Shown here in pieces: positions 1 to 64,000 of a stretch of 64,000 bases of DNA (position 1 is its first letter; every line of letters begins with the position of its first letter). The stretch lies in assembly GCA_965113315.1 (NCBI GenBank), contig OZ220365.1, one strand, 5' to 3'. A program made the translations under genes and the position numbers. Source of the stretch: Podarcis vaucheri (Eukaryota). The notes beneath the pieces were generated by a model, which made no database searches, was not told the origin of the DNA, and saw nothing but the letters and a program-made list of their open reading frames with translations.

Positions 1-8
1 GTGTTAGC

Positions 9-138
9 CCTGGGGTAGTGAACCTGTGGGCCTCCAGATGTTGTTTGATTCCAATTTCAGCCCCCATGGCCAGTGGTACCAGGGTGATAGGAATTGTTGT
101 CCAACCACATCTAGGTGGCTATGGGTTCTCCATCCCTG
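9..138. mobile_element. Degenerate palindromic ~130-bp hAT-like MITE
   Basis: gaacctgtgggcctccagatgttg...cacatctaggtggctatgggttctccatccctg; same family as 49201-49336. Confidence 0.6.
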
Positions 139-239
139 ATTTACCTGGACTATTGGCATAACTTTGCCAAAGGCAGTTGCTTATATTCTAAGATGGTTGT
201 GAACTTATAAACTACCCTTTATCTACTTGTTTCTTTCAG

Positions 240-448
240 ATACTATTGTGGATAAGTATAACCACTTATCCAAAGCAGTGAATGACCGGAATGAGAAACT
301 TCAGATCACTCTGACACGTTCATTAAGCGTCCAGGATGGATTGGATGAAATGCTTGACTGGATGAATGGTGTTGAGAAGAGTCTTGAGGAGCAAGGTCAA
401 GTGCCTTTGAATTCTTCTGTAATTCAGGATGTCATTAGTAAAAGTATG
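240..448 (+). CDS. DST: DST rod exon 1 of window (DTIVDKY...ISKSM), phase 1-0
   Basis: ttctttcag acceptor, ATG|gtgagt donor, DST-like peptide. Confidence 0.92.
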
Positions 449-3400
449 GTGAGTTAGTTTTTAGCAGAGCAAATTTTCCTCCTAATGCCAGGAACTTAAA
501 GCGCAAAGTGGGGGCGGGGGAAATCAAGATACTGAAAATAAGTTTTCATTAATTCAGATATCTGAAGAAAATTCAGTCTTAAAACAGTGTTTCATTGTGG
601 CAGACTTCCACAAATCCAAATATACTACCAGGGTCGGCACAGGGGGCTGCACAAAACCATTGGTTGTCACTTCTGCAGCTATTGAGTAATGACTATCTTT
701 TCTAAGAGTAGCAATAAACAAATCTGTCTCTTTTATTTCTTATTTTTCCAATCTTAAGTTCTGTTTGCCACATTTCTGCATCAGTTCAATTTTTTTTAAA
801 GAAATCATCACAACAATTCATTAGCATTTTGTATGCCTTTCTCCTAAATGTACACATAGATGTTTTGCCCGATATACACATTTTTGCAAGCAATTTTTGC
901 CTGTTATGCAGTTTTGTGTGCTACATTCATTAAATTTTTATAAATATTTCATGCTAATATACACAGTTGTGTATAGATTTTTTTGGTTTGAGAACTGCAT
1001 TGGTAAATTTGGAGACGTGCAAAGGATAGCTGTGCTTTTGCTTCACATATTCTTTCATGCTCACCTTTAAATGCAATTCAAATTTCTGCCGCATCTTTAT
1101 CTTTGGGGTTCTTCCTCATTGCCACTTCTTGTTTGTGGATTCCATTGCTTTAGAAACTGACTACAGGAATTGCAGTTATTTACATCAGCTTGCAATCACT
1201 TCATTCACATAGAGATTCACCCATGAGTATGGCTGTCTTCTCAGACTTATCTATTTATCCCAGGCTCTAGAACAAGACATTGTGGGTCGGCAAAGTAGCC
1301 TAAATGCCATGAAAGAAAAGTTGAACAAATTCATGGAAACAACAGACCCATCCACTGCATCCTCTTTACAAGCTAAAATGAACGAACTTTCTCAGCGGTT
1401 TTGTGAAGCAAATAATAAACACAGGAAAAAACTTGAAAAGTTGGAGGGATTGAAGACCAAAGTGGAGCTGTTTGAGTGCCTCACTGATAAACTCCAGTCA
1501 TTCTTGGACAAGAAAACTCAGGCTCTTGGTGAGGCTGACATCCCAGGAAAAGACGTTACTGAGATGTCCTTATATGTGCAGGTACTGTAGATTTTTACTT
1601 TTGTGAGCCCTACATTGCCCCTTACTGAGCAGTACAATGGCTGGCGTAACTATGCCACCCACAATTATAAGAGAACCTGCTGAGTCCAAGGAATAAATTT
1701 TGAACACCATGCAGTGTGTTCAGGTGTGAAGCAATTACTTTCTTGTCCATTTTAAAGGAAACCAACACTGAACTGATGGAGCAGAAAAAAGATCTTGAAA
1801 ATTTGCAACACCTCATTGAAGAACTCTCTCCTCATGCTCTTCCTGGAGACAGGTCATTAGTGTTAGAAAAAGTAAATGCCTTGTCAAAGAAATTCAAGGA
1901 AATGGAAGAGACTATACGAGAAAAGTGAGTATAATCATCAAATTTTAGAATAGTGTGTGCTGCTGGTGGTGGTGGTGATGAAAATAATCAGGGTTGTCAA
2001 TGAGTAAATAATTTCTGCTGATTATCTGTCTTGTGACTGATTTATTTTTACTTAATTACAATAATTTCCATGTACATATTTCAAACACTTAATTATAGGT
2101 GCCTTTTTGAGGTAACTTAGAATTTGATAAATAAAATATCTCACTCAGTACTAGAAGTTAATCTTTCATATTCCCCCCATAGTGCACAGCAGAATCAAAA
2201 TAGGCTCAGCAAAGAAATGCATGCCTTGAACTTGTAATCTTGCCAATTCATCAGTCATTCAATCAACCAACTCAAGGGTTACCAATTACATATATTAAAT
2301 GCTGCAACTGTAAAAATGAGAGTTCCAAATAATCTGATGCATAGACCTATAAGATGGTTGTGGTGTGTTTTGCAGTTTCATAAAGTGAAGGAGAAGTTAC
2401 TGGCTTGTAACAATATTGCAGAATTAAGAAACACTCGTCATGCTAAGCCAAACCATAGCTTTGCATAGATGCACAAGTGTATGGGTTCTCTTCTCTAGGA
2501 GTCCGCACAATATGATAAGCAAATATGTGGCTCAGCATGGTGCAAGCAGCAAAAGAACTAGAAATGCTGAGCTGAGCCATAGTTTGGTGCGGCATGTTTT
2601 CTGGAGAAAACTAAATCATGAGTCCAATTCTAGATGATATGATAAGCAAATATGTGGCTTAGCTCAGCATGGCACAGGGAGGAGTGAAGTGGCTGGGATT
2701 TCATCTCCAGGAACTTGTGTGCACCAGCCAGACAACAGTAAAAATACAGTAATAATATATAAGGAAATGCCACTAGTTGGGCTGAGATCTAAAGGGCCGG
2801 GTGTGATGGTTTGCATGTACATTGTGACAATTAGTCCATCAAGACTCTCACTTTGGAGCAGCATTTGAAATGTGAGATGTGGTATGAGGGGCTGTAGTCT
2901 GAAAGGAACACTTGCAACCCTTCTGTGCATAGATAGGAGTTCTTTCAGTCCCGGCTATACATACTGGTTGTTAATACAGCCCATATTATAGTTTTATCTA
3001 GAAGAAGGATTTGCCTACATTACCCCGAGAACAAGGAGACTATCTCTCCCATATCCCTTCCTTGTTTTCAATTGTGCAGAGAAGAGGATGTGTCCTCTTG
3101 CCAAAAGCAGATGGATGAGTTCAATCTTCATGTAGAATCTTTGAAGAAATGGGTAGATGAGATGACGGAAAGAATTCCAGCTATCCAGCCCTCGTTGAAC
3201 GTGGAAAATTTAAACAAACATTTGCAGAACACAAAGGTGAGAGACTTCATTTCTAACAATAATTTCATTAATTGGATTTGTATGTCAGTTGATTTGTCAA
3301 CTGATTGTGTCCATTTGGTCTCAAAGAATTAAGGAGGAACGCTGTAGATCTTTTGAATGATATATTTTGTTGGTATTCAACTGGGTTTTACTCAGTGTAG

Positions 3401-4219
3401 ATCCATGGAAATTAATGACTAAGTTAGGTCCGTTATTTCAATGGGTGTACACTTAGTAAGACTTAGTTGACTACTGACCATAATGACACAGCTCCAAGGG
3501 ACAGACGATGCACTTGCAAGAACTTACCAACTCATTTCAAAGCAAAAGACACCTCTGTGTGTGCAGAAGGATGTATGTGTGCAGCTGCATGCATTAGTGA
3601 ATAGGGAAATTTTTGCAAGTGCGGAGAACTTGGCTTGCAACTATTTGCTAGACTGAGACAGACACCTTTTGTCCCATTTTTTAGCTATGTTTCAGCACAA
3701 ACTATTGCTGTGTATGATTCATTTTTATAATAAGAAACTGGGCATGGTTCAAATACGAGTAAAGTACTTGCAGTATTTTGGTACCAGTACAGCTTCCCAG
3801 CCCTATTTCGTTTGAGAGTTCTGCTATCTCACTTTTAAAAAAATGTTCACTCCAGGTTTTGGGTCATAAATGAGAAATGGCAGGGCACAGTTTGATGACA
3901 GAGCAAGTGGGATGTGTGACATGATGAGATAATTTCTGGCTATGTCCAGCCCATCTAGAGTGGAATGTTTTTTGTCACGCTTACAAATATAGTCAGTAGT
4001 TGAAAATAACATCTTGTTCATTTCTTAGCATTTGGAGGAGGAATGGAGTTCGAAGGCACCTGACATTCAGAAAATGATTAGCAAAGGAACAGCATTATGC
4101 AACCTAATTAGTGCTGTGACTTCCCCTGCAAGATCAAGGGGAGTAAAATCAGGTATGTTCAATGGACATTTCTACATATTTAAAAGTGCATGTGAATGAA
4201 ATTAAATAGCTAACACAGA

Positions 4220-4251
<32 letters not shown>

Positions 4252-7200
4252 GTCTTTATTAGCTCCCTAGATCAATAGTTGGGGAAAGTTTATGCCAGAT
4301 TCCTTGATAGACATGAATTTTAAGGTACATTAGGTCACAGGTGGTATAAGAAAAGCCTGAGCCATTGGTGCACAACTTGAACCCATGACCCTGAGATTCA
4401 GAGTTTCATGCTCTACCGACTGAGCTATTTCACTTTAGAAAAATACTTCTCTCTGTCACTCAGTAGCATTTTTCTGTCTTCTTCACACAAGGGCCCTATT
4501 ACTTGATTGTTCTTGCTTCTTGCTTCGAACATAGCTGAATAAGCTTTTAAAGTTATTTTTAACCTCTCTTGCAAACCTCACTTCATTCTGAGCTTTGGCC
4601 TGCCTGACCTTCTCCTTGCAACTGTTGGATACTTGTATCTACCCTTCCTTTGTGATCTCTCCTCTCTTCCATTTATAATACATTCCCTTCTTACATCTTA
4701 GCTAATCCGTCAGCTCCTTATGCAGCCACACCAGTTTCTTTAGCTACCTCCTGCTTTTCTTTCTTGTTGGAATTGTTGGCATTTGGGCCTTTAATATTTC
4801 ACCTATAATAAACTCCCATCTATCTGGGGCTCACTTAGCTTCTGAGTATTTCTGACCATGGGATTTCTCCCAGTAGCTCCTTAAACTTTTTGAATTTGAG
4901 CTTCTTAAAGTCCAGAGTGCATCTCTTGACTACACTCAGCTTTCCCTTCTCCTCTGTATCATGAAACCAGGAGGGCATGATCACTTCCTCTCAAGTTTCT
5001 GAGTATTTCCACCTTGTCGATCAGTTCCTCCCTGTTGGTGAGGACCAGGTCCAATATATATGACCCCCTTGTTGCTTCTTCTACCTTTTGGGAAATGAAA
5101 TTACCAGAGAGCCAATTGTGGGATTTGTTGGACCTTAAATTCTTGGCAGAGTTTGAGTTCCAACAGATATTGGGGTAGTTGAAGTCTCCCATGACTACTA
5201 TATCTTTCCTTTTTGAATGTTTGGTAATCTGCTCTAGGAAGGCATCATCCAAGTCTTCAGTCCAAGGTCACTGTAGTTCCTTCTCCTACCATTTTTACCC
5301 ATATAATCTCATGGATCTCTTCACAAGTGTACACATCTTTTACATGTAATGCTATTTCTCCCCCCTTCCTGTTTGATCTATTGAATGGGTCATACCCTCA
5401 ATTCCTTCATTCCGCTCTCATTCTAGTCTCATCCCACCAGGTTCCAGTAATGCCTATTAGATAATATTTGCCATCCTGTATTCAGAGCTCAAGTTTTTCT
5501 TGCTTGTTTCCGTACTCTGTGCATTTGTATAGAGACATCTGAAACCATGAGCCATTTTTTGGCACACTGCTGCCTCTGTCCTCTGTAGAGAGTCACCTGC
5601 TACCACCACACACCTCCCTCTTCTTTGGGGAGGAGCATGAATTGTTTTGTACGCTGTAACTTCTACTACCACCTCAGTGTGTGTAAGAAGTGTAGCTTAT
5701 CCTCCTAAATCAGAGCAATTTCCATTTTTTAGTATGGACTAATGAATCCAGCAGTAAAGGGCAAGTAACTTCAGAGCAAGTACTGCTCTAATTTAGAAAA
5801 TTTATATGCTTGTTCAAAGAAATAAAAAAGCAAATCATGTGTCTGGAGAGCCTTGCTACAACAGAAAAGTTTTCAGTAGGTATATACTGTGAAGGAACCT
5901 GCTTAATGCCAGCAGACAGGGAGTTTCAGAAGACAAGTGCTGCTGTGCAAAAGGAATGACTTCTCTCAAATGTCAAATGAACATTGTGTGGCACTTGTAA
6001 ATGTGAAGTAAGCAAATAGGCACATTTAAGGTAGGACAATTCTTTAAGTATACTGGTCCCAAGTTGTTAAGCCGCAGACAATAATTTTTAGTATTCGTAC
6101 CAACAGAACTTTGTGTACTTGAAATAATGTTATTTTAAAAGGGTGAAATATCTGTTCAGAATTTGCTTACTAAATGTGTTAATCATTTCTTTATTGGTTT
6201 CATTATGAGTGAGTGCAAGTACCCTGAGTTTTGTGCCAATGATAAATGTTTCCCTCATGGGAAATATAGAAAAGTCTCAGTATCTTAGTATGTGAACATC
6301 TCACTTACTTGGCTGACTTACTTGCTCTCACCATTTCCCAGCTGCCATTAGGCTAGCACTCATTTTCCAGCTGGTGGTGAGGGGTGAATGCTTGGCCTTC
6401 TCCAAGGCAACCATTAATTCTACTCCATTAAATAATCATCTTCAGGCTCTCTACTTACATAGACATACAGTAGATTCTACTTAGCGCTCTTATTCCCTTC
6501 ATAAATAATGGGTACTCATGAAATTTCCTGTGGAACAGCTAAAAGGGGGGCAGGGTTTCTGAAGTTAATTTCACAGTGTGGAAAATCTGTAAACACAAAA
6601 CAAAGTTTTACACCAAAATTTAACTTTGGGAACCCTCTCATTCTGCATTTTGTCTGTTCTAAATCAGTGTACTGCAAATGTTTTGGGGTCTTTGTTCCAC
6701 AATGCATGGAATCACAGAACTGCAACTACATGGAATATTTTGAGCTGCTGACTTAAGGCATGTTTCATTCAAGATTTTAGACATAGGTACTGATAACAGC
6801 TCAGAACAAGTTCTGTGTATACCAATTCAGTTATGCTGGGCACAAATGTGCATTATATTTTGCTTTAAAATGTTTAGAAGGGGCAATCTCAATCAGAGAG
6901 TGATTGGGCTCCAAATTCCAAGCTGCAAATAATGGATACATGTGCCTTTCATAGTTAGTCTGTAGCAGTGTTATTTTATGCTTAGGGCAGCTTCTCACAG
7001 AAAGCTTTGTACACAAGTATTTCTGCCAAAGTTATAATGTCATGATGATATTAGCATGTATCTTTATGTTGACAGTTATGACAGCACTTGGGCTGAGCTG
7101 ATTTGGGACTGATTTTGTAAAAATATCCTAAAAATTTGGTTGTTATGAAGATCCCACTTACAACTAGTCTACTCTTAAACCACTAAGACCAGTGTGACAC

Positions 7201-10200
7201 ACATAATAGTCTTAGACCTTGGTTTTACATTATTGTTGAAAATCTCTCTCTCTCTCAATATGCAGTATACAAATATTTTTATAAATAAGAATAAAAGAAA
7301 GAATTGGCTTCAACACACTGCTCATCCATTGACTCACTGGGTGCTTTAGGCAAGTCATGCTATGACTGCATTCACATGCCACACTAAACCATAATTTACC
7401 ATAACATAAATGAGCCTAGGTGAGCCTTGTTCTCACATGCTCCCCTTTCCCCACAATTTATTGTATTGTCTGGACCGAAACATTTGGTTAGCATTAACTA
7501 TGGGTGATGGTATCTGAACATTACCCCCCCCCCCCATGGAGCAAATAGCAGCTTCGATGGGGGTGATTTTCATGGGGAAAATGGCACTGGGAAAAGGGTT
7601 AAACCATTACTTCGTAGCACCATGATTCCAGTCAGACACACACATCTCCAAGGCTGTTCTTCTAAAATGCAGTGGGAGAGCTGTTCACCTGCCTATGCCA
7701 CATCTAGTTTGGCCCTTAAATTGGTTTGAAAAGGGATCAAATACTTCCATAGTGTCTGAACAATGAGGGAACATTGCATTATGATAATTGTTCCATCAGG
7801 GCAAGCTTGCCAGATGGAATGATCCCTCCTCTCCCCTGCTTGCTGTTCCAGGGGTACTCTTGACCTGCCCTGAGCTAGTTGGGGAACATGTGTAGGGGAG
7901 ACTCCATAGTACAAGTGGAAGTCCTTGCTCAGGGCTTCTGCTGACTGAATTCATTAGTTGAATCTTGCTCTAAATCTCTAATCTCTCTTTCAGCTGTAAG
8001 CGGAACAGTATTAAATGGTGAAGGAGCAGCTACAGGTACCCAGGGATTCCTAACAAACAAAGGTGACTAATAATGGCTCACTTAAATACATAAATCTTAT
8101 AAGCAAGCATAAGATGTTTATAATTTGTCCCATTTTAATAGAATTTTATAAATAACAGTCAAGACCCCCTATTCAGCTGGGGTCTTCTACACTTTGACAT
8201 ATATATGTATATGTCTATGTATATGCATGCATCCGGTTAATTCAACTTCTGTCTGGTTTCAGTGGGTGAACCAATGATTGTGGTTAATTGAGAGCCAAGA
8301 CAAGATAAGGAGTTATTTCCTGGCTTTTTAATCCATTAAGAAGTAATCATGAGTAGCAACAGTAGCAAGGTTGTTATCTCTAGCAGGTGGAGTTCATTGT
8401 TTTTAAGAAGTGACTTGACTATCAAGTGACCCAAGATAACATATGAATATAAGAAGCTGCTTATGCTGGAGAGCCAAAGTAGATGTGACATTGGAGATAT
8501 GTGGAGTCTCTCACACCATTCATTTGAACTTTACTTCAGCAACTGGGGCGGGGGGGGTGATGTTCATTGAAAAAGGACAGATTCCCCCTTTCCCACTAAC
8601 TATTCCAGTCCAGTTTGGAGTTCCACAGCTGCCCTCAAGGGGAAAATATAATCAGAAGACACTCCATGTATCTCCCATTTTGCCTCTACTTTGGCCTTGA
8701 GTGAGAACATTGGAACCATCCAAATAGGGGTGGAATTCAGAAAGGCCCCAAACGGACTAACCTCTTATATTATTGTGTTTGGCCTGCCTAGCTGTTATCA
8801 TCCTGAGCCTCATTCTTGAATATTTTGCATGTGTTAACAGAAAACAACGGAAGTATATATTTAAAATTAACAGGCATGGTTTTTAAGGTGTGTTTTAATA
8901 AAAATTAACATGCACACATCGTACTAGAACAGGCTCTGGAACACTTCGGTTTTCCTAAGAAATCAGATGTTGAAATTAGGGTGGTGATAACTAGCTGTGT
9001 TCCAAAACCCTTAAATTAGAAACCAAAAAAATGCTTGTCTTCATGCAGGATTTTCTTTCAGAAGTCCTTATACAATACAGTATTTCTGTACAAAAATAAT
9101 AATAAATCCACTGTCATCAGCCTGGTGACTGGTTCATTCTTTCTTAATCTACTAATATTGGGGTATCAACTTTGTAGGAAAGAAATGACTGTAACCAATT
9201 ATTCTAGTTATTATTTCTTGGAAGGATTAAAAACTTTTAATGTATAATATTTGCATCTTTTCTTGCTGTCATGACTAGAATCAAAATAATAATGTATGTC
9301 CACCTCTCTTGCAGAAGTGACCACTGTCCAACACAACATGTCAACTGTAAGCCATAGTTATGATGATTTGGGAGCTGTACTGAAGGAAAAAAGATCAGAA
9401 CTGGAATCCACTCTTTCAAATATGCAAAACATTCAAAGAGAATCAAATTCAATGATGGAATGGTTACAGAATATGGACACTGCTGCAACCAAATGGGAAG
9501 CAACTCTTATTGACAGCGAGGCTGTTAAAGAGCAAGTCGATCAACACAAGGTAGTTTCTGTCTCCCCCTCTGTTCAAAACTATCAATTAAGCATAATTAA
9601 TTTTTAAAGTGAGCTTCCTGTTCATATTAATGGGCAGGGTCTGTTTAATAATTTATGTAACAGTACAACCATATATTAGCACTTTGTACTGACGCCTTAT
9701 GGAAATACCATAAAAAATGTTTTATCAGGCATAGATTCAGAAATCAGATTGCATACCTGTGATAAAATGTATCAGAGCTGCCTAAACAGATTAAGAGATC
9801 ATCTCAGTGAATCACCACTTCTGCCAAGCACTTTGGTTTTTATGTATTCTCAAGCCTAACATGTTCATTCTTCATAGCTATTTGAAACAGAATTGAAACA
9901 GAATGAGAATAAAGTGCAAGAACTGAAGGATAGAGTGACAGAGCTATTGGAGAAGAACCCAGACTCTCCTGAGGCACCGAAATGGAAACAGATGTTGGAT
10001 AAAATAGGTATGGCAGGTTTTATTTTGCAGTGTAGGAGAGGGTCAATGATCTAACATTTGGCAAAACAAACCATAGATTGAATGTCTGTGAGCTTTGGAG
10101 AGAAGGATTGCACCTCATCCACATGACATACTAGAAAACTCTTCTGGACATGCTTTTGTTCATACATGTCAGGATAAAACAGCTCATGGGAACTATCATC

Positions 10201-13200
10201 CATGGCTTAACGTTGCATCCAACCCGGGATTTTGGTTTGCTTAACTCAAACAAACCACAATTCGGAAGTCAAGCATAAACCTTGGCTTTTCATTGTGGTT
10301 TGTTTGGACTGAAACAAACGCACCATCCCTGGTTTTTATATAATATTAAGCCAGGGCTTGTGGTTTGTTCCTCCCACTTGCGAAATTGGAATCCCCAGCT
10401 TGGCATTTGAAAAAAAGCTCTGCTGTTTGTTTGCCAAAGCTTGTTCTCGGTTTCTTGATTGTGGCCTGTGTGAGCAAACCAAACCAAGACCCCCAGGTTG
10501 GGTGTAAAGCTAAGCCCAGGGATCATGGTTTGTTCCTCCCCCTTGTTCTAGTAGAGAAGTACAGCGGGAACCATCTGCATGTCCACAGCAAACCACTGCC
10601 ATTGTTTATTTGTTTGACTATTTCATGTGAAATTACTACGATTATCATGCAATTTTACAAAATATTCCATTCATTTTTTCACAGATTCCAAATGGAGGGA
10701 ACTCAGCCAGGTAACAGCTGACAGACAGAAAAAACTGGAAGAGTCATCAAATTACCTGACCCAGTTCCAGGCAACCGAGGCTCAGTTAAAACAGTGGCTG
10801 GTAGAAAAAGAATTAATGGTCAGCGTGCTTGGACCACTGTCAATTGACCCAAATATGTTGAACACGCAGAAGCAGCAAGTTCAGGTGAGCATTTGGTCCC
10901 ATTGCATATTATTTGTAGAAAGATGCTTGTGCTTCCTGTATTGAAAACGCTGCTATTGTGGCCCCATCACCAATGTGGTTTATCCTTTTTTTGGCGAAGT
11001 GTAGTTCTGAAAACAAATATGAAGGCACCAAACAACAATCAATTTTCTAAAAAAAAATATGGAACTAATAATGTTAATAATGACAAAAAAGGGCTTCTAT
11101 GTGGCGAGAGAAGTGCAGCTGGAGGTTAAAGTTTTGAGCAGGGGAAAATGAATGGCAGCGCCTTTCTTCCATGACCCTGTGCATATATAAACAAGTATCA
11201 ATCACATGTGAATTACAAAATATTCCACACTCACGACTAGTATAGATATTGGAAAGGAAATATGGGGTCTCACTGTCATCTTTCCCTCCTAATGGTGTTG
11301 CATGGTATGTGATGACACTTGGAAGTGCAGTAGGAGGTGCTTAATCTTTTGCTCACTCACTGATTCTTCCTTCCAAATACTCCCACGTAAGTGTATAATT
11401 TCCCCCTTCAGCACACACACTGGCTTCCAAAATCAGGAGTGAGCTTTGACTGGGGGGAAAAACAACCTGGATTTGTTTGCTTTTTGCAGGGGAGAATGAG
11501 GACATGTGGGAGAGTTTGAGCACCCCTACCCACCATTCCTCCCCACCAAGTACCCACCCCTTCCCACTTCCCGTTATTTTGACAGACATGGAACTGGAAG
11601 CATTCATTTGATGGTTTTCTGCTCTTAGAACTGTCTTCTAAGCAGTTTTCTTCTGCTTTTAGAAGTCAAGCAGGAAAGCTAATGACTAGACATAGTAAAC
11701 CCTTGGAGCAGTGGGCTGTAGGGGCTTGTTTGGCCCTCAACATTCATGGTTCCATAAATTGCAGTGAAACAAACATGCACTTTAATTGAGAAGTATTGTT
11801 TGAGGTGATGTCCGATGAGATAAAAACCACAGTATTTGATCTGTGGTGACTGCTTCATCCACACGTGGCAATGCTCAGGTTGATTCATTTAGCACGTGTC
11901 TCAAAGCGGGAGACTAGGTCATGCAAATCAGGTGTTTTCCAAGGTTCCTCTTTATCCTTAGTGATAGTATATGCATGGTGGAGTTGACGCAGGGTGCACC
12001 TGCTCTTCCACATCATGGGTTGCAATACTGGATCAGCAGGTTGTCTGAACCAGACGTAAGGGATAAAGATGAATATATTAACCTACCTTAAAGCGATACT
12101 GGCAGAATGCCTTTTATTTTTTCGACCAAGAGCTATTTCATGTACTCATCAGCCTAGGATGCTACACTAGGTAACTGGCTAGTCCAGTTTGTGTTATCTG
12201 TGTTTCCTTACACTTCCCTGAAATTACTTTCTCTCATCAGATTCTGCTCAATGAGTTTGACACTCGAAAACCCCAATATGAGCAGCTGAATACAGCAGGA
12301 CAAGCGATAATGAAGAGACCAGGTGAACACCCACCTTCTCACGAAATGGTGAAGCAGCAACTGGCCGCTGTGGCGCAGAAATGGGATGGCTTAACCGGAC
12401 AGCTGAGTGACCGATGCAACCGAATCAACCAAGCCATTGTCAAAAGCACAGAATATCAAAGCTGCCTGAAAAGCCTTTCTGAGAAGCTTAGTGTCTTGGA
12501 TGATAAACTCAACAGCAGCCTGGCTATAAGTACAGACCCTGATTCTGTGAAGCGGCAGCTGGAAGTGGCCAGAGAAGTGAAAGAAGAAATTGAACGGGAA
12601 ATGCCAAAGAGAAAGGCTGCTCAAGTTCTGTGCGAGGAATTGTCCGCACTGGTGGCAGAAGATTACTTGAAAGCTGAACTAGCTAGGCAATTGGATGGCA
12701 TCTTAAAACCCTTTCATGATATGGAACAAAAAGCAGGTTCGTTAACATCATCATCATCATTTTTTATTTGTATGCCACCTTTCCACAGTTAAAAAACCAA
12801 TGCTCAAGGCGGCTTACAGCATGACAAGATTTACATAATTACAAAAGTCATAAACAATAAATAAACCACATCAAATGAGATGAGATGATATTGAGGGCCT
12901 GGATTCTATGAATGGGTGGGTGAGAATAGCTGCATATTTATAGACTATGCCAGTTATTTGAATTTTTTAAGATATCAAATGCCATGTGATTGACAGTAGA
13001 TTGTATATGTGTTTACCAGTGAGTGATTCACACATTGTAAATTAATGCTTCTGTGTGAAATTTATGTAGGGAAAATACATATATTTCTCCAACCTTTGTG
13101 TATTTTTCTTGACCGTGCCACAGTTTCAGACAGGCTTAGGGTTCATCCACACTTCTATATGCCCTGCTGCTTTCCCCTGGAGAAATTGGCGGTTTAGTGC

Positions 13201-16200
13201 TGAACAGAACAAACAGCAAAACCTGATTGCCATTTGTTCCCTTTAGCACTAAAGGGCGGGTTTTCCAGGGGAAAGTGACAGGGCAAAGCTGCTTGGATCC
13301 ATGCTTTCCAGGCATGGAAACTGAATTAGCTAGGCAAGCAGAAAACTGCTTGGACCCGTGCTTTCTAGGCACAGGACAAGTATGGATGAGCCCTTACTTT
13401 GGGGGGGGGGTTATTGTTTCAGACTCAACATGGGAGTCCCAACAGGAGTTCTGTAAAGTTGTAACAGGACTGGCAGTGATCTTTGAAAGCATTTTATCTT
13501 AATGACTGTTGAGGGATTACTGCAAGCTTTACTTTTCATAGTGCATGTCGTTTATGTTTGTGATGTTTATAGTGGGACTAGTGATCATACTATCCTGGTT
13601 ACCTGTTTAGTTCCCCACCCTCAAGAATCCCTTGTTGTCAAGGGATTATTATTATTATCAAGGGGTTATTATTTTAGGCTGCAATACTATTATTTTCCAA
13701 GCTGGTGGTCTTCAATAAACTCATCAGCTAACAAGCTCCAATGAAGAATAATGTTTAATAAAACATCTCAAATTACGATAGGATGCATTTTCCTATAATA
13801 TAATGTTTCTCCTTGATTGAAATAACATCAACCAAAATCCTAGTTAGAAGCCACTCAAAGACACGGATTTTAATAACTTTTGTTTGTTTGTTTGTTTGTT
13901 TGTTTGTCTTCTGCAGGCAATCACATTGAGCAGCTTCAGTCAACTTACGTTAGTTCTCATCAGTTCCAGCAAATGTCTAAGGACTTTCAGGCCTGGTTGG
14001 AAAAAAAGAAGGAAGAACAGAATCAGCCTTGTCCCATCTCTACCAAGCTGGAGTCTCTGTGGACATTAATTGATGATCAGAAAGAGTTCAAGGCTGTCTT
14101 GTCTGACCAGACTGGTTCTTATGAAAAAATCATTGCAGAAGGTGAAAGTTTACTCCAGAAGACTCAGGGAGCGGAGAAGGCCGAGCTGCAGGCCCAACTG
14201 AACTTGCTCAGAGGTAACTGGGATGAAATGAACAAGCAAGTTAAAGAAAGGCAAGATAAATTAAACGATTGTTTGGAAAAAGCCCTTAGATACAGAGAGC
14301 ATGTAGAAAACCTACAACCCTGGATAGCGAAATGCCAAAGCAATATCTCTCAAATAGAAATGAGCATAGATCCTGCTCGGCTAGAGAATTCCATCGCTCA
14401 GGTGAAGAGCTGGCAGAAGGACCTAGACAAACACCAAGGGTTGGTGGAGCTATTAAGTAATGCAGCTGAAACATTACTCAGTGCCTGTCAGACAGACAAA
14501 GACATTATTGAAGAGGAGAAGGCGCTGCTGATCCAGAACATGGATATAGTCACAGAACAACTGCATGCTAAGAGAGATGGTCTGGAAAAGATGTCTCAGA
14601 GACTGAAAGAGTTTCAAGAGTCATCAAAGGATGTTGAAGAGCAGCTAAAGAATGCCAGAGAGCAGCTGGAAACACACGATTCTCTCAAACCCCAGACTTA
14701 CAGTAACAAACACTTGACGATTATGCAGGCTCAGCAGAAAACACTCCAGGCCATGAAGGCTCAAGTGGACCTTACAAAAAAGCTTGCCCAAGAACTGGTG
14801 GCAGATGCTTCAGATTCATCAGGTGTCTCTGACCTCTTGTTGCAGGCAGAAACATTAGAAGAAGAATTCAGCACCATCAGTCAGCAGGTTGAAGATAAAT
14901 GTTCATTCCTGGAGACTAAACTCCAGGGAATTGGCCATTTCCAAAACAGCATTCGAGAGATGTTTTCTCAGTTTGCAGAGTTTGACGATGAATTGGACAG
15001 TATGGATTCCGTGGGTAGGGATCTTGTCACACTGCAGTCACAGCGAAAGGATATAAAAACTTTCCTGAAAAAGTTGGAGGAACTCATAACCAGTAATGAA
15101 AATGCAAATAATACCTGCAAAATGATGCTCGCAAATGAAGCTGAAGCTTCTCCAGATCTTGCAGGTATAAAACGGGACTTGGAGGCTTTAAATAAGCAGT
15201 GCAACAAGTTGCTAGACAGAGCAAAAGCCAGAGATGAACAGATTGAAGGGACTATTAGCCGCGTTGAAGAGTTCTACAGTAAACTAAAGGGGTTTTCTAA
15301 ACTGCTTGGGGAAGTTGAAGAGCATGAAGAGTCCCAGGGTTCTGTTGGAATGGAAATTGAGACGATAAATCAGCAGCTGGATGTATTTAAGGTAAGAAGG
15401 ACCTTTCTGAGTTTTTAGAATTCTGTATTGTAAAATGAAAACTAACTGTAAGAATATTGTGACGTGAGCTCCTTAGTGGTCTAAACCCCCAAGGAAAATT
15501 CATTGGGTTGGCCCTCCTTTTTCAGCTTATAGATCATGTCTTGTAAACCAGTCAGTTTCTTAAGAATTGTGTTCAAAGTCATTTTTCATGTTTCCCAACA
15601 GAGGGTGCTTTTTGCCTATTTTAAGACGAGTGAGATCTAACATAACATACATTCCACTCAATGCATTCCCGTCTTGAGATCTAAAGCTTTATTAATAAGC
15701 AAGTTTTGTTTGTTTGTTTGTTTGTTTATGAATTCAAATGCCTCCTCTAATTTCAACGGAGAAACGGAATTGCTGCAAAATATTTACATCATAACATTTT
15801 TATTTGCCTTGTAATGAATAAGACGTGAGTTGTCCAACAGGAAGTGATATCACATGCTCCTTTGGTTTGGGGTCCTTGGAATTTACAAGTAATTTGCGGG
15901 TTGTGGTCTGAAGTTGTATGAAGTGTTCTCAGCTCAGTGTTCTCATGAAGCAATTTAGAAACTGAGAAGACGGTCTTCTCTTTGGTCAAAAGTTATTAGA
16001 GAAGCATTCTTAAGTTGTTTTAAAACAGAATGTCCTGCATTTTGCTTTGAAGATCTCCAGCAAAGCTGAGCTTCTTGGGTTCTCCTCTCCTCCCCTCTCC
16101 CACAGCTGTCATGATTAATGGTAATTTTTAAATGGTAATTTTTAAATGGTAATTTAGTGCAAATACACTAAATCATGGTTCTATTCAAGCACGCAGAAGG

Positions 16201-19200
16201 GTTGTCAACTGCAGCTTTTCTTATTCAGAGCAAACTTTCCCAAACTTGGATCTTCAGCTATTGTTAAACTACAATTCTTATCATCCCTGACCACCAGTCC
16301 TGCTAGCTAGAGATGATGGGAATTATAGTCCAACAACAGCTAGAGACCTAAGTTTGGGAAACACTGCCCTAGAGCTTAACTAACACCATTCAATTTACTT
16401 AAAAATTTGGGATTATTTAAGAATCTTTATATTTCCTTTGCTTCCCATTGTCACTATACTGCCTGGCTGAGAAGGCTCAGTGCTTCTGTGGCAAGAGAGC
16501 CTTCTCATGAACAGATTGCTGAATGATGGGATAGAATGAGGGCAGAAGCAGCCCTGAACTTTCCCCACCTCCACACCCATTCAGAATATAGACATAATCT
16601 TTCCCTGAGAGCAAGACAAAACACAATGAACACAGCATCCCACGCCCCAGAGGCATTGCACAGGCATGCAGGAAGAAATAGATCCTGCTCTGAGTAGTGT
16701 GTTCATATCAAACATTTCCAAATAAAAGACAATGGGGAGAGGAACTGAAGAAGCTGCAATTCAACTGTCCTCTCTGACAGCTGTTGCTTACATATGTATT
16801 AGCGGCAGATATTTATTTCATTTACTACGTGCACCATATGAAGAGCCAGCCCTCCTGTGACAGAGTGAAGGTGAGGTCAAGCAGAGTCCTGGGCGAGGTC
16901 CAAAAAGGCTGAGATTAGCATTCATTCCAGGGGGTTGTCCCAAGAGTCATGACCTGGGATCATGCCAGGCATTATGCAGCCAAGAGGTTTCATCCAAACC
17001 TGGTTCCCAGGATCAAGAAAAGTACTGATTAATCAGTCAGGGCAAAACAAAGAAGTGTGGAGGTGAGCTAAGGCAAAGGCAACAGGCCACTGGCTGTGCA
17101 TTTGTTCTGCTGAAGCATAGTTCTGGTTTCTGTCTTGTAACCCCGGCCCTCATCCAAGAAAGCTGCCTGGCAGAATTTATTTTAATATCCAGTGTGCCTA
17201 AGATAAACTCAGTGGCTGAAAGCAAAAGAAACTTCCATGCCATAATGAACTTTCATTTCCTAAGATGGCACAGAAGGGAAGCACAGCACTAGGTCCTCTT
17301 GCCTGCTAAACACCAGAATCAGTAGAATAAAGGCATATAAAGGCCTGAGCAAATGAAACATTATTTACCTGGCATACAAAAAATAACAGAAGGAGCCCTT
17401 CTGAGCCAAAGATAGGGCTCCCCTGATGAAAAAGCCCTGTTTTAGGTTATCAGACAATAGGATCTGAAGAGATATAACAGTGGGCAGTGGAAGCAGCCGC
17501 TTTTTAAGGTACACTTGCTTCCAAGATGGGTTTTTTAAACTTGAAAGTCATAAAAAGTACTTAAAGGATTGCTTTTTCCTATGTATTTCCTTCAGTGTGA
17601 CCAAGCAAAGTCAGAGGTCTTGCTTTGCATCTCCTCAACGGCAGATATGCAGTGGGTGAGAACAATGAACAGGGCAATATCAGTTAGGGCACCAGTGCTC
17701 TGGACTGCCCTCCCCAGGAAAGCATGTCTGGACCCACCATTGTGTACATTTCACAAGCTCTTTAAGAGCTCTTTTGCAAACCCTTTGACTGAGGGTAGCT
17801 GATGGCTGTTAGCAGCTCTCTCCTACTGTGATGATAGTGGTTGTGCTACTACCATTTGTTTTTCTGTATTGTTTTACTGGCTTTTCTTTTTTAAAAGAAA
17901 TGTGACAGGCTTTCCTTGCCATATAACATTGCAAGGTATCCCCCAGATAAATATGGGATGAACAGACGTTTGAGAATTTCCCCTGTCTTTCTCCACCACA
18001 TCCTTGAAAGGGGATCAATGATATCCCTAAGGAGCTGTAGTCTAAGCAATCTGCTGGCCTGTTCAGGCTTTCTTTTTGTAATTTGCAGTAAGAATTGTAA
18101 CAGTTTTGTTACCTCTTTGGGTAAAGTTTGTAATTATTACTTCATTTTATAATGTATATGAAACAGAACAAGAGACAAAAAATAAAAGCTGAAAAACAAA
18201 ACTATAAAACAGGAACGTAGAATGAGTTAAAATAACAGAGTAAAGACTTTCAACTTTACCAGATCATCTATAGTTGCAGATTTGCCAGGCTTGTGACAAA
18301 GGTTGTCTTGAAAATTATGGTACCGCTGTATATGTCATAAAGCAATGCCAAATCATATGAAAAATGTAAGATTTGGGCTGTTTTCTATTGAGTTGCAATT
18401 ACTATTCATGCTGTCAAGATCATATATAAGACTAGTTCGTTTGACAATATATATTTACTTTGGTATCATAAAAAAATATTCAGTAACATTAATTTTGGAC
18501 AACAAACAATATTTTCTTTAGTGATATTTATCATTTCTCTCAAAATTAAATTAAATTTTGCACCAACTGACATTCCCGCTATAAATGATAATATGTGCCA
18601 AGTTTATTGCAAACCCTCTAACAGTTAGGTGATACAGAATAAAATATTTTTGACATTTGCAAAGGCTTGCAACACCATCTGTGTAACATTTTTAAGTTTT
18701 CCCTAAGGAAACCAGAAACAGATTTTTAGGGTCATGATGCCCAAGTTTAATTCCAGTCCTTGGGAATAATTTGTGTGCCAATATCCAGTTCCCATATCTT
18801 TTTAAGGGGTGGCATAGATCCATAAGTTACATTGAGCAATGTAGAGTACAGTTTAGAAACTAATCCTTTCTCCGCTCTACCCATTGTGCTTAATAATTTT
18901 TCAGAAGGTGTTAAGGGTCTTAGAGCTTGTGTTTTTACATGTTCTTTTAAAAATAAAACTATGAATTTAATTAAAATAAATCCAGTTTGTGTTAAGTTAA
19001 GCCTTCTTTCTCTCTGACAGTTTTCACAATTTTTTCTTAATGTCACAAGTAAACGCTGCACTTTTTTGGTTTAGACTGCAACAAGCTTTTTCTGTGTCTG
19101 ATTGTGTTTTGGGAACTTCTGACTTGGAGAACTGGTGTTTCAATACGTGTGTATGTATTAGGGTACTGTATGTTTATTTATTTATTATTTATTACATTGT

Positions 19201-22200
19201 ATATCCCACCGTGGGACGTGGGTGGCGCTGTGGGTTAAACCTCAGCTCCTAGGACTTGCCAATCGCATGGTCGGCGGTTTCGAATCCCCGCGGTGGGGTG
19301 AGCTCCCGTCGTTCGGTCCCAGCTCCTGCCCACCTAGCAGTTCAAAAGCACCCTTAAGTGCAAGTAGATAAATAGGTACCGCTTTATAGCGGGAAGGTAA
19401 ATGGCGTTTCCGTGTGCTGCTCTGGTGCCGGTTCGCCGGAGCAGCTTTGTCACGCTGGCCACGTGACCTGGAAGTGTCTGCGGACAGCGCTGGCTCCCGG
19501 CCTCTAGAGTGAGATGAGCGCACAACCCTAGAGTCTGTCAAGACTGGCCCGTACGGGCAGGGGTACCTTTACCTTTATATCCCACCTTGCCTCCAAAGAG
19601 ATCAAGGCAGCATAAAGCTTCCCCCTTTTCCATTAGCCTCACAACAGTCCTGTAGGCTAGGCTGAGAATTGGTGACTAGCCCAAGGTCACCCAGTGAGCT
19701 TCATGACCAAGTGGGGATTTGAAGCTTGTTCTCCCATGGCCTAGCATGACACTCTGATTTATTTGTTTATTTATGAAAATGCTCAGCATGTTCATTCCAT
19801 GTACATTTTATCTAGAACATCTTTGGATTGTATTCACGTAGTCATGCTTAGAGTAGTCCCACTGGAAACTAACAGAAGTTAAATCATTTCTAAAGCGCTG
19901 TTGATTTCAATGGATCTACTCTAAGCACGACTAAGTCTGGATCCAATTTGCTTGGCAGAATGTGTTCATCACATGCAACAATGCATTTTGGCAACAGTCG
20001 CACACAGAGCTTCACAAATCCCTGTTGTTGGACTACAAAGATTAGTCTATTTCTTTGTCTTTAGCATCCGATTCAGGTTATGTGAGGGCAACTTGAATGG
20101 GTTTAATAGCACACTTCTGAAGGTCCTTTCGGAAGGACCTCTCTTTTTCTTGAAGATATGCACCTATGTTTGCAAGAAGAAGAAATATAGAGCTTTGTAT
20201 TATTTCTATGAACCATTCTATGAATGGTTACAATTGGGGGGTGGAAACCAATGGCTAAAATGTTTTGATTTGAAAGACAGTTAAATTGATCTTTTAATCT
20301 ACTCCTTGACAATACCTGATGGGTATTTTTATATGTTTTATTACAAATACTGTGTATTTTAAATTTTGTTTTCCCTCTCTGATTATTTGGGGGGTGTTAT
20401 TGGGTTGTTCTTATTTTGATTATGTATCTTGTGTTTTTATATTGTGGTTTTATCCTGTTAACCACCCTGAGACCTGTGGGTATAGGGCGGTATATTAATT
20501 ATATTATATTATATTATATTATATTATATTATATTATATTATATTATATTATATTATATTATTCCTGATAATCTGTATGATCTATTTTTATATATTTAAA
20601 TGCATTTTAAACCATGCTTCATTTACAAATAGGAATATGAAAAGTGGTTCACATTATCCACTTTATCGAGTAATAAGTCAACAGTCAACCGCAAAATTGT
20701 AGATTTTTCTCACAGTATATGCCTTTTGAGATGATGGTGTGGGCTTCTTTCAGACAGTGACGTGGTTTTCATGCCACACTAAGACAAACCATCTCTTAGT
20801 GCAAGTGTGCTGCTCCCAGAGAGGAGATAATGGTCATCTTGCTGCTCCTCAGTTGTTTTGCTGCTACACCAGACTGAGCTAAGCCATGGTTTGACTTAGC
20901 CTGTCATCTTAACTTGGGCTTGTGGCATGTCTCTCTCCAGCATAATCATGATCTGTAACCAAGGTGTTTCCTGTGGACGACCACCATTTGAGGCAGAGAC
21001 CTAGCTTTTTGGTCTCCGTTCCTTGTTTTAGCAGTAGGCTACGGTGAGGGGTTGAGGGTATGTGTATTGCTATTGTCCATAACTGCACCATCTCCTTTAC
21101 CAGCAAATCTCTTGATCCTGGGACAGGCTATCAGAGGGTCTGTACCTGGTGCTTGGTCAAAGAAGCAGACTGGGGATGCTGCTGGTCTATCAACTACCCT
21201 GTTTCGCAGCAGCATGTTTGATCAAGGTAGTCTCTGGACTACTTCAATATCCATTAGAGGCTTCCACTGTATTGGCTGAGCTCAAGACTTAAGGCCTTCA
21301 TTACAACCATGCAGCTCTCTCAAATGGTCATTTGAGAGACACCCTTGATGTAGCCTTTGCCCCAAATGACATGAGGGATGGACTGAGGTTGGGTGTGGAA
21401 GTGCACTGCTTTGTCATGGTCCGATCATTTCCTGGTATAGTTTAGATTGGTAGCAACAATTTCCTGACTGGGAGCTGTCATTAGAAGTTTTGTGGCCAGG
21501 TACCATAAGTATGCTGGTGTCACTCAGCCATAACATCTGAATTAGGAGCAATTTTGCATGCCTTGGAACAGTGCCTGGACCCAGTTTTAGCTTATTGTTG
21601 TTTTTACTTGTTTTGAATGTTTTAAATACTTGTTTTTAGTTAAAAAAAAATACTGTTATTGTTACTGGTTTATTCTTTTTGTAAACCGCCTTGAGGTTTT
21701 ATTATAATCAACGGTATATAAATGTTGTGAGATAAACAAACGGATATACATGACGTGCAAAGCAGACCACTAAGTAATAGTAAAGTAATAAAGTTCAAGT
21801 GGTAGTCCCAAGCTCATTGGAGGAAGGGAATAGCATATTGGAATTGCGACTAGTGACTCTCCTTTGAAATCATTACCAAGAACGATGGTCCATAGGCATA
21901 TATTTTTACAATTAACAGTAGTCAGTCCACTTTTAACGAGTATTGCTTTTGGGTAGTTGAGAAGAAGATTGTCTGCTTGTAGTTCTTATATCTTATCTAT
22001 CGGTATTTACATAAAGAAAAGAGGATTTTGTTTTGTATTCAGAAATCCTACCCAAGAACAAATCTTCCAGTGTTTCCAATCAAAGCTCCATTTTCAGTTA
22101 CTTACAGTAGCTGGCATATTGTATTTCATGGTGTTTCTCTTTCATTCTCTCACTTTCATTCAGTTATATTGTAGACCTTTGTGCTTTAAAGAAAGTACGC

Positions 22201-25200
22201 ATTGAATGAACGTGGGCAAAAGAAAAATTCAGCAGATGAACTTGCTTTACTTGGGTTACACCATGCCCATTTCCTCACAAAGAGCCAACCAGCTAAGATG
22301 ATCCTGAAAAACAAAAGCCCTTGTTTAGTTTGTATTTTGCTGAACATTTTAATGAGCTACTTCATTCTAGGGTGGGGTTGTGGGGAAGCAGCGTTCAATC
22401 TCTGCCACGTAATTACAATCCTTGAAATGTCTGCAAAATATTTCAGCCATAAACCTGCCACACTCTTTATTTATTCTTTTATTTATTAAAGCACATGGAA
22501 TTTATGTCAGTTTCTATCACTGAATGGCTCATTAAATCCCCTCCCCCATTTAGACCATTACTAGATGCGGAAAGGGTCGTTTCAGTATATTTCCAGTGTT
22601 CAGATATATGTCAAGAGGTGCCTTCTAATTGCGCTTCATAGGAGATCTGGGCCCGGATGAATATTCCAGTTGATGAGCTTGAACTAATATTTAAATTGGT
22701 TTAGGTCAGTGTCCTAGATGGTGGCCTCTTACCTTGTTGATCGAATCAGTGCAATGTGTTAACTCTTCCCTGAAGTATGTGGTTTCTTTTCACAGGCGCC
22801 TTCAAAAGTAAAATTATATTTTGTCGCTGCACCAACTTCAATATTTGCATCTGTTTTGCAGCTTAAATATAAAATGAAGAAAGAATAATAATTTACTATC
22901 ACTACATTAAAGAAAAAACTCGACATATATTTGGGGTGGCTGTCTGCATACAGATCTTATCATTTGTCCAGAGCCCTCTGTGTATTCTAATGCTCACATG
23001 GAGCTCCTTTACAGATGGTCTTCCCCATTCATTTAAATGGAAGGAGTAGCTGCGTGTGTCAGTTCAGGTGCTGCCTTGGACATGTACAGTGCCTGTTCAA
23101 CAAATCCATGCTCAGCTGACTATAAATACATTCTGGGTTGGGAGTGACAGACTTCCTTCAAAGGAGGGTCTTAAGGTTCATTGTCATTCCAGTACTGACC
23201 CATTTTGCTGCTTGAAGCAGAGCCCAGATAGTGTCTCCTGCCCCCCATCTAGGGCCACTTCTTTGAAAACACTTGCACTTTATTTGGGAATATCCTTTGT
23301 GGCACACAATAAGAGTAGTGAATATGGAGTAGTGAATATGCATGGCAATGGACTGCCAGAAACTTCACTCCTGTCTTCGACTATCCCTTCTTATAGTGCT
23401 GCCTTCCCAAGGGAGGGGAACTTTTTCTGCTGTAGTTTTTGTATATGGTTTGTTGTGACTGCAGATGGTGGTGTGAAACATTGTATTTTTAGTGGGACAT
23501 GATTGTTGTTAGCAATGTGGGCATTTTTATATGTAGATATGCTGGTATATATATGGCAAATAAATTAACAATCCAACAGCTTTTAGAAATGAGCTGCTCT
23601 CCTTGCTCTGTATTATTTTTACTCTTTTTAGTGCTTTAGCTATTTATTTTATTAAAAATATAATATGCCTTCCATCTGAATAGATCCAGAAACAAATAAG
23701 TAAAACTACTCATGTTATTACCTCAATATAGTGTGGTTTTTAGGAGTACTGTATTGGGTGAGATTTTTGAAAAGTTGCAGCACTTCTTTGCATGTTGGGA
23801 TTTGCAGTTGTCTGAGAGCCAGGAAGTGTAAAAAAATATCAAGCAAATCCCTTTTCATTGGATTAACAGGATTGTGAATGAAGAATGCATTCTGTAGTCA
23901 TTCAGAGAGACCAATTTGCTGGCTAAATCCCTAATTATAGAATATAATGTACATGTGTTACAAATATAGAGCGAAGGATGCAATCCTATGGAGATTTTTC
24001 ATGGGGCTTGCTCAGAAGTAAGATCTGGCTGTTAATTAAAATTGATTTATGGTGATGGTGGAAAGTAATTCAATTTGATTGAATTCTTATTATACAGCTG
24101 GTTAGTTTAGTTTATAATGCTACATACCATTAAAGGTGACCATCCACTATATTCAGATTCCTGTTAATCTGCATAATTTGTAAGTACTGGATTATTATTT
24201 TTGTTATGAAGCAGAATAAGTGCAGTTTGTCAGTGTTTTAGAAGGGTCCTGGGTAGTCTGGTCCATATTTGTATGGTGTCAGGTTACCCGGTTAAGCAAT
24301 ATGTACTAAATTTTTGACATTTTGAACTAATTAGCACCGGTTTTTCCATTCTGCTTGTGAGCCACCACCCACCCACCCTCTTTTCCTCCAGAATTAGAGA
24401 GCACAGACTCCGAGATGCAGGAGTGCTGCAGATAGGAACTTGCTCCTTTGTGCACCTCCCCCTGAAAAGGCTCAGCCGCGTTCAGAGACAAGACAAACAG
24501 TAAAAGTGAAAGATGGCTAAGTAAAGTCATGTGGGGCAGGAAGCGTAAGGGGGAAGAGCTAAGAGGTCAGGCACCTCCTAATGCTCGGTTGGAATAATAC
24601 TCAGGGAACGAATGCGATAGGAGCAGATGTTGCCTAAAGAATAGCAAAGGGCGTTTCTTTTAAGCTCACTATTGGGAGGGATGCCTGTCAGACCATAAGA
24701 AACCAGGGAGAGCCGGAAAGCTTATCAGCTGCGCTGGGCAGGACATGTGAGCGTTTATTGTTGTGAGCTCTTTTTAATGCCTTCTTCGCTACAGCTGCGC
24801 TTCAAGACGGAGATGAAAACAGTGACCAGGCTCTTTTAGCCACCGTTTATGCAAAAAAAAAAAAAAAAAAAAGTCCTGCTGAATTTAAACAGAATGTGAA
24901 TCTGTTGTGCCTTTGTGCCGGAGTGGAGGAAGAAATGCTCTAGTTTCCTGCTGTGTTGCCTTAAAACAGGACAACAACTTTCAAGGAATGTGTTCTGCAA
25001 GTGAAACTGGGGGAAAAGTTTCTTTTCCTACTAATTCTCTTCCGTTGCTTTTTTGTATTATTATTATTTCATTGGTCTGGCTCCTCAGAAAACTGTTGTG
25101 TTTCCCATGGAACTTCTGAACGCGCCACAGAGAAGCTTTGAGGAAGCAAGGAATAAACTGCCTTTTGAATCGAGGTTATTTATAGCTGCTGCCAAAAAAG

Positions 25201-28200
25201 GGGGAAAGCTTCTTCTTTTATTATTATTATTACAACTCTGGATGTACCTTTGTTTTTCCTGAAGCCCTTCTCTGTGCCTTGGTTTCCACAGTCCACAGCT
25301 CTTCTGGTTTGTTTTTCTTCAAAAGCGTCCACAACATGGCTTATTTATAAAGGAGATGGAATTCTGCAAGCCATTTAAATGGATTACAGTTAATCTGTCA
25401 CCTCCTGAATATAGCGTGCTGCCTGCGATAATGCTGATTCATTTTGAAGACTTAATCTGGAGATTTAAGACACACATTTTGACCTAAAAATTGAAATGGA
25501 ATGCTATGTGGGAAGTTCTGAGTCTTTTGAGCCACTTAAAGATTTTCCTGGGGTTTGGGGGTTTGTACATTTTGTTGGTGTCTTTGTGCGTTGAGTTAGT
25601 ATTTTAAAATATTAAAAGGTGTGGGGTTTTTTTGTTTCCCCTCTCCCCACCCACCCCCTTAAGCTCAAGCACTTTATATTTTAGGGGTAGGGAGAGAAAT
25701 GTTTTAAATCACAGCCAGGTAAACTTACACAGATGCACTGATTACGACCTTAACCGCCTCATAAATTATTTCCTGTGTTTTAGTATGTAAGCATCTTTCT
25801 GCTGAGGGCAATTTTACTGTACTTTTTAAAAACTGCTTTTCTATTACTTTATTTTAATTTTTACTTTATGTGTGTTGCATGTCTCCAATAAGATAGCCTA
25901 GCAGCAGTGCTAGATCTGTTAATTCCTGCAGAAATGGGGAAGCCGCTGAGCAGGCCAGACTGTTTACGCCAGAATCCTCCTTGTGTAGGAAAAGGTGATG
26001 AAGAAGAAGAGGATATAAATATTGAGGACTGTTATGTTCCCCAGAGGTCAATCTATGACACAGTGCGGCTGAATGAACAGATTGACTCAGGTTCTAAAGG
26101 CAGCCTCTCCTCCAGGCATTTCTCAGATCGGACTTTGCCGTATAGTCATAGAACACTGGACCTTAGTACATTGTGCTCCAATGGTGCCCTCTCCTCCTCT
26201 AGTGTCTTTGAACTCAGAGGACGGGAAGCCAATAAGCTAGATGAAAAAATGATCTTTGATGCCCTTAAGCTGAACAATGACATCATTCGAACAGCTGGCT
26301 TGCCCAAAGCAAAGTATCACACAGAAAAGAAAGAACATAGGAGATCCTGGAGGATGCTTGTCCCACCAAATTTTGCAGACTATGCAAATAAAAGTGAGTG
26401 CTCACTTGCTGGGACTGTTGATGTGTCCGACTTAGCAGCAACAGGCCAGGTCAAATGTGGGACTAGTTCTCTAACTTCCGAAGAAGATGACTCTGGTCTG
26501 TGCAGTCCTCCAGCAGAAAGAGAAGAAAAACAAGATGTGCTAGAAGGGGAACAAACTCAATTTAGGAGCATATCTTCCATAGACGATAATCAGTTTGTAG
26601 GTAAATTTGGATCATTTTCTCCTACCATTTCTAGTAGTGAACATCAAATTTCATTGCTTACCTCCAGAAGTGCTCCTACCAGTGGACACTGTCGAGTAAA
26701 ATTGCAGAATGCTTCACATATAGAGCAAGAATCTTTCTGGAACTATGAGGGCAACCAAGGGGAAGGAGATGGACATTGCAGTCCACTGACATATTTGAAA
26801 GAAGACCTCTTAGCACATCCAGCATGGCTCCAGGATGGTGAGAGGGAACATGATTTCACTTTAGACAAAGAGGAAGTGAGGAACAGCGCTGAAGTTAATG
26901 AGCCATTAGACACCCAAGACAGGATGATTGAAAAGGACCTCCTGGATATTGCAACTCAGGATATAGATATTTATGATGATGATGATGCAGCTTTACATGC
27001 TAGTGATACGGACTTAGTAAAATATGTGATTTTGCATGAAACTGAGGAAAGTAATATGGCCCATACAAGTGCAATAGAATTGTCCTGTCAGGCTTTAGAG
27101 GCTAATAATACCACAAGCTGTCAAAAAGCAAATCCAATCAGCGCTGAATTCAGCTTTTGGACTACAGGCATGCAAATAGAACCTACCTTGGATACAGTGT
27201 GCAATGGCATGTTGTCTTATAAGGTAATTCCAAACTTAAATGCATTCTTTTCATGCTGCAGGGTGGGTTATTTGTTATTTGTTATTTTTTCTTCTGTAAT
27301 TGCATCATGAATGCTTATGTTTAGATTTTCCTAATCTACCCAAAGAGCTCCTTTAGAATCATTTGCCCAACAAGTTATTAGAAGGCAGAAATTGGCGAGA
27401 TGGTCACTTCAGTAAATTGATTAAGGGCAGTTTGTGACAGGGTTGATTGCTTCCAGCTGTTTGGTTGCATGGCTATTTATTGTCCAGATGGTGCCTGTTA
27501 CCCTTTATTTGGAATGCTTCCACTGGGCATTGATGTTCAGCACCCCCTCCATCCCTCCCCTCAAATTATGTTTCAAGCAGCCAATGCCATTCAAGGGCAG
27601 ATAGGCCTTCCCTATTCAGATTTAACCAGATTTCAGCTGCAGCCATATACTGTACACACTTTCATAGGAGTAAGGCCCATTAAACCCAATGGGCATGCTT
27701 CTTCTGAGCTGACAAGTATAGGATTGCACTGTTCATCATAAAGGTATACACAACGATGCTCAAATTTCTGCGGTTTCCAAAGTACACAGATTAAAGGCTT
27801 GTTGCACGTACTGAAATTATTTCCTTGCATCTTCATGCCAAAAAGTAGTCCTAAAGTTGTAGGGGATTTTTTACAAGAGATCTTGTAACATTTACTGAGC
27901 GGTGAATGAAGTAAGGAAGTAGAAAACAGCTTTGTAATAAGCATGGGGAGCTTGTGAAGTCTTTAATTTAATTTTGTTCTTTTTGTTTTTGGTCACTCTG
28001 ATCTGGTTGTGTCTTGAGTTATTTTAGGACTTGTTGCTAAGCTGTTCTGGCAAACTCTAGCCTCAATTCCTACTTTTGTGAGTGGGTATGTGTATCTAAA
28101 CAACAAATCAAGGGGAACAACTCGGTTTGGATTGCTATGGAATTGTCTTAAAAATATATCAACATCTGAAATAGAGGAGAGTTGGATTGAAGGACTGCGT

Positions 28201-31200
28201 TACTAGTTCCATGGGCCTAAACTGGAGCAGGACTTGTGTCTCTCACACAGCAACCTCAAACACAGGAAGCTTCTTTTGAAAGAGGGGAATTTCAAAAGTA
28301 GTTTATGGAACCTGGGGTGTGTACATGTGCCTGCCTGTTTGATTGCCAAAGATACTACTGAGCTAACACTTGGGTATGTGTAAATTAGCTTTTGCATCCC
28401 AGCCCTTGTTTATTTCTCTAAAGTAAAGAGAACTTGCCCATATTATATATTATTTTGTGGGAAAGGTAAGACCTGTTTGCTGTTTTCAACTACTTGGTTC
28501 CTCAGAACTCTGCTTTATATTGCCCCCCCCCCTTAACAAATCCCACAATGTCCTGCAATTAGGTAGTGCTATTGAGTACAGCAAAAACAGCATTATACGT
28601 GTGTGTGTGTGTGTGTGTGTGTGTTCCTGGTTGCTACTATGTAACACACCACTGTGTCTGAGGATTATTGCATGTAGTCTCAAATGTGTGTGAGCTGTCC
28701 ATGTTCGGACTTAAGTTCCTCACTGCCTTGGCAAAACCCCCTTCTCCCGGTTATTCGTGTGGATTTAAGGCCTTGAAGAGAGATGGGTCACACACTGTCC
28801 TGTGTATCAATTGTGCTTGGTGTGTGTTGAAGTGCTGGCTGCTGTTATGACGTAAACCTAGGTGTGAAAATGTGCTGTTTGCAGACTATCCTAGAAAATC
28901 TGGGTTTCTTACACAATGTGCATAGCAAGTTTCTTTTTTCCTACTAGTGTTGTGCTTGGCCATTTTGGTGTACAATTTATGTATCCCATCTTGGGGAAGC
29001 TTCTTATCATTTTTGTTTTCAATTATGTGAGCATAAAAATTACTTAGGGCTGATATTGAGGTACATCAACTATAAACATGCTTTATTTTCAGACTGTTCT
29101 AGGAATTTGGGTGTCCTGGGCTACTTGAGTGTCTAGCTCCTAGGTTCTGAGGAATAACTTTAGCCATACTGAGGTACACTTGTAGTATCCCCATAACATT
29201 GCTTGTATTAAGGGAATGATGTTACTAGTGGCAGCTGAAATAGATATTCAGGATGTGAGCCATATTTGCTAGTAAAGCTATAATAATAAAGCTCAGTACA
29301 GTATTGCAGTACAATGGCTTCACAATATTTTGCTGACTATAGTGAAATTGCTGCCAAGGGACAGTGTCTGTAGTAGCAGTAGAAGAAGAAAAAGAAGATT
29401 TTTGGGGGGGAGGGGAGTACTTAAAAGGTAAGAAGCTTTAAGACCACAGTTTGTATAGCCTGGGTTCATAACCCACCAACAGCATTTGATGCCTGTGGAA
29501 TATTTTCTGTCACTAGCCTTTGCAAGTTCTCAAATGAACATCACTTAGGTTGGTGGGTTGAGTTAACCTGCATTATGATATCATTATGTGAAGCATGCTT
29601 GAATTTCTTGCCAATGAAGACCACCTGGGAAATAAAGGGACATGGTCCCCACTGTTTTTCAGTATCTTCTAAAACAATATAACCATTACTAGTCTTATCT
29701 AGAAGGTGAATGCTGGTGTAGTTCCTTAGTCATATGATCAGCTCATTCTCCCAGGCCATTCCTGAGGTTCAGGCTCACCATGCTATAGTGGCCCCCAAAT
29801 CGTTGGATAGCGCCTGCATTTCTCCACTGTGCAGCTAGGACTGGGGACAGTCCCTTCCTGCATGTGCCCAGCATCTCACTGCTCACTTGGTCTGTAGGAA
29901 CCACACTGTCCAACACCAGCTCCTCCCATTAGAATTAAGAGCACTGCATCATTTTTAAATGACTATGCAAATCATTATGCACCACAGAAACATATGCTGA
30001 GCATATTCAGACAATTGATTAATTTCCTCACCAAACTTTAAGCATTTCCCTTGTCCACCGTTACTACTCATACTTTCAAACTCTACTATATAGACTCTGG
30101 GCACTGTGTATTTGGTCTTTCAGAAAGGGTTTGACAAAGTACTTCACCAAAGACTCCTTAGTAAGCTTAATCATGGAATAAAAGGAGAGGTCCTCCTACT
30201 GTTCTGCAACTAATTAAGGAACAGGAAGCAGACAGTAGGAATAAATAGGCAGTTTTCCCAATTAAGAGATTAGCATTGGGACATGGGCTTTTAAACTTGA
30301 TTATAAATTATAAAAGTGAGCAATATAGTAGCTGAGGTTGCTGATGGTACCAAGTTGTTCAGGGTGGTTAAAACAAAAAGAGATTGCAAGGAGATCCAAA
30401 GTGATCTATCCAAATTGGCTGAATCATACTAGAACCCAGGACCATAGTATGAAGCTAAATGTTGGAAGATTCAGGACAGAACTTAAGAAAGAACTTCTTC
30501 ATGCAGTGAATAGTTTTAACTTTGACAAAGAAGTAGTGGTGACCATTACTGTGATTGGCTTCAAAAAAGAATTAGACAAATTGATTGAAGATAGAGCTGT
30601 CAATGGCTGCTAGCTATGATGGCTATGCTCTCTCTGTTGGAAGAAGTATGCTTCTGTACGCCAGAGTCACAAGTCCTTTTTGCACTCAAGTCCTACTTTC
30701 AAGCTTCCCACAGGCATCTGGTTGGCCACTGTGAGAACAAGATGTTGGTCTAGATGGGCATTTGGCATGATCCATCAGGGCTCTTACGTTTTTATGGGCT
30801 ACTTGTGTCTGCTGGCCATATGCAAAGGATAACTGTTTGCACAGAGTTGCATGGCCCCAAGAAGAATGGGCTATTGTGAACAGATATCTGAACAATTACT
30901 ATCCACAATATGTCATCCTCTTCAGTTTGACATAGGTGTCCACAACGTGTACCTTTTGCTTTAAATATTGTTTGAGCATCTATATTAGGAAGATTCAGTA
31001 TGGAGCACTATGTTTGTCTCTTCCTTTTAAATACAGTGTTTTGTTTTTTATGTAATAGCAGTTTCTTAACTCCTGTTTGGGTTAATGTGTATATAATTTA
31101 CTCTGAGTTGTTTTGTGTTTACAACATTAAGAGCAATTTGACATGTACACTCTGCAGCTAAATACTGTCTTTCCACACTATGTTCATGACATGCTGTGTG

Positions 31201-34200
31201 ATTTTACTACTGATACCTGCTCTGGTCATCACTTATGCTCAGCATGTTCCAGACTTAATAATCTAAATGTGCCTTTGCCTTTCTTTCTTTCTTTTCCTTT
31301 TGATCTGAAGGTATTCGAGAAGGAAAAGATTGAACCACTGCAGGTTAAGCAACAGGAGGTAAATTGGTTGGGTCAAGGCCTTATTCAGAGTGCTGCTAAA
31401 AATGCTAGTACTGATAACCTTGAGCGCGATCTTGAGGATGTTAACACAAGATGGAAAACTCTCAACAAAAAGGTACGTTAGTTGTATTTGCACTGTTGTT
31501 TACCTTTCTAGTCTGCTGTTGTTTTTGTTTTGCTCTTATTTCTGATTTTCACTACAAAGTAGTACTACACATTATTGTAGTAGACTGCATAATAAAATGC
31601 ACAAAATCCCCAGTCCAGAACTCCATGTGTGCTCTGGTGCTTATGTAGAGCTCCTACAGAAGCAGACTACCCTTTGTCACATGGGTACCCTGTCATTTTA
31701 AGGTCCATGGAAAGAAACCTGTAGAAAGTCAAAAGCCTAAAGGAAATAGAGGATTGCAAAACATAATTCATGGTGCTTTCTGTGTCATGCTGATTGAAGC
31801 AAAATGCCTACTCAACTGTCTTCAGCCCTATTTAGGGAAGTTTTTAATAACTGATGCTTTAATGTATTTTTAATCTTTTGTTGGGAGCTGAGGAAACCCA
31901 GCCAGATGGGCGGGGTATAAATAAAAAATTAATATTATATTATATTAATGTCCAAATAAAGATGTGTGCATTCAAGAGGCACATGAAGTACTTAGGCTTC
32001 CCTGGGGATTATCCCTAGGCAGGTCTACCTCACACTTTGTGCACCTATGACCTGCTGGTACAAAATGTTGTATTGTTCATACCTGTATTAAGACAATTTT
32101 AAATATTTGCTGAAGTGCACAGAATGTCACTCAAGTCAGTGAAGAGCTTCATAGTTTAGGAGTTGCTAGCCTTAAATTGTTCTTATTTTCCCTAGGGGTT
32201 GTTTGATTGACTGGAAAGATGGAAAGAGGCATTGTGGGAAGAGGATAATATTTACAATGTTTTTTTGTTTGTTTGTTAGGTTGCTCAAAGAGCAGCTCAG
32301 TTGCAAGAGGCACTGCTCCACTGTGGGAGGTTTCAAGATGCTGTCGAATCTATCCTTAGCTGGCTTATTGACACAGAAGACCTTGTGGCTAATCAGAAGC
32401 CTCCATCTGCTGAGTTCAAAGTTGTGAAGGCCCAAATACAGGAACAGAAAGTGAGTGGAAGTTATTTATCTATCTTTAGATTAATTATATTTTCTCTGTC
32501 ACCTGCTCAGTGGGGTATTTTAAACTGTTTTTAAAGCTGTGTTTTAATTTTGTAACCCACCCGGGGCCTTAGAATGAATAGTGGGTAATTAATAACAGTA
32601 ATAACATGTGGTGGCCTGGATAACAGTGTGGCTGAGTATGTATTAGACATGCGCTATAAGAGGTGCAGTTGCAAAAGAACTTAAAAAAATACATCTCCAT
32701 AGTCTCTGTGATCCCATCACTTAGGATGGTTGTCATGGATGCTCCTGTGGGGGGATGTGTTTGGCTTTTTTCAGGGGAAGGGCAAATTTTCTCAACCCAA
32801 TCTGTGAAATTCTCTTTAAAGATTTGCCCTTTCCTACTTTCATTTTTGAATTCTCCACTCATTTTAACAGAGGCATCCAGACTGTAGCATATTAGTGGAT
32901 CTATTAGTCCTGCCTTTTACTTGTATGGCTCAGATTCAGCGGTAGACAGCGGGTTTTCCTGGGGGAAAGTGGCTAGGCAAGCGGAAGTGTGGGATGAGCC
33001 CTAAATTGCTTTGTTCATTCAATGAGAAAAGTGACCAAGAAATATAACAAATAGTTGGTATGTAAATTTATATCCATCTCTTCTTTCACCATGGAACTCA
33101 ATGGAGTTCCCAGGCAGCCTCCCATCCAGGCATTGATTGCATCCTTTGTCCGGGGAAATGTGGTTTTCTTCACTTCTTTGGGAAATGTGGGGAGCTGGTG
33201 CAGAATGGGGGGGGGGGAGCAGAGGCCATGTATAGCACAGAGTAAACAATCATTTCATTGGACCAGCTTTCTGTATATATTGCAAGGAAAACTCTGGAAT
33301 ATCTGTGCTGGTTCTTGGCATCATTTCATGCACGTGTACATTTCACTGGATGCACATCAAAAACAATTATTTCGAGGATCAAAAGCAATCTGATGTTTGA
33401 AAAGACATCACTGATATTGTGAAAAGGGGCAGGGGGAAGAACATTGTAGAGCTACTCCCTTAAGTTGAAATAAAGTTCAAAATTTTGTCAGGGCTTCAAT
33501 CCTCCTTCATCATTTTGACAACCCTCCACCCCACCCCTTCTCAGCTAATCTCTTTTTCCCATATATGCCATTCAGTGTGGACATATACGAGTTGCCTATA
33601 CATATGGGTTAGTAAGGGATGAAATCTGTGCCTGGTGTCAGCTTCTGCTCCACCCCTTACTTCCTGACTTCTGTCCTTATAGAGTTTTGTAGAGTCTGTT
33701 TTGATTTAGGGTAACATCTTGTTGTGCCTGTATCTTCAGTTAATAATGTCAAACACCCCTGCTTCAGATTGTTCAACAATTGTTTATAACACAGTTGCTG
33801 ATGGATTGTTAGACCCTCATTTAAAAGGGGTGGGGAAAGAAGGTTCATATTAAATATTGAATTGGCAGTTGTGGAGTAAATACAGCACATCAAACTCTGT
33901 AACCAGATCCATAATTACTTTCCTGTTCAAAATAAATGTATGAGCAAGGAAAGAGCAGGTCACAGCATGCACAGCATCAGAGAGAAGTTGTGCTCTCTGA
34001 GCAGTCTTAACAAAAGGCAGTAGGAGAGAGGAGGGGGGATTTTTGGCTGAAACATAGAAGGCAACCCTCAGGGAAGAGCACTGCATGAAGCTTAGTGAAT
34101 CAAGTCCTCAGGTTGTCTGGCCAAAGTGAGTATCCAAAGTTGCAGCTGCTCGCAACATAAGAATCTCCGAAATGATCATATGTTTGTACTGAAAATTTGG

Positions 34201-37200
34201 GACACAATCCAGAGAAAGTTATAACATGTTTGATTCCCCATTAAAATAATTTGGTCTTAGGAACATCATTAAGCCCTGAATTGTGTTCATCTTATTGAAT
34301 GCGGCCACAAGTGTTTTGAAAGGTGAGCACTATATAAACAAACAGATATTTCTCTGGATTGCAGTGGATAGTTGCAAACATCAACAGTGTATGAAAAGAT
34401 GGGGAGGGTTCTTATGTGAAGCGGAAAATTTCCTATCTTTTCTTTTTCCAAAATGGAAAAGCTTCCCCAAAAGTTCCCAGCACTGTCATGTGTTATAAAA
34501 TGTCCCAATGTGATTCCCCCCTCTTCCTGCACATGTCAACATCATACCTCATATAAGGCATATATATCTGTAGCCCTTCCAGAGGCTTCCAGGATAGCAT
34601 TGAAAAGAAATCTGAATGAAAACATTTGGAAGGATGCTAGACCTTTACAACCGATGCTAAGATTGGCACAGTTTGCTCGCTCTCATAATGAAATTACTTA
34701 TTTATGCAATTTATGGCACTTGCATTGTAAGACTGCTGGCACCCTCACAATTTCCTGCCATCTCAGAAAATTGTTCCCTTAAGCCTGCCTCTTTTTGCCA
34801 GTAAACAAGACCTTGAAGAATCTGCCTCTTAATCTTTTTACAGCCTTGTAGTGAACAGTCATTTCCTGGCAATTTGATTTTTGATTATTTTGTCTCCAGC
34901 TTCTCCAGAGATTGCTGGATGACCGCAGACCCACTGTTGAACTAATCAAGCGTGAAGGGGAGAAAATTGCAGAGTCAGCAGAGCCCGCTGATAAAGAGAA
35001 GATCTTGAAACAGCTGAGCCTCCTGGATAGCAGATGGGATGCACTGCTTGATAAAGCAGAAACAAGGTACCTGAAATGTTTGCATTCACTTAGGGGTACA
35101 GTAGGGTGTACTCCTTGATACAGCATTAGAAACTAATTTGAAACTATAGCAACATTTTCATCCAGTTAACTGTAAGATTCGCATTTGAAGCTAAATGAGA
35201 AAATGGCTCTGAGTATATTACAAGTTTTAGAAATTTCAGTGAAATAATATGGGGAAATCAGTATCACATAATCACCCGTTCTTGTAGTAAAGTGGATGTC
35301 TCCCATAATCTTCCAATTATGGGAACTACTTTTAGGTGTAGTTCAGAGATTTTCGAAGTAATACAGTGAACATAATTAAACCGAAGTAGTTCTTTCCAAG
35401 CGCTGATTTTAACTTTTTAGTATTTCATACATCCCTCATCCCGCAAAATGTGCTTTGTTTTCACATATTGTAGGAATCATCAGTTGGAAGGTATCTCAGC
35501 TGTAGCACAGCAATTCCATGAAACTTTAGAACCACTGGTTGAGTGGCTAACCATCACTGAAAAGAGGCTTTCAAATTCAGAACCCATTGGAACACAGGCT
35601 TCCAAACTACAACAGCAGATTTCTCAACATAAAGTAAGATCTTAATGTGCCTTTCATTGCGGCAATTATTTTATGATTTATAAATCAAAAGTGGAGTATT
35701 CCGCCCAACACATTTTTTTATTACTTTGTTTATATTCTTCTTTTACCATCAAAGTTATATTCTTTTGGTTGTTCTTGAGTTGTTTTCATATTTGGTTTTA
35801 TGGTTTCTTTTGTTTGCTTCTTTTTCTTTTCTTTTTCTTACTACTTTGAAAACTTCATTTAGGCCTTTGAGGAAGACATCGCCACGCGCAACAAAAATTT
35901 GGAGCAAGCTATTAATATTGGTCAGGCTTTAAAGGCACTGAGCTCCAAGGAAGACAAGGAAATGGTGCAGGAGAAACTAGATTCTTCAGAAGCCCAATAC
36001 ACTGAGATTCGAGAGAAAAGTGGCAGTAGGGCTCAGCTTCTACAGCAAGCCTATTGCAATGCTCAGATTTTTGGAGAGGATGAAGTTGAATTGATGAATT
36101 GGCTGAATGAAGTACATGAGAAACTGAGCAAACTGGCAGTCCAAGACTACAATACTGACTTGCTTGTGAAACAACAAACTGAAATGCTGGTATTTCCATT
36201 TATTTTCTGTTGATTTTATTTTACCATTTTAAGCACTATTTCATATTACTTCTCATTTTTTTATTGTTATAGTCGTTTAATTCTGTATCCTGATCATTTA
36301 TTTTTAAGCCTTTATCCTCCCCGCACCCTGCTCCAATTCTCACTCTGAGAGAATAAGTGGGTGCTTATAGACTTTCAGCTTTATAGATTGTAAATGATGA
36401 CTTCTCTGATGTAAAAGCTTCTGAAATTTTCTAGGCTCTCCAAGAAGAGATTCTGCTCAGAAAGCAAAATGTTGATCAGGCTATACAAAATGGTTTGGAG
36501 CTTCTCAAACAAACAACAGGTGAGAAAGCCATGAGGAAATTAATGATTTATGACAACAAAGACAAGTAAAGTAGAAACTTTTGGGGGCTCATTGACTCCT
36601 ACTGGAACCTTTTTAAAGCTCATTTAAAAAAACCTTTTTTGTTCATAAGTAATGGGATAAGTTTAAAATTATGGGTGCAGTGTCTAATAAAGTTTCACAG
36701 TGTAATACTATACCTGTCCGCTCAGAGGTAAGCATGACTGAGCTCAGCAGGGCTTACTCCCAGGTATGTGAAAAGAAAGCAGTAATGAGAGTTGGTGTAG
36801 CATAGTGGTTGAGAGCATGAGCTGGGAGTCCTCAGTTCAAATTTAGCCACAGCCATGAACTTCCTAGGTGACATTAGGCAAACCATTAACTCAGTCTCAG
36901 CCTTCCTGCTGTAATATTCTACTGGTCTACTGTGCAGAGCTATTGGGAAAATTTAGAGCTGATAGGAAATTTCTCAGAAGAGAATTTCTTAACAGATGTT
37001 TGAACAGTTGGAGAATTTCACTCTACTGCTGGGGAATATATGGTGAAATAGCCTTTCAGATTTCATCCTCTTTGAATTTTGAGCACACACTGGATCCAGT
37101 TTTAATATTGTTGTGGGGAGCAATAGACTTGACCTCTACTCCTTCCCATTCTCCTCTCTTACTCCATTAGTTCCATGTGTTGTTTCTGTTGGGGAGAGAG

Positions 37201-40200
37201 AAGGCCTTATCCTTTATGGAAATAGCATATAGATCATTTCTTTGGCTCTGGAAATTATTTCTCTTATTCGCATTCCAGGTCTCATCACGAAATGTTGTTC
37301 TGCTAGGGACAAGACCCCCAAATTTTGGGGAGCCTTAGGGTTCAGGGATTTGTAAATGAAGTACAGTGGAGGGTGGTAAAGAAGCTTCTTAAATAGTACA
37401 GTATTCAGTTGAAGGGACGCGGGTGGCGCTGTGGGTTAAACCACAGAGCCTAGGACTTGCTGATCAGAAGGTCTGCGGTTCGAATCCCTGCGATGGGGTG
37501 AGCTCCCGTTTCTTGGTCCCTGCTCCTGCCAGCCTAGCAGTTCGAAAGCACATCAAAGTGCAAGTAGATAAATGGGTACCGCTCCGGCGGGAAGGTAAAC
37601 GACGTTTCCATGCGCTGCTCTGGTTCGCCAGAAGCGGCTTAGTCATGCTGGCCACATGACCCGGAAGCTGTACGCTGGCTCCCTCAGCCAATAAAGCAAG
37701 ATGAGCGCCCCAACCCCAGGGTCAGCCGCGACTGGACCTAATGGTCAGGGGTGCCTTTACCTTTACCTATTCAGTTGAAACTCTTGAAAACAAGGGTGTG
37801 ATCACTCACCCCTAACTTGAATATGCATGGTTCTGGGAGAATTTGATTATAGTATGAATAGTTCCTTATTTTTTGAGTAGCACTTCAGCATTTTAAAGCA
37901 GTTTGTAATATGTGGTATCCTGATGCATGTCCATTTGGATCTCAGCCAGTAGATGTAAGGAAGGAGTAAATAGACTGCTTAAACAGCTATATAGAAGAAT
38001 GTTGTAGTAAATGTTAAAAAAGAGTGGGTTTTTTTAAAAAATGGACTGAGTAATAAGTCTACCTATTGCTGTGAGAGAGGCTGTTTCCCCCACAGTGGAC
38101 CTAGTACTGTGGGAAAGTTGCATTCCAATTGCACACAGCATGTCTGGCTTGTAGACCAACATCTTCTAAATTTTCCAGTCTCTAACTCCATGAACTCTCC
38201 AAGATATACATAGTTTGGGGCTGGGAAGAAGGGAGGGAGGAGAGAAGGAGATGAATTACAGAATTAGAACAGGAATTGTTCACTGAAAGGTAAACATATG
38301 GTATAACGAACAGTGCAGTTTCAATTCTGACTTTTACTCTCTGTAGAACGGCAATTGCATGGACATAGCCACTCAAAGAGGAAAATGTTCTTAATTGTAA
38401 TTAGCGCTGTCAGTTGATTCATTACCTGCCTTATTTTAATGGATTTAATTTAATTAAATACCACAAAATCTCAATATTTGTGTAATTTCATGTATATTGG
38501 AGAAAAGACATAGTTGGTTGTTGTTTTAAAGATATAGTCAAATAAAGTTGCCATGCGGTGTTAGAAGGAAAGGCCATCTATCTGCTCCTTAGTCTGGAAT
38601 GCTATCACATTATTCCCATATTCAGAGAGACCAATTCTGAACTTCAGAGCAAGAAACACCCTGAGCCATGAATAGTGAGCTCTGCCTACCATACTGCCTG
38701 TCACCTACTCAGAAGTCATTAGGGCTCCTAGCTTCTACTGATGACTTAATTGGCGTGAGCCAGTGCATAGAACAGGGATAGGGAGTCCAGATGTTGTTGG
38801 ACTCCCGTCTCCCATCAGAGCCGACCAATAATCATGCAAAGATGGGAGTTGTAGTCCAACAACATCTGGATGGCCACAGGTTCCTCGTCCCTGACCTAGA
38901 GAATCCTGATTGGCTGAGGCTTGACCTGGATTTATTTGGGTGGAGCCCAATCTAAAATAAGATGGGGTGGGCTAAAGTTGCATGTGCACAGCGAAGCTTC
39001 CATGCTTAGAAGAAAAACTAGCTTAATCAGGATGAAATATTTGTTCTATTTTCACCTGTGGACTTAAACACTAAAAACATCCTGGTCGCTTTAGATGATT
39101 TGTGTGTTAAATACCCCTTTCACATTGCAGGTGATGAAGTTGTCATAATTCAGGATAAATTGGAAGGCATTAAAACAAGGTACACGGACATAACTAAGCT
39201 GAGTTCTGATGTGTCCAAGACTTTAGAACAGGCTCTACAGCTTTCTGGTCAGCTGCAGTCAGCTCATGAGAAACTCTGCACTTGGCTGGATAAAGTTGAG
39301 GTGGAATTACAGTCGTACGAAGCGCAGGTCCCCAAAGGTGAAGAGTTAAGTCAAGCGCAAGAAAGACAAAAGGTGAGCGTAAAATGCTGTGTTTGCTTGT
39401 GGACAGCGTTCCAGGGGCCACTTGCCAGCAGCAAAGATGGGTGGAGCAACGGGCGTGACACTTCCCTTTGTACAGCTACACAGAAGTTGGGACGTTTTTG
39501 CATATATTCACACCTCGTGCACATCCCTTCACCCTTCATCCAGCTAAGCAAGAAGCGTTAACGTATTTCAAGAATGCATTTCAGAGTAGGGGAGGGAGGT
39601 GGAGAGAGAGAGATGGGGTATTGTTCTTTTGCACTATCATATTTTATTAGTTTAGAGGTTTGTGTCAGCATCATGTAGGTAGGTCCTTTGTTTATTTATT
39701 TATTTATATTGATAGTGTGAGTGGTTAGGGGGTCCCAAGCGTGCTTGTAACAAAAGCAAAGGTAGCCAAGTTGAAAAGAGTGATATTTATAGCTTTGGCT
39801 TGCAGCTGTAGCATTTCAGCTATGTACTCTTAAACTCAATAAACAAAACTGAAGATGGGAGAAGGAGAAAACCAAAAAAGCCCCATGAGCTGTGCAGATT
39901 TTGTTTCTGCGCCAATGTGTTATTTTTAATTTGTTTACCTTAAATATTCATTTTTAGGCACTGAAAAAAGAAGCAAAAGATAATAAAAGTTTACTGGACA
40001 CTCTTAACGAAGTCAGCAGTGCTTTGCTTGAACTGGTGCCATGGAGAGCAAGGGAAGGGATAGACAAAATGATCACAGAAGACAACGAACGGTACAGATT
40101 AGTGAGCGACACTATAACTCAGAAAGTGGAAGAAATTGATGCTGCCATTTTCAGATCGCAGCAGGTAAAAATGACCATAATTCTCATTTCAGTCTATGCG

Positions 40201-43200
40201 TGATAGGGGGAAAAAATATGTATATTTATCTGTTCAAGGAATACATCCAGGTGTATATCTGGGAATCCGTACCAAAAGAAAAGGCTGCTGTTCATATTAT
40301 TGGCACATGCATGCTACGTCTTTGCAAGAACTGGGGCCAAACTTGAAAAGAGCTTGGTCATAGTTGTCAGACATGAGTCCTAGACCAAAGCAAATCCAGT
40401 CATTGTTGTAGCCATCTGTCTTCTAGTTGACACAGAAATTACAGATCAGTCTCATACTGAGAGGCATTACGAGTGGCATCATGCAGTGATCTCAGTGGGA
40501 ATTTCAGTACAGAAAGAATTGTAAACTCAAACCCTGTAACTTATTATTTATGCTGCTATGTAGGTCATATATCAGCTTGTGTAAATGAATGGTTGAAGTA
40601 AAGATGTGTACAGTAGCCAGTGGATGCAGTTTTGCAGGAAATATAAACATTATTTGCAGTTGTGGGCAGCATTAAAATGAGCTTAATATACACATCAGTG
40701 TTTTGTTCGGAGGTTTTCTTTTTCTTTTTTAGAGCTTCTAATTTGTTGGCCCTTTAATTTAGTATGACTCAGTTTATATGCCTCTCTTTCAAAACAGAAT
40801 GTTCAGGCCAAAAGTACCTTCTCTGATTATAAATGTGAGATGACAGCAAATGTTTGTGGCTTGTTTCAAATAGATTAAACAGTGCGATAAAGAATTACTC
40901 ATGAAAAACATGGAGAAACCTCAGCCCACGTAACTTGCTTTTCAGTCATGATTCATAATTAAAGAATAAGATATGACAGCTTATCCATTAAATTTCACCT
41001 TCAGTTGGAAGTGACTCTGTCACCACAAACATGTAAATTATCAACTTTCTCAAGCAGCTTAATAGGATTATTTCTTGTTCAACCAGCATATGTTGAAAGC
41101 ATCAGACATAATGAAGAATTTTGATGACCTCTAAAGGTCGCATGTGCTCCCACCATCATGAGTGGGTCCAATAAAAGTTATCCTCCATATCAGTTTCTCT
41201 ACCTCTTTCTTTTAGGAACATGATTCACGTTGAAACTTGTTGTGTATATTTATTTGTCTGCTTAAACTAGACCATTCAAATATTGTGCTTCACGAGCATA
41301 CCAATTGCTCTACAGTAGCCTTCTCTAACTTGGTGCCCTCAATATAATTTGGACTCCAGATCGCAGCAGCCCCAGTCAGTATGACCAGTGATGGAAACTG
41401 TATTTTAAAGCGTTTGGAAAGAACCAGGATGGGGAAGGCTCTCAAAGTTCTCCAAAGCTCTCGAGTTCAATTGAGAACTGGTCTGGTGAGCCCAGGGGAA
41501 GAAACAAAGTTGAGGGTGGAACATTTGCATATGACAGCAGTGCCTAGTGGGATAACAGACCCTGGCTTCCCTTCCCCTGCGCCATCCACATGTTGAAAGG
41601 GAAGGTCTGAAATGAGGAGTCTGCTTTGTGTGTAGGCTCTGTCTCTGTCAGAACCCTTTGTGATCAGGGTGCTAATCTAGGTTCATACAGCGGGCTCTCC
41701 CTTCTTTAGAACCTTCCCCCAGAGTGTGGAAGTCAGGGTACCGCCAGTAGTATTGTCATGGTGTTGGGAAGCTCAGTGGGCACAAACTTGCTCTCTTCTC
41801 CCATGCATGTTCGGAAAATGACATTTGAAAGAATCCACTAGTAGTCTCTGAAAGGGTAAGATTTTCAGGGGGGAAATATGTGTATGCTATAGATACTCAA
41901 GACTTGCGTTCGCACAACTGGACTGTCAACATCTACCAAGAAGCAATTCCTATTTTGCTGCCCATTGATTTTAATGCCATTGATCTAGCCTAACTAAAAA
42001 ATAATCTCTCTATTGAGGCAGGGAAATAATCCTAAAGATGGACAAGAGCAAGAGATGTTTAAAGAAAAGCAAGTATTAATATTACCTTTGATGTTTGTGA
42101 GAATTTTGACAGAGAATTCCGGTTGAAGTATAAAGTATAATGTGGCTCTGACATTTCCTGCTTCCTCTTTGTAACACTTCTGAAATAAGCTGATTTTGAT
42201 ATACTCCTCAGTGTCACAGAGAGCCCTAGAATTTAATAAAATAAGAACAAACTGTGTGGTTATTATAAGAAGCTGCATTATATTCAATCACAGCAACGAG
42301 CCACCTAGCCTCACATTCTTAACTACTAGCACTGATTCCAGGATGCTGTGCTGCTGACCTGAAAGTCATTATTCTTCAACAAAATAACTTCAAAGGGAAA
42401 CTTTAGTCAGCAGCTGCTGGTTTTTTTCTCCTATTTCATTAAATTATCACAGCAAAGGGAGGAAAATTATATCGTTGCCTATACCGGTAATTTGTGAATG
42501 ATCACTGTGTTTATTTCGTATATTTTTGAGCTTAGCAAAGAGACATCACACTTGCTATTCAAAGATATTTGGCCCACTGCTTACAATCTTTACCTTTCTG
42601 ACTCTGTATGTGTTTGACCAATGCCACAGAAGCATGTTGCACTATTCTGCCTTGCCTCACCTGTCCCTTTAAGAATACCCAGATTTCTCTCATCCTCCAT
42701 CATATCTCTTAAGTGAAGAGGCCACATCTCCTCTTCCAGGTCTAAATGCACAAACTGGAAAGCTTATGGTCTAGCAGGGAAGTTAACAGGCACTATCTTG
42801 TTGCCATTGACACCTTGATCGCTTCATCCTCTATCCCCTCCCGAAGGTGTTGCAACACACATTCTTAGCTATGTGCAACTCCCTTAGCATTGCAACTTAA
42901 AATACCCACCATTCTAGAACTGGCCTAGAGGCAGCTTTGCAATTGAGGGTTATACTTGTTCAGATATCCAAAATATAAACAGGTTCTCATAAACTTGGGG
43001 CTGTGTAAATGTAACCAGTGCAGTCTTACCACTGAGCTATGATCCACACCTCTGAATCTTATCAGATGTATTTTCTGAAATATCTTTTCCATTTAAACCC
43101 TCTATGCATCCAATTGGAGTTATTTTTTTATTAATTGCTTTTTTATTTTTTCTGTATTTTCTTTAGTTTGATCAAGCAGCCGACACTGAATTAGCCTGGG

Positions 43201-46200
43201 TTGAGGAAACAGAAAATAAACTGATGTCTCTGGGTGACATTAGGCTTGAACGTGACCAGACCATTGCTCAGCTACAAGTTCAAAAGGTGAACAAATGTGA
43301 TTCCATCTGTAATGCAATAATTAATGGCCATTACTTTTTCTGCCATGATTTAATTTTCAAACCATTATAGTGCAGGCTTTTGCTCTATGTCCTCATATTC
43401 CTAATACCAGAGTATTGTATTATGTAATTAGGCATTTACCATGGAGATTTTGAAACACAAGGATACAATAGAAGAGCTTGTTGCATCTGGGGATGAAATT
43501 ATGAAGACATGCACGGAAGAGGACAAACAAACCATGAAGGTAATGGAGCATGATTTGCACTTGCTTACCAATAACTTTGAAAATCTGCATGCGTAAGGGA
43601 TTCCTAAGCCATGTTGCTGGAGCCCACTAAGATTATGTAAGAGGGGCTGAAATGTGCCTTGAAAGTTTAAGCTGCCTCAAGTTGGCTGCATCATGCAGCA
43701 CGTGGTTAAACTATGGAACTTGCTCCCACAGGAGGCAGTGATGGCCTCTAACTTACATGGCTTTAAAAGAGGATTAGACAAATTCATAAAGCTATCAATG
43801 GCTATTAGCCACAATAGCTATGCTCTGCGCAGTTGGAGTCAGTGATGCTTCTGAATACCAGTTACTGGAAACCAGAGGAGGGAAAAGTGCTCTTGTGCTT
43901 GAATCTTGCATGCTGGTTTTCCACAGGTCATTGTGAGAACGGGATGGGGGACTAGATGGACCATTGGCCTGATCCAGCAGGTTCTTAAAACTTACTTGAA
44001 ATGCCTGTTGAAATTTTAAAAGGCCTTCAGTATACACTCAAAATTCAACAGGAAAGAGGGCCTGCCTGATATCAACCGCGGGGGAGTTCCATAGAATTGG
44101 ACCCGGAATGCTGAATCCACAACTCCTTGGGGGATACGCCTCCCCCAAGCACCTGCCTACTTGCCCCCTAAAGGACTAAAAGATTGCCCACCCTGTTATA
44201 TAGCAAGACTAGTCACCTGCCACAATGGTAATCTTGTAAATGTCTCCAACCAAAATATAAATGCTGGTGTTTGTTGGTAATTTCTTTAATAGAAGAAGCT
44301 GGAAGGCCTCTTGCAGAAGTATAATACACTCTGTCAAATGAACTCTAAGAGGAACCTGCAGCTAGAAAGAGCTCAGTCTCTAGCCAGTCAGTTCTGGGAG
44401 ACTTATGAAGAGATTTGGCCATGGCTAACAGAAACACAAACAGTAATATCACAGCTTCCAGCACCAGCTCTTGAATATGAAACCCTAAAGCAACAACAAG
44501 AAGAGCACCGGGTAAGTTTGCAGTTGTCTTACAAAATGCTGTTAATTCCAAAGGTCAAAAGAAGTGCAGCCCTCTCTTTAGCATGTCATATTCACCAAAC
44601 CAACCAATACTTATCAGATTTTACATATTTTTTACTCTCTGTTAAAAACAACAACCCAAAATTCATTTTATTATGAAACAAACATTTTCTATTTTAATAT
44701 AAACACAAGTTTGAGTTTATTCTCAAGGCAGAGCAATCATTGTGAAAAGTGGATTAGTGAATTAGTGGCCTAACTCTGAACAAATTATTTACATTTTTTT
44801 TAAACGAATGAGAATGTTCAACAGTATCCAAAATAGCTGGAATGCAAAGCAAGCTGTGGTGTTCCCTAAGGAAAAAAAAAATCAAAAATCCAAAGTTGGG
44901 AAACACCTTAATTTGGACCAGCCAAAGTATCACAATCTTTTGAGTTCTCCAGAACTCTTAGTCAGGATGTTATGTAAAGCAGAGAATGGGGAAAAGGGGG
45001 CGGGGGACAGCAACAAACAACAAATATGGTTGTGGCCACTACGTCTGCATTTTGATTCAGCTTTAAGAGAGATTGCATGCTGGATTGGACTAGGTGCTGC
45101 AGACTCAGTGTGTACCCAGGATTTTGGGGAAAGAGGTGATGGCTGACCCCCAATTTTGGAAGCATAAAGTCCAGCAGTTAGTCAGTTCTGCCTCCAGCCT
45201 TAACAAAAGACAGAGGTTCCTGATTAGGCAGAGTGCAGCAATAAAGAGAAACATGGCTGTCTTCATATTAGCAAAGTTGGAGATTAATTATAGAGAGTGT
45301 TCTGGGTAGAAAAACCAGCTAAAGCTTCATTGAGTAGTAGTGAAGGCATACTGAATACAACAGAAACTGGAGACAAACAAAAGAATAAGTACCCAGAAGC
45401 ACCTTCTTAAAGGGAACTTTAAAACTATAACAGTTTGTTCTGTTAAGTTATGCTTTAAATGTGCAACAGTGCGTTGCTTCCATTTTAATGCACAACATTT
45501 TCTACGAGTCTCAAAAATATTGGATGATCTTAATATGATTCCGTCACGTAACCTTGGAGGTTTGATTTGCTTGCTTTTGTTACAGCACTCGAGCACTAGC
45601 GAGCTATTTATAATCATATTTAAACAATTTGGCATCTTCTGGAATGCCATTACTTAATAAATCATTTAGAGTGCCGGACAACTGGCTGAATACTTTTGAC
45701 TAGTTATATTGTTTTGCTTCCCAGATTCTGTTCTTTTAAATATCTTGGTAGACTAAAATGCTGTTTTTCTAGTATAAAGGAAACATTATATGCTTAGAGC
45801 TGAAAACACAACACTAAGGCTAAATGGATATATCCAGTATGAGTTATACTTTGTCTTAGCATGCAGCTGGGATTGTTTATTTAGACCACCTTGCCAGCTG
45901 AACGTGTTGGACGCACAGACAGCTGGAATGTGGCGATGTAAGGGTTAGATACTGATAAGTGTTTTGCTTTGCTATAGCAACTGCGAGAGTTGATTGCTGA
46001 ACACAAGCCTCATATAGATAAGATGAATAAAACTGGACCTCAGCTTCTGGAACTGAGCCCGCGAGAAGGTTTTTCAATCCAAGAGAAGTATGTAGCAGCT
46101 GATGCCCTTTATAGTCGAATTAAAGAAGATGTCAAAAAGCGAGCTCAGGCACTGGACGAAGCCATTTCTCAGTCTACCCAGGTAACATTATTTATTAGAA

Positions 46201-49200
46201 GAGCAATTAGATTCCAACTGCAGGATGTTGTTATCTTAAATCAATAGACTCTAGGTACATAGTGGACTTGCCAAGACACTACGTCACCAAATCATTGCAC
46301 ATAAATTTGCTCTTCCTATCTGTTAAAGAATTAAGGGCATTGTATGTTGGTGAATCAAACCTTCCCCCTGTGCCATCAAGTTCCTTGAAGGAAAGGCATA
46401 ATTAAAAAATGGAAATATTCTTATCCTATTTGGGAATTACAGAATTGTTTTTCCCTGAATAATAAAGCCAGTATCCTACATAATAGTGATTTGTTCATGC
46501 ATGCACACAATCAAAGAGGCTAATTGGTGTCAAGACAGCCCAGGGTTTCTCCTGGTGTCTTTGCCAAAAATAGTGGTGGTGGGACAGTGACTGACTGTTG
46601 GTCAGACTTGGCATGAAGCAACTTCCAACTTTCCAATGTAATGCTACTGCATTATAGTTTTCTGACCCTACCTACTTAGGAGCTAGATCAGGGGTCTGCA
46701 ACCTTTAAGACAAAAAGAGCCACTTGGACCTGTTTCCGAAGAAAAAAAACTGGGAGCCGCAAAACTCGTCATTATAAAAATAACATTTTTGTCACTTTTT
46801 TATTATTTCTTTGTTTGACCCCTCAGAATTACTCCTCCTCATAGAAATAAACGTTAAATTAACAAGTTACCTTTTTGTGTGTGTGTGTTCTTCACTCCCC
46901 TTCAAAACAGTGACCAGCGTACATGCCCCCTTTCAATGCAGTGACCAGCGTACATGCCCCTTACAATGTAGCGGGCAGGTGGGCGGGAAGGTGACGTCGG
47001 GACGGTGCGTGACTAACGCACGCACCGCCCCCATGCGACGTCACAGCCAGTACAGCGCCCGCCACAGTGGGGAGTGTTGGGGCGCACAATGCGCCTCCTT
47101 CCCTCGCTAGTATCCGCCCCGGAGCCGCGGCAAAGGTGTAAAAGAGCCACATGCGGCTCCGGAGCCGCGGGTTGCAGATCCCTGAGCTAGATGCTTACAT
47201 TCATACGATGTCTATTAATCACTGCCGCATAATGTTAACAGTAATTAACCAATGCAGTAGGATATTTATTGGATAAAACTTATTAATAATGTGAATTGCT
47301 GACATTTTTAAACGAAATAACACATTGTGGCAAAGGATAGGTGAAAGAAAAAATGTGTTATTTCCTCTGTGTTATAAAACCATGTTCAGGAAACTATTAA
47401 TACATAGTATTAATACATGGTGATGATGAGACAGATAACAATTGGTCTGTACTGTAAAGCTGCCTAGTTCACTAACAAACAGATATTATTTGGACATTTT
47501 GATTGGGAAACATAAATTTTGCTTAAACTAAGATCATAAATCTGTTGAGAAAGACAAAAAGTCACAAAAATAGTTAAGGATGCTTTAAGCATGTTCATTC
47601 AGCTATAACTGGTTTTTTTTTTCTGGTTTGACCCAATTCCTTTTAAATGTTGCTAATAATCTGTCACTCACCCAGTCTTCTCTCCCTCCTCCCCATTTGT
47701 CTGCATAGTTCCATGACAAGATAGATTCGACCACTGAGAGCCTAGAACGCATTGTTGAACGTTTGAGGCAACCGCCTTCCATCTCAGCTGAGGTTGAGAA
47801 GATTAAAGAACAGATCGGTGAAAATAAGAACGTGTCTGTCGACCTTGAAAAACTTCAGCCAGTCTATGAAACCCTCAAGCAGCGCGGGGAGGAGATGATT
47901 GCCCGTTCAGAAGGCGCTGATAAGGACATATCTGCTAAAGGTAGACTTCAGAATTTTACATTTCAAAATAAATGCATGAACAAGTTTCCACAAGCAGAAC
48001 TTTATATACCTGCCCGTGTATATTTTGCTTCCTAGTGGTTCAGGATAAGTTGGATCAAATGGTCTTTATGTGGGAAGACATCCATACCCTGGCTGAAGAA
48101 AGGGAGGCCAAATTGCTTGATGCAATGGAATTAGCAGAGAAGTTCTGGTGTGATCACATGGCTCTCATAGCCACTATTAAGGATACTCAGGATTTTATCA
48201 GAGAACTAGAAGGAGCTGGAATTGATCCTTCAGTGGTAAAGCAACAGCAAGAAGCAGCAGAGGTAGGTGAAATTTAACTGTTGGGCTTAGACTACCGTCC
48301 TGCTCCCATATATTTCTTAGCAATCATGTATAAGCATGTTAGTGGTTTGGACTATATTGTTATGCTATGTTTAGTGGAAATTCCTTTACAAATCATCATG
48401 GCTGGTTCAGATGTAACAGGAAACCATTGTTTCCAGCTATGTGAATGAGCCACACTGAGCCGCCTCCTCCCATCTCCAGTACAAAGCTCTCCACAGTTCA
48501 TTCACATTGTGGGAACTCCTAATTACCCATTATATATGGACAGGACTAGATATAGAGTCCAACACCATCTGTGCGGATTTATTTTGCTTCTTTAAGAAAC
48601 AAAAATCCCTGTGTGTAACAAATGCATGGCTACAGGTAATCATGGCCTGCATTTTTTTGCCTTCCTGCACTAGTCAGTAATGCCCTTTTTTCTCTTCAGA
48701 GTCTATGCATTGCTGAATGAAAAGACTTGCATGGGGGAAAATGCATTTGAAGTAATAATGAAAGGTGATGGCTGTGTTCTACCTCCAATGTCAAAGGCAG
48801 TTTGCCTCTGAATATCAGCTCCTGGGAATCACAAGTGCTGTTGTGCACAGGTCCTTCTTGCGGGCATCTGATTAACCACTGTGAGAACATGATGCTGGAC
48901 TAGATAAGCCTTTGGCCTCAACCCGGCAGGACTCAGCGTTCTTTCTGATGACTATTGTGCCCTTATAAGCCATCTAATGATGATTCGAGCATTGGGCCAG
49001 ATTCAGTTTGCTAATGGAAGCCAGCACAAAGATTTCTGCTAGCTCAATAGAGATTTCCCCCTGTTCTTCCCCCTTCACCTCTCTCGAATCTGCTCTGGAG
49101 GGTCAGGGGAACCCCCAGAACAGCATGGAGAAGGAGGAAAAAGGAGATAGTTGCATCTGACAAGCAGAAATTCCTTTGCTGATGGGTTATTGGCATAGTG

Positions 49201-51653
49201 CAGGCTTCCTCAAACTCAGCCCTCCAGATGTTTTGAGACTACAATTCCCATCATCCCTGACCATTGGTCCTGCTAGGTAGGGATCATGGGAGTTGTAGGC
49301 CAAAAACATCTGGAGGGCCGAGTTTGAGGAAGCCTGGCATAGTGTGATGTTGAATTCCACCCACTGAGTGGGGGAAATTCATGCATTAATCACCCTTAAA
49401 ACACCATCCGTTCTCACCCAGAGCAATCTCCCTCCCAACTTGCTGTTCAAATGACTGCACAAGTTTGGTCTTTTGGTTTATGTTTCTGATAGGCACTCCC
49501 CTCCCCAGTATTGCCTGTTGAAGTGAGAGGACTTTCCTAAGCCGTTTGTGATTTGCTGTGGTAGGATGTGTGGGGGATAAAGTGGAAGACAGGGAATAAA
49601 ATAATCTCACTGCCATAGGACATGCCTAAAACAGCTCTGGTTTCCAACCTTTATTCACAAAAGTCATAAACATTCATTACAGGAAAATAATAGCAGCCTG
49701 GGACCATGAGACATTGCATTTTTATTTGATAATATTCAGAAGCCAGACCTACTAATTTGTTTAAAAGGAGGCTAGTATTCACCTTATTTTCTTAGCATTA
49801 TGGTGTAATTTTCCCACACTGTATGGCTACAATGTTAGCTTATTGAATTTGAAAGCTGTTTTTCTAAGCAGGTGGACATGTCGGTCCCTGTAATGTTCTG
49901 GATACAGAGGAATTGTTAAGCCCCTGCCACAACAACCATCTGCCCAATGGGTGAAGAAAAACCTACTCTTAAACTCCCTCCTTCATGTTGTCGTCTTCTT
50001 TATAAATCAATATATTTTTAAAATTTAAGGTCAGCATGGTCTTATGCTATGCTAGTTAAATACTCATGGATAGCAAATAATGTTTGCCACTCTGAATGAA
50101 TCTTAAATCATAAATTTAATATTATGGAAAGTCTAACATTTTGTTTCTCTTTTTTAGACTATTAAAGAAGAGATAGATGGGTTACAAGAAGACTTAGATG
50201 TAGTGGTAAGCCTTGGCTCTGAACTGATAGCAGCATGTGGAGAACCTGACAAGCCATTAGTCAACAAGAGCATAGATGAGGTATGAGTTATGCAATTGCT
50301 TGGCATTTTATGTCCATATGAAATGGATAGAAAGGTGTTTCCTTTTTAAAATTGATGTATGGTGCCTAATTTAAATACTTGGCAAACAAACAGGGTTCTT
50401 TGGGGGAGTCAAAAGTAAAATTCACCACACTGGCTTCTGGTTTGATTTTGAAACTTGCAAGGCACTTTGCAGAACTGAAATAAACCTATGAAGCTCATAG
50501 TTTAACTTGCACTGATAAGTGGAATCATCCACATATTTAACTATGGTAGGGTAATAAGCCACCAAAAACTTGGGTGGAGGGGATCCTGGTCCTTGATAGA
50601 GACATATCCATCTAGATTTAGCAATGTTCCTTGCTCTTATTATAATATTAGGGAAGCTCTTGCATAATTTTTATATTGCAGATAGAGAAACCATAATCTA
50701 ATGTCAATCCTAAGTTTTAATATATAGGTTATAGACATTGCCTTCCAGTTTTTTATTCAACTGAATCTCCATTTAAAATGCAGCTAAATTCTGCTTGGGA
50801 TGCTTTAAATAAAGCATGGAAAGAACGTGTTGACAAGCTTGAGGAAGCAATGCAAGCAGCTGTTCAGTATCAAGATGGATTGCAGGTAAGGTTATTTTAA
50901 TATTTGAAATTTACAAGCATTATCTAATATTATTCTTTTCTTTTTTTTCTTTTTTAAGAGTAACCTTTTTAATCAGTCAGAAACCCCTGATTTGATTCCG
51001 AATTGTTGGTTCAGAACAATTGAAAATGTTGGTTTTCATTTAACTTATAAAGCACCTAATGGTTGTACACTATTGTGACCTCATCTTCATCCTCCTGCAA
51101 GTTCTTAGATTGTCAACTTTTGAATTTGCTTGGTAACAGCACCCCAAATTTTTCTATTACTATACCAAGTTTGTATGATGAGGAATTCTCAGGCAAAATG
51201 CAAGCCTATGTTCTTCTTTCTGGCAACACAAGACAACCTGGTTGTTCGGGCTGGCTTTTGGTGGAATTGGGTATTTTAATTTGATGTTAGTGGATATTCT
51301 GTTGGTTTTACCGATCCTGATTTTATAATAGTGTTGCATTCCCCTAAAACAAGAGGTTGGGGGAACCTGTGGTCCTCCAGACGTTGTTGAACTTCAGTTC
51401 TCATCAGTGCCAACCCACACAGCCAACACTCAAGGATTATGAGAACTGTAGTCCCAGCAACACCTGGAGGGCCCCAGATTCTCCATCTCTGCCCTAAAAC
51501 ACAGGGTGGGGAAGCTAAATTTCTAAATGAACAATAAATAAATATGTATATTAGAGCATGAACCATCCAAAGTTAAATGCATGTTATGGGTCATGCAATG
51601 TGCTACATTGGAGATGTGTGATTGGATCTCCTAGCATATTATTCTTCTCCTAA

Positions 51654-51727
<74 letters not shown>

Positions 51728-54700
51728 CACAGCACAGGGGGCATTTTTAAAATTAAACCCCCTCCCCTTTTTTCTTTCCACCCTGAGCTGCTGTAGAAGG
51801 AAAATCATATGGGCACGATACTGACCTATGCATAGGTATTTTTCCTTGTGACTAGTTCAGATGTAGAGACAAACCTTGGTTTGCTGTTACATGTACAAAC
51901 CAGGGCAATCATCAAATTCACATGTTTTCCCCTCTTCCATTTCCCTCCCCTTTATGCATTGGAGGAACAAATGTAAAGCTTTAGTTGTAGTTTGTAACAA
52001 ACACGTTAGTGCAAATTATCAAATGCTGGTTTGGATGCCTCACGTTCTCAGTTTTTGATGGAACAGGAAATCATGGTTTGTTACAAACCGATAATGAAGA
52101 CTTCACATTTCTACCACTTCACGTTTGAAGTGGGGGAAAGGAGACGAGGAGCACATGATCCTGAGACTTGCTGCTGGTCATTCACATAATGAAAAACCAT
52201 GACTTTTTGTTGCATCTGTTCAAGACCTATATGCCAGTAAAATGAGGAGGCATCAGTAGATCAAGAGAACGTCCGCTGAAAGAGTTTGGTCATTAATGAT
52301 ACATTTAGCTCAGACAAAATGTGAGATGGTGACATTCAAACCAAAAGGGGGGGGGGGCTAAGCTTTTTTTGGCAAGGTCCTTTGTAGTTTGGACAAAAGA
52401 TTCACTTGGTAGATTCTATACATTTTAATTTGCTGATATGTCATGGTAGTTGACATGAAATTTGTCTCCAATAGAAGCATGTCTATAATTGAATATCTTC
52501 ACATTTTATGGCTGCTAGCTTCCTAACCATCTATTGATAAGGTTCAGGTTATAGTTCAGGTACACTGGGTGTGTAATAGGAGGGCTAAAATTAGCTGATG
52601 ATTTTTCAAGCGCATTGTTTAAAAGAAAAGTGGTTAAACAGTGCTAGGAACAGAAATGTTAAAAGTAGTTTATCTAAAATTTTAACATTTCTTTTTCCCC
52701 TCATCACTGTACAATATGTATATGTCAGTTTTTGATCAACAGATCAATTCTAGAAAGATTGCTAATTGCTTATTTCAAAATATAAAACCGCAAAATATAT
52801 AATCAAAATAAAAACAACAACCCAATAACCCCCCCCAAAGAACCACTTTTTAAAAGGGCATAGGATGTTAATCAAATCAACCAAAGGCCTGATTAAAAAG
52901 GAACGTTTCTGCCTGGCACCTAAAATGTGTATAATGAAGGCGCCAAGCAAACCTTCCTGGGGCGAGCATTCCACAGACGGGGTGCCACTGCAGAGAAGGC
53001 CTGTTCTCATGTTGCCATCCATAACTTATCTGATGGTGATTTGATTCTATTCAGTGAGCAACATCCCACATATTCCAAAATTATCATATTTCATCACTGG
53101 CCTTGCTAAATTTTATCTGCTCAGCAGATCTTTGGATCATTTGTAAATTGTAAATGAGGTTCCCGTTTCACTGCTTTGGATCACATGCATTGCTTGTAAA
53201 GATAGAATAACTAACTACCTGTTGGAACAAGGATGAGGACCCTCATGCCTGGGCGGGGGAGACCAAAGCAGCCCTCCAGCCCTCTCTGCCTGGCCCTTTG
53301 CATTCACCCCAGGTCACAGTCAACCTTACTTTATACCCACTTTGAGTGTTTTTGCTTGGCTGGATTGTGTTCTTGAACTCTGATAGTGCCTCTTAGTATC
53401 CTGGATGAGAGTATGGAGTGGAGTGTGTAAGTGTGTGTAGAATCAAGCCTGCTATATGAAGGTAAACTGTAGATTAGTTGCCTTACCCACTTTGCCTCTG
53501 GGCTTGCTCACTATTGTGGACTACAGTCTGGAAAAAGGGTTCCCCATCTCTGCATTAGAAACTGCATTGCACGTTGGACCATGGTAAAATGTTAAGAGGC
53601 AGGACAACACCGTAACATTATGCCCAATTACTTTTTAGACTTTGTTTTTTGTTTTTTAAAAAAAGACTATCTTTGACCAGAGGGTCCCAGCAACGTGCTT
53701 ATTTCTATATTTCAGCTTTCATTACTTGGCTTTAATTCCTAACCTAAAAGCCACCAGTTTCTTAGTCTTTATCTTGCATTGTCTCCAGTATGACATTATG
53801 TCTGGAAGACACTTGAAGAAGCAGTGCGCACTCCAAAAAGATGTGGATCTTTCCCACTAAATGGAACTAAGCAGGCTAGTTCCTAGATTTTATTGGGGTG
53901 GGAGAGGTGCTCTTTGATATATTGACATGCACATGTATGCATGCTCTTAAATGGAATACCTGCTGCCAAGTTGGAGGTGAAGTGTGAACACAACTGCTCA
54001 GGCATAGCTGATGTATGATCCCCGGTAGTAGTTCACACCTCATTAATGGGGAGTGAAGTGGCCTTTGCTATCCAATGTTATGAAATGTCCTTGAATGTTA
54101 TGAAAATCTGGCTCCCTCTGCTGCATTTTTACCCATCTTGAGTCATAGATATGGCACCGGGAGAGTGTTTGAATATCATCCTCTGAGCTTCCTCTAAAGA
54201 CCTTCAGATATCTTGAGAATTTTAATAAATCATTTGACTCATACATTCCAGAAGGATAGCCAGATCACAATATCTGTTATCTCAAAAACAACAAAGAGAT
54301 TTGTGGCACTTTAAAGACTAACAGTACAATTCTAGGCATGACCCAATGTAACTTATTCGCAGGTAGGTATTAGAGGATTGCAACAAATATGTGACAATAA
54401 TTTGGTTAGTTCTTAAGACACCACAAGATTCTCCATCGATGCCCCAATTGTAGGTTTTCTGGGGATAAAAATGTTTGACAACTCTTATATTCAGAAATGG
54501 AGAAGTGCACAAAAAGTTGTCGCAGTGGAAAAACCCAGCAGAAAATTCTAAATTATTTGAACAGGCAACAACTGTGTTGTGTGAGGGTTATGTTCCTGAC
54601 CCCCGTGCACATCAGTGGGGTGTGCATAAGCCCACTCTGCCCCATTATGCCTCTGCCCCCCCCCCTTTCAGACCATTTCCAGGTTGTGGTGATGCACATG

Positions 54701-56890
54701 TTCACAGTTATGCACATATTGGACAAGCATGAAACAGTTGTTGCCTGTAATACTTACAATTTTATTCAGTAGCAAATATACAGTACTTAGTGGCATTCAC
54801 AGATCAATTATTATTATGTTGCACCTACTATGAGGCTATGCTATAGCATTACTTGGACTACTATTTCACCTGATGTTCTTATTCTTATTCAATATGTTTA
54901 CAGGCCCTATTTGACTGGGTGGATATCGCTGGTAGTAAATTAGCTGCGATGTCACCAGTTGGAACAGACCTAGAAACAGTAAAACAACAGACAGAAGAAA
55001 TGAAGGTATGAAACAGTAGCTTCTTATGGATGTACAACTTTCTGTTAGTGTTAGTGTTCCAAATCACTTTGCATTCAGTCTGTAACAAAAAGTAAATTAT
55101 TTTTGTATGGGCATGTTGTTTAAAAATCTACAGCCTTTCTGAGTCTGAAAGTAATATGACATCAGTTTCCTCTCCGAGTTAATTGTGGATTTTTTTCAAG
55201 AGCGGTTATTTTTTCATCACTGCGTCAATTCCTTTTATGAGACCCAGCTTCCCTTTTAGAATGTGCACAAGTTCCTGCAAAGCCTGTCATTCTTCATACC
55301 ATGGATTAGTCCTAAACATTCATAGATCTCTTCATTTCCACCGCAGCCCACTGGACTATAAAGCAAAATCCCCAGCCAACTCTAAAAGCAATATTTGGAA
55401 TGGAAATATGACTCATTCTTTTCATAATACCTGGATGCTGCTGTGTGCTTTGCACAGGAAGCAGAGATGGTATAGGATATCCTGTTTTAGGGCACAGGAT
55501 TAGACTGGATGAATCCACTCCAGCCCTGTTATTGTATGTGCAAAGCAGGGCTTCAGTATGTTGGGAAATTAAACAGGAAATTTAACAGCCAATATTTAAG
55601 CCCTGTCTCTCAGCAGGGGTTGGAGATTGAAAATTAGGGTTAAGAAATTACTTCTAAAAATGAAAGCGGGGATTAAGAGATCATCAAAACAGGGCAGAGT
55701 GGTGATAGTGATGCATCACCTTGACCCATGGGTATACAGTAACAGGGGTGAGGGGGAAGCCCTTCTACATTTCTCACTTCTCTCTTATTGAATCAGTGTG
55801 TATCTTTGGTAAAAGATGTTAGTCTGGATAGGGAATAGGATTTTGTGAATGGGTCACAGCAGGGAGGCTTCAGAGAGTGTTGGCTGGCCGCCCAATGACT
55901 TGCAGAGTGTGCTGAGGGCAGAAAGAAGTTATAGATGAATCCTTCTGCCTTGAATCTTCAACAAGCTTTGGGTGTGCAAAGGATTCCCTTCCTCTTCTCT
56001 GTCTGGCTCATCTAGTTTTGCATAGCTGTTCTTGGTTTGTGGGTCCCTGTACTTAACAGGTTTAACAGCCTTCTCAATAAGCATGTTTTTAAAGCTCTGA
56101 AGAAATGCCTTTTGACAAAAGAGAAAGCATTTGTTAACATCAACCACTGACATTCAAAACTCATGATATAGAGTTTGTCTTTTTCACAACCAAAATTAAT
56201 ATCAGATGAAAAAAATTCTCCGTTGGGTGGTTTTTCTTCCTCCATGCTTTTTGCAAACACTGTAGGGATATTTTGAATAAGGATGTATTATGGACATGTC
56301 CACATGGCTATCTGCCTTGAGCTCCATGCTGCTGTGTGCATTTGGAAACCGGGATATGACCCCTGGAACGGCTGTTGCCATTTCCTCTAAGGCTAGCAAC
56401 ATTCCTCCAGCAACAGAAATTCTGTGTATCCCATAAGTCATGCAGTTGGTGGGGAAACTAATGTCGCTAAAGCCTCGAGCACATTCTCACATTGGTGATT
56501 GGTTGCTGAAGTGTCTTTCTTCCACATCTCTGCATTTATTTATAATTACATCTAATTCAGAAATGTAATGATGTTAACAAAAGGCATGCCCAGAACTGTG
56601 ACTCATGTAAAAATACAAGGGGTAGACGCTTCTGGATTCAGCTAATTTATTTATTACATTGATTAGTTACTCCATAACCACATGAGTGTCAAACAATTAA
56701 AAGAATTTAAAGTATAAATCCAATAAAACATGAAATAAAACCACCAAAAATTGTAGAGAACAACAGCCATGTCAGAGCAGACTGGGTCAACAGTCAGGGA
56801 AATATAAGAACGAACAAGAGAGAGCCACAAAATATTGCTGTATAGGTAAAACTATACTCTAACCCTCAATGAATGCCGACATTAATATCT

Positions 56891-56921
<31 letters not shown>

Positions 56922-59900
56922 TTGTCGCAGCCAACAAGCTATGTTTCTCACCTCTCTTTCCAATGCCATGCTGCTTACCAAGAGGGGTAGGGTGAATGCA
57001 ACAAGAGCTCGACATGGTGCAGAAGCAGTGGTGGACCCAGTCTCATGCTCCCACTGCTGTACCCACACCTGTTGCCTTGGCTCTGCTACTGTCCCTCTTG
57101 GTAAGCAGCAGCAATGGATGGCATTGGGAAGACAGGAAGCAAACACTCAGGTGCAACAGCTGCTACTGCATGCACGTGCGCGCACACAAAAACTGATTTT
57201 TAAATTTGTTTTAAAAGTTCCTGCTTTTGCATGCTGGATGCGCGTTTTTTTCTGGTGCAAGAGTGGAGCGTGCCTTCTGTGTTAATTTGGGGAAAACACA
57301 TGCCTTGGTTATTGGAAATCCAGGGGCAGAAATATCCGGTGTGACCTATTTGGCAATTTTGAAATAAGGACAGAGCATCCTACTAAGCACTCTTCTCTGG
57401 GTGATATTCATTGTTGACTATTGTCTTCCTTGGTTTCCACAGCAATTTAAGAAAGAAGCCTATCAGCAGCAGATTGAAATGGAACGGCTGAACCACCAAG
57501 CAGAGCTGTTGTTGAAGAAGGTGACAGAGGAGAGTGATAAGCACACCGTACAAGACCCCTTGTCTGAACTTAAGCTGTTGTGGGAAAGTCTGGAGGATAA
57601 AATTGTTAGCCGCCAGGTAAATGGAAACTGAAAGGGTAATATTCTGCCTTATGTTGCCATGAAATGCATGTTGTCTGGCACTCGTGCTCTGAAATTTCAA
57701 TAGCAACAGTTTCTACGTGGAAACTCACTTGTGTGTCAAAGTTTATTGCATGAGCTAGGGAAGAAGTTCTCAAAACTGTGGGCTCTCATTCAGGTAGTCC
57801 ATAGCAGGTCGGCATCAAATACTCATATTACTTTTTAACAGTTTTTTATTTATTATTTTCAGTTAACATATTGCATTGTATTTTTAGTGTAGTACAATTT
57901 GAATTGATTGGAATGCAAATTGTAATACGGCAAAATACAATACATTGGAAATAACTTTCTGACAGTAAGAGCTGTTCGACAGTGAAACGGACTCCCTCAG
58001 AAGGTGGTGGACTCTCCTTCCTTGGAGGTTTTTAAGTAGGTTGGATGGCCCTCTGTCATGGATGCTTTAGCTGAGATTCCTGATTTGCAGGAGGTTGGAC
58101 TAGATGACCCTCAGGGTCCCTTCCACCTCTACAGTTCTATGAAATACAAAAGCAATAAAAATATCACTTAAAATCATACAGCATCTAGCACGTTACATTA
58201 CAGTTGCTATAACAGACAGAAAAATCATGGAATGGCCCACCAAGGCCATCAACATTTTTTAGTGGTCATGGGAGGGAAAGAGGTTTGGAAACCCTGAGCT
58301 TAGGGGATTTTCTGCGCTGGTATGGAAATGCAATGCAAACTTTAAATTGGGCTATATTTTAGGGTAGCATGGTCAAAATCTTCCGATCCACAAATTGAGC
58401 CACTACAGAAGAGCAATTTGACCCGAGGAGACAGCTGCCACATGGAGCAGTTTCCAATAAGCTTCCGGGCAGCAGATGTTTCCTGCAAATCTGGCTGTTG
58501 TTGTAGCTATGAAGCTAGAAGCTGTACACTGTAGTTATTTTTATTTATTTCTATGGGTTCACCAAAGTGCATTAGCAAAAAATATTCTAGTCCTGCCCCA
58601 AGCAGATGGCAGGAGGACCTATTCCAGTGTGTTTAGGGTCAGTGGTTTATTGTAAGTTGCTGCACCACAATATTAAATCAGACATATGAGGTACATGGGG
58701 AGAGACTGGTGGTGGAGCTCCATTTTCAAATTCTGACCCAAACACGAAGCTCACTGGTTGGTGTTGAGCAACTCTGTCTCTTTGACTAACTATCCAAGTT
58801 CCTTGGATGATAAAATGATGCCTTTTATATTACAGCTCACCCTGGGATGGATTTCTAAAAATAAATAATTGCAAAAGAACTTTTAACTTTGTGTCCCCTG
58901 TCTAGAATTGTTTTCAGATAATGTTGCTGTATTCAAGCACATTACATAAAATTGGGATGGCATCTCTTACTCCAGGAGCAGTTGGTGACAAGGGGGCGGG
59001 GGCGGCGCTTTGCCTCTGACATCCTGGCAGTGGATTTGCTGCTGCTCACCAGGAGGGTGCAGGAGAAGGTGGTGGGGAAGTTGAGTGTTGGGTGGACATG
59101 TTGGTGGGAGTGCTAGATAGGCTCTGCTGTTCAACCTGCACAGTGTTGTGCAGCTGCTGGCTGCCTCACCTCTCAATAGTTGGAAGCAGCTCCACTGCCA
59201 GGAGGCCAGGTGTATAGTGACGCACCTCCTCGCTGACCACTCTTGCCTTATTGCAATCATTCATTTGAGGCTTGATGCAACTAAGGACATTTTAAATCAC
59301 TTGTGGCCTTAACATAAAGTAATAATTCCATCCATTCCCCCCCCTTTTTTTTACAGCATAAGCTGGAAGGCGCTTTGTTGGCTTTGGGGCAGTTCCAACA
59401 TGCCCTGGATGAGTTGCTCGCATGGCTCACCCATACAGAGGACCTGCTGAATGAACAGAAACCTGTGGGTGGTGACCCCAAGGCTATTGAAATTGAGCTG
59501 GCCAAACATCATGTACGTAACTGATAATTCTGAGATTAACTGCTTTAGATATATCTAGATCCTTTTTATGGAAACATTTGCAAAGAGCATTTTCGTACAT
59601 CACCAAATCATGATTTCAAAGGATGCAAGCCCAAAGATAAATTTGTATTACAAAACATAATTGCTAACGTATAGATATTGCTGTTTCCTCCCTTCTTTAC
59701 GTTTCCCAGTCATGGATGGTTCAGAACATCTCATTGGTTAAAAAAAAAACGTATTCTTGGCAAAGCATCACATACCTGTCGTGGCTTAATAAATGAATTG
59801 CAGGTACAGAAAGGGTTCAGCTAACACTCACTCTTAAGTACTTCCTGCTCATTTAAGTCTTCCATGCTAGAGAGTACTTCCTCTTTGATCATCAAAAAAT

Positions 59901-62900
59901 TCAGGAACTTGGCAAGCAGTTGCCATTGTCCTAAAAGAGTGGAGGGGAGAAAAAGTGGCACCTGTTTCTGTAATGAAAGTTTGACTTTTTCGAATTGATG
60001 GACATTTATTTAAAACAATGAATAATAAATCTTTTTCCATGTTTGAATTGTAACACAGAAGTGAGAGTATATTCAAACATAGTTCTCACTTCACTAAATC
60101 ACATCATACACAGTAAGTTTCCCTTTCCTGCACTATGAAGACCATTATGGTGATATAATTTCGTTTCTCTTACCCCAAATCTGAATGTTACACATCCACT
60201 TAATGATTCCTGCAACAAACATCCATTTCCACTATTTTCATATGGCAAATTCTCTTTATTCGTCCATTGGCTTAAATACCAATGTTTCTTCAAACTCCCT
60301 AAAAAATTGATTTGGCAACCATCCCTGAGATGTAACGTCCATTCTCACAGGGTTCAGCATATAGGAAGATTTGGATAGCTTGGCATAACTTCATGAAGAA
60401 ATTAGCAGAATGTTACATAACACCCCTGAACCCATATACTTTGAGCCTTGATGCACTCCCCATGCTTTGGCCACTTAGCCATCCTTAGAGGTCCTAAATA
60501 GGAGGAGCTATCCATGGGGACAGGCAGTTGCACCTCTCTCTTGACTGAACCATAATCCTCAAACTCAAAGCTTTCATTTTTTTAAATAGCAGGTTTCTAT
60601 AATGAATAGGATAATAGGAGGAGCACAATAGGAGATGAAATATGCAGACAGAGTATTCTACTACATGGGGAGAAATTAGGCTGCTCCCCCACCTTCATTG
60701 TTGGCTGCCAACCAAGATGGCTTTAAAATAGGATTAGAAAAAATGCATGGAGAAGAGAGCTGTCGATTGCTACTAACCATGAACAATATGCCTGCACAGT
60801 TGGACTCATCAGTGCTTCTGAATACCAGTGGCTGGAAAGCACAGGAGATGGGGAGTGTTCTCGTGCTCAGGTCCTGCTTGTGCATTTCCCAGAAGCAATT
60901 GATTGGCCACTGTGAGAACCGGATGCTGGACTAGATGGGCCATTGGCATGATGCAGCAGGTCCCCCCTCCCTCAAATAATTCTTGTGAATGCCCATGCCT
61001 CCTAGTTAAGTTAATGGGATGCTATCATGTCTGGATTCCCTTTGTATCAACCACTACAGTAATGTTGTAAGAAATACTTTCCTATTAGGAGAGTATAAAC
61101 AGTTATGAAAGTAAAGAAAAAAGGTTAAATTTAGTCATAGCTGCTTTTACAACTAGAGCACACTAAAATACGTAATGATTTTTGGTAGTAAAGATAATGC
61201 TGTTAGGTCAGGGATAATTGTAAACTATTAATGATAGTCCCATTCCCTTAGGCAGACTCTAAATCCTGTATGTTCTACAGTGGTGCCTCGCAAGACGAAA
61301 TTAATCCGTTCCGCGAGTCTCTTCGTCTTGCGTTTTTTTCGTCTTGCGAAGCACGGCTATTAGCGGCTATTAACGGCTTAGCGGCTATTAACGGCTTAGC
61401 GGCTTTAAGAAAAAGGAAACAAACTCGCAAGAACTCGCAAGACGTTTCGTCTTGGGAAGCAAGCCCATAGGGAAATTCGTCTTGCGGAACGACTCAAAAA
61501 ACGGAAAACTCTTTCGTCTTGCGCGTTTTTCGTCTTGCGAGGTACCACTGTATTATTAAATACTGCCCGCAAAGTTTTTTTACTGAAATTATTATGTTGC
61601 TACTTTAGTACAACTGAGTGAAATTAGCGTTTTTAAAATACAGCGAGGCATGACATGTTTGTAACTGCAGGTGCTGCAAAATGATGTCTTGGCTCACCAG
61701 TCCACTGTGGAAACAGTTAAGAAAGCAGGAAATGACCTTATTCAGTCAAGTGCTGTTGAAGAAGCGAGCAATCTGCAAAGCAAGCTGGAACTTCTGAATC
61801 AGCGGTGGCAAAATGTCTTGGAAAAAACAGAAAAGAGGAAGCTGCAGCTGGACAGTGCTTTGATCCAGGTGTGTATGAGAAACTGAACAAAAGGGAAATA
61901 AACTTGCATTCAATTAATATATTTGAGCACATTTCAGCCAGTGTTAGGTTCTTTTACAGTCCTACTGATTTCCACAGGAGAATTGGGAACCCAGTTAGTT
62001 AGCTTTCTGTCATTGAAATTGTAGGACTCAGAAATGGATAACTTTGGCTGGATTGTGCCCTTGGAGAACTAGCAATAATTTGAAGTATCAAGCTATAGAT
62101 CATAACTATCACTGAGCGTGAGTTTGTGTGCTTAAGTACCCATTTGAACAGCAGTTTTTCTCTGTGCCTTACTGTAATTAAAATTTGCAGTCGTATTTAC
62201 TGTATGGGACGCGGGTGGCGCTGTGGGCTAAAGCCTCAACGCCTAGGGCTTGCCGATCGAAAGGTCGGCAGTTCGAATCCCCGCGGCGGGGTGCGCTCCC
62301 GCTGTTCGGTCCCAGCGCCTGCCCACCTAGCAGTTCGAAAGCACCCCCGGGTGCAAGTAGATAAATAGGTACCGCTTACCAGCGGGAAGGTAAACGGCGT
62401 TCCGTGTGCGGCTCTGGCTCGCCAGAGCAGCGATGTCACGCTGGCCACGTGACCCGGAAGTGTCCCCGGACAGCGCTGGCCCCCGGCCAATAAATGTGAG
62501 ATGGGCGCACAAACCCCACAGTCTGTCAAGACTGGCCCGTTCGGGCAGGGGTACCTTTACCTTACTGTATGGATGATTTTAGAAAATGCATTTCCAATTG
62601 GAATTATTTGAAATATAAAATATAATTAGCAAACACCCACATCTATATATCTCCATTAAATGTTTCATACAAGTGATGAAATGTTTGTGGGTCTTTCTTT
62701 CTTTCCTTCCTTCCTTCCTTCCTTCCTTCCTTCTTCTTTTTTTCACATTTTACCTTGTTTCATTATATGGACAAAAATTTGCAGTTTTTACTCCAGAGGA
62801 TATCCCTGGTTTAGTAGCATTTCTTTTTTGAGTACCCCCTCCCCCTTAAGTCTGATTTCATAGGCTCAACATTTACAACCCCTTAGCTGATGTAGCATGT

Positions 62901-63077
62901 TAGGTTATTGAAATATGTTCTGAAATGTTGTGGTGATGTTTCACTTAGGCCCAAGGTTTCCATGGTGAAGTTGAAGATCTGCAACAATGGCTGACAGAAA
63001 CGGAGCGTCAGCTTTTGGCATCAAAACCAGTTGGTGGTTTACCAGAGACTGCAAGAGAACAGCTTAATATCCATATG
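240..63077 (+). CDS. DST: Dystonin (BPAG1) spectraplakin, partial multi-exon gene: 32 spectrin-repeat rod exons, gene extends beyond both window edges
   Basis: 32 GT-AG exons with compatible phases give one continuous frame. Peptides such as [74 protein letters not shown] and [24 protein letters not shown] match human DST as recalled, better than MACF1. Confidence 0.95.
1264..1581 (+). CDS. DST: DST rod exon 2 ([10 protein letters not shown]...SLYVQ), phase 0-0
   Basis: cccag acceptor, CAG|gtactg donor, 318 nt open. Confidence 0.92.
1758..1924 (+). CDS. DST: DST rod exon 3 (ETNTEL...ETIREK), phase 0-2
   Basis: tttaaag acceptor, AA|gtgagt donor. Confidence 0.9.
3080..3236 (+). CDS. DST: DST rod exon 4 (EEDVSSCQ...LQNTK), phase 2-0
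   Basis: tgtgcag acceptor, AAG|gtgaga donor. Confidence 0.9.
4029..4152 (+). CDS. DST: DST rod exon 5 ([14 protein letters not shown]...[19 protein letters not shown]), phase 0-1
   Basis: tttcttag acceptor, G|gtatgt donor; not in the ORF track; matches [16 protein letters not shown]. Confidence 0.9.
4220..4248. repeat. (CA)n microsatellite
   Basis: Seen directly. Confidence 0.95.
4361..4428 (-). pseudogene. tRNA-Lys(CTT)-derived relic (tRNA pseudogene or SINE head)
   Basis: Reverse complement TAGCTCAGTCGGTAGAGCATGAAACTCTGAATCTCAGGGTCATGGGTTCAAG resembles vertebrate tRNA-Lys-CTT; acceptor and T stems are broken. Confidence 0.7.
4440..5675 (-). mobile_element. Degraded CR1 LINE fragment (part of ORF1 plus the ORF2 endonuclease region)
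   Basis: Minus-strand peptides CVVVAGDSL (ORF1 esterase motif), [35 protein letters not shown] and GSDH (APE endonuclease); frameshifted. Confidence 0.85.
7994..8062 (+). CDS. DST: DST 69-nt exon 6 ([23 protein letters not shown]), phase 1-1
   Basis: ctctttcag acceptor, G|gtgact donor; matches the DST linker VLNGEG. Confidence 0.85.
9315..9550 (+). CDS. DST: DST rod exon 7 (EVTTVQHN...VDQHK), phase 1-0
   Basis: cttgcag acceptor, AAG|gtagtt donor. Confidence 0.9.
9878..10007 (+). CDS. DST: DST rod exon 8 (LFETELKQN...[13 protein letters not shown]), phase 0-1
   Basis: ttcatag acceptor, G|gtatgg donor. Confidence 0.9.
10685..10884 (+). CDS. DST: DST rod exon 9 (DSKWRELS...KQQVQ), phase 1-0
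   Basis: ttcacag acceptor, CAG|gtgagc donor. Confidence 0.93.
12241..12736 (+). CDS. DST: DST rod exon 10 ([13 protein letters not shown]...MEQKA), phase 0-1
   Basis: ctcatcag acceptor, G|gttcgt donor, 496 nt open. Confidence 0.92.
13139..13393. mobile_element. PIF/Harbinger-like MITE
   Basis: TIR GGGTTCATCCA / TGGATGAGCCC (1 mismatch) flanked by TTA on both sides; a related fragment lies near 32870-33001. Confidence 0.6.
13879..13906. repeat. (TTTG)n microsatellite in the acceptor tract of the 1475-nt exon
   Basis: Seen directly. Confidence 0.9.
13917..15391 (+). CDS. DST: DST large 1475-nt rod exon 11 (GNHIEQLQ...QQLDVFK), phase 1-0
   Basis: ctgcag acceptor, AAG|gtaaga donor; several spectrin repeats in the 512-aa ORF. 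Confidence 0.95.
16117..16155. repeat. 14-bp tandem repeat AATGGTAATTTTTA, about 2.8 copies
   Basis: Seen directly. Confidence 0.85.
16231..16366. mobile_element. Palindromic hAT-like MITE copy
   Basis: ttcccaaactt...actacaattcttatcatccctgacc...gatgggaattatagtccaacaac...aagtttgggaa. Confidence 0.65.
17655..17800 (+). mobile_element. L2-like LINE 3' fragment
   Basis: Peptide [15 protein letters not shown] resembles the L2 ORF2 C-terminal RAFSxxAPxLWNxLP motif. Confidence 0.5.
18130..19065 (-). mobile_element. Degraded L1/Tx1-like LINE ORF2 C-terminal fragment
   Basis: Minus-strand [12 protein letters not shown]...[10 protein letters not shown]...DW followed by KMLHRW and a Cys/His-containing tract, typical of the L1-clade C-terminal domain. 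Confidence 0.65.
19211..19575 (+). mobile_element. Sauria SINE, full length
   Basis: GGGACGTGGGTGGCGCTGTGG head, TTCGAATCC B-box, ACCTTT tail, 11-bp TSD TATATCCCACC (19200-19210 / 19576-19586). Confidence 0.9.
19587..19757 (-). mobile_element. Older tRNA/CORE-type SINE remnant interrupted by the Sauria SINE
   Basis: cctcacaacagtcctgt...gcccaaggtcacccagtgagcttcatg...ggggatttgaa motif string; its TTTA-rich tail lies at about 19170-19200, on the other side of the insertion. Confidence 0.55.
19825..19946. mobile_element. Short palindromic MITE-like element
   Basis: Inverted arms tagtcatgcttagagtag...ctactctaagcacgacta; a similar hairpin lies at about 3370-3475. Confidence 0.5.
20498..20563. repeat. 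(TATAT)n microsatellite at the tail of an L2-like 3' end
   Basis: Seen directly; preceded by accaccctgagacc...gggcggtata. Confidence 0.9.
24300..25933 (+). promoter_or_regulatory. Candidate internal promoter / 5' leader of the alternative DST first exon (boundaries approximate)
   Basis: Lies directly upstream of the ATG at 25934; no recognisable TE; locally more CpG around 24400-24850 than the flanking intron; inferred from position. Confidence 0.35.
24853..24872. repeat. A20 homopolymer
   Basis: Seen directly. Confidence 0.95.
25934..27223 (+). CDS. DST: Putative alternative first coding exon of DST (430 codons), KIAA0754 / MACF1-isoform-6/7-like N-terminus
   Basis: Long intronic ORF; GAAATGG Kozak; in-frame TAA at 25889; AAG|gtaatt phase-0 donor compatible with the exon at 31311; N-terminal blocks resemble human KIAA0754 as recalled. 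Confidence 0.8.
28599..28624. repeat. (GT)n microsatellite
   Basis: Seen directly. Confidence 0.95.
30095..30797 (+). mobile_element. CR1 LINE 3' fragment (RT remnant plus 3' UTR), internally deleted
   Basis: [17 protein letters not shown]-like RT motif, [18 protein letters not shown], and a 3' UTR ggccactgtgagaac...ctagatgggc shared with other copies. Confidence 0.8.
31311..31472 (+). CDS. DST: DST rod exon 12 ([11 protein letters not shown]...KTLNKK), phase 0-0
   Basis: Long pyrimidine tract with ctgaag acceptor, AAG|gtacgt donor. Confidence 0.92.
32280..32450 (+). CDS. DST: DST rod exon 13 ([13 protein letters not shown]...IQEQK), phase 0-0
   Basis: ttgttag acceptor, AAA|gtgagt donor. 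Confidence 0.93.
34900..35066 (+). CDS. DST: DST rod exon 14 (LLQRLLDDR...KAETR), phase 0-2
   Basis: ctccag acceptor, AG|gtacct donor. Confidence 0.92.
35474..35633 (+). CDS. DST: DST rod exon 15 (NHQLEGIS...ISQHK), phase 2-0
   Basis: ttgtag acceptor, AAA|gtaaga donor. Confidence 0.92.
35863..36189 (+). CDS. DST: DST 327-nt exon 16 (AFEEDIAT...QTEML), phase 0-0
   Basis: catttag acceptor, CTG|gtattt donor; contains [17 protein letters not shown]. Confidence 0.88.
36435..36519 (+). CDS. DST: DST rod exon 17 ([15 protein letters not shown]...KQTT), phase 0-1
   Basis: ttctag acceptor, G|gtgaga donor. Confidence 0.9.
36790..36950 (+). mobile_element. Old tRNA-derived (MIR/CORE-like) SINE remnant
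   Basis: ggtgtagcatagtggttgagagc A-box-like, agttcaaat B-box-like, gtgacattaggcaaacca...tctcagcct core-like. Confidence 0.5.
37414..37767 (+). mobile_element. Sauria SINE, full length
   Basis: GGGACGCGGGTGGCGCTGTGG head, GGTTCGAATCC B-box, (ACCTTT)n tail, 12-bp TSD TATTCAGTTGAA (37402-37413 / 37768-37779). Confidence 0.92.
38773..38893. mobile_element. Palindromic hAT-like MITE copy
   Basis: CAGGGA...tccagatgttgttggact...agtccaacaacatctgga...TCCCTG. Confidence 0.7.
39131..39372 (+). CDS. DST: DST rod exon 18 ([11 protein letters not shown]...QERQK), phase 1-0
   Basis: ttgcag acceptor, AAG|gtgagc donor. Confidence 0.92.
39958..40164 (+). CDS. DST: DST rod exon 19 (ALKKEAK...[11 protein letters not shown]...RSQQ), phase 0-0
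   Basis: tttttag acceptor, CAG|gtaaaa donor. Confidence 0.92.
41313..41440. mobile_element. Degenerate hAT-like MITE copy
   Basis: agccttctctaacttggtgccctc...ggatggggaaggct inverted ends. Confidence 0.5.
43167..43286 (+). CDS. DST: DST rod exon 20 ([11 protein letters not shown]...LQVQK), phase 0-0
   Basis: ctttag acceptor, AAG|gtgaac donor. Confidence 0.92.
43432..43539 (+). CDS. DST: DST rod exon 21 ([11 protein letters not shown]...QTMK), phase 0-0
   Basis: aattag acceptor, AAG|gtaatg donor. Confidence 0.88.
43690..43990 (+). mobile_element. CR1 LINE 3' end
   Basis: ctatggaacttgctcccacagg...ggctttaaaagaggattagacaaattcat...ctagatggaccattggcctgatccagcagg. Confidence 0.75.
44293..44511 (+). 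CDS. DST: DST rod exon 22 (KKLEGLL...QQEEHR), phase 0-0
   Basis: taatag acceptor, CGG|gtaagt donor. Confidence 0.92.
45978..46181 (+). CDS. DST: DST rod exon 23 ([15 protein letters not shown]...SQSTQ), phase 0-0
   Basis: ctatag acceptor, CAG|gtaaca donor. Confidence 0.93.
46689..47184. mobile_element. Non-autonomous hAT DNA transposon, 496 bp
   Basis: 15-bp TIR CAGGGGTCTGCAACC / GGTTGCAGATCCCTG (1 mismatch), perfect 8-bp TSD AGCTAGAT, CpG-rich interior. Confidence 0.9.
47709..47940 (+). CDS. DST: DST rod exon 24 (FHDKID...DISAK), phase 0-1
   Basis: gcatag acceptor, G|gtagac donor. Confidence 0.92.
48036..48262 (+). CDS. DST: DST rod exon 25 (VVQDKLDQM...QEAAE), phase 1-0
   Basis: tcctag acceptor after a 95-nt intron, GAG|gtaggt donor. 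Confidence 0.92.
48745..48945 (+). mobile_element. CR1 3' UTR remnant
   Basis: gcatctgattaaccactgtgagaacatgatgctggactagat, shared with 30700-30790 and 60890-60960. Confidence 0.65.
49201..49336. mobile_element. hAT MITE, 136 bp, near-perfect hairpin
   Basis: TIR CAGGCTTCCTCAAACTC / GAGTTTGAGGAAGCCTG, perfect 8-bp TSD GCATAGTG (49193-49200 / 49337-49344). Confidence 0.9.
50158..50280 (+). CDS. DST: DST rod exon 26 ([10 protein letters not shown]...KSIDE), phase 0-0
   Basis: tttttag acceptor, GAG|gtatga donor. Confidence 0.92.
50784..50885 (+). CDS. DST: DST rod exon 27 ([10 protein letters not shown]...QDGLQ), phase 0-0
   Basis: atgcag acceptor, CAG|gtaagg donor. Confidence 0.92.
51352..51494. 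mobile_element. Palindromic hAT-like MITE copy
   Basis: gggaacctgtggtcctccagacgttg...caacacctggagggccccagattctcc. Confidence 0.65.
51656..51725. repeat. Compound (GT)n(GA)n microsatellite
   Basis: Seen directly. Confidence 0.95.
52770..53020 (-). mobile_element. L2-like LINE 3' end
   Basis: Reverse complement gagaacaggccttctctgcagtggcaccccgtctgtggaatgct ([11 protein letters not shown]) followed by a T-rich tail. Confidence 0.65.
54285..54432. mobile_element. Penelope-like terminal remnant
   Basis: Inverted arms ttgtggcactttaaagactaac...gttagttcttaagacaccacaa; family assignment from memory. Confidence 0.4.
54904..55005 (+). CDS. DST: DST rod exon 28 ([10 protein letters not shown]...EEMK), phase 0-0
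   Basis: ttacag acceptor, AAG|gtatga donor. Confidence 0.92.
56890..56922. repeat. (TG)n(CG)n alternating purine-pyrimidine tract
   Basis: Seen directly. Confidence 0.9.
57443..57616 (+). CDS. DST: DST rod exon 29 ([13 protein letters not shown]...IVSRQ), phase 0-0
   Basis: ccacag acceptor, CAG|gtaaat donor. Confidence 0.93.
57945..58143 (+). mobile_element. CR1 LINE 3' end
   Basis: aactttctgacagtaagagctgttcgacagtg...ggttggactagatgaccctcagggtcccttccacctctacagttctatga, a typical CR1 terminus. Confidence 0.85.
59357..59512 (+). CDS. DST: DST rod exon 30 (HKLEGALL...ELAKHH), phase 0-0
   Basis: ttacag acceptor, CAT|gtacgt donor. Confidence 0.92.
60690..60962 (+). mobile_element. CR1 LINE 3' end
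   Basis: gatggctttaaaataggattaga...ggccactgtgagaaccggatgctggactagatgggccattggc. Confidence 0.75.
61278..61550. mobile_element. Tc1/mariner-superfamily (Tigger/pogo-like) MITE, 273 bp
   Basis: TA|CAGTGGTGCCTCGCAAGACGAA...TTCGTCTTGCGAGGTACCACTG|TA; TA TSD; CpG intact. Confidence 0.9.
61671..61868 (+). CDS. DST: DST rod exon 31 ([10 protein letters not shown]...SALIQ), phase 0-0
   Basis: ctgcag acceptor, CAG|gtgtgt donor. Confidence 0.92.
62206..62561 (+). mobile_element. Sauria SINE, full length
   Basis: GGGACGCGGGTGGCGCTGTGG head, AGTTCGAATCC B-box, ACCTTTACC tail, TSD TTACTGTATGG (62197-62207 / 62562-62572, last bases shared with the SINE head). Confidence 0.92.
62703..62733. repeat. (TTCC)n microsatellite
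   Basis: Seen directly. Confidence 0.9.
62949..63077 (+). CDS. DST: DST rod exon 32 ([11 protein letters not shown]...QLNIHM), phase 0-0
   Basis: acttag acceptor, ATG|gtaagg donor. Confidence 0.92.
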
Positions 63078-63749
63078 GTAAGGATCTCAATATTGCAGAT
63101 GGTCCCAATTTGGAAGCTAAACTTTTGTGGCCGTTTGTAGTGAAACATTTGCAAAGTGAAATGCCTGTAAGGTTTAATGAGAACACTCTTATTTTTTTGG
63201 TAATTTACTAATTAGCAAAACTGATTGAGCAGTACATGTGTATGTCTGAACAGTTCTCAGCATTATTTTATGGGGAAGAAAAAGACTTTAAGGGTATTGT
63301 TGATGACTCTGTTACTCAGCTATAAAGTTTAGCTGAGTACTAGAGTCATCAAGAATACCCTTAAAGTCTTTCTCTTCCCTGTAAAATAATGCTGAGAACT
63401 GCTCAGACAGTTGAGTTTTTCCTTTTTTTCTTTTCTGTATATCCTCATCTTTAAACCAGATTGTTTTTGAATTTACTTGCAGTCTCAAATTTGAGAGCTT
63501 ATTCTATTGTTCCTTAGCTTTTGTTAGGACATTTTTTAAAAAGCTAGCCAATGATTGCAGAACATTCTCCATTTATTATTTCCTGCCTCATCAATACAAC
63601 TCATGTTACCAGTACACAGAGGCAAAGACTGTACTCTAAGTTACCAGACAGCACAATGGTATTCTTCTTTTCAGTGTCTGAATGAAGTAGTTCAGAGCCA
63701 AAACCTCATTAACAGTTCCCTGCCCTCTTGTACTTAGAATATAAGATTA

Positions 63750-64000
63750 CCGTATTTTTCGCCCTATAGGACGCACCGGCCCATAGGACGCACCTAGATT
63801 TTTTTTGGGGGGGAATAAAGGGGAAAAATCCCCCCCCCCAGGTGCGGGGCTGGGGTGGGGGAAGCTCAGGCTTCCCCCGACGCCAGCCCCCAGAACAGGA
63901 CCCAGAGCGATGCCGAAGCTGCGTGCAGCTTTGGCATCGCTCTGGGAGCTTGCGGGGCTGGAGGAGTGCTGCGCCTCCCGCTGTCCCCCGAGTTTGCGGG
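63750..64000. mobile_element. Left end of a Tc1/mariner-superfamily (pogo/Tigger-like) element running off the window
   Basis: TA|CCGTATTTTTCGCCCTATAGGACGCAC with a repeated ATAGGACGCACC subterminal motif and a GC/CpG-rich interior; right TIR not visible. Confidence 0.65.

Follow-up and report, generated by a model that had tools for sequence, protein, structure and literature searches.

A conserved, probable alternative first coding exon within a rod intron of dystonin in the lizard Podarcis vaucheri

A 64-kb stretch of Podarcis vaucheri DNA (the window) contains, in an intron between two spectrin-rod exons of the dystonin gene (DST), a 430-codon open reading frame that is most probably orthologous to an alternative first coding exon conserved in other vertebrates, giving rise to a short dystonin that initiates within the rod. 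This first coding exon is already present in public annotation, and its identification here is correct rather than new. A preliminary description had reached the same reading de novo from the raw sequence, and rightly so, although it called the exon hidden, a term that does not hold because public short dystonin models of other vertebrates already carry it.

Anatomy of the exon and its host gene

The ORF and its signals are listed in Table 1. The initiating ATG has G residues at −3 (25931) and +4 (25937), and the frame remains open to the AAG codon at 27221–27223, which is followed directly by GTAATT. There are only two ORFs longer than 200 aa in the window, this one and that of the large rod exon (13880–15418), and with roughly 6% stops per random codon (our own estimate) a run of 430 codons lacking a stop is not a chance event. 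Six AGs lie between the upstream TAA and the ATG (ends at 25896, 25901, 25904, 25907, 25913, and 25931), none of which provides a phase-0 entry to the ORF; as the upstream donor at 15391 is in phase 0, an in-frame cassette is excluded. On all of these points, from the Kozak-type ATG and preceding stop to the phase-0 donor, its frame match to 31311 and the exclusion of an in-frame cassette, the sequence bears out the preliminary description.

Table 1. Features of the alternative first coding exon and the surrounding DST rod exons (window coordinates; a caret marks a splice junction).
Feature	Coordinates	Strand	Basis and remarks
Upstream DST rod exon ('exon 11'), spectrin repeats	13925..15391 (start approximate)	+	phase-0 donor ..GAT GTA TTT AAG^gtaaga at 15391
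Intron holding the 430-codon exon	15392..31310		15,919 nt, between two DST rod exons
In-frame TAA, 45 nt 5′ of the ATG	25889..25891	+	sequence
Candidate 3′ splice site ..tctgttaattcctgcag^AA ATG, pyrimidine-rich	25915..25931	+	sequence; phase 1 relative to the ORF; putative acceptor for an upstream non-coding exon
ATG opening the ORF	25934..25936	+	read from sequence
430-codon alternative first coding exon of DST, ATG to phase-0 donor	25934..27223	+	sequence; ~195 homologues; 73.9% identity with P0281 (Phrynosoma 'Dystonin' model) at its N-terminus
Invariant N-terminus, residues 1–20	25934..25993	+	G2/S6/R7 plus C10/C17 pattern resembling N-myristoylation and palmitoylation signals
Highly conserved block, residues 1–140	25934..26353	+	profile of 75 DST-type sequences
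Predicted helix 1, residues 40–51	26051..26086	+	AlphaFold2
Predicted helix 2, residues 104–113	26243..26272	+	AlphaFold2
Second conserved block, residues 176–199	26459..26530	+	conservation profile
Conserved TLDTVCNG motif, just 5′ of the donor	27185..27208	+	conservation profile and annotated models
5′ splice site GTAATT	27224..27229	+	NAG^GTNA[T/C] conserved across amniotes
Read-through tail, unconserved, 28 codons plus stop	27224..27310	+	intron retention would give a stand-alone 458-aa product
Downstream acceptor ..ctgaag^GTATTCGAGAAGGAAAAG	31310^31311		phase 0
Next rod exon ('exon 12'), joining partner, starts VFEKEK	31311..31472	+	162 nt, phase 0 at both ends; P0010, P0048, P0281, P0290, P0304, and others have the orthologous junction
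17 further DST rod-exon blocks	32280..63077	+	local tblastn ranges, not exact exon edges; collinear with residues 484–1528 of the Phrynosoma short 'Dystonin' P0281, 68–98% identity

The orthology of the flanking rod exons identifies the host gene as DST rather than MACF1. The upstream rod exon matches 'dystonin-like [Pterocles]' (72% identity, 100% coverage), 'jgi:dystonin', and 'Dystonin [Manis]', and the downstream blocks are far closer to Phrynosoma 'Dystonin' (Table 1) than to catfish MACF1 (35–79%). The rod continues past the end of the window, which corresponds to about residue 1528 of P0281. Three small exons (36438–36533, 43432–43539, and 50164–50283) are matched by the eagle model P0290 and are absent from some of the short dystonin models.

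Translation would start at the invariant Met-Gly of the ORF, and the donor at 27223 would join the spectrin exon at 31311; the frame would likewise be kept if the 162-nt exon were skipped in favour of the one after it. We infer both this splice in P. vaucheri and the position of the transcription start. A putative upstream non-coding exon could feed the cag^AA ATG acceptor at 25931, and a GC-rich upstream exon is present in two rodent models (P0149 and P0123). No CpG-island promoter was found in the intron, where the sole CpG-rich patch (19205–19580) is a SINE-like repeat in which ARAGORN and Rfam find nothing. Further copies of this repeat lie at 37414–37765 and 62205–62563. A scan for bacterial-type promoters and terminators, a type of model irrelevant to lizard DNA, gave hits at chance level.

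Conservation and relationship to KIAA0754

Database searches with the 430-aa product return ~195 homologues (E ≤ 0.001) from squamates, turtle, birds, mammals, shark, and teleost, and at 50% identity the homologues fall into 48 clusters, hagfish included. Among 75 DST-type sequences, 129 of the 430 positions hold one residue in at least 97%. Conservation ends abruptly at the donor, dropping from 0.75 to 0.43, 0.19, and 0.12 past it. The last residue before the donor is Q, K, or E (NAG), and all 71 of the read-through ORFs keep NAG^GTNA[T/C], beginning VI, VT, or VM, with tails that vary in sequence and in length (2–167 aa). Judged by this conservation, the ORF is a real and very old alternative first coding exon, found from hagfish and sharks to mammals.

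The preliminary description had named the human KIAA0754 protein, nested in MACF1, as a relative, and the alignments agree with this. In BLASTP, residues 1–170 are 52% identical to a hyaena 'KIAA0754 homolog' (P0127; E 3e-50), every block named in that description is found, including RRSW..PPNF, and NCBI names a snake orthologue 'MACF1, isoforms 6/7-like'. The N-terminal motif, conserved blocks, RRSW block, rod-intron position, and phase-0 donor are all those of a KIAA0754-type exon, and sequence comparison shows the DST exon and the KIAA0754 exon of MACF1 to be paralogues. In MACF1-type models (catfish and gecko) and in a hagfish model, the corresponding version of the exon has the same intron position and is joined to a paralogue of the 31311 exon, as expected for the alternative N-terminus shared by DST and MACF1 that had been proposed.

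In KIAA0754 and MACF1 isoforms 6/7 the likeness covers the invariant N-terminus and the conserved blocks of residues 1–170, the location of the exon directly 5′ of the paralogous VF.KE..(E/D)P.Q spectrin exon, and the downstream spectrin repeats, EF-hand, and GAS2 (MACF1-type P0143). The host genes differ, the MACF1 exon encodes about 950–1,400 aa rather than the about 430 aa of DST, and there is no recognisable likeness past about residue 170. A search of the literature for KIAA0754 (alone or with MACF1), FLJ26213, and a dystonin internal promoter found no functional paper. A further exon that dystonin and MACF1 have conserved in common, and a possible alternative start, appears in the legend to Fig. 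1 of Voelzmann et al. (2017, bioRxiv 10.1101/122010); by the wording of that legend it may be the exon described here, and the review gives neither a function nor expression data for it.

Short dystonins and competing explanations

Public models named dystonin, about 2,100–2,700 aa long, begin with the N-terminus of this exon. The exact junction of the exon to VF(E/Q)KE.IEPLQ is present in Laticauda (P0010), Heterocephalus (P0048), Phrynosoma (P0281), Pseudonaja (P0304), and Haliaeetus (P0290), and also in models from Suricata, Rhinolophus, pig, blue whale, and Pipistrellus, most of these long proteins being automated gene models and some of them ab initio. Those of Phrynosoma platyrhinos (P0281, 2,428 aa), Pseudonaja textilis (P0304, 2,613 aa), and Haliaeetus albicilla ('dystonin-like', P0290, 2,687 aa), together with Rhinolophus P0289 and the pig 'Dystonin isoform 1eA' (P0291), are orthologues of the lizard form, with an identical junction (..CNG..(K/Q)^VF(E/Q)KEEIEPLQ) and no essential difference. 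Pfam finds 11–15 spectrin repeats, an EF-hand pair, and GAS2 in P0281 and P0290, and the lizard, snake, and eagle models are built as the rod-initiated product with an EF-hand/GAS2 tail that had been envisaged from the P. vaucheri sequence. By orthology the lizard product would be a short dystonin of roughly 2,400–2,700 aa, consisting of a mostly disordered 430-aa head followed by the distal spectrin repeats, then an EF-hand pair and the microtubule-binding GAS2/GAR domain, and at its end the C-terminal tail, and would have neither the calponin-homology (CH) actin-binding domain nor the plakin domain.

Indirect evidence of splicing in other species comes from Logan contigs of 9,093–10,073 nt carrying ORFs of 2,636–2,690 aa with this N-terminus (P0292, P0296, and P0300; figures from the hit table, source species possibly mammalian). 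An unbroken ORF of ~8 kb, set against the kilobase-scale introns of the window, is possible only from spliced RNA. The exon is also contained in 14 small assemblies (79–148 Mb) from five studies, none of which is on record as RNA, and is at most suggestive.

In agreement with the preliminary description, the short form is not one of the classical isoforms (DST-a/BPAG1a, DST-b, and DST-e). All derive from the same gene, and the distal rod, EF-hand, and GAR tail are common to the short form, DST-a, and DST-b, but the classical isoforms start 5′ of the calponin-homology or plakin domains, whereas the short form starts mid-rod, in an intron and past an in-frame stop, and has neither domain; a Pfam scan of the 430 aa finds no CH or plakin domain, nor any other family.

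The exon could instead be a stand-alone nested gene whose unspliced or intron-terminated transcript encodes a disordered protein of ~458 aa lacking the rod, the long models then being annotation artefacts. NCBI indeed lists separate 'uncharacterized protein LOC...' products of 430–490 aa in Elgaria, Pogona, Pogoniulus, elephant, and whale shark, with the read-through tail in the first three (sequences read) and probably in whale shark; the homologues in the hit table include FLJ26213, a human cDNA product of 424 aa (the alignments were made without the human cDNA product P0050, which was read from that table); and the same N-terminus heads the proteins of a third, teleost group ('si:ch73-305o9.3', 660–1,600 aa), in which no spectrin repeat is detectable. 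The elephant LOC model has a different end, probably spliced elsewhere. A nested gene is nonetheless unlikely, as it accounts poorly for tails that are unconserved while the donor is kept throughout, for the TLDTVCNG motif abutting that donor, for the 9–10 kb contigs with their long ORFs, and for the same junction arising independently in DST, MACF1, and hagfish models. Alongside the short dystonin, a minor intron-retaining transcript may yield the 458-aa protein.

The acceptor at 25931, with its pyrimidine-rich tract and cag^AA 2 nt 5′ of the ATG, is plausible enough to raise a different possibility, that the exon acts as a 'poison' exon or as a cassette breaking the frame: splicing into this site from the phase-0 donor at 15391 changes the reading frame, and a TGA follows within six codons, which would end the long DST frame early. 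We consider this very improbable, since it leaves unexplained both the near-invariance over vertebrate evolution of 129 positions, the initiator Met among them, and the fact that about 195 sequences keep the 430 codons open, and none of the listed models joins exon 11 to the 430-codon exon. That the ORF is fortuitous, or a decayed and non-functional remnant in P. vaucheri, has a negligible likelihood; the 430 aa lack any Pfam match, but the frame is intact, the product is 80% identical to that of Elgaria and about 74% to that of Phrynosoma, no invariant position has been lost, and the start is undamaged, as are the donor and the downstream acceptor, such that conservation refutes this explanation in practice. 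A first coding exon spliced to the distal rod remains the preferred reading.

The invariant N-terminus and its implications

In an alignment of 53 sequences that includes the MACF1-type and third teleost groups, M1, G2, K3, P4, L5, S6, P8, C10, and C17 are invariant, and the constancy of M1 and G2 across all paralogue groups argues for a true N-terminus. The hagfish protein (P0142) begins MGKPLSKPDC, and an insertion displaces its second Cys. The Met-Gly...Cys pattern suggests myristoylation together with palmitoylation, for which we put the chances at slightly short of even. Lys3 is atypical for the PROSITE myristoylation pattern, yet it occurs in the myristoylated hippocalcin and VILIP proteins. 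No paper linking KIAA0754 to myristoylation was found in the literature. There is a precedent within the gene for N-terminal leaders with lipidation motifs, as the dystonin type 3 leader (of the type 1, 2, and 3 N-termini) has potential myristoylation or palmitoylation sites according to the review text available.

For most of the exon product the prediction is disorder, with an AlphaFold2 model built from the 53 sequences reaching a mean pLDDT of 47.6 and giving only two confident helices (Table 1), and an ESM Atlas search with residues 1–200 returning nothing above 0.76. On the speculative reading with lipidation, residues 30–58 and 102–114 would serve as short docking motifs. A lipidated short dystonin would tether membranes to microtubules without binding actin, and we tentatively suggest, with rather more doubt than for the lipidation itself, that M-G-K-P-L-S...C10...C17 forms a dual lipid anchor and that the DST, MACF1, and hagfish forms constitute a third, ancient class of spectraplakin isoform, a membrane-tethered and actin-independent membrane–microtubule linker whose residues 30–58 and 102–114 might dock a partner. 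A literature search found no study characterising a membrane-tethered, actin-independent spectraplakin isoform of this kind.

If the lipidation-like N-terminus is a guide, it points to a membrane-to-microtubule linker that is seemingly unstudied. The a, b, and e isoforms are the yardstick by which disease genetics and knock-out designs for DST and MACF1 have been judged. A conserved short isoform initiating mid-rod would escape N-terminal mutations and gene traps and would be hit by distal ones, a pattern that could explain some isoform-dependent phenotypes.

The distal rod of dystonin and its large intronic ORF

By sequence comparison the window is the distal rod of dystonin (DST), since the upstream rod exon (13925-15391) matches 'dystonin-like [Pterocles gutturalis]' with 72% identity and full coverage, as well as 'dystonin' (JGI) and 'Dystonin [Manis pentadactyla]' fragments, and 17 rod-exon blocks 3' of 32280 line up in order with residues 484-1528 in the Phrynosoma platyrhinos model that UniRef calls Dystonin (68-98% identity), whereas a catfish MACF1 model is only 35-79% identical to the same window exons. 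Two ORFs of more than 200 codons are present in the whole window, a large rod exon (13880-15418) and the ORF described here. The latter consists of 430 stop-free codons (25934-27223) with the 3' end ...ATG TTG TCT TAT AAG/GTAATT at 27223/27224; intron read-through would add 28 codons before a stop, extending the ORF to 27310. Six AGs between the upstream TAA and the ATG give exon starts at 25897, 25902, 25905, 25908, 25914 and 25932, none of which (0/6) matches the ORF codon boundary, and cassette-type entry at 25932 yields the reading AAA TGG GGA AGC CGC TGA. Because the donor of the upstream rod exon at 15391 is in phase 0 (..GAT GTA TTT AAG/gtaaga), the ORF cannot be an in-frame cassette. 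The ORF, start context, upstream TAA, missing phase-0 AG, and phase-0 donor and acceptor reported in the preliminary description can all be read in the sequence.

Features of the host intron and related elements (window positions; a slash marks a splice junction)
Feature	Position	Strand	Remarks
In-frame TAA upstream of the ATG	25889-25891	+	
ORF start ATG	25934	+	cag-a-a-ATG-G; G at -3 and G at +4
Host intron	15392-31310	+	15,919 nt
Next rod exon	31311-31472	+	162 nt; phase 0 start, ctgaag/GTA TTC GAG AAG GAA AAG
CpG-rich element	19205-19580		~370 nt; seemingly tRNA-derived/SINE-like (..ggttcgaatcccc..); flanked by duplicated 'tatatcccacc'
Further copy of the element	62205-62563		86% identical
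Further copy of the element	37414-37765		78% identical

Conservation identifies the ORF as a coding exon. About 195 proteins match it at E<=0.001 in a word-indexed search covering proteins of similar length only, including those of Elgaria (80% identity), Pogona, Candoia, Laticauda, turtle, birds, elephant, opossum, naked mole-rat, whale shark and Astyanax, and HMMER, run exhaustively against 1.84 billion cluster representatives, returned 48 matching clusters, one hagfish protein included. At 129 of the 430 positions, a single residue accounts for at least 97% of the 75 DST-type sequences; the near-invariant positions are concentrated at residues 1-140 and 176-199, with a smaller conserved motif, TLDTVCNG, at residues 418-425. 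Position 430 holds Q, K or E in 75/75 sequences, corresponding to NAG. The donor is read through in 71 of the 75 (the other four are spliced models), and all 71 continue with VI, VT or VM, i.e. GTNA[T/C]; mean column conservation past the donor falls from 0.75 to 0.43, 0.19 and 0.12, and the read-through tails are 2 to 167 residues long. Such a sharp drop at a conserved GT is the pattern of a used 5' splice site rather than a conserved C-terminus, and the donor has the look of the former.

Short dystonin models in other vertebrates

When the first 200 residues of the catfish MACF1 model P0143 were used to search long proteins, this recovered dozens of models of 2,100-2,700 aa named dystonin by their sources. 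Short models include those of Phrynosoma platyrhinos (2,428 aa), Pseudonaja textilis (2,613 aa, without a name in UniRef) and Haliaeetus albicilla (2,687 aa, 'PREDICTED: dystonin-like'), together with mammals (Rhinolophus, Pipistrellus, Suricata, Ursus, Castor, Balaenoptera, and pig as 'Dystonin isoform 1eA'), two turtles and several teleosts. All 14 short models whose sequences were read share the same 10-residue start, and 12 have the join ..CNG..(K/Q)/VF(E/Q)KEEIEPLQ.. (exact in eight, with the donor slightly shifted in four); the join motif search was negative in the other two, both from catfish. Pfam finds 11-15 spectrin repeats, an EF-hand pair and GAS2 in the lizard and eagle models, showing there the predicted rod-initiated product with an EF-hand/GAS2 tail. 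Hit-table entries for three Logan clusters (P0292, P0296, P0300) give 2,636-2,690 aa encoded on contigs of 9,093-10,073 nt, which can only be spliced RNA given kb-scale introns between 100-330-nt exons, as in the window.

The exon had been regarded as hidden, but exon and short isoform are already known from the annotation of many vertebrates, lizards included. A spectraplakin review (Voelzmann et al. 2017, bioRxiv 10.1101/122010) flags, in its Fig. 1 legend, an additional exon conserved between dystonin and MACF1 that might serve as an alternative start; it is probably the exon at 25934-27223.

In the Limosa lapponica baueri 'dystonin-like' protein P0013, the alternative exon is joined straight to the exon after next (..SNK/VAQRAAQLQ..); this skip of the 162-nt exon is in frame, so that either a genuine variant or an error of the model could underlie it. 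P0178, an orthologue of the upstream rod exon, has a contig of 23,517 nt, equal to that of P0013. Three small rod exons (36438-36533, 43432-43539 and 50164-50283) are matched by the eagle model and missing from the Phrynosoma short-dystonin model, and fish and hagfish models match ranges overlapping them; either these are cassettes used alternatively or the Phrynosoma model has left them out.

Relationship to KIAA0754 and MACF1

Likeness to KIAA0754, the alternative N-terminal exon nested in MACF1, had been proposed from sequence blocks recognisable in the ORF. All of these are found, and residues 1-170 share 52% identity (E 3e-50) with a hyaena 'uncharacterized protein KIAA0754 homolog' (P0127, 1,383 aa); the NCBI name 'MACF1, isoforms 6/7-like' is carried by the boa orthologue and by coelacanth and fish proteins. 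The catfish MACF1 model P0143 (3,242 aa), the gecko MACF1-type model P0285 and the hagfish model P0142 (../VLAFQKGKVEALQTAVQAVNWQGQALVQSAP..) each join their own version of the exon to a paralogue of the exon at 31311, the position used in DST, and in P0143 13 Pfam spectrin repeats, an EF-hand pair and GAS2 follow. Module and position are thus common to DST, MACF1 and the hagfish spectraplakin, which fits the suggestion that the exon originated before the DST/MACF1 duplication.

A third, more divergent teleost group (P0154, P0156-P0158, P0161, P0162; 660-1,600 aa) has the same type of N-terminal head, under names such as 'si:ch73-305o9.3' and 'daf-12-interacting protein 1-like'. Pfam scans of P0154, P0157, P0158, P0161 and P0162 found no spectrin repeat and no other domain; the group could be a gene in its own right, or an unjoined exon belonging to a further spectraplakin paralogue.

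Transcript forms and the predicted product

A stand-alone, intron-retaining transcript may exist alongside the spliced one, since in several NCBI annotations the ORF is its own LOC gene ending in a read-through tail, and a human cDNA product of 424 aa is among the ORF matches. A fair candidate acceptor (ttaattcctgcag/AA) lies 2 nt upstream of the ATG, and the rodent models P0149 (Neotoma lepida) and P0123 (Myodes glareolus) have a common GC-rich upstream exon (MPPGLGVLRGPAAL..PEPRRERPQ..) before parts of the exon; in P0149 most of the variable middle is spliced out. These two models hint that mammals have an exon further upstream and alternative splicing within the conserved one. No CpG island was found in the host intron, whose sole CpG-rich patch is the SINE-like repeat (see table), on which ARAGORN and Rfam made no call.

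No Pfam family was found for the 430 aa, and no functional study of the exon or short isoform in the literature searched. In an AlphaFold2 model built on a 53-sequence alignment (mean pLDDT 47.6), the head is predicted to be disordered but for short helices at residues 40-51 and 104-113. Predicted disorder around two conserved short helices suggests docking motifs in the head and not a folded domain. Residues M1 G2 K3 P4 L5 S6 P8 C10 C17 are invariant across all three paralogue groups, which argues that the extreme N-terminus is functional; the hagfish head begins with MGKPLSKPDC, and its second Cys is shifted. The pattern fits putative N-myristoylation with nearby palmitoylation. In the mammalian Logan ORFs P0045 and P0077 the frame stays open over the 13 codons ahead of MGKPLS, which include a Met in frame (MSRAAIFVLTIYK / MSKAAIFVLTVYK); Gly2 would lose its N-terminal position if this stretch were transcribed and used. 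In P. vaucheri the TAA closes this frame.

Conservation, paralogy and the models of other species support the preliminary interpretation of an alternative DST N-terminus that is the counterpart of KIAA0754. These comparisons show that the first coding exon is conserved along with its start and its donor, and that it runs on into the distal rod and the microtubule-binding tail in other species; we infer that P. vaucheri makes the same product, of ~2,400-2,700 aa and without the actin-binding and plakin domains.
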